64,000 nt of DNA, taken from NCBI RefSeq assembly GCF_035084215.1, contig NC_090359.1:15562001-15626000 (forward strand), in the 5' to 3' direction. Each line of letters opens with the position of its first letter. The first letter of the stretch is position 1. This DNA is from Heptranchias perlo (lineage: Eukaryota). The translations under genes and the position numbers were made by a program. The notes under the pieces were generated by a model that saw only the letters and a list, made by a program, of their open reading frames with translations, had not been told where the DNA came from and searched no databases. This document shows positions 1 through 64,000 of this stretch, in pieces.

Positions 1-128
1 GTCGGTAATTTTTCTTTCAACAGTGGTTCGTGGAAAGTGAAACAAACTGTCATCAAATGAACAGTTCAAACAGATTCACTGAAAAGTGAAGCATCTGTGG
101 TGAATATACGGCAAATATCTGCTTGAAT

Positions 129-199
129 TCCTCGTCAGCATGTGGTGAGTATCCCCGCCTGTCACGCGGGACACCGGGGTTCAATTCCCCGACGAGGAG
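129..199 (+). tRNA. tRNA-Asp(GTC)-like, probably pseudogene
   Basis: TCCTCGTCAGCATGTGGTGAGTATCCCCGCCTGTCACGCGGGACACCGGGGTTCAATTCCCCGACGAGGAG matches the vertebrate tRNA-Asp, with a 1-nt loss in the A-box/D-arm. Confidence 0.8.
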
Positions 200-1209
200 G
201 TTATTGCTGCTTTCGAAGCTTCACTTTCATTTATCTGCAATATTGGATGTTGAAAATACAATGAAAAACTGACTCGGCCTTTCCCACTTCCACAAATTGA
301 TTTCACAGCGATTTTAAATATCTGCTCTCTGCCTCACGCTTCAGCTCGATGTGAGAACCACAATAATGGGCAAGAAATAAAACGCAGAATCGCGCTGTCA
401 CCAGCCCGAAACAGAGAGAGACAGGTCTCGGAACAGGCGCAGACATGAAAGATCTCACATACAGCAATGAAAAGGATGCATGTTTCAGTGAATCTATTTT
501 AACTACTTCTTTGATGACAATTTGATTAACTTTCCACATGCCACTGTTGTCAGAAGACTTACTTTCTATCTCTTTGTTAGTCAAGGTCCAGAGAAAAATT
601 ATTTGGGGAGCAGGTTAAAAGTGATAGATAGAAAGAAAGAGAGAGACACTCAGAAACGCATATAACAAGTGAGACAGACATAGTCATATTCACACATACA
701 CAAACACACACATTCCTAGCTACATAAACACACCAATAACCTGAAAGTAACACAGGACTACTTGACAAACAGTGGAAGCAGCATGCTGTTGAGAGAGCTT
801 AGCGATCCCACAAACAACGGATCAGATCAAAGCTCTACAGTCCTGCCACACCCATTTGTGAATGATGGTGGATAATTAAACAACTAACGGGAAGAGGCTC
901 TATGAACATCCCCATCCTCAATGATGGTAAAGCCCAGCACGTGAGTGCAAAGTTTTAGAAACAGTCTTCAGCCAGAAGTGCCGAGTGGATGATCCATCTC
1001 GGCCTCCTCCCGAAATCCCCACCATCACAGAAACCAGTCGAACATCGAGGTGAAGAGTGAAGCTGAGAGCAGATTTTAAAACCGCTGGAATATCAGTGAA
1101 ATTAAATTGGGGAAAGTGGGACACTCCGAATCAGTTTGACACTGTCCATTCCGCATCCAATATTGGAAATGAATGAGAGAAAAGCTTCGAAAGGCGGCGG
1201 AAGTTTAAT

Positions 1210-1281
1210 CCCCCCGTCGGGAAATTGAACCCCGGTCTCTCGCGTGACAGGCGGGGATACTCACCACTATACCAACGAAGA
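1210..1281 (-). tRNA. tRNA-Asp(GTC)-like
   Basis: Reverse complement is a full-length Asp body with anticodon GTC and a few stem mismatches. Confidence 0.8.
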
Positions 1282-1483
1282 ACTGCTGCACCCACCGTGC
1301 ACTCATCCCAGATGGTGTTAGACATGCTTCATGTGTCAGTGCATTTCTTTTAACTATTTATTTGATGACAGTTTGTTTCATTTTCCACGGGCCACTCTTG
1401 AAAGAACCTTTTACATTTCCATCTCTTTGTTGGACAACGAAAACTGACTCTGTCTTTCTTTCGTTCTTTCTTTCTCTCTTCTC

Positions 1484-1532
1484 GTGGTGAGTTGCCCCGC
1501 CTCAGTCCGGGGTTTAATTCCCCGACGGGGAG
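1484..1532 (+). pseudogene. truncated tRNA-Asp remnant (copies at 16737-16785 + and 63576-63624 -)
   Basis: GTGGTGAG..CCCCGCC..CCGGGGTTTAATTCCCCGACGGGGAG with the anticodon arm deleted. Confidence 0.7.
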
Positions 1533-1796
1533 GAAGCATTTATCAGACGCCAACTTTTAATTTTATGTCTTCGCCGAGCTTCTTCCTAAAAAAAAACTAC
1601 AGAGAAAAAAAACAGGTGATTGTCACTTTCAGAATATTAATGTACGGAGACTATTTGAGGACTGGATGCAGAGCAATTGTGATTTTGACTTACTCGTGGT
1701 TCAGGTGACAGATTAAAATCTCCGAGTCAGTTTTACACTGCATTTTCCACATCCAATATTGCAGATAAAAACTTTGACAGGCTTCGAAAATTTAAC

Positions 1797-1861
1797 CTCT
1801 TCGTCGGGGAATTGAACCCCGGCGTGACAGGGGAGGATACTCACCACGATACCAACGAGGA
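1797..1861 (-). pseudogene. tRNA-Asp pseudogene
   Basis: Asp body with an internal deletion. Confidence 0.7.
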
Positions 1862-2767
1862 ATTACTGCATTGATTCTACACTCACCCCAGATGGTGTTA
1901 AAAATGTGTCAGTGAATTTCTTCAACGATTTATTTGATGACAGTTTGTTTAATTTTCCACGGGCCACTGTTGAGAGAACATTTTACATTTCCTTCTCTTT
2001 GTTAGACAACGAACAACTGACTCTGTCTTTCTTTCGTTCTTTCTCTCTCTTATCGTGGTGAGCATTTATAAGACGCCAACTTTTAATTTTATGTCTTCGC
2101 CGAGCTTCTTCCTAAAAAAAACTACAGAGAAAAATAAACAGCTGATTGTCGCTTTCAGAATATTATTGAACAGAGACTGTTTGGAGACTGGATGCAGAGC
2201 GATTGTGATTTTAACTGACTCGTGGTTAAGGTGACAGATTAAAATTTCATTCATTTCCCTCGCACAGGTTCGAATCTGAGAGACTTCAGATCCCGTCATT
2301 TATCAACGTGTTCATCTCTGCGTTTCAAAATTCAACAAGTTTCTTGTGGAATTAATAATTCTGAAGTGAATTAAAATTCCACGGCATTGAACACCTCGAG
2401 TTTTATGCTCATTGATCTGTGAGATTTCACGAAATCTACCACAGAAATGGAACAAAAATCAGCCAAATTATCCATGTTCTGTCTCTCCATATTTCTGAGT
2501 CACTCCATGTGTATGCGTGTCTGTGTCCATCTGTCTGTGTATGTGCCTCATATTTTCTATGTTTTCTTGAGTCGGTCTTTCTCTGTCTCACTCTGTCCCG
2601 CGCTCCCCACATCATGATCCAACATGAGACGGAAAAGTGGTCAGTAAATCTTCTTTCAACAGTGGTCCGTGGAAAGTTAAACAAACTGTCATCAAAAGAA
2701 TAGTTCAAACAGATTTACTGAAACGTGAAGCATCTGTGGTGAACGGACATCCCCTTCCGGCACCAGT

Positions 2768-2838
2768 TCCTCGTTAGTATCATGGTGAGTATCAGTGTCT
2801 GTCACCCTGGAGACTGGGGTCAATTCCCCGACGGGAAG
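2768..2838 (+). pseudogene. tRNA-Asp pseudogene
   Basis: TCCTCGTTAGTATCATGGTGAGTATC...CTGTCAC...CAATTCCCCGACGGGAAG, degenerate. Confidence 0.7.
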
Positions 2839-3289
2839 GTCTGCCTTCAGAAGCTTCACTTTCATTTATCAGCAATATTGGATGAAGAAAATACGGTGAA
2901 AAACTGACTCGGACTTTTTCACTTTCTCCGATTTAATTTCACTGATCTCCGAGCAGATTTTAAAATCCTCACCTCGATGCCAGAACCACAATAATGAGGA
3001 AGAAATAAAACGCAGAATCGCGCTGTGAACAGACCCGGGCGAATTCACCAGCCCGAAACAGAGAGAGACAGAAAACTGCTCATTATTCCAGGATTATCCA
3101 GGAATCCAAAGATACCCCCGGTATCTCTTCTCGACCACAAACCGACTTCTTGCACCCCCTGCCTCCTCCACCCTCACCACAAAAATTGCGAGGAGCTCCT
3201 GGACTATTTTGTCACAAAGATTGAGACCATCCGTTCAGCTGCCGCTCCAGTGGAAAACTCTCCAGTGGCTGGAGTCAGACGGAGCACAA

Positions 3290-4340
3290 AAGAAGATGGT
3301 AGTGGGTGTTGGAGGCCAATCATCTCAGCCCCAGGACATTGCTGCAGGAGTTCCTCAGGGCAGTGTCTTTGGCCCAACCATCTTCAGCTGTTTCATCAAT
3401 GACCTTTCCCCCATCATAAGGTCAGAAATGGGGATGTTTGCTGATGATTGCGCAGTGTTCAGTTCCATTCGCAAACCCACAGAAAAGAAGCAGTCCGTGC
3501 CCACATGCAGCAAGACCTGGACAATATCCAGGCTTGGGCTCATAAGTAGCAAGGAACATTCATGCCAGACAATTGCCAGGCAATGACAATCTCCAACAAG
3601 AGAGAGTCTGACCACCTCCCCTTGACATTCAACGGCACTACCATCGCCGAATCCCCCACCATCAACATCCTGGGTGTCACCATTGACCAGAAACTTAACT
3701 GGACCAGCCATATAAATACTGTGGCCACACGAGTAGGCCAGAAGCTGGGTATTCTGTGGTGAGTGACCCACCTCCGGACTCCCCAAAGCCTTTCCACCAT
3801 CGACAAGGCACAAGTCAGGAGCGTGATGAAATACTCTCCACTTGCCTGGATGAGTGCAGCTCCAACAACACTCAAGAAGCTCGACACCATCCAGGACAAA
3901 GTAGCCCACTTGATTGGCACCCCATCCACCACCCTAAACATTCACTCCCTTCACCACCGGCGCACTGTGGCTGCAGAGTGTACCATCCACAGGATGCACT
4001 GCAGCAACTCGCCAAGGCTTCTTCGACAGCACCTCCCAAACCCACGACCTCTAACATATAGAAGGACAAGGGCAGCAGGCACATGGGAACAACACCACCT
4101 GCACGTTCCCCTCCAAGTCACACACCATCCGAACTTGGAAATATATCACCGTTCCTTCATCGTCGCTGGGTCAAAATCCTGGAACTCCCTACCTAACAGC
4201 ACTGTGGGAGAATCTTCACCACATGGACTGCAACGGTTCAAGAAGGCGGCTCACCACCACCTTCTCAAGGGCAATTAGGGATGGGCAATAAATGGTGGCC
4301 TCGCCAGCGACGCCCACATCCCATGAACGATTAAAAAAAG
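3290..4340 (+). mobile_element. CR1/L2-group LINE 3' fragment (RT C-terminus and 3' tail)
   Basis: Encodes GVPQGSVFGP and FADD RT motifs. Ends ...CACATCCCATGAACGATTAAAAAAA. Frameshifted. Confidence 0.85.
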
Positions 4341-4347
4341 GCAATAA

Positions 4348-4429
4348 TGGCGCGGCTGGGATACAAAACCATGCTGGCAAAGCTCAATGGATTAGCAGTC
4401 CATCACCTCAACCACTCAGCCACCTGGTC
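4348..4429 (-). pseudogene. tRNA-Ser(GCT) pseudogene
   Basis: Reverse complement GACCAGGTGGCTGAGTGGTTGAGGTGATGGACTGCTAATCCATTG...; the T-loop is degraded. Confidence 0.8.
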
Positions 4430-4559
4430 GCAAGAACAGTGCAAAGAAAGCCCTTTTATTTGATTCTTTCAAGGCAAAAATCTTGGACTCAAAGGTCAGA
4501 GTCGGAAAGCCGCTTTTCAATCACCAGTTCCGAGATTCTGGACAACACCCTTGTGAAGC

Positions 4560-4617
4560 GGTAGCGTGGCCGAGCGGTCCAAGGCGCTGGATTTAGGCTC
4601 CAGTCTCTGCGCTGCCA
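4560..4617 (+). pseudogene. tRNA-Leu(TAG) pseudogene, T-arm deleted
   Basis: GGTAGCGTGGCCGAGCGGTCCAAGGCGCTGGATTTAGGCTCCAGTCTCT..CGCTGCCA. Confidence 0.85.
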
Positions 4618-5939
4618 TAATCTGAGCTGTTGAACATTTTAGCCTCATCACCAAAATCTTTCTTTTCTCAGCAGTGTCATACGTGCCATTAATGTTGTTG
4701 GGGCACAACTGCCACACCTCATGTGCTGCGTCGTGATCGTTTTGTGGTTAACACTCTGCGTTGTGGTCGCAGTAACATCGGAGCGAATCCGAGTCTCCAC
4801 AGAGTTTCATTTACCGATTTTTTCCTTTCCCACATGTGCTGAGAGGATGCAGCAAGAAATCAATCTTCAGAACATGAAAGAAAAATGTTTTGGTGAAACC
4901 TTTCAATTCCGTCAAATCCCACCTCTCTCACATGCCTGTACTTGATGTTCCACAGTTCAAACCCGCCTCTTCTCCCAGCTTTTTCTTCCTTCCACAGTCA
5001 ATAGGCCGCCTTTACTTTCCTCCTTCCATTTCATGGACACTTTCCTGCGGCATTGCCGACTCTAACATTCACTTTCACGATCTCACTCCTTTAAGTTTGT
5101 TCTGCTCCGACCGCTGTTTCTATTGGGCACATGTCCCATTCGCACCAATGTTCATTTGTGCCTTGAAACCAGTCGATACATTTCGATCCGCGTGACCGCT
5201 CGACAGACAAACACGACGAAAGCAGGGCTGGTCTCTGGAAAGACAGCCGCCCGATTGTTCAAGAAATTTACTTGGGGAATCTTGTGATCCAGGGGATGGT
5301 AACTGAAGAACTGGTTTTTGTTTTGATGCTTGTTGGCTCTTTTCTCTCAGCAGTTGAGTTGCGTGAGCGACGGGCAGCGCGACAGAGCTGCGAATGGCGG
5401 TTGAAGGGTTCACGTTTGGCAAGTTGGGGCGGTGCAGTAAGATCGGAAGTGTTCCGCCTTGATCTTAATAGTTCTGTTGAAACATGCGATTGAATCGAGT
5501 ATAGGATAAATGTAAAGAGCGCCTGTGGGGAAAAAGGAGCGATTACAGGCCATGAGCGGAAGGTCTTTCAAATTCTCGTGGCGCAGGACGCTCTGTGCGG
5601 AAACGGCAGATTTTAAAGCGCGTGTGTCGGAAAGTAAAGTGCGATCTTGTGTGTGAGAAGAGCACAAGAAAGTTGTGTTTGAAGCTGCGCCCTTGAGGCA
5701 AGTTGCATGTTGTCAGGAAAACTGCTCCAGTGAAAGCTCAAAAATAAACCCAGAAACCGCTGGCAACACTCAGCAGGTCAGGCAGTATCTGTGGGGAGAT
5801 ACTCGCTTCACCGGGGGCGTCATTGTGCACTTTGATTAATCGTAAAGACCTGTACAAGATGGACGGGTTGCACCTCATCGGTTCTGGGACCAATGTCCTC
5901 GCAGGGATTTTACTCTTGACTTATCAGCGAGCGATATCG

Positions 5940-6430
5940 GCCTTTACTGGGCCTCAGCTATTCACAATCTACATCAGTGTAAAGTATCCAAGATATCTGA
6001 CCATACAAAGCCACGTGGGAAAGTGAGCTGTGAGGAGGACACAAAGTGTCTGCAAAGGGATATAGACAGGTTACGTGAGTGGGCTAGAAGGTGGAAGATG
6101 GAGTATAATGTGGGGAAATGTGAGGTTATTCACTTTGGTCGGAATAATAGAAAAACAGAATATTTTTAAATGGTGAGCAACTATTAAACATTCGTGTTCA
6201 GAGACTTGGGTGTCCTGGTACAAGAAACACAGAAAGTTAACATGTTGGTACAGAAAGCAATAAGGAATGCAAATGGAATGTTGGTCTTTATTGCAAGGGG
6301 GCTGGAATACAAGAGTAAGGAAGTCTTGTTGCAATTGTACGGGGCTTTGGTGAGACCACACCTGGAGTACTGTGTACAGTTTTGGTCTCCTTATCTAAGC
6401 AACGATATACTTGCCTGAGAGGCGGTGTAA
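5940..6430 (+). mobile_element. CR1 LINE fragment (copies ~20230-20710 + and ~59940-60370 -)
   Basis: Encodes RDLGVLV...[19 protein letters not shown]. Confidence 0.85.
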
Positions 6431-6437
6431 CAAAGCT

Positions 6438-6620
6438 TCACTTGGAAATGAGGGTGATGATGCCTTTCCTCGTGGACTCTGACATGCTGTCTGCCAGAAG
6501 CATATCCCCGTACACTTCCAGTCGGTCTGGGTCTATCCAGTCCCACAGAGCCAACGGCAGTTTCATGCCCGAGCACCAGTTCCAAATCTGCCCCGGTGAC
6601 GAGGAGGTGTCGACATATGT
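6438..6620 (-). mobile_element. old Tx1/L1-type RT fragment (copies ~20720-20900 and ~59750-59930)
   Basis: LWDWIDPDRLEVYGDML...RKGIITLISK resembles the pre-RT region of Tx1 ORF2. Confidence 0.6.
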
Positions 6621-7142
6621 CTTCACCGCCTGGAGGTCATTTGGTAGGCGGACCGCCCGCCGTTTATACAAACCGCGGGAAATTCCCTGCCGTTCAATTC
6701 AACGGGAATCAAAATGGTCTTGGGCCGTAGCACAAAGTGGGTGGTAGCGGATTGGCCTGATGAAAGAGAGAGCTCTGATGAAAGGTCATCGACCTGAAAG
6801 GATGTTTCTCTCTCCACAGATGCTGCCTGACCTGCTGAGTGTTTCCCGCATTTTCTGTTTTTATTATTAATATAACCTGAGCTCTGTCGAGCGTTTGTTG
6901 TTCGATTCACTGATAAAGCTGGGAATTGAGGGGAAGCTGGTTCATGGCGAACCCCAGCTCTGAATCCCCCCGGCAGAGAGTTCAAGGAATGTTTAATATA
7001 AATGAGATTCAACGACAGCAGAAAATCTCTCCTTGATGGTCGGTCTCATTCTCCCGAAGTGAGGAATGAGCGGGAGAGGCAATTCCACCCGGGGTTAGAT
7101 TTTATTACAAGAGGATGACCCAAAATGTCAGTTTAATATGGA

Positions 7143-7216
7143 GCTGAAATTGCTCAGTTGGTAAAGCATTAGACTGAAGATCTTAAAGATCCCTGGTTCG
7201 ATCCGAGGTCATGGCA
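7143..7216 (+). tRNA. tRNA-Phe(GAA)-like, probably pseudogene
   Basis: GCTGAAATTGCTCAGTTGG..TTAGACTGAAGATCT..CCCTGGTTCGATCC..GGCA followed by TTTT. Confidence 0.8.
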
Positions 7217-7719
7217 GTTTTGGGTTATTTTGTTTCTTCTTCTTTGGGCCGATTCTCGAACATTTATTGACACTGACATTTTTACCCGACACTGAACGGT
7301 TGGGGATGGAATAGAGAGACATCAAGGATGTCTGTATTTAGCTTTTATTTCTCTATTTCCTTCTGCCTTTCTCTCTGGTTTTTGTCTCTCTCGGTGCCCG
7401 ATGAACATTTGATTTGATGCATTTGTCCGAAACTGATGCCTTTTCCACATCTCAGGGCGGTCAGACACGCTCTTTCTGTCTGTTACTGCTTGTGACCATT
7501 AACGGGAACAGGCCGCGAGTTAAACATTTATCAGCAAACCGCCAGAGAGATAACACAGCGGGAATAAAACACATTGCCTCACATTGTTAGACACCGAGTG
7601 ACACAGATTGTAATGTGTGTCAGTAAACAGACCCGGAAAACAGAGTCCGAGAAAGGAAAGAAATAGAGAGATAGAAAAGAGTCATAAAAAGAAAGAAAAC
7701 CCTTTCTCCACCCCAACAA

Positions 7720-8150
7720 CAACAACAACTTGCATTTATATCGCGCCTTTAACGGAGTAAAACGTCCCAAGGCGCTTCACAGGAGAGACTATCAAACTAA
7801 ATGTGACACGGAGCCACATAAGGAGATATTGGGCAGGTGAGGTAGATTTTAAGTGTCTTAAGGGAGGAGAGAGAGGTAGAGAGGCGGGGAGGTTTCGGGA
7901 GGGAAATCCAGAGCTTTGGGCCCAGTCGGTTGAAGGCAAGGCCGCCAATGGTGGAGCGATGAAAATCGTGGATGCGCAAGAGACCTGAATTGGAGGAGCT
8001 CAGAGATCTCGGAGGGTTGTAGGGGTGGAGGAGGTTACAGAGATAGGGAGGGGCGAGGTCATGGAGGGAATTGAACACGAGGATGAGAATTTAAAATTTG
8101 AGATGTTGGTGGACTGGGAACCAATGTAGGTCAGTGAGCAGAGGGGTTCT
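7720..8150 (-). mobile_element. L2 LINE 3' end
   Basis: Encodes LAPPYLCNLL...GGLAFNRLGPKLW, with tail ...AAGGCGCGATATAAATGCAAG(TTG)n. Confidence 0.75.
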
Positions 8151-8884
8151 CCTCCTGAACGGTGGTTTGAATGTTTGGGGGGCGGGGCTGTGATAAATAT
8201 CTCGATTTAATATAATGATCCCACTTTTCTACTACCCCGAATTATTACAATGCTGACCTGGAACAATCTAGAACATACCGCAAAACAGGACATTAAGATC
8301 AATGGTCACTTTAGCAAGGAGTTTAAAAGATTCTTCTGAGAAGGAGAAGGCTGAAGAAACGGACTGTGAACATTTCATGACGGCCTATTTATTTGTGTCC
8401 AGGGAGAGGGATGAGACACATGAAATGTTTCACACATTTCAAATCTCCGCGGTCAGATTGCCGATTGTTTATTGATCAGGAAGATGGCTGGTAATAATCT
8501 GAGACCCAGTGAAGAGGTGAGAACAGAGCAGCAGGGAATGATCCCAGAACAATAGGAGCCAGCAGCTCAGCGTCTGGTCCCTGTGTCAGGGACAATACAC
8601 AACACCTCAGCTCCAGACCAGGAACAGAGAGTTGCTGTTAACGTGGCCCAGCCCTCGCAAACTGCTGGAACTGTGGGATGGAAATCAGACTTTGGGTCTC
8701 GGAGGCTGCTTTAGGGGCTCAGTGGCTCTTCGAAAGAATGATTTCTATTAAAGAGCAGGGCTCTGCTCCATCACAGACTGATACTGTACAGTACATGGCA
8801 GAGTAAAGCTCCCTCTGCACTGTGCCATCAAACATTCCGGGGGCAGGTGCATCAAGGGTTAGATCAAGATTAAATCTCCCTCTA

Positions 8885-9850
8885 CACAGTCACAGAGGAT
8901 GTCATTTGTGACTTTGACAAGGGCCGTTTCAGTACTGTGACAGGAGTGGAAACCTGATTGGAGGGATTCAAACATGGTGTTGTGGGAAAGATGGACATGG
9001 ATTTGGGAGGCGACAACACTTTGGAGAGGAAAGGGAGGTGGGAGATGGGGTGGTAGTTTGCAAGGACACAGGGGTCAAGGGTGGGTCTTTTGAGAAGGAG
9101 GGTGATGACGGCAGATTTGATGGGGAGGGGGACAGTACCTGAGGAGAGGAGACCATTAAGAATGTCAGCTAACATGCGGCCAGGAAGGGAGGTTGTGTGG
9201 TCAGCAGATTGTTGGGAATAGGGTCGAGGGAGCAGGAGGTGGGTCTCATGGTCAAGATGAGCTCAGAGAGGGCATGAGGGGAGATAGGAGAGAAACTTGG
9301 TGAGCTCGGGGAAGGGAGGGGAGCGGCAGAGGCAGCTGAATGGATGGTCTCAATCTCAGTGACAAAGAAGTCCGTGAGCTCCTCGCACTTTTTGTTGGAG
9401 GTGAGGGTGGAGGAGTGAGGGGAGTGGGGTTTAAGAAGACGGTTTGTAGTGGAGAAGAGAAGTCGGGAGTTATCTTTACATTCCAGGATGATCCTGGAAT
9501 AGTGAGCAGTTTTGGCAGAGGAGACAGGACCCGATAGTGCTTTATGTGGTCCAGCCAGATCTGGCGATGAATGGCCAAAGCAGTTGTCCACCATAAACTT
9601 TCAAAGCTGTGTCCCTTGGACTTAAGGAAGCAGAAATGAGGGCAGACCCAGGGGGAACGACCAGGTGAGGGAGAGTGATGGCTTTAATGGGTACAAGGGC
9701 GTCAAAGGTGGAGGTGAGGGTGTGATTGAGCAAATCAGTAGCTGCAGAAATGTCGTGGTGAATGGAGGGCCAAAGTCCAGAGAGTTGGGAATTTGAAAGT
9801 GCCGTTGTAAGTGACCTGGGGGAGGGTTTTTTCCAGGGATGAACACAGAA
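8885..9850 (-). mobile_element. L2 LINE fragment
   Basis: Encodes CSLDPIP and LDPCVLANYHPISHLPFLSKVL motifs. Confidence 0.8.
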
Positions 9851-10212
9851 GGAAGTGGGTTAGTCCCACTCCCCGGCTCTTTCCCCACAGCCCTGCAATT
9901 TATTACACGTCAACTATTTATCCAATTCCCTTTTGAAAGTTACGATTGAACCTGCTTCCACCTCCCTTTCAGGCAGTGCATTCCAGATCATAACAACTCG
10001 CTGTGTAAAAAAATCTCTCCAAATCCCCCAATGATTTCTTTCAATTTATCTGAAATCTGTGTCCTCTGGTTATTAACCATTCCATCACTGGAAACAATTT
10101 CTCTTTACACACTCTGTCAAAACCTTTCATAATTGTGAATACCTCCTTTGAATCGTCCGTTAACTTTCCGGTTGTAGTCTCAGTGCCCTTCCTGCTGGTG
10201 TTTTATTTCAGT

Positions 10213-10284
10213 TCCCATGTGGTCTAGCGGTTAGGATTCTTGGTTTTCACCCAGGCGGCACGGCTTCGATTCCCGGTGTGGGAA
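10213..10284 (+). tRNA. tRNA-Glu(TTC)
   Basis: TCCCATGTGGTCTAGCGGTTAGGATTCTTGGTTTTCACCCAGGCGGCACGGCTTCGATTCCCGGTGTGGGAA with a downstream TTTT. T-stem mismatches are present. Confidence 0.85.
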
Positions 10285-10654
10285 TAGTCAACTTTTAGTT
10301 TCAGCCTCCCAATTTGCCTGCAGTCCAGGCTGTGGCTGCTGCTTTCTCTCTCACTTCTGTGTCAGTCCCACAATCACACTGAGAAATGAGGCAAACCACG
10401 GCTCTTCAGGCGACAGTGCACCAAAAACTGAAGGGAAGCAAGCAACAATGTCACGACAGGTTGGGCAGCAGCTCATGGCCAAGTGTTTGACTACAGTCCT
10501 TTTATTATTTACTGCAAAGCCCGAGTCTGAGTGAAACACACACAGAACATTCGGGAAACACTCAGTGAGTCGGGCCCCATCTGCGCAGAGAACGGACCAA
10601 TTAACTGAGAGTCTCAATGAGACGAGGAACGAGACACGGCCCCCTGTGAGAAAC

Positions 10655-11047
10655 AAGGAACTTGCATTTGTATAGCACCTTTCACATCCTCAGGACATCC
10701 CAACGCACTTCTCTCGAAGATCAGTCACTATCGTTTTTAAGAGAAGGTAGCAGACAAGTTGTGTACAGCAAGATCCCACAAACAGTGATGAGATATTGAG
10801 CCGATCTCCTGTTTGTTGGGTGCTGATGGTCGAGGGAAGAATGTTGGCCAGGACACCGGGAGAACTCCCTGCTCTTCACAAATTGCCACGGGATCTTTTA
10901 CACCTCGGAGCAGAAAGAAGGGACCCCCATTAAACACCTCATTCAAAGGACAGCACCTCTCACGATGCAGCTCCCTCTCAGCACGACACAGTCAGTCTGG
11001 ATCATGTGTCCCAGTCCTGGAACGGGAGCTGGAACCCACACCCTTCT
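10655..11047 (-). mobile_element. Deu-domain tRNA-derived SINE (SacSINE1-like)
   Basis: Homologous to the SINE at 31458, with an L2-like tail. Confidence 0.7.
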
Positions 11048-11489
11048 AAACACCATCCTGACTACCTGGTGTTACTCTCACCCCCGGCTAGTCATGAACC
11101 AGACTGTGCCACTCCCAGAGTAACTGATGACCACAGCCTCAGACCTGGGTCCCGGTCTGCACCATAACCGCAGCCTGATACCGCTCATAGAAAGTGGCGT
11201 GGGATTCCTGAGTTCATTCTATGATGTGCATTGGGGGAGGGGGACCAGCTGGATTGATCTTGCATGGAGCCGGTAAGGACTCGATGTGCCAAATGGCCTC
11301 CTTTCATGCTGTGACCTTTCTATGATTCTCTGATTCCATGTGGGTGGAGAGGGTTACAAGGAAGTGATCAGAGATGGCCTTATCCATGATTGACACGATC
11401 AGGAGAAGAGAGACCACATGAGATGGCAAGGTCGAGGGGGTGGCCATGAATATGGGTCGGGGAGTTTCTATGCAGGGAGAGATTAAGGG

Positions 11490-12220
11490 AGGATAAAGTA
11501 TCACATAATAGACTTTTTGGCAAAATTGAAGCCCATGGGATTAAAGGGACAATGGCAGCATGGATACAAAATTGGCTAAGGAGCAGAAAACAGAGAGTAG
11601 TGGTGAACGGTTGTTTTTCAGACTGGAGGCAAGTATACAGTGGTGTCCCCCAGGGCTCGGTATTAGGACCACTGCTCTTTTTGATATATATTAATGACCG
11701 GGACTTGGGAGTACAGGGTATAATTTCAAAGTTTGCAGATGACACGAAACTCAGAAATGTAATAAACAATGTTGAGGATGGTAACAGACTTCAGGAGGAC
11801 ATAGACAGACTGGTGAAATGGGCAGATGAAATTTAATGCAGAGAATTGTGAATTGATACATTTTGGTAGGAAGAATGAGGAGAGGCAATTTAAACGAAAT
11901 GGCACAATTTTAAAGGGAGCGCGGGAATAGAGAGACCTGGGGGTGTAGTTACACAAATCTTGGAAGGTGGCAGGCCAAGTTGAGAAGGCAGTTAAAAAGC
12001 AAATGGGGCCCTTTGCTTTATTAATTGAGGCATTGAATACAAAAGCAAGGAATTGATACAAAACCTTTATAAAACACTGGTGAGGCCTCAGCTGGAGTAT
12101 TGTGTTTAATTCTGGGCACGAAACATGAATAAGGATGTCAAGGCCTTAGAGAGGGTGCAGAGGAGATTTATTAGAATGGTACCAGGGATGAGGGACTTCA
12201 GTTATGTGGAGAGACTGATT
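11490..12220 (+). mobile_element. CR1 LINE RT fragment
   Basis: Encodes RKQRVVVNG...SGVPQGSVLGPLLFLIYIND...KFADDTK. Confidence 0.9.
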
Positions 12221-12424
12221 AAAGTTCCATCTGAACTGCCCCATCAAACACTCCCAGGACAGGGACAGCACGGGTTATATGCAGAATGAAGCTCCCTCCA
12301 CACTGTCAAATCAAACACTCACACGGCAGGTACAACACGGGTTAGATACACAGTAATGCTTCCTCTACTCTGTGCAGTTTATATCTCGCCTCAGATTTCA
12401 GATAAAAGGTTGGTTTCCTGGACA

Positions 12425-13010
12425 CTCTGCTGGTGTCTCTCTGTCTCTCTGCACTCAGTTACACCGCTCTCTACCTCCCTCTGCTGGTGTCTCTCTGTAT
12501 CTCTGTACCCAGTTTCACCGCTCTCTACCTCCCTCTGCTGGTGTCTCTCTGTATCTCTGTACTCAGTTACACCGCTCTCTACCTCCCTCTGCTGGTGTCT
12601 CTCTGTATCTCTGTGCTCAGTTACACCGCTCTCTACCTCCCTCTGCTGGTGTCTCTCTGTATCTCTGTACTCAGTTACACCTCTCTCTACCTCCCTCTGC
12701 TGGTGTCTCTCTGTCTCTCTGCACTCAGTTACACCTCTCTCTACCTCCCTCTGCTGGTGTCTCTCTGTATCTCTGTACCCAGTTTCACCGCTCTCTACCT
12801 CCCTCTGCTGGTGTCTCTCTGTATCTCTGTACTCAGTTACACGGCTCTCTACCTCCCTCTGCAGGTGTCTCTCTGTATCTCTGTACTCAGTTACACCGCT
12901 CTCTACCTCCCTCTGCTGGTGTCTCTCTGTATCTCTGTACTCAGTTGCACCGCTCTCTACCTCCCTCTGCTGGTGTCTCTCTGTATCTCTGTACTCAGTT
13001 GCACCGCTCA
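12425..13010. repeat. 54-bp minisatellite, about 11 copies
   Basis: Unit CTCTGCTGGTGTCTCTCTGTATCTCTGTACTCAGTTACACCGCTCTCTACCTCC. The ORF track shows 18-aa periodicity. Confidence 0.95.
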
Positions 13011-13186
13011 GTCTGTCCCCGCAGCTCCTTCGGGATTTTAATGATTTTGAAATTAAGTCTTTTTCCTCTGTGACTTGTGAAGTTTTGATCAGTGAAATGT
13101 TTGAGAAAGAGATGGAATGAGAGCTTTAAGTGTGGGACAGAAGTTGTTTAACGGAGAAGGCACACGATGCCTTAAATTGAGCAGTG

Positions 13187-13259
13187 GTTTCCCTAGTGCA
13201 GCGGTTATCATGTTTACATCACTCATGAAAGGTCTCTGATTCAATCCCGGGCGGGACCA
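13187..13259 (+). pseudogene. tRNA-Val(CAC) pseudogene
   Basis: GTTTCCCTAGTGCAGCGGTTATCATGTTTACATCACTCATGAAAGGTCTCTGATTCAATCCCGGGCGGGACCA. Confidence 0.7.
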
Positions 13260-13593
13260 TTATTTGGGAAATTGCTCCGCGTGAATCTCCAGGATGAGTT
13301 TCTTCTCCTGTGAAAAGCGGGCGATAATTGATTTTTCCTGTTAAATTTGGCAACCGCTGCACCACATTCCTTTCAGGGAGAAGGGATGATGGAAGAAAGT
13401 GCCCATGAACCTGATTAAATGAGGCCAAACACAAGATAATATTAAGATATCATCAGCTGAACATTAACATAACCTGAGCTCCGGGATCTGACCGGGTCCC
13501 ATTCCCCCAGAGTGAGGAATGAGCGGGAGGGGAAATTCCACCCGGTTTATATTTTTGTCCAAGGTGATGTCACAAAGTCCAATTTACAGTGGA

Positions 13594-13667
13594 GTCGATA
13601 TAGTTGAGTTTGGAGAGCGTGAGATTGAAGATCTAAAGGTCTCTGGGTTTGATTCTGTGTTCGGTGA
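13594..13667 (+). pseudogene. tRNA-Phe pseudogene (in a duplicate of 6870-7580)
   Basis: GGAGAGCGTGAGATTGAAGATCTAAAGGTC, with flanks matching the 7143 unit. Confidence 0.7.
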
Positions 13668-15365
13668 TTTTTGTTGCTTTGTTCTCGTTCTTTGAGTCGA
13701 TTCTCGCATTTATTTCACTGAAATTTTAACCGGCACAGAAAGGTTGGGGAAGAAATAGACAGGCATCAAGAATGGGAAATATTGATAGTGTCTTTATTGA
13801 GTTTTTATTTCTCTTTTCTCTTCTGCCTTTTTCTCTGGAATTTGTCTCTCTCGGTGCCGGGAGACCATTTGATTTGAGGCATTTGTCCTGAACTGATGTC
13901 TTTTCCACATCTCGGGGCGGTCAGACCCGCTCTGTCTGTTACTACTTGTGACCATTGACGGGAACAGGCCGCGAGTTAAACGTTTATCAGCAAACCGACA
14001 GAGAGATAACACAACGGGAATCAAACCCATTGGGCATGATTTTATCGGGGAGGGGGGTCACGGGGGTCATGAGGTCATGGGTGGGTCAGTCATCGGGGGC
14101 ATCGGCGAGTCAGTCATCGGGGGTCGGGGGTCATCGCGGGGGTCGGAGATCATGGGGTTCGTAGCTCGTGCAGGGGTGTCGGAGATTTGGAGGGGGTCGG
14201 CCGATCGCCTGTGTGGGATCACGGCAGGTTGGCTTGTTGGGCCTGGAGGAAGCACTCCTGCTCCTCCGGGCCCACAAGCTGTGCGATAAAGGCATTTACC
14301 TGCTGTTTCGGGCCTTCTCGCCTCCTCTCATGTGGTGTGAAGGAGAAGGCCCAGGAATCCCGGCCCCCAAGAGTTTAAAATAAAAAAGCTGTAAAAATGG
14401 AGGCCCACATGCTAGCTACATAAAAACTCACACACAGACATATACACACAAACATACACACACCAATAACATGAAAGTAACACAGGACTACTTGACAAAC
14501 AGTATGCTGCAGACAGAGCGAAGCGATCCCACAAACAACGGATCAGATCAAAGCTCTGCAGTCCTGCCACACCCATTTGTGAATGATGGTGGATAATTAA
14601 ACAACTAATGGGAAGAGGCTCTATGAACATCCCCATCCTCAATGATGGTAAAGCAGTTTTCAGACGCTAACTTTTAATTTTATGTCTTCGCCGAGCTTCT
14701 TCCTAAACAAAAACTACAGAGCAAAAAAACAGGTGATTGTCACTTTCAGAATATTATTGTACGGAGACTATTTGAGGACTGGATGCAGAGCAATTGTGAT
14801 TTTTACCAACTGGTGGGTTCGGTGACAGATTCGAAATTCATTCATTTCCCCCGCGCAGGTTCAAATCTGACAGACTTCAGATCCCGTCATTCATCAACCT
14901 GTTTCATCTCTGCGTTTCAAACTTCAACAAGTTTCTTGTAGAATTAATAATTCTTAAGTGAATTAAAATTCCACAGCATTGAGTACCCCGAGTTTTATGC
15001 TCATTTTAATTGATCTGCAAGATTTCACGAAATCTACGACAGAAATGGAAAAAAAATGAGCCAAATTATCCATATTCTGACTCAGTATTTCTGAGTCAAT
15101 CCATGTGTATGTGTGTCTGTCTGTCTGTCTGTGTATGTGCCTCATATTTTCTATATTTTCCTGAGAAGATCTGTCTCTTTCTGTCTCACTCTCTCCCGCG
15201 TTACCCACATCATGATCCAACATGAGATGGAAAAGTGGTCGGTCATTCTTCTTTCAACAGTGGTCCGTGGAAAGTTAAACAAACTGTCATCAAATGAACA
15301 GTTCAAACAGATTCACTGAAACGTGAAGCATCTGTGGTGAATATACGGCAAATATTTGCATGAAT

Positions 15366-15437
15366 TCCTCGTTAGTATAGTGGTGAGCGTCCCCGCCTGT
15401 TACGCGGGAGACCGGGGTTCAATTCCCCGACGAGGAG
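15366..15437 (+). tRNA. tRNA with Asp body and GTT (Asn) anticodon
   Basis: TCCTCGTTAGTATAGTGGTGAGCGTCCCCGCCT-GTT-ACGCGGGAGACCGGGGTTCAATTCCCCGACGAGGAG. Confidence 0.85.
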
Positions 15438-16461
15438 GTTATTGCTGCTTTCGAAGCTTCACTTTCATTTATCTGAAATATTGGATGTTGAAAATACAAT
15501 GAAAAACTGACTCGGCCTTTCCCACTTCCACAAATTGATTTCACAGCGATTTTAAAAATCTGCTCTCTGCCTCACGCTTCAGCTCGATGTCAGAACCACA
15601 ATGATGGGCAAGAAATAAAATGCAGAATCGCGCTGTCACCAGCCCGAAACAGAGAGAGACAGGTCTCGGAACAGGCGCAGACATGAAAGATCTCACATAC
15701 AGCAATGAAAATGATGCATGTTACAGTGAATCTATTTTAACTACTTGTTTGATGACAATTTGTTTAACTTTCCACATGCCACTGTTGAAAGAAGACTTAC
15801 TTTCTATCTCTTTGTTAGTCAAGGTGCAGAGAAAAATTATTTGGGGAGCAGGGAAAAAGTGACAGATAGAAAGAAAGAGAGAGACACTCAGAAACGCATA
15901 CAACAAGTGAGACAGACATAGTCATATTCACACATACACAAACACACACATTCCTAGCTACATAAACACTCGCACACAGACATTGACACACACCAATAAC
16001 CTGAAAGTAACACTTGACAAACAGTGGAGCAGCATGCTGCAAACAGAGCTAAACGATCCCACAAACAACGGATCAGATCAAAGCTCTGCAGTCCTGCCAC
16101 ACCCATTTGTGAATGATGGTGGATAATTAAACAACTAATGGGAAGAGGCTCTATGAACATCCCCATCCTCAATGATGGTAAAGCCCAGCGTGTGAGTGCA
16201 AAGTTTTAGAAACCGTCTTCAGCCAGAAGTGCCGAGTGGATGATCCATCTCGGCCTCCTCCCGAAATCCCCACCATCACAGAAACCAGTCGAACATCGAG
16301 GTGAAGAGTGAAGCTGAGAGCAGATTTTAAAACCGTTGGAATGTCAGTGAAATTAAATTGGGGAAAGTGGGAAACTCCGAGTCAGTTTTACACTGGACAT
16401 TCCGCATCCAATAATGGAGATAAATGAGAGAAAAAGCTTTTCAAGACGGCGAAAGTTTAAT

Positions 16462-16533
16462 CTCCCCGTCGGTGAATTGAACCCCGGTCTCTCGCGTAAC
16501 AGGCGGGGACACTCACCACTATACTAACGAGGA
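16462..16533 (-). tRNA. tRNA with Asp body and GTT anticodon
   Basis: Reverse complement ...GAGTGTCCCCGCCT-GTT-ACGCGAGAGACCGGGGTTCAATTCACCGACGGGGAG. Confidence 0.85.
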
Positions 16534-17574
16534 ACTGCTGCATTGACTGTGCACTCATCCCAGATGGTGTTAGACATGCTTCATGTATCAGTGCATTTCT
16601 TTCAACTATTTATTTTAAGACAGTTTGTTTCATTTTCTCCGGGCCACTCTTGAAAGAACCTTTTACATTTCCATCTCTTTGTTAGACAACGAACAACTGA
16701 CTCTGTCTTTCTTTCGTTCTTTCTTTCTCTCTTATCGTGGTGAGTTGCCCCGCCTTCGTCCGGGGTTTAATTCCCCGACGGGGAGGAAGCATTTTTCAGA
16801 CGCCAACTTTTAATTTTATGTCTTCGCCGAGCTTCTTCCTAAACAAAAACTACAGAGCAAAAAAACAGGTGATTGTCACTTTCAGAATATTATTGTACGG
16901 AGACTATTTGAGGACTGGATGCAGAGCAATTGTGATTTTTGCTAACTGGTGATTAAGGTGACAGATTCGAAATTCATTCATTTCCCCCGCGCAGGTTCAA
17001 ATCTGACAGACTTCAGATCCCGTCATTCATCAACCCGTTTCATCTCTCCGTTTCAAAATTCAACAAGTTCCTTGTCGAATTAATAATTCTTAAGTGAATT
17101 TAAATTCCACGATGTTGAACATCGCGAGTTTTATGCTCATTTTAATTGATCTGCAAGATTTCACGAAATCTACGACAGAAATCGAACAAAAATCAGCCAA
17201 ATTATTCATGTTCTGTATCTCTGTATTTCTGAGTCACTCCATGTGTATGTGTGTCTGTTTCTGTGTGTCTGTGTCTGTTTGTCTGTGTATGTGCCTCATC
17301 GTTTCTATGTTTTCCTGCGTAGGTCTCTGTCTCTTTCTCTCTGAACAGAGTGAGACAGAAAACTGCTCACTATTCCAGGATCATCCTGGAATCCAAAGAT
17401 ATCCCCTGTATCTCTTCTCGACCACAAACCGTCTTCTTGCACCCCCTGCCTCTTCCACCCTCACCAAAAAAATTGCGAGGAGCTCCTGGACTATTCTGTC
17501 ACAAAGATTGAGACCATCCGTTCAGCTGCCGCTCCGGTGGAAAGCTCTCCACTGGATCGGCATACCGAGCACAA

Positions 17575-18625
17575 AAGAAGATGGAGTGGTTGTTGGAGGC
17601 CAATCATCTCAGCCCCAGGACATTGCTGCTGGAGTTCCTCAGGGCAGTGTCTTTGGCCCAACCATCTTCAGCTGCTTCATCAATGACCTTTCCCCCATCA
17701 TAAGGTCAGAAATGGGGATCTTTGCTGACGATTGCGCAGTGTTCAGTTCCATTCGCAACCCCACAGATAAGATGCAGTCAGTGCCCACATGCAGCAAGAC
17801 CTGGACAACATCCAGGCTTGGGCTGATAAGTGGCAAGTAACATTGACGCCAGACAATTGCCAGGCAATGACAATCTCCAACAAGAGAGAGTCTAACCACC
17901 TCCCCTTGACATTCAATGGCATTACCATCGCCGAATCCCCCACCATCAACATCCTGGGGGTCACCATTGACCAGAAACTTAACTGGACCAGCCATATAAA
18001 TACTGTGGCCACAGGAGTAGGCCAGAAGCTGGGTATTCTGTGGTGAGTGACCCACCTCTGGACTCCCCAAAGCCTTTCCACCATCTGCGAGGCACAAGTC
18101 AGGAGTGTGATGGAATACTCTCCACTTGCCTGGATGAGTGCAGCTCCAACAACATTCAAGAATCTCGACACCATCCAGGACAAAGTAGCCCACTTGATTG
18201 GCATCCCATCCACCACCCGAAACATTCACTCCCTTCACCACCGGCGCACAGTGGCTGCAGTGTGTACCATCCACAGGATGCACTGCAGCCACTCGCCAAG
18301 GCTTCTTCGACAGCACCTCCCAAACCCACGACCTCTAACAGCTAGAAGGACAAGAGCAGCAGGCACATGGGAACAACACCACCTGCACGTTCCCCTCCTC
18401 GTCACACACCATCCCGACTTGGAAATATATCACCGTTCCTTCAGCGTTGCTCAGACAAAAACCTGGAACTCCCTACCTAACAGCACATTGGGAGAACCGT
18501 CACCACACGGACTGCAACGGTTCAAGAAGGCCGCTCACCACCACCTTCTCAAGGGCAATTAGGGATGGGCAATAAATGGTGGCCTTGCCAGCGACGCCCA
18601 CATCCCATGAACGATTAAAAAAATA
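17575..18625 (+). mobile_element. CR1/L2-group LINE 3' fragment (paralog of 3290-4340; mirror at ~61735-62790)
   Basis: Same RT motifs and tail as 3290-4340. Confidence 0.85.
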
Positions 18626-18631
18626 CAATAA

Positions 18632-18713
18632 TGGCGCGGGTGGGATACAAAACCATGGGTGCAGAGCACAGTGGATTAGCAGTCCGTTCCCGTAACCACT
18701 CGGCCACCTTGTC
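18632..18713 (-). pseudogene. tRNA-Ser(GCT) pseudogene
   Basis: Paralog of 4348-4429. Confidence 0.75.
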
Positions 18714-18838
18714 GCATGAACAGTGCAAAGAAAGCCCTTTTATTTTGTAAAAGCAAAAGTCTTGGACTGAAAGGTCAGAGTAAGAAAGCCGCTTTTCAAT
18801 CACCAGTTCCCAGATTCTGAGGGCAGCAGAGGTGACAT

Positions 18839-18920
18839 GGTAGTGTGGCTGAGCGGTCGAAGGCGCTGGATTGAGGTCCCAGTCTCTGTCGGGGCGTGGG
18901 TTTAAATCCCACCGCTGCTA
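18839..18920 (+). pseudogene. tRNA-Leu pseudogene (anticodon reads GAG)
   Basis: Full-length Leu body with T-loop TTTAAAT (B-box damaged). Confidence 0.8.
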
Positions 18921-21900
18921 CAATTTGAGGTGCTGGTTGTTTTGGCCTCATCGCTCAGAATCCTTCTTTTCGAAGCAGCGCCATTGCTGTTGTTCAGGCA
19001 CAACTGCCACACCTGATGTCCCTCGTCGTGATCGTTTTGTGGTTAATACTCTGCGTTGTGGTCGCAGTCACCTCCGTGCGAATCCGAGTCTCCACAGAGT
19101 GTCATTTACCGATTTTCTCCATTGCCACATATGCTAAGAGAATGCAGCAAGAAATCAATCTTTCGCACAAGAAATAATATTATTTTGGTGAAACCTTTTA
19201 ATTCCGTCAAATCCCAGCACTCTCACATGCCTGTACTTGATGTTCCACTGTTCAAACCCGCCTCTTCTCCCAGCTTTTTCTTCCTTCCACAGTCAATAGG
19301 CCGCCTTGACTTTCCTCCTTCCATTTCATGGACACTTTCCTGCTCCATTGCCGACTCCAACATTCACTTTCACGATCGCACGCCTTTCAGTTTGTTCTGC
19401 TCCGACCGCTGTTTCTATTGGGCACATGTCCCATTCGCACCAATGTTCATTTGTGCCTTGAAACCAGTCGACACATTTCGATCTGCGTGACCGCTCGACA
19501 GACAAACACGACGAAAGCAGGGCTGGTCTCTGGAAAGACAGCCGCCCGAATGTTCACGAAATTTACTTGGGGAATCTTGTGATCCAGGGGATGGTAACTG
19601 AAGAACTGGTTTTTGTTTTGATGCTTGTTGGCTCTTTTCTCTCAGCAGTTGAGTTGCGTGAGTGACGGGCAGCGCGACAGAGCTGTGAATGGCGGTTGAA
19701 AGGTGCACATTTGGCAAGTTGGGGCGGTGCAGTAAGATCGGAAGTGTTCCGCCTTGATCTTAATAGTTCTGTTGAAGCGTGAGATTGAAGCGAGTCGAGC
19801 ATAAATGTAAAGAGCGCCTGTGGGGAAAAAGGAGCGATTACAGGCCATGAGCGGAAGGTCTTTCAAATTCTCGTGGCGCAGGACGCTGTTTGCGGAAACG
19901 GCAGATTTTAAACGCATGTGTCGGAAAGTAAAGTGCGATCTTGTGTGTGAGAAGAGCACAAGAAAGTTGTGCTTGAAGCTGCGCCCTTGAGGCAAGTTGC
20001 AGGTTGTCAGGAAAACTGCGATAGTGAAAGCTCAAAAATAAACCCAGAAACTGCTGGCAACACTCAGCAGGTCAGGTAGTATCTGTGGGGAGATATTCGC
20101 TTTACCGGGGGCGTCATTGTGCACTTTGATTAATATTAAAGACCTGTACAAGATGGACGGGTTGCACCTCAACAAGGCTGGGACCAATGTCCTCGTAGGG
20201 ATTTTACCCTTGACTTATCAGCGAGCGATACCGGCCTTTACTGGGCCTCAGCTATTTACAATGTATATCAGTGTAAAAAGATCTCTGACGCTAGCTGCGT
20301 GGAAAAGTGAGCTGTGAGGAGGACACAAAGTGTCTGCAAAGGGATACAGACAGGTTACGTGAGTGGACAAGGTGGCAGGTGGAGTATAATGGGGGGAAAT
20401 GTGTGGTTATTCACTTTGATAGGAAGAATAGAAAAACAAAATGTTTTAAAATGGTGAGCAACTATTGAATATTCATGTTCAGAGAGACTTGGGTGTCCTG
20501 GTGCAAGAAACACAGAAAGTTAACATGTTGGTACAGCAAGCAATTAGGAAGGCAAATGGCATGTTGGCCTTTATTGCAAGGGGGCTGGAATACAAGAGTA
20601 AGGAAGTCTTGTTGCAATTGTACGGGGCTTTGGTGAGACCACACCTGGAGTACTGTGTACAGTTTTGCTCTCCTTATCTAAGCAAGGATAAACTTGCCTG
20701 AGAGGCGGTGTAACAAAGCTTCACTTGGAGATGAGGGTGATGATGCCTTTCCTCGTGGACTCTGCCATGCTGTCTGCCAGAAGCATATCCCCGTACACTT
20801 CCAGTCGGTCTGGGTCTATCCAGTCCCACAGAGCCAACGGCAGTTTCATGACAGAGCGCCAGTACCGAATCTGCCCCGGTGACGAGGAGATGTCGACATA
20901 TGTCTTCACCGCCTGGAGGTCATTTGGTGGGCGGATCGCCCGCCGTTTATACAAACCGCGGGAATTTCCCTGCCGTTCATTTCAATGGGAATCAGAATGG
21001 TCTTGGGCTGTAGCACAAAGTGGGTGATAGCGGATAGGCCGCCCATCACACATCCCACCTGATATTCAGTTCCCTTGACTTCAGTGGGACTTGACTGAAT
21101 ATCAGGAGGAAGCTTCAGCGAGCGATACCGGCCGTCAGGCGGTACCGTCCAGGAAGAATTCCTGCCCCAGGTGGTTTTAATAACGAGCGGTCAATCTGCA
21201 AGGCCAGTTTTACACCAGATCACCAAGCAGAAAATGTACCCCAGAGAGTCTGTAATTATTCGTTCTGGGAACGGAAGTATATAGAAATTCAAGACAATAC
21301 ATTTTCTGAATTTGTACATTTCCTGTGACCAGAACCACGACCATCTCCTGTGGAACAAACGGATTTGTGTTAACATTGCAGAGAATCCATTGGAAATCCA
21401 CATTGTGAATTGAAACATTCAGCATTGTACAAATTCCGGATTGGTGTCGGTCATTCAAACATTACCACAGACACTCGCTTTATTTCATCTTATTCATCTC
21501 TCTCCCACCGTGAGATAAATATCTAACCTTCTGACACCAAAATCAACGAGCGACATATGTTTTCATCACGTTCATCGCGAAGAACTAATGGATCATCTTT
21601 AGTACAGCTGATTCAGACCTCTAAGAGGTCTCTTTGGGCCTCTGTGAATGATCAATAAATGGATTGAAAAGGGCAGGTCAGTTAAAATCTGATTTTTTAC
21701 CGTATTAACAAACAGCCAAGTGATTAGGAGATTCTAATTGCCAGTTTAGTGCAGACACCATGTGATGAGTTCAGCACTCACTCGAAAGCAAACTGAGAGC
21801 TGGTCTGTTTCTGGCTCTGTGATATTGGAAGGAGTGACTGGTTGTGTTTCAGGGGTCTGTGTTGTGCTGATGACTGGAGCAGAAAAAAACACCTTTGGGC

Positions 21901-22019
21901 TGAAATCTACACCTGATTCTTTGATGCCTCGTGTGTTTGGACCTTTTGAACATCTGCTTTGCTCAGACAGCCTGTCATTGTCCTTCTTACAGAAACAAAT
22001 ATATGGAAAATATACAATC

Positions 22020-22650
22020 CTAGAATCTCACAGCACAGGAGGCCATTCGACCCATCGTGCAGTGGCCAGCTCTTTGAAGGATGTAACCGATTACTCCCAT
22101 TCCCGTGCTCTTTACCCATAAACTTTGTAATTTTTACCTTTTCAAGTATTTATCCAATTTTCCTTTTAAAGTTACGATTGAATCGAGCTCCACCATCCTT
22201 TGAGGCAGTGCGTTCCAGATCATAACAATTCGCTGTGTAAAAAATCTCCTTATTTTCCTTCTAGTTCTTTTGCCAATCATCTTAAATCTGCGTCCGTTGG
22301 TTGCCGACCCTCCCGCCAGTGGGTGAAGTTTCTCCTTATTCACTCGATCAAAACCCCTCTTAATTTTGAACACGTGGATTACTTCTACCCTTAACCTTCA
22401 TTGCTCGAAGCAGAACAATCCCAGGTTCTCGAGTCTCTCCACACAACTAAACCCCATCCCTGGTATAATTCTGGGAAATCTCCTCTCCATCCTCTCCAAG
22501 ACCTTGACCTCCTTAATAAATTATAGTGCCCAGAATTGGACACAATACTTCAGATGAGGCCTGAACAATGATTTATAAACGTTTCACATAACTTCCTTGC
22601 TTTTGTGCTCTATTTCTCGATTATTAAGCCAAGGAACCGGATGCTGTTTT
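22020..22650 (-). mobile_element. CR1 LINE 3' region (mirror ~58000-58620)
   Basis: Encodes KIKRGFDRVN...FFTQRIVMIWNALP. Confidence 0.8.
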
Positions 22651-22669
22651 AACGGTTTCACCAACTTGT

Positions 22670-23170
22670 GCTGCCGCCCTCCGCTCTGATCCCATTGCCC
22701 GTCTCTCGGTCCTGTCCCCGGGCTCGGGGACTCTCGGCCGGTCCAGGGCCCTTTAAGAGGGACGCGCCACACTGCGCATGTGCGCCGTTTATTTAAATCA
22801 AACCGCGCGATTCAAAGGAAAAGTGACGTCAGTTTCCGTCACAATAAAAACCGCTCGTTCTCAACCGAAAAAACGGAAAGTTTGTCTCGCGACACAACAG
22901 GAAGCGGCCGCTGATCTGGCGGGTGATGTGCGCATGTGCGAACATTCTCCCAGAGTGCAGCGCGGCCCGTCTCACAGATGGGGCCTTTTCTCTGCCGCTC
23001 TGCATTGTGGGAGATTCGGCCGCCATTACGGGCCCGGGTCACCGAGTTCATCCAATCACAGGTGAAGCTTCCCGGATTGGTGGAACCGACAGAGTGCAGG
23101 TGGTCTGTGGAGCGAGAGAATCTCTGAGAAGAGGGGCAGCCAATTGGGGAAATCACAGGAGGTGGTGACC
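22670..23170. promoter_or_regulatory. CpG-island, housekeeping-type promoter (mirror 57480-57980)
   Basis: CpG-rich, with two TGCGCATGTGCG (NRF1-like), TGACGTCA (CRE), TCTCGCGACA, GCCGCCAT (YY1-like) and several CCAAT boxes. Confidence 0.65.
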
Positions 23171-25952
23171 GGTCATAAACCCAATCGGTGAATGACGGAT
23201 TGAACCAAGGAAAGGAATGAAGAAACTCGACTGGGACCTGTGGGAACAGGCGGACTAATAAATTTAACCCGTGTCCAGTTCAGGTCACCACATTACAGGA
23301 AAGATGGGATTGGACCAGAGAGGGTCCAGAGGAGATTTACAAGGATGGTCCAGGACTGGAGAATTTTAGCAATGAGGAAGGATTGGATCGGCTGGAGTTG
23401 TTTTCATTGGAACAGAGGAGGCTGAGGGGGGGGATTTAATTGAGGTGTATAAAATTATTGGGGGCCACGCGGACTGCGTCACTTCAAGGCGGCAACTCAC
23501 CCCCACCTTCTCAAAGGCAAATGGGATGGGCAATAAATGCTGCCCTTGCCAGTAACACCCACATCCCATGAACAAATAAAAAAAGAATATGAAGGTCCTA
23601 TATCCCTTAGCAGAGAGGCCAATAACCGGGGGGCATATATTTCAAATAATTGGAAGAATTCGAGGGGATCTGGGGATAATTTTTTTCACCCAGAGGGTGG
23701 TGTGGGTTTGAACCTGACTCGCTGAAAGGGTGGTGGAGGCAGAAACCGACATCGCTTTTTATAAGTACTTGGATGCGCACTTGAAGTCCCGTCACCTGCA
23801 AGGCTGCGGACCAAGACCAAGAGTGCGATTAGGCTGGATAGCTTTTTCAGCTGGCACAGACAATGGGCCGAATAGCCTCCTTCTGTGCTGTAAATTTCTA
23901 TGATTCTATAACCCCTAGGTTCAAATGTAACATGGCAAAAGATACATGTCTACGGTTCAAAAAAATATCTTTATAGGGAGGGGACAATGTAGAGTTCTGC
24001 CCGAAAATGTTGTTCACACAGACTCCATGAATTATTTTAAATGGGAATAATAGTGGAGGCACCTTGGAACAGAGGAACATTAAAGTGGACGAGGGGGCGA
24101 GAGGAAAGTCACCTGTTTCTGTCCTGTAAGATCCTAAGCTTCATTGAGAATGAATTCATGAAGCATTTCTACATGGTATTTTGTTGCAACATTTTAAAAA
24201 TACCCCAAAGTAGTTCTCCTGGTGTCCTGGCCAGTATATCCAGTTTGTAAAGCCTCCCTGAAATGTTTACATGTAAATCAGACAACAGTCAGAAGAGGGT
24301 AGGATGGCCCTACACTACACTACAATGTATTGTCATCTATTGGGTTTAATGTTTCCTAACATTATTTATCAATAGTGTGAGGAAGCTCAGAGTGAAAGTG
24401 AGGAGGGGCCGTCTGACTGCAGTTTCCACTGGAAGAAAAATCACCTTGTGTGTAGTGAGCAGAAATGAATTGCTATTGTTAAAAGTTCCCACTAACTTAT
24501 TGTGATTCTACTGCAACAGAACGAGCCTGGATCTCCTGCTATGTTTAAACACTAAACTTCAGTGATTATAGCTTAAGTAAAATATTACTATGATTTGATT
24601 TAAATGGAGAAGTGGTTTCCACCTGCCAAAGAATGTTGTCTGAAGCGAGGGTGTTTACTGCTAACAGCTCCCATCCTGTTTAATAGACCCCCTGAATGTC
24701 TGATTTACCAAAAAGAAAAACCCAGCTCAATAAAGATAAACAAATATGCTCTTATTAAATCTGAAGAACATTTTATGAACAAATTTCAGTATTTCAAAGG
24801 CAAGGTTGTCCCAGACATGGATTGTACCCAATTCACTGTAAAGTTATAAAGACACAGCCAGTTTAACGACCAGGGGACATAACCTCGAAGTTCGAATTAG
24901 GACTTCCAGGAATGAAGTTAAGAGACACTTCTACACACAACGAGTGGGAGAAGTTAGGAACACTCTTCCACAAATGGCAGTTGATGCTAGCTCAATTGTT
25001 AAATCTATTATCTCAGGTTAAAATTTTGTGAATCAAAAAGGTAAGGGATATGACTAAGGCAGGTATATGGAGTTATGTCACAGATCAACCATGATCTCAT
25101 TGAATGGTGGACCAGGCGAGAGGGGCTAAATGGCCAACTCCTGTTCCGATTGCCACCCCTCAAATATAGTGAATGATAAACAATAACGTAATCTGAAAAA
25201 TAGGACTAACCACTTACAATACAATCCTGAGGGCCTGCCGTGAGGGGAAGCTGAGGATAACGAAACTTCAGTCTGTGCTCACGAGAAGACAGGTGAAATT
25301 CAAATCCAACAGAGGTAAATCACAACCGCTGGGCTCCCCGTCCCTCGCACTCTGTGCCTGTACCCAATGAGCACAACATTGCCCCCTGTGAACATTAATC
25401 TTTACACTGGGCATTGGAAATTTACTTGGAGCCCCAGCCCAACAAAACAAAGATCTTCACATCAGGGGCAGAGATCTTCAATCTTGGAAGAGAGTTCAAG
25501 TCCACCCACTTTCAATCCTATTGGTGTTTGGACAATGAGCTCCAAATGGGAAAGTTTAGGAGTTTGGAGCCCATGTGCGGATTCGAGTGATCAATGGCCA
25601 CAGAGCACCAAGGGAATGATTGTGCAGTCAACCACCCGGCACCAGTACTTCAGGCCAGTCCCACTGTCCCTTCAGAGCTCATTGACCTGCACAATGAGGG
25701 CCTGGCAAGCCTTCACCCATTGCTGCAGCCATCCCTGGACTGGGCCTGGATACACTATTACCAGCCATTCTGCCACGAGTTACATGGACCCATTTCAACC
25801 CATTTCACTAACAGGAGGAACTGACGGAGGAGTGCAGTGTGTTACTAACACGGTATTGAGCACTCATTGTGTCGTTGACTGGAGACAGTGAGAAATGAGC
25901 AACCAGCCATGAGAAGATACAAGTGGTCACTGCTTTATTGGTCATTTGATAA

Positions 25953-28805
25953 CTAGTTAAACTGGGTTTGCTTGTGTTTCCTGTTCAGGAACAAGTCAAT
26001 CCAAGAAGCAGAGATCAGAGAGACAGCGCTCACAGTCAGGGCCAAGATCAGGACCACCTCAGACGCCACACCTATAAAGCAACAAGAAACCAATGGTTAG
26101 TGAAGGAAATACTGAGGGGAAAATGGAAACTAGCAGTCGGCCAACTCACCACCTGGAGACCTCTCCTGCATCCTTTGCTCAACATCATTAAGGGGCTCAG
26201 TTGCCAGGTCTGTCACATGAGGATCCAGAATGACCAAGGGTCCAAGTGAGGCCTCACCCTCCCACTTCAACTCAGCATCACTCTCTGCAATATCAAACAT
26301 TCCAGTTAGAGGGTAAAGGGTGACCTCCAACAATCAAGAGGATCAATGTCCTACCAGGTCCAGATACAAGATCCCTCCTTCCTCTGGAATCAACGAGGAA
26401 ATCCCTTGTGGCACTGCAGTTGCCCAGATGACAACAGGCACACACGTCATTGGTCGATTCTTCCAATGGGGTCGAGCTCAACCAGAGAATCAGTTCATCA
26501 ACCAGGTTGTCCATCACCCTTTAATCAACACATCCCTGAACGAGAGAGGGAACTTACATATTCTGGAAAGTACAAGCCTTGTTCATGGAATCTCTCCGAT
26601 CCACTGCAGCAACTTTCAGGTGACAGGTGATGAAAATCTGAGGGACACATTCAATACAAGTTGTTATTTAGTGACCTCCTCCCAACATGGGGAACCCAAT
26701 GTTTGGCTTCCTCTTACCAAGGAACGGTCATCTCCAAAGAAGCGGAACGCATCCAGATCAAACTGGAGTTCGTCCAGCTCACGTTCACCTCTTGGCAACA
26801 CAAAGGTTGAAAAGGAGTCCTCAGCTTTGCTGTCCAGGAGGCAACTGAAGAAAGATTTAAAAAGGGACAAAGTGAATTAAGTGAACCGATTGAGACAGAA
26901 CCAGCTGGAGAAAGCAGAGAGCTCCTTACCCATGGGAGTCAATGATGTTGTATCTTGGGGTGGAATCCTTGTCTGGGCTCAATGTCGCTGCACAGCTGTC
27001 AATGTAGAGATTCAAGGGCATGTGGTTGGTCATTGAAACAGAGGCCTCAATGTGAATGAGGTCACCCAGGTAGTAGACAGTCGAGGTGCGCTCTGAAAGC
27101 CAGTCATCTGAAGTACAAGAGGACAAGGGTTGGAGACAGTGGGTGTAACTCCCAGTGGGAGACGACAGAAAAGCACTCGCCATCCACCCATCACATACCG
27201 TTCATAAGACGCAGTGAGAATGACAGAAGTCCTTCTCCAGACTTGGTAGAGCGGAATGGGATCCAGGTGGGCTTGATAGGGTCACTGCTCACATTGCCCT
27301 TCCTGAAAGGACACTACAGTAATTTCAGGACAACTTCAGAGAACTGCACCTGCTGTAGACCTTATTTGCAATAGAGTAAAGATTCTTACCTAAAATAGTG
27401 GCACTCAATGGGAATGACTGCTCCATTAGTTCTCACAATAACAGATCCACGAGCATTTGGGGTGTGGTTCAGGTGGGTGGTGTCGACCAGGAAATCGCCA
27501 GCCATCTGAAAGACATCAGGTTAAGGAATGAAGAGCTGGTCTCATTGAACAAAAGCTATTTCTGGTCATTTTCCTACCCTGTTAAGCAGCAGTTTAAGGG
27601 GTTTCAGCTGCTCCTCAATGACACATGATTGAAGTAGCTCCACCATTGGGAGAAGTTGCCTGGAGCAGCCTCTGTTACTCTGCTCAGTCCACCTTCTATT
27701 ACAGGGGACTTCAGGCCTGCAGTCAGAAACCCCTGAAATGATTGGCACTGCCAGATTTGATGAGCATTCTTTCGCATATAGATTAGAGCTTTCACCTTAA
27801 GGGGCTCAAGTTACCCCTGATATGGAGCACAAAACACAACATCACTTTTAAATCTCATCTGTGTCCGTGGAATCAATGGTATTGGCAGGTGTAACAACCA
27901 AAAGTGGAGTTCCCCTTTAATACACTGTATCCCAATTATTATTCCACTTGTTTCATCTTTCAAGGGAAGTCTCAACAGGAACTTCCACACTGAACATTCA
28001 TTGACCACAAGTTGAGGCAACAGGCCTGAATATCCACAGGAAGGAACGGAAAAGATAAATCAATTGAGGCACAAAAGAACAGAGTGGTTTGGAGAAATGC
28101 AGGTGAAGGTTCAAGGTCAATAGAATTGAATCTCAGAGTTAGAGAGCAGCAATGACCCATTTAAGAAAGATGCAGTCCCTCAGTGACAAGTCGAAGTTCT
28201 TTTTAAATATAAAGCGAAGATTGACATGTCAACATAAAGAAGTAGTTTCACACAGGGTGATACTTCACAGTGGGCAAAAATTTATACACAGATTTCATTC
28301 AGGGATCTCCTCAGTGGCTGGAGTTTCCCCCGATGTTAATGAGTTCAGAGTGGGCAGTAATCTACACAGTGAAATTGGAACAAGAGTTGAGGAATCACAT
28401 TAACTGCAATCTGCTGCCACATTCATGGAGCCCATAGTCAAAGAGGACAGTGTGGTTCTGAGAGTAGATCCCAGTTGGCCGACAACCTGCTGTCCCCAGG
28501 GTCAGGTCAGCAGCTTTAATCAGGTGCCTGGTTCTAAATAAATCCATGTCTACCCTCACCAGCAGGTTCTGCTCTCCACACTGCACCATCACAGTCTGCA
28601 GTGGAGACAGACTTCTCCCCTCAGACACACTGAAATGGGAACCAAAGGGAGGCACAGGGAGAGGGACTCTCTGGGGCACAGGGGTGGGTTTTACTCTTCT
28701 CCATGGAAATCTCTGGCCTACAAACTGTTGTCAAATATCAGAGCAACAAACCGCTCCAACTAACACCAGCACCGGGAACAAACCTCTCACTACAAAATCC
28801 CCCAT
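25953..28805 (-). pseudogene. zp3: zona pellucida glycoprotein 3 (ZP3/ZPC)-like gene, 9 exons, disabled
   Basis: Exons 28805-28404, 27505-27390, 27302-27199, 27107-26930, 26844-26718, 26637-26558, 26476-26355, 26284-26150, 26071-25953. Encodes a signal peptide, ZP motifs (VQC, LHECGS, PIECHY, PTWIPF, FITCHLK, CACC), an RGRR furin site and a TM helix. AATAAA lies at 25934-25939. Lesions are TGA at codon 25 (28731-28733) and intron-1 donor GT>TT. Confidence 0.9.
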
Positions 28806-28849
28806 GATACCAAACAACTCAACTATCACTTTACCCACCAACCAGCACC

Positions 28850-29145
28850 TTTTTTTTTTTCTTTTTTTTTCTGGCCCCCCTTTTATAAGAAGGGGGGGGT
28901 GTAGGGTGTGCTTAAGTACTAAAAACCAAATAAAACGAAACCAGGCATCAAATTAAAATTTTATTTTCCTCGTCCAGGATGCACTCCAGCACCTGCGGTG
29001 CCCACCGGTCGCGGAAAGCCTCAAGCGTACCGGCAGACACCGCGTGCTCCATCTCCAGGGCCACCCGGGCGCGGAACAACCCGCGAAAGAGAGGCAGACA
29101 GGCCGAGCGACCGCCCCCACGGACCGCGAGCATCCTGGACCTGGG
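28850..29145 (-). mobile_element. Tx1-clade LINE short 3' end abutting the ZP3 5' UTR
   Basis: Encodes ...RARVALEMEHAVSAGTLEAFRDRWAPQ..ECILDEENKILI*, followed by a 3' hairpin with TATAAAA (28881-28887) and an A-rich tail. Confidence 0.85.
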
Positions 29146-29167
29146 GATATCCAGGATGCACTCCAGT

Positions 29168-31027
29168 TTCGTCTAGTTTTCTGGTGGGTCAGTGGCGGGT
29201 GGACTCCCTGCCGGAGGAGCTCAGGCCTTTCGCCTGGAGTACCACGCACCTCCGGTACCTGGGAGTCTACCTCGGCCCTGCCGAGGAAGCCTGGCCGGCG
29301 AACTGGGAAGAGCTGGAGGCCAAGGTCGCCGCTCGCCTGGCGCGCTGGACAGGACTGCTCCGAGTGTTATCCTACAGGGGTCGAGTGCTGGTCATAAACC
29401 AGCTGGTGGCCGCCATGTTGTGGTACCGGTTGGTCACTTTGACCCCACCCCCCGAGTTTGTCACCAAGATTCAGAGGAAGTTCGTCGACTTCTTCTGGGC
29501 CAAAGGGATGCACTGGGTCGCTGCCGCGGTCCTGAGTCTCCCGCTTAGGGAGGGCGGTCAGGGGCTGGTGTGCGTCCGCACCCAGGTGGCAACTTTCCGC
29601 CTTCGGACGCTGCGGCGATACCTGTACGTTGAGCGTCCTCTTAGATGGCGTGCGCTGGCGACGTATTTTTTCCGCCAGCTGCACGGCCTGAACTACGACA
29701 CGCAGCTCCTGTTCGTCTCGCTGGTGGGCGGCCGCACGTCTTTGCAGGAGCTGCCTGTCTTTTACCAGGATCTGCTCAGGGTCTGGAACATGGTCGCCTC
29801 CGGTCGGAGCTCTCGCCCGTCAGGGGTAGCGGCCGTCCTGCAGGAGCCGCTGCTCGGGAATCCGTTCCTCTGCGATATCGGCTTCGGCCACTCGCGGCTG
29901 TCGGGGCGGAGGGCCGTGGCCGGTCGCGTAACCAGAGTCAGGGACGTCCTGGATGGCGGTGGGTCGGGTTGGTTGGAGCCGTGGGCGCTCGCCGCACGGA
30001 TGTCCTCGTGGCGTGCCGGGGACGCGGCCATCGCCATCCAGGCGTTGAAATCGGCGCTCGGCCCTGACTCCACTCGGGATGTGGAGGCGGCTCAGGCGTG
30101 CGGAGCCAACCCGTCCGACCTGACCCCCGTTCGGACGGAGTTCCTCCTCGGCGCCAAACCCCGGCACCTCCCTCGGGGGGCCGCGCCTCACAACTTGAGC
30201 CGTCTCTCGGAAATTCCCTCCGTGCCGTTTCTCACCGCGCGGAGGGATTTCCTGTACGGGCTGCTCCTGCACACCATCCACTTCCTCGCCCTCGTCTCTC
30301 GGCCGGACACGCCCTGGCGTAACATCCTGCCGTCCGGCGGAGACGGGGGTTCCCAGTGGGGGGCTCTCTACTCAGGGATCCTCCCGTGTTCCATCGGGGA
30401 TCTGGGCTGGAGGGTGGTGCACGGAGCAGTCGCGTGCAACCGGCGGTTACGCCATTTCACGGACACCCAGGCCGCTTGTGATTTCTGCGGCCTGGAGGAG
30501 TCCGTGTTTCATTTGTTCACGGGGTGTGGGAGACTGCAGCCCCGGTTTGATTATTTGAAGGGGCTGCTCCTCAAGTTCTGGCTGCATTTCAGTCCCACGC
30601 TCCTGATCTTTGGCCGCCCGGTGAGGAGGGGGGCGGGCAGGTCGGTGGACGTTCTCGTGGGCCTGCTCCTGGGCCTGTCCAAGGTGGCCATCCACAGGTC
30701 TAGGATGATCGTGGTCCGTGGGGGCGGTCGCTCGGCCTGTCTGCCTCTCTTCAGCGGAATGCTCCGCGCCCGGGTGGCCCTGGAGATGGAGCACGCGGTG
30801 TCTGCCGGTACGCTTGAGGCTTTCCACGACCGGTGGGCACCGCAGGGGCTGGAGTGCATCCTGGACGAGGATAATAAAATTTTTATTTGAACACTTGGTT
30901 TTGGTTTGTTTGGTTTTAGTATTTAAGCACACCCCACACCCCTCTTCTTATAAAAGAGGGGCCTAACAAAATTAAAAAAAAAGGAAAAAAAAAAATCTGA
31001 AAGTGAAAAAAAAAGAAAAAAAAAAAT
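29168..31027 (+). mobile_element. Tx1-clade LINE, 5'-truncated, open ORF2 C-terminus (RT thumb and Zn finger)
   Basis: Encodes LRYLGVYL, LSYRGRVLVINQL, LPLREGGQGL and CDFCGLEESVFHLFTGC, with a stop at 30890, then a hairpin and poly(A). Confidence 0.9.
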
Positions 31028-31457
31028 CAGAAAGTTTCTCTTTGTTTCAATCTCTTGGAATCATAACTTTGAATTATTTGATAATAATTTGATATTTTCA
31101 CTGAAGTGGCTTTTCATAATCTGGTCAAGTTTATTACTTGTTGGTGATTGTGATGTTGAGACAATATTCAAAGCAATCAAGTTGTCTTGAGTGAATTTGC
31201 AAACCACCATTGGTCAGAGAAATGGAAATTCCATCCCATGGATGGTGTGAATCGTCCCCAGTTCTAATATAGAGAATGGGTGTGTCTGAGGATTGGCAGC
31301 ATGGGGGCATCAACTGGGCAAAGCATTGTGGGATGTGTCATTTTTAGTTTTGATTCTCATGAAATGTTGTTTGGTAAAATTCAGGATATTCAGCGAGAAT
31401 GAGAGGCAGTGAAGATTACTGAATGCAATGTCACCCACACAAACATCTCCATTTGTG

Positions 31458-31830
31458 TCAGCTGTGGCTCAGTGGCAGCACTCTCACCTCAGAGTCAGAA
31501 GGTTGTGGGTTCAAGTCATCATCTCGAGACTTGAGCACATAATCTAGGCTGACTAAGGGAGTGCTGTACTGTCGGAGGTGCCGTCTTTTGGATGTGATAT
31601 TAAATCGAGGCCTCATCTGCTCTCTCAGGTGGACGTGAAATATCCCACAGCACTATTTCGAGGAAGAGCAGCGGAGTTCTCCCCAATATCTGGACCAATA
31701 TTTATCCCTCAACGAACATCACTAAAACAGATTATCAGGTCAATATTTCATTGCTGTTTTTGGGTCCTTGCTGGAGGCAAATTGACTGCCGCATTTCTTA
31801 CCTTACAACAGTGACTACACCTCAAAGGTG
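31458..31830 (+). mobile_element. Deu-domain tRNA-derived SINE (SacSINE1-like)
   Basis: A/B-box head TGGCTCAGTGG...GGTTCAAGTC and core GCCGTCTTT.GGATG...AGGTGGACGTGAA. Confidence 0.75.
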
Positions 31831-33614
31831 CGAACTATGCAGCAGTCAAAGCTACCAGATAATCCACACTGACTCGTAAAATTATGGCTCAACAACGTAT
31901 GAAATGTGGTGACATTGATATCCCAAAAGTGCCTTTAGAGATCATAATATCCTACTATTACAGCACAGAAAGAAGCCATTCAGCCCATTGTGCCGATGCT
32001 GCCTCTTTGAAAGAGCTATCCAATTAGTCCCACTCCCCTGCTCTTTCCCCCTTCAAGTATTTATCCAATTTCCTTTTGAAAGTTATTAAATCTGCTTCCA
32101 CCACCCGATGAGGCAATGCATTCCAGATCAGAACACTGAAAAAAGTTTCGTGTCACTTCTGGTTCTTTTACCAATCACCTTAAATCTGTGTTTGCTGGTT
32201 ACTAACCGGTCTGCTACTGGAATCAGTTTCCCCTTATTTACTCCATCAATATAAAGATATTAACATGGACTGACTGAAGACGGCAATTCTATCACACCCA
32301 GTGCAAGTCACAAGTTCCTAAACTTCACTTGGAAACACTGGATAATTACAGCTACAGCATCAACATTTGAATCCATTCATAGGGGTGAAGGAGATGAAGG
32401 GAGAACCCATAGGATTTGGAAAGGTTGATTACAATTTGGTATGGAACGCACAATAGGACTATAGGCAAATCGACACATTTATGGAGGAGCTGATTGTATT
32501 GTGTTTATGAATTGATGGCATTGGGATGTGGAGTTTCAGGCAAAATATCTATTTAACTTGGTTTAAATGAAATGGTGATCCAGTAGAATTTAGAATTGTA
32601 ATCTATTATTAACTGCACAATGGGATAAATACAAATTGATAGATTTATGGATGAGCTGCTTATATTGGGTTTATGAATTGATGGAACAGTAGTGGTATGG
32701 AAGAGTTTAGGAGCCTTATCTATTCAACTTAATGGTTCAAGTTAGCTGTTTAGTGCATTTACTACGTCTCCCAGAAGGAAGATTTTGTTTGCTGGAGTTT
32801 AGTTCGAGGTATTTTTTCTGTACCATACCCAATTTATTATTCATGGGGGAGATTAACAGGGGGTTGGGGTGCAAGATGAAAATGAAGGGAAATAGACAAA
32901 CAGGGAACCTGCACTCCCCCATATGAGACCTATTTGACTCCAAACAAACAGTTTATTAGGAGTAATAGTGAGTGATTTCATAAGCTACCCCAACTACCTA
33001 CTGAGGTCTGTAGCATCTTTGAAAAAAAAGCATGTGGATTGTTCTTCCCCAGGCAGATACTATTCTTAAAAAAATTGCCTGTTGGACTGAAATTACTAGT
33101 TCACTTTCCTTGTGTTTTATTGGAACAAAATGTTACAGCAGCTGATTTTGCATCATTAATGAGTTAAACAGTTGATAATATGCAGTACTAATAGGAACAG
33201 TAACTCATTACTGTATTGTTCTTTGCATTGAAATCAGTAGTAATCATTTTACTGCATAAATACAATTTGCACTCAAGGCAGACACATTGGCCCTCAACAC
33301 CCAAGTCACTACATTGATATGACCCCAGAAGAAAAAATGTCATAGGGCAGAATCTCACCCTAAAGCCAATACATAGCCCAATGTAATTTGTTACAACAGC
33401 TGAATTATGTTAATCTGAAAAATAAGCAATCACTCAATTTACAAGGAGCCAAAACCCAGTCTTCTGTAACAGTTTATTTCCAGTTACTATTACATTTCAC
33501 ATCAAGAGCCCAGGTCTCACAGCTCTTAGTACAAAGTCACCATTGCTACAGGATAGGGGTTCTTCAGACTATAAACAGGAGTACTGAACAATAAGCTTTA
33601 TCCCTGCAGTCAGT

Positions 33615-36172
<2,558 letters not shown>

Positions 36173-36246
36173 CTTTAAATTAACTTTAACAAAACTAAAC
36201 AACTCTATTGAAGCAAGCAACTGAAAAACAGCCACCCAGAGCTCCA

Positions 36247-36415
36247 TATTTATACTGCTGGTTAATCCTGGGCGTGGCAGCCTAGATGATGAGTGACAGT
36301 TGGCAATACCCAATCAGAAATTACATCCTCTCTCAGAACACCAATCAAGAAAAGGGAGGAGGGGAGATGACACCCAGAGCCAGTCAGAACTTTGAAGGAG
36401 GAGCATCATTGGCTG
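36247..36415 (-). promoter_or_regulatory. ferritin A promoter
   Basis: TATAAATA at 36247-36254, GGCGTGGC and several CCAAT boxes. The same motifs are conserved upstream of copy C (43680-43800). Confidence 0.7.
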
Positions 36416-36469
36416 ACAATTCAATAAAGATCCAATTGCTTTGACTTTCCTCAAACTGTAAAATCTGTT

Positions 36470-36645
36470 TCCGTGACCGGTGGGCACCGCAGGGACTGGA
36501 GTGCATCCTGGATCGATGTAATAAAATTATAATTTAACACTTATTTTGGGTTTATTGATTTACTGCACATAAACACAACCAACCCCCCCTCCCCTTCTTA
36601 TAAAAGGGGGGCCTAAAACACAAAAAAAGGAAAAGCAAAAAAACC
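36470..36645 (+). mobile_element. Tx1-family 3' end upstream of ferritin A (further fragment 36890-37015 -)
   Basis: CGGTGGGCACCGCAGGGACTGGAGTGCATCCTGGA...CCCCTTCTTATAAAAGGGGGGCC followed by an A-tail. Confidence 0.85.
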
Positions 36646-39011
36646 ATGGCTGCTCTTCCATCCCACACTCCAAAGAAAAAAAAATCTGATCGTGACCATA
36701 TTCTTGACCATAATCGACCTTTCTTTGATGGACCAATAAGGGAGACTCTGGGTTGCCCCAGGGTCACCAAACATAAACCATCACAAGTGGCCCTCTCAGG
36801 GCACCACTAATATTGGATGGTCCAATCAAACTGAAAAGAGACCAAAATAAGCATCAAGTGCCACCAAAAACAACAGGATACTTTCCCAATTAAATCAGGA
36901 TTCTATTATTGATGTCTGAAAGACAGTCGATACCCTGCGGTGCCCAGCGGTCGCGGAAGGCATCAAGCGTAACGGTGGACACCACATGCTCCCTCTCCGG
37001 GGCCACCCGGGCACTTGACCATAATGGACCAAATTGTCAATTGGTGGATCTGCCCCCATCCCATCGGTTATGGTCACTGATCGTGACGGTTCAAAGATCC
37101 AGAACCACAGGTTTAATTGTTGTTTGCGGGTCAGTGTCTTTGAATAATTCTGGATGGATCCGTGAGTTGGTTATTTGGCAAGTAGCGGCGGGTTTGAGGC
37201 AACATCCAAACAGATCAGAGCCTGTGAACAGCAACCAACAGCGAGTCAGGCGAATGGAAAGTGGGTGTGATGAACGTGTTAAACACAAGTCCTTCAATAC
37301 TCCATCAATTCTAGGGTCAGTGAGCATCTGTACACACATCGGCTGGAAAGTGAAGGGGGCCACGGCATGTTGAGTTCTTGTTTTGTCATCATGACATTTT
37401 ACAAACAATAAAATGCAGAGCACTCCACGGGGAAGAGACTGTGGACCATTGACTGAAGGGATTTGGGGGGTGGGGGGTGGTTTGGTGTTGGGAGGGATTG
37501 CGGTGAGAGGCAAACACTGTGTGTAGTGTTGGTTGTATATACAGTGAGCGACAGTGGTGAACAGACTATCTGGTATTTCCTGGGTTTGGTAATCCCTTGT
37601 TTCAATGATTAATCTCTTGTACTTTTTGGACAGTCAAACACCAAGCGGAAAGAGTCGAGTGGTGAATTTTCTCATTAGAAAGGGGAGTTACTGATATTTC
37701 CCTAAATCCGGTCAGGGAAGGATGGGGCTCCGTGGACATTTTGTGTTCCAGATCACATCAGAATACTGTCGGATCAACAACAAACAGCAGGCTAAAAAAA
37801 AATCAAAGGTGGAACCTAGTGAAGGAAAGATGAAGCAACGAAAAGTGGGGTCGATGGACTGATCTGATCATATGATCCCTGTGTGAGAATAACCTGAACA
37901 TCACTGGTGCAAACTCAGTTAAAGCTTTAAACAGACCAAGTAGTTGGTGGTTTAGCCTTTAATTAGATGGCTCTATTCTCCAACTCTTCAGTAGACTTAC
38001 AAGTGGCAGTTTTGGCAATTGGGATCTAGTGTTATTTGGTTCCAGGCCAAATAAGATTACACAAAGATTGTATTCGCAAGGAGAGGGGAATGGGGCAAGA
38101 ACTGTTTAATGAAACAGAATCCAGCAAGGGAAACTTAGAGGGGCTCTTAGATTTGCAACAGCAAATGGAAGTATTTTAGAGGCTATGGGGTCCAGGATAT
38201 AAAAGGTGCATGAGGTGAACAGAGACTGGAAAATAAAAATTGAGATTGAAACAAATAGCAGGAGCTGGACCAAAGTTCTGCACAGGAAGAAAAAGATGGG
38301 CTGAAGAGAAGGAGGAAAGAGCCAGGTAACCCGAGCAGGAACAATTGGAGATTTGGTCTTACTTTGCTCCAGGATTTTTGTAACTACTTAAATTTGAATA
38401 CCTGCTTCAGGGAACACTTCCCTCATGTCCTACAATGGACAAGTCAGCAGCAATGTGTGGGGTTGTTTATTCAGAAGGTTAACTACTGTAATCACCATTG
38501 ATGCCCACATCCCATGAACGAATAGTAATAAAAAAATGCACACTCTCCAAAAGGGATTCAAGCCTATGTGGAGGAAGTGGTCTTACTGTAATCAGATTAC
38601 AGTTTAATCTCTACTACAGAACACCAAATATTGAAAGCTGTTAGGTACAAATCTAATTTTGGCCTGATGGCCATCCTAGGCTGCTACAAAACCAAATTAA
38701 GCCTTCTGGAGGGGAAGGGGTTAAAACATCCATGTGCCCAAACAAATCAGATTTGATCACGGTGACAACCTATTTCTTAGAATTTTTTTTTGTTTGACGC
38801 AAGGCCACGTGCATTGGTGTTAGAATGTGCTCAATTACTGAAGAAAAGGAACCAGTTCAACATCAAAATGTTTTATTTCAGCTGCCAGAACACTCAACTA
38901 CAATGTTTGGAAGTTAATCTTAGACTTTGAATTCCATTCCCAGTTCAGAGAGATGGCAACATAAAACTTCAATACACAAGTTGAATATCTGCAACATGGA
39001 CAACAGTCCAG

Positions 39012-42067
<3,056 letters not shown>

Positions 42068-42894
42068 CCAAACTACTTTTTTTTTAATAGACCAGCAACT
42101 GACTATAAACAATATGAACATAAGGACGTCAAACCGAAGCTGCTGTATTTATTCTTTCAGACCCAACCCATCTTTAACTACAGGATGTGACATCACTGAT
42201 GATAAATGTTTGGCAGCCAATCAAATAGCTGCTTTCTCATCACACGAACGGAAAAAAACCCTAACCCCACCCCCTGAAAAAAGTGGGGGGGGGGGGCCTA
42301 AAAACACCAAAAAAAAAGGAAAAACACACAAAAACCCAATATCTTCAGGATCCTCCTTTCATTCAATCACTTCTCTTGTTCTATTTCATAAGTTTCTTCA
42401 CTTCATTTTAACCTGCTGTTTGTTTTTATTCTGTGACCTGTCTGTTTTTTAACCTCTCTTTCTAATGATTTCTCCCCCTGCTCCTCATTTGTTCTGTTCT
42501 TTTCTCCCCATCTCCCCCATTCCCCAGAATCCCACCCATTCCCATGTCCCCTTGTAACACTGTGCAGTCTGCAGCCTGTGTGTCCATGTCCCTGTGCTTC
42601 AGTCAGCCTGAGTCACTCTCTTCAATAAAAAATATTCCTTCCACTACGAGCATGCTATCCAGTCCCTCGGTGCCATTGTCTCAATGTTACTCTTTTAATT
42701 GAACAAGAAGGAGACACTGAGTTTCTCTTTTTTTCTAATGGGTCTTTGAGCCCCAGTGTCAGGAACCCCGAAAACCTATTCAAGTGCTGTAAGAATTTTT
42801 TCTTGTGGCACACCCAATCATAGCAATGAAACCGAATTAAACCAAAATGTCACTGTCGTAATCAACTATCCACTCCAGTCCCCGGTCTCAAACA

Positions 42895-43610
42895 TAACGG
42901 CAGACACTCCGTGCTCCTTCTCCAGGGCCACCCGAGCACGGAGAATGCTGCGGAAGAGAGACAGACAGTCGGAGCGACCGCCCCCCCATAGGCCATGTCT
43001 AGCCTGGACCTGTAGATGGCCACCTTGGACAGGCCCAGGACCAGACCCACGAGGACTTCAGTCCCACGCTCCTGATCTTTGGCCACCCGTTGAGGGGAGT
43101 GGGGAGTTTGGGGGGGACGCAGGCAAGTCGGAGGACATTCTCATGGGTCTGGCCCTAGGCCTGTCCAAAGTGGTCATCTACAGGTCCAGGCTCGACCCGG
43201 CCCATGGGGACGGTCGCTCCGACCGTCTGCCTCTCTTCCGCAGCATTCTTCGCACCGCGATGGCCCTGGAGAGGGAGCACGCGGTGTCTGCCGGTACGTT
43301 TGAGGCTTTCCGCGACGGATGGGCACCGCAGGGATTGGAGTGCATCCTGGACCGAGATAATAAAATTATAATTTGACACTTATTTTTTTTTTGGATTTAC
43401 TGCACATGAACACACCCTAACCCCCCCTTCTTATAAAAGGGGGGCCTAAAACACACAAAAAAAGCTGACTGCCCATAAAAAAAAATTAAAATTATTATTT
43501 GACTCTGTTATCATTTAGTTTTTGGATTTTTAAAAAAAAAATAAAGTTACATCCTGAACCTCCCTCCCTCAATCTCATAAAAGGGGATCGAAACATACAA
43601 AAAAAGTCAA
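42895..43610. mobile_element. stack of Tx1-family 3' fragments between ferritins B and C
   Basis: A minus piece at ~42895-43060, a plus piece at ~43060-43465 with hairpin and tail, and a further diverged 3' tail at ~43480-43610. Confidence 0.8.
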
Positions 43611-43805
43611 CCTGATTCAAAACAAATCTACTTAATTGAAAAAAAAATGTTCTGATTGGCCTTAAATACAATCTCGACTACGCCTCTTTCTTGATTGGTG
43701 TCCTCAGTGGGCGTAGAGCTCTGAATGGCTAGTGTGAGTTTTTACTCATCATCGGGAATGCCACGCCTTGTATTACAGGCAGGCTGTCCCCAGACATATC
43801 AATAG

Positions 43806-57600: not shown

Positions 57601-60600
57601 AACTCGGTGACCCGGGCCCGTCATGGCGGCCGAATCTCCCACAATGCAGAGCGGCAGAGAAAAGGCCCCATCTGTGAGACAGGCCGCGCTGCACTCTGGG
57701 AGAATGTTCGCACATGCGCACATCACCCGCCGGATCAGCGGCCGCTTCCTGTTGTGTCGCGAGACAAACTTTCCGTTTTTTCGGTTGAGAACGAGCGGTT
57801 TTTATTGTGACGGAAACTGACGTCACTTTTCCTTTGAATCGCGCGGTTTGATTTAAATAAACGGCGCACATGCGCAGTGTGGCGCGTCCCTCTTAAAGGG
57901 CCCTGGACCGGCCGAGAGTCCCCGAGCCCGGGGACAGGACCGAGAGACGGGCAATGGGATCAGAGCGGAGGGCGGCAGCACAAGTTGGTGAAACCGTTAA
58001 AACAGCATCCGGTTCCTTGGCTTAATAATCGAGAAATAGAGTACAAAAGCAAGGAAGTTACGTGAAACGTTTATAAATCATTGTTCAGGCCTCATCTGAA
58101 GTATTGTGTCCAATTCTGGGCACTATAATTTATTAAGGATGTCAAGGTCTTGGAGAGGATGGAGAGGAGATTTCACAGAATTATACCAGGGATGGGGTTT
58201 AGTTGTGTGGAGAGACTCGAGAACCTGGGATTGTTCTGCTTCGAGCAATGAAGGTTAAGGGTAGAAATAATCCACGTGTTCAAAATTAAGAGGGGTTTTG
58301 ATCGAGTAAATAAGGAGAATCTTCACCCACTGGCGGGAGGGTCGGCAACCAACGGACGCAGATTTAAGATGATTGGCAAAAGAACTAGAAGGGAGATAAG
58401 GAGATTTTTTACACAGCGAATTGTTATGATCTGGAACGCACTGCCTTAAAGGATGGTGGAGCTCGATTCAATCGTAACTTTAAAAGGAGAATTGGATAAA
58501 TACTTGAAAAGATAAAAATTACAAAGTTTATGGGTATAGAGCACGGGAATGGGAGTAATCGGTTACATCCTTCAAAGAGCTGGCCACTGCACGATGGGTC
58601 GAATGGCCTCCTGTGCTGTGAGATTCAAGGATTGTATATTTTCCATATATTTGTTTCTGTAAGAAGGACAATGACAGGCTGTCTGAGCAAAGCAGATGTT
58701 CAAAAGGTCCAAACACACGAGGCATCAAAGAATCAGGTGTAGATTTCAGCCCAAAGATGTTTTTTCTGCTCCAGTCATCAGCACAACACAGACCCCTGAA
58801 ACACAACCAGTCACTCCTTCCAATATCACAGAGCCAGAAACAGACCAGCTCTCAGTTTGCTTTCGAGTGAGTGCTGAACTCATCACATGGTGTCTGCACT
58901 AAACTGGCAATTAGAATCTCCTAATCACTTGGCTGTTTGTTAATACGGTAAAAAATCAGATTTTAACTGACCTGCCCTTTTCAATCCATTTATTGATCAT
59001 TCACAGAGGCCCAAAAGAGACCTCTTATAGTGTCTGAATCAGCTGTACTAAAGATGATCCATTAGTTCTTCGCGATGAACGTGATGAAAACATATGTCGC
59101 TCGTTGATTTTGGTGTCAGAGGGTTAGATATTTATCTCACGGTGGGAGAGCGATGAATAAGATGAAATAAAGCGAGTGTCTGTGATAATGTTTGAATGAC
59201 CGACACCAATCCGTAATTTGTACAATGCTGAATGTTTCAATTCACAATGTGGATTTCCAATGGATTCTCTGCAATGTTAACACAAATCCGTTTGTTCCAC
59301 AGGAGATGGTCGTGGTTCTGGTCACAGGAAATGTACAAATTCAGAAAATTTATTGTCTTGAATTTCTATATACTTCAGTTCCCAGAACGAATAATTACAG
59401 ACTCTCTGGGGCACATTTTCCGCTTGGTGATCTGGTGTAAAACTGGCCTTGCAGATTGACCGCTCGTTATTAAAACCACCTGGGGCAGGAATTCTTCCTG
59501 GACGGTAACGCCTGACGGCCGGTATCGCTCGATGAAGCTTCCTCCTGATATTCAGTCAAGTCCCACTGAAGTCAAGGGAACTGAATATCAGGTGGGATGT
59601 GTGATGGGCGGCCTATCCGCTATCACCCACTTTGTGATACAGCCCAAGACCATTCTGATTCCCATTGAAATGAATGGCAGGGAAATTCCCGCGGTTTGTA
59701 TAAACGGCGGGCGATCCGCCCACCAAATGACCTCCAGGCGGTGAAGACATATGTCGACATCTCCTCGTCACCGGGGCAGATTCGGTACTGGCGCTCTGGC
59801 ATGAAACTGCCGTTGGCTCTGTGGGACTGGAGAGACCCAGACCGACTGGAAGTGTACGGGGATATGCTTCTGGCAGACAGCATGGCAGAGTCCACGAGGA
59901 AAGGCATCATCACCCTCATCTCCAAGTGAAGCTTTCTTACATCGCCTCTCAGGCAAGTTTATCCTTGCTTAGATAAGGAGACCAAAACTGTACACAGCAC
60001 TCCAGGTGTGGTCTCACCAAAGCCCCGTACAATTGCAACAAGACTTCCTTACTCTTGTATTCCAGCTCCCTTGCAACATGTTAACTTTCTCTGTTTCTTG
60101 CACCAAGACACCCAAGTCTCTCTGAACATGAATATTCAAGAGTTGCTCACCATTTTAAAACATTTTGTTTTTCTATTCTTCCTATCAAAGTGAATAACCT
60201 CACATTTCCCCACATTATACTCCACCTGCCACCTTGTCCACTCACGTAACCTGTCTGCATCCCTTTGCAGACATTTTGTGTCCTCCTCACAGCTCACTTT
60301 CCCACGTAGCTAGCGTCAGAGATCTTTTTACACTCATATACATTGTAAATAGCTGAGGCCCAGTAAAGGCCGGTATCGCTCGCTGATAAGTCAAGGGTAA
60401 AATCCCGACGAGGACATTGGTCCCAGCCTTGTTGAGGTGCAACCCGTCCATCTTGTACAGGTCTTTAGTATTAATCAAAGTGCACAATGACGCCCCCGGT
60501 AAAGCGAGTATCTCCCCACAGATACTACCTGACCACAGGCGCTCTTTACATTTATCCTCTACTCAATTCAATCACAGGTTTGAACAGAACTATTAAGATC

Positions 60601-61435
60601 AAGGCGGAACACTTCCGATCTTACTGCACCGCCCCAACTTGCCAAATGTGAACCTTTCAACCGCCATTCGCAGCTCTGTAGCGCTGCCCGTCGCTCACGC
60701 AACTCAACTGCTGAGAGAAAAGAGCCAACAAGCATCAAAACAAAAACCAGTTCTTCAGTTACCATCCCCTGGATCACAAGATTCCCCAAGTAAATTTCGT
60801 GAACATTCGGGCGGCTGTCTTTCCAGAGACCAGCCCTGCTTTCGTCGTGTTTGTCTGTCGAGCGGTCACGCAGATCGAAATGTATCGACTGGTTTCAAGG
60901 CACAAATGAACATTGGTGTGAATGGTACATGTGCCCAATAGAAACAGCGGTCGGAGCAGAACAAACTTAAAGGCGTGCGATCGCGAAAGTGAATGTTAGA
61001 GTCGGCAATGGATCAGGAAAGTGTCCATGAAATAGAAGGAGGGAAGTAAAGGCGGCCCATTGACTGTGGAAGGAAGAAAAAGCTGGGAGAAGAGGCGGGT
61101 TTGAACTGTGGAACATCAAGGACAGGCATGTGAGAGTGCTGGGATTTGACGGAATTAAAAGGTTTCACCAAAATAATATTATTTCTTGTGCTAAAGATTG
61201 GTTTCTTGCTGCATTCTCTCAGCATATGTGGCAAAGGAGAAAATCGGTAAATGACACTCTGTGGAGACTCGGATTCGCACGGAGGTGACTGCGACCACAA
61301 CGCAGAGTATTAACCACAAAACGATCACGACGAGCGACATCAGGTGTGGCAGTTGTGCCTGAACAACAGCAATGGCGCTGTTTCGAAAAGAAGGATTCTG
61401 AGCGATGAGGCCGAAACAACCAGCACCTCAAATTG

Positions 61436-61516
61436 TAGCAGCGGTGGGATTTAAACCCACGCCCCGACAGAGACTGGACCTAAATCCAGCGCCTTCGACC
61501 GCTCAGCCACACTACC
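61436..61516 (-). pseudogene. tRNA-Leu(TAG) pseudogene
   Basis: Mirror of 18839-18920. Confidence 0.8.
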
Positions 61517-61646
61517 ATGTCACCTCTGCTACTTTCAGAATCTGGGAACTGGTGATTGAAAAGCGGCTTTCTTACTCTGACCTTTCAGTCCAAGACTTTT
61601 GCCTTGAAAGAATAAAATAAAAGGGATTTCTTTGCACTGTTCATGC

Positions 61647-61728
61647 GACAAGGTGGCCGAGTGGTTACGGGCACGGACTGCTAATCTATTGAGCTATGCC
61701 AGCATTGTTTTGTATCCCACCCGCGCCA
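61647..61728 (+). pseudogene. tRNA-Ser(GCT) pseudogene
   Basis: Mirror of 18632-18713. Confidence 0.75.
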
Positions 61729-63826
61729 TTATTGTATTATTTTAATCGTTCATGGGATGTGGGCGTCGTTGGCAAGGCCACCATTTATTGCCCATCCCTA
61801 ATTGCCCTTGAGAAGGTGGTGGTGAGCCGCCTTCTTGAACCGTTGCAGTCCGTGTGGTGAAGGTTCTCCCAATGTGCTGTTAGGTAGGGAGTTCCAGGAT
61901 TTTGACTGAGCAACGCTGAAGGAAGGGTGATTTTTTTCCAAGTCGGGATGGTGTGTGAATTGGAGGGGAACGTGCAGATGGTGTTGTTCCCATGTGCCTG
62001 CTGCCCTTGTCCTTCTAGCTGTTAGAGGTTGCGGGTTTGGGAGGTGCTGTCGAAGAAGCCTTGGCGAGTTGCTGCAGTGCATCCTGTGGATGGTACACAC
62101 TGCAGCCACAGTGCGCCGGTGGTGAAGGGAGTGAATGTTTCGGGTGGTGGATGGGATGCCAATCAAGTGGGCTGCTTTGTCCTGGATGGTGTCGAGCTTC
62201 TTGAATGTTGTTGGAGCTGCACTCATCCAGGCAAGTGGAGAGTATTCCATCACACTCCTTACTTGTGCCTCGCAGATGGTGGAAAGGCTTTGGGGAGTCC
62301 AGAGGTGGGTCACTCACCACAGAATACCCAGCTTCTGGCCTACTCTTGTAGCCACAGTATTTATATGGCTCGTCCAGTTAAGTTTCTGGTCAATGGTGAC
62401 CCCCAGGATGTTGATGGTGGGGGATTCGGCGATGGTAATGCCATTGGATGTCAAAGGGAGGTGGTTAGACTCTCTCGTGTTGGAGATTGTCATTGCCTGG
62501 CAATTGTCTGGCGTGAATGTTACTTGCCACTTATCAGCCCAAGCCTGGATGTTGTCCAGGTCTTGCTGCATGTGGGCACTGACTGCATCTTATCTGTGGG
62601 GTTGCGAATGGAACTGAACACTGCACAATCGTCAGCAAAGATCCCCATTTCTGACCTTATGATGGAAGGAAGGTCATTGATGAAGCAGCTGAAGATGGTT
62701 GGGCCAAAGACACTGCCCTGAGGAACTCCAGCAGCAATGTCCTGGGGCTGAGATGATTGGCCTCCAACAACCACTCCATCTTCTTTTGTGCTCGGTATGC
62801 CGATCCAGTGGAGAGCTTTCCACCGGAGCGGCAGCTGAACGGATGGTCTCAATCTTTGTGACAGAATAGTCCAGGAGCTCCTCGCAATTTTTTTGGTGAG
62901 GGTGGAAGAGGCAGGGGGTGCAAGAAGACGGTTTGTGGTCGAGAAGAGATACAGGGGATATCTTTGGATTCCAGGATGATCCTGGAATAGTGAGCAGTTT
63001 TCTGTCTCACTCTGTGCAGAGAGAAAGAGACAGAGACAGACGCAGGAAAACATAGAAACGATGAGGCAAATACACAGACAAACAGACACAGACACACAGA
63101 AACAGACACACATACACATGGAGTGACTCAGAAATACAGAGATACAGAACATGAATAATTTGGCTGATTTTTGTTCGATTTCTGTCGTAGATTTCGTGAA
63201 ATCTTGCAGATCAATTAAAATGAGCATAAAACTCGCGGTGTTCAACATCGTGGAATTTCAATTCACTTAAGAATTATTAATTCGACAAGGAACTTGTTGA
63301 ATTTTGAAACGCAGAGATGAAACGGGTTGATGAATGACGGGATCTGATGTCTGTCCGATTTGAACCTGCGCGGGGGAAATGAATGAATTTCGAATCTGTC
63401 ACCTTAATCACCAGTTAGTAAAAATCACAATTGCTCTGCATCCAGTCCTCAAATAGTCTCCGTACAATAATATTCTGAAAGTGACAATCACCTGTTTTTT
63501 TGCTCTGTATTTTATTTTTAGGAAGAAGCTCGGCGAAGACATAAAATTAAAAGTTGGCGTCTTCTCAATGCTTCCTCCCCGTCGGGGAATTAAACCCCGG
63601 ACGAAGGCGGGGCAACTCACCACGATAAGAGAGAAAGAAAGAACGAAAGAAAGACAGAGTCAGTTGTTCGTTGTCTAACAAAGAGATGGAAATGTAAAAG
63701 GTTCTTTCAAGAGTGGCCGGTAGAAAATGAAACAAACTATCATCAAATAAATAGTTAAAAGAAATGCACTGATACATGAAGCATGTCTAACACCATCTGG
63801 GATGAGTGCACAGTCAATGTAGCAGT

Positions 63827-63898
63827 TCCTCGTTAGCATAGTGGTGAGTGTCCCCGCCGGTTACGCGAGAGACCGGCGTTCAATGCCCCGACGGGGAG
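63827..63898 (+). tRNA. tRNA with Asp body and GTT anticodon, degenerate
   Basis: Mirror of 16462-16533. Confidence 0.75.
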
Positions 63899-64000
63899 AT
63901 TAAACTTTCGCCGCCTTGGAAAGCTTTTTCTCTCATTTATCTCCAATATTGGATGCGGAATTTTCAGTGTAAAACTGACTCGGAGTTTCCCACTTTCCCC

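Follow-up and report, generated by a model that had tools for sequence, protein, structure and literature searches.

Peaston in 2004 and Franke in 2017 are said to have described LTR-derived promoters in mouse oocytes; LTRs carry a full promoter. Among LINEs, the Tx1 clade includes target-preferring members, namely Tx1L (which enters Tx1D), Keno (U2), Kibi and Koshi (microsatellites), and Tx1-Mar (Mariner-N4_AMi) (Kojima 2015, PMC4494074). LINEs and SINEs belonging to the stringent type carry 3'-terminal stem-loops (PMC3747384). Drosophila heat-shock promoters are hot spots for P-element insertion (Walser et al. 2006, PMC1592238). In catfish, ZP3 genes form tandem arrays that include pseudogenes, and the words promoter and transposon are absent from the main text of that paper (PMC13704971). 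In the mouse Zp promoters treated in PMC1906760, the first 200 bp contain the FIGLA E-boxes.

Here we describe a window, i.e. the whole 64,000-nt stretch of Heptranchias perlo DNA that was analysed, in which truncated copies of a Tx1-like LINE lie close to the starts of ZP3 and ferritin genes. The elements resemble Tx1-clade LINEs in their Tx1 ORF2 homology, A-rich tail, 5' truncation, apparent insertion with or without target duplication, and concentration in multi-copy DNA. Whereas the targets given in PMC4494074 are RNA genes, microsatellites, and transposons, the H. perlo sites lie upstream of protein-coding multi-copy genes and have no visible shared sequence. As with P elements, insertion appears to have recurred in promoter-proximal DNA of genes that are strongly expressed and accessible in the germline, but the P element is a DNA transposon of the fly whose behavior was shown across populations, while ours is a shark LINE whose preference is deduced from one window. 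Like catfish, H. perlo has amplified ZP3-like arrays of mixed orientation with dead members; the pseudogene share reported for catfish is small (PMC13704971), whereas most of the H. perlo models read are truncated. A conserved hairpin that immediately precedes the tail and shows a compensatory change is reminiscent of the stringent-type elements, but here the loop reads as a consensus TATA box and recognition by the element's protein is putative. Finally, as with the oocyte LTR promoters, a retroelement with a TATA-like motif sits beside the start of an oocyte gene; unlike an LTR, it is a LINE 3' end without a 5' promoter, and its promoter role is putative. The features of the locus are as follows.

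25953..28805, minus strand: ZP3-like pseudogene of the left arm, in 9 exons; codon 25 is TGA, the exon-1 donor reads TT in place of GT, and the conserved ZP-N Tyr is Asp
28806..28849, minus strand: host leader, 44 nt, whose last 21 nt encode the residues that open the protein in catsharks and bamboo sharks
28850..29148, minus strand: short Tx1-like 3' fragment facing ZP3, with ORF2 end, UTR with terminal hairpin, and A-rich tail
29149..29180: head-to-head junction, 32 nt, containing a 17-nt additional copy of ORF2-end sequence
29181..30995, plus strand: 5'-truncated 1.8-kb Tx1-like copy, pointing away from ZP3
33615..36172, minus strand: ferritin gene 1, 176-codon frame intact, own TATA at 36254
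36468-36643 and 36846-37057: Tx1-like fragments upstream of ferritin 1, 296 nt and 674 nt away
39012..42067, minus strand: ferritin gene 2, 175-codon frame intact
42258-42332: Tx1-like tail upstream of ferritin 2, 191 nt away
42887..43640: three more Tx1-like 3' fragments, in the spacer from which ferritin 2 and ferritin 3 diverge
43815..44056, plus strand: 242-nt Tx1-like 3' fragment, sense, with a 13-nt target duplication (43806, 44055)
44116..45941, plus strand: ferritin pseudogene 3, with GTG at the start, frameshifts, and deletions
49101..49650, plus strand: older Tx1-like 3' fragment adjoining the right composite
49664..51817: two-part composite, right-arm duplicate, long piece on the minus and short piece on the plus strand
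51863..54697, plus strand: ZP3-like pseudogene of the right arm; codon 29 is TGA, exon 2 has an 18-nt in-frame deletion, and the Tyr to Asp change is shared with the left arm

A sequence-only reading of this DNA had put about 45 nt of host sequence between the A-tail and the ZP3 ATG, and the gap is indeed 44 nt in both arms (28849-28806 and 51819-51862). Its placement of a TATAAAA 76 and 84 nt upstream also agrees with ours: the motif starts at 28887 (left) and 51773 (right), and, measured from its last base to the A of the start codon, the distances are 76 and 84 nt. By contrast, 28805..29170, taken to be entirely 3' UTR, has a different make-up, since 28850-29170 comprises a tail of ~25 nt, ~73 nt of UTR, ~200 nt of the ORF2 C-terminus, and part of the junction. 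The short fragment as a whole is ~300 nt (ORF2 end ~200 nt or 66 codons, UTR ~73-75 nt, A-rich tail ~25 nt), with its ORF2 stop at ~28948-28950 and the TATAAAA in the hairpin loop at 28887-28881. Of the ~2 kb of LINE said to lie beyond the TATAAAA, the extent stands (~2.15 kb), but it is made of two pieces in opposed orientation rather than a single element. The longer piece, the 1.8-kb copy at 29181..30995, has a frame open across 575 codons and the same hairpin as the short fragment with one compensatory base pair, and contains neither an ORF1 nor a 5' promoter. The junction shows 0/32 differences between the arms, which differ by 1.5-5% outside it, and contig loose ends at 29148 and 29181 flank it. 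Twin priming was considered as its origin and rejected, because the inverted piece represents another 3' end that has a tail of its own and shared differences from the long copies (13/269).

The proposal that the native ZP3 promoter was displaced or lost is supported: there is no host upstream sequence within 2.15 kb, the far flanks differ between the arms, and no target duplication was seen around the composite (longest common word 5 nt in the left arm, none in the right). At the position of the catshark and bamboo shark start codon, the H. perlo leader has ATA, 23 nt from the A-tail, and an in-frame translation across tail and leader, used as a query, gave no candidate among proteins of 40-128 residues. 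The arms have no common E-box nearer than ~600 nt, where a CANNTG is shared (-600/-610), and a CANNTG at -190 is found in the left pseudogene only. Thus, the window ZP3 copies lack the conserved E-box within ~200 bp that is expected of a vertebrate ZP promoter.

In all window LINE copies the truncation point lies downstream of the greater part of the RT domain. Their ORF2 similarity points to the Tx1 clade: 1 of 11 matches is a named Tx1 ORF2 (E 1.4e-57, 46% over 23% of the query), and the remaining 10 are unnamed or have generic names. A zf-RVT in the ORF2 fell under the Pfam cut-off, and an Atlas search returned zf-RVT clusters only, with recognition under its threshold. In the copies with an exact loop (7/7), TATAAAA forms the loop of the family's terminal hairpin, with a compensatory pair in one. 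Because folding of whole UTRs was no better than that of shuffles (z 0.74 to -1.3 in 8/8), the case for the hairpin rests on this recurrence and the one compensatory pair. Lying in the loop of a 3' hairpin that belongs to the element itself, TATAAAA is most likely part of its RNA end signal and gives no evidence of a recruited promoter. No target sequence common to the insertion junctions was seen by eye in the 3' flanks of eight aligned copies; the shared junction target of a sequence-specific Tx1 element is thus not evident, an observation that counts against recurrent promoter-proximal insertion.

The window copies belong to the ZP3 (ZPC) egg-coat genes. Exon 1 gave a Pfam ZP-N match (E 8.6e-7), nine exons could be read through to the hydrophobic end, and the exon-1 piece has 90% identity to an H. 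perlo ZP3-like protein that matches chicken ZP3 3nk3 at E 3e-98. Neither copy has the open frame and intact splice sites of a functional ZP3: premature exon-1 stops, which the sequence-only reading lacked, are present in both arms, and the left exon-1 donor is TT. The stops differ, none being common to both arms, and the Tyr to Asp change is common; both solved full ZP3 modules in the alignment have Tyr at the altered ZP-N position. The locus as it stands is two pseudogenes with a displaced promoter. The two genes are part of an array with at least 62 paralog models. Among the 39 H. perlo models read, only 3 are full-length, most are truncated, and 6 fall in the Asp/Ser sub-lineage of the two arms, with a signal peptide in 0/6. 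Intact paralogs include those encoding XP_067833722.1 and XP_067827924.1. In a protein tree of 26 rows (2 from the window, 19 from H. perlo models of 280 aa or more that contain both anchor motifs, and 5 outgroups), the window copies received no supported placement. Between the arms, dN/dS is 0.39 (p=0.03 against synonymous sites), a value that is weakened as a sign of selection because nonsynonymous divergence (14/1039) equals intron divergence (24/1469; p=0.62). Together with the lack of a common stop, it would fit some function after insertion and so counts against disruption.

The interval 28850-51817, bounded by the two ZP3 genes, contains all 11 Tx1-like fragments, and each of the four independent gene starts (ZP3 and the three ferritins) has one within 300 nt. 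Random placement matched this clustering in 18 of 1,000,000 trials, or in 369 of 1,000,000 if confined to 25900-49660, in a post hoc test of a single window; the test treats as independent pieces that are nested or may stem from one event, and one of its fragments is weak (tblastn E 0.003). Genes with an insertion within 55 nt are dead (the ZP3 pair and ferritin 3), and the ferritins with insertions at 191 and 296 nt are intact. The ferritin 3 insertion at 43815..44056 lies just 3' of the position that aligns with the ferritin 1 TATA. A CpG island at 22.5-23.1 kb, to which Pfam assigned no gene, contains no insertion.

We consider the locus to be, with fair probability, a case of recurrent promoter-proximal LINE insertion with disruption in a multi-copy ZP3/ferritin array. 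A Tx1-like lineage would have repeatedly entered core and proximal promoters of this array. In the ancestor of both ZP3 copies, a 3' fragment would have inserted in the sense direction 44 nt before the ATG, at about the start site of a short leader. It is joined head-to-head with a second truncated copy; the native proximal promoter would have been lost, with no target duplication, and the unit would have been duplicated into two arms, of which both copies are pseudogenes. ZP3 may have been killed by the insertion or may already have been decaying when struck. Redundancy in a large paralog array would let such insertions persist and be copied. We infer that the insertion was at the start site, that germline accessibility lies behind the preference, and that the hairpin is functional.

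It is unlikely, though worth weighing, that there was no promoter preference and that fragments simply accumulated in a redundant, decaying array through relaxed selection and nesting, with their proximity to starts incidental. Several fragments do adjoin others (43461/43482; 49650/49664), ferritin 3, which aligns to ferritin 1 at 93.5% identity and with 4 gaps, may have died before receiving its insert (96.5-97.5% identical to the long copies), and two ZP3 models, P0106 and P0039, finish in antisense Tx1-end sequence, indicating that the family also occurs inside or downstream of ZP3 genes. However, nesting leaves unexplained four separate starts with an insertion within 300 nt and the lack of Tx1-like fragments in positions 1-28849, two of the struck genes are intact, and the sole intronic match (41098-41238) is weak and old. 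That errors of sequencing or assembly produced the composite or the stops is highly improbable. The left codon-25 stop letter occurs in no contig of four runs, where all depth (4/4) shows the Trp-codon letter, but contigs drop minority variants, and the Asp variant of the 6/39 models is likewise invisible. Moreover, the junction is present in both arms despite their divergence elsewhere, and the lesions are substitutions and an in-frame deletion, the latter shared with another ZP3 model, P0028.

The exaptation implied by the sequence-only reading was not borne out in the window: both ZP3 genes are dead, and every hairpin-bearing family copy has TATAAAA whatever its neighbour. That reading had named insertion on dead paralogs only as one thing that would speak against it, and half of this, for the ZP3 genes of the window, is what we found. 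In a fuller form, which we regard as rather unlikely, the tail gave a consensus TATA at the old start, was amplified with the array, and serves transcribed intact paralogs, the window copies having died later from other causes. TATAWAAR is the TATA box consensus, TATAAAAG fits it, and by geometry alone TATA+30, a putative start in the A-tail, would fall at ~28857 and ~51803, 52-60 nt ahead of the ATG. The private stops, the Trp-codon letter, and the dN/dS between the arms are in keeping with this idea. So is an organism B contig (X5 record 23), which spans 28824-29040 (leader, tail, and UTR) at depth 93, against 94-103 for collapsed ZP3; yet its host side spans only 26 letters, below the 31-letter bridge threshold, and in its letters the UTR is long-copy type, so it may have been joined across the A-tail. 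In organism A, window-type UTR letters reach depth 585-740 and X1 depth across the UTR is 880-1493, against 986 for ZP3, although contig depth is not copy number. The depth-93 contig and the organism A UTR depth hint at a tail/leader junction that is multi-copy and reaches beyond the dead sub-lineage, which counts against our preferred reading. Spliced ZP3 joints were seen in X6 and X10, guessed to be RNA runs; depth in X10 falls low on the upstream side of 28875, an observation to which we give no weight. One of 154 shark ZP3 models, P0132 of Heterodontus, opens with sense Tx1-ORF2-end-like residues (E 1e-4 when compared with P0071 within a set of 12 proteins), but it is a predicted model, matches the window's ORF2 end at E 7.8 pairwise, and gives no distance. 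The missing shared E-box and the scarcity of full-length models also argue against exaptation. Doubtful at best is a bolder proposal, that a shark Tx1 lineage homes to the core promoters of amplified oocyte genes, that with sense insertion at the start site the hairpin-loop TATA replaces the displaced one, and that most of the ZP3 array, intact expressed copies included, runs on a LINE-tail promoter, with possible parallel insertions in other shark orders.

If the preference for gene starts is real, protein-coding promoters would join the known target kinds of Tx1 LINEs, and the heavy loss of genes in arrays of shark egg-coat genes would have a mechanism. Should intact copies rely on the hairpin TATA, a single short motif would be both an RNA end signal and a replacement core promoter. 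When metagenome contigs were scanned for the hairpin motif, 2 loci turned up, in which the match to the window was only 19-32 nt at the motif. Pfam applied to 61 other frames of the window returned two reverse-transcriptase fragments and repeat-driven matches.

Positions 20574-30995 and 49664-60076 of the window form an inverted segmental duplication (97.7% identity), each arm of which carries one nine-exon ZP3-like gene. The two genes are oriented outward, and three ferritin genes occupy the spacer between them (33615-45941), two intact (97% identity) and one a pseudogene. The features discussed are:

25953..28805, minus strand: left-arm ZP3
28850..30995: left composite of two Tx1-like pieces and a junction
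33615..36172, minus strand: ferritin 1, intact
39012..42067, minus strand: ferritin 2, intact
44116..45941, plus strand: ferritin 3, pseudogene
49664..51817: right composite
51863..54697, plus strand: right-arm ZP3

Both ZP3 genes are dead. In the left copy, codon 25 is a stop and the exon-1 donor reads TT; in the right copy, codon 29 is a stop and 18 nt are deleted. Both encode Asp where chicken ZP3 and a second solved ZP3 have Tyr. Between the arms, dN/dS was 0.39 (p=0.03) but dN equaled intron divergence (p=0.62), so selection after the duplication is established neither way. Of 70 protein matches, the top one was to a ZP3-like model from Heptranchias perlo, the sevengill shark, with 90% identity over the exon-1 piece. 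At least 62 such H. perlo models occur across five clusters; among the 39 that were readable, eight have a signal peptide, three are full-length, and six belong to the Asp sub-lineage, none of these with a signal peptide. Part of the truncations may be annotation errors. Catfish ZP3 arrays include pseudogenes (PMC13704971). Two database proteins under a Salmonella label (P0006 and P0166) are ZP3 of the shark type; mislabelling or contamination is the probable cause.

The sequence-only reading had described the ZP3 proximal promoter as consisting entirely of retrotransposon 3' UTR, with the native promoter displaced or replaced. Its distances were correct: 44 host nt lie between tail and ATG, and the last base of TATAAAA is 76 nt (left arm) and 84 nt (right arm) upstream of the ATG. 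The feature itself is real, but it is not one element, as we found two LINE pieces and a junction. The piece facing ZP3 is 300 nt long and comprises an ORF2 end (66 codons), a UTR of ~73 nt and an A-rich tail. Behind it lies a 32-nt junction, the same in both arms, that includes an extra 17-nt copy of ORF2-end sequence, followed by a 1.8 kb, 5'-truncated copy oriented away from ZP3. In both arms this long copy keeps an open frame of 575 codons, with neutral divergence between the arms (dN/dS 0.98); we label it Tx1-like by similarity rather than tree placement, one of its 11 protein matches being named Tx1 ORF2. The composite lacks a LINE 5' promoter. Because no target duplication was found around it and the far flanks of the two arms are unlike until 31149/49087, the native proximal promoter sequence was probably deleted. 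Positions 30756-30837 (left long copy) and 51576-51657 (right short copy) are identical over 82 nt, which suggests gene conversion between element copies. Between-arm divergence is 3-5% for the element and exon 1 versus 1.5% downstream. In the tail of the left long copy (30996-31030), a 10-nt word occurs twice, with one change, between A-runs, as after repeated priming.

Among 58 models from other sharks, 15 begin the protein seven codons upstream of this ATG, where the window has ATA; the leader is therefore native. Since the A-tail lies 23 nt from that position and short leaders are typical of ZP3, the tail would be located about where transcription should begin. The TATAAAA motif, which matches the TATA consensus, forms the loop of a terminal hairpin in 7 of 7 exact-loop copies, including copies facing away from any gene, and the hairpin of the left long copy contains a compensatory pair. 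Judged by distance only, the TATA +30 position lands within the A-tail. Folding of the whole UTR was not better than shuffles. Stringent-type LINEs are described as carrying such hairpins at their 3' ends (PMC3747384).

The ferritin promoters are of the CCAAT/TATA type and alignable in all three genes. With the duplicated composite counted once, all 11 Tx1-like fragments fall within 28850-51817, and for nine the near end lies upstream of the start of a ZP3 or ferritin gene, at a distance of at most 900 nt; one of the remaining two adjoins the right composite and the other is a weak, old intronic match. The nearest fragments lie 44, 296, 191 and 54 nt from the starts of ZP3 and ferritins 1, 2 and 3, respectively. 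The ferritin 3 insert (43806-44067) is Tx1-like, in sense and flanked by a 13-nt duplication, directly after the TATA-equivalent; read-through from such a site could produce a LINE-ferritin chimeric RNA. Ferritin 3 may have been dead before this insertion, and the intact ferritins 1 and 2 have insertions further upstream. A CpG island at 22.5-23.1 kb (arm counterpart 57500-58000) carries no Tx1-like insertion; its motifs are typical of a housekeeping promoter, and no gene was identified for either copy. At 43461/43482 and again at 49650/49664, a young copy stands tail-to-tail with an older Tx1-like lineage: within a few bases of the young tail comes the 3' UTR end of the older lineage, in reverse complement. 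This may mark a reused site.

We lean towards recurrent promoter-proximal insertion of Tx1-like elements, with promoter loss in dead paralogs. Because no target sequence is visibly common to the insertion sites in the window, accessible germline-active promoters combined with gene redundancy would be the simplest mechanism. The same accessibility argument has been made for fly heat-shock promoters (PMC1592238), and ferritin heavy-chain transcripts are plentiful in vertebrate ovary (PMC1488847). The known preferred targets of Tx1 families are RNA genes, microsatellites and other transposons (PMC4494074). Passages of PMC7778262 and PMC9341512 contributed nothing specific, and a literature search covering mostly the main text of open-access papers found no account of Tx1 elements inserted at the promoters of ZP3 or ferritin genes in sharks. 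Random placement reproduced the observed closeness in 18 of 1,000,000 trials (369 of 1,000,000 when confined to 25900-49660), in a test chosen post hoc with nested fragments that are not independent; we consider an incidental pile-up of fragments unlikely, and an artefact highly improbable.

Exaptation of the LINE fragment as a ZP3 promoter we hold to be rather unlikely. Contigs from 4 of 22 sequencing runs were compared with 26900-29250, where depth is not a copy number; loose ends at 28843-28880 were left out, so that the comparison is blind to empty sites and 5' ends. Consistent with exaptation, one 213-nt contig of organism B matches 28824-29040 in full at depth 93, near the 94-103 at collapsed ZP3 positions (14-45 in further ZP3 contigs of that run). 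However, it has only 26 host letters, under the 31-letter rule, and long-type UTR letters, and it may therefore reflect the ancestral arrangement, a separate insertion event or a join made through the tail. For organism A, also in line with exaptation, UTR depth was 880-1493, with window-type letters up to 585-740 at two diagnostic sites, compared to 986 at collapsed ZP3 and 41,000-61,000 at the ORF2 end. There is a hint that the ZP3-facing fragment is multi-copy, perhaps beyond the dead sub-lineage. One of 154 shark ZP3 models, P0132 from Heterodontus, begins with sense Tx1-end-like residues (E 1e-4 against protein P0071), but compared with the ORF2 end present in the window it reaches only E 7.8. 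Two others, P0106 and P0039 (Heptranchias, Heterodontus), have antisense Tx1 sequence at their ends.

Elsewhere in the window, 1-6757 and 15238-21040 form another, direct duplication (92-94% identity, spacing about 14.3-15.2 kb) that contains tRNA-like sequences as well as a reverse-transcriptase fragment, and 12317-13126 is a tandem repeat of a 54-nt unit with long open frames on either strand.
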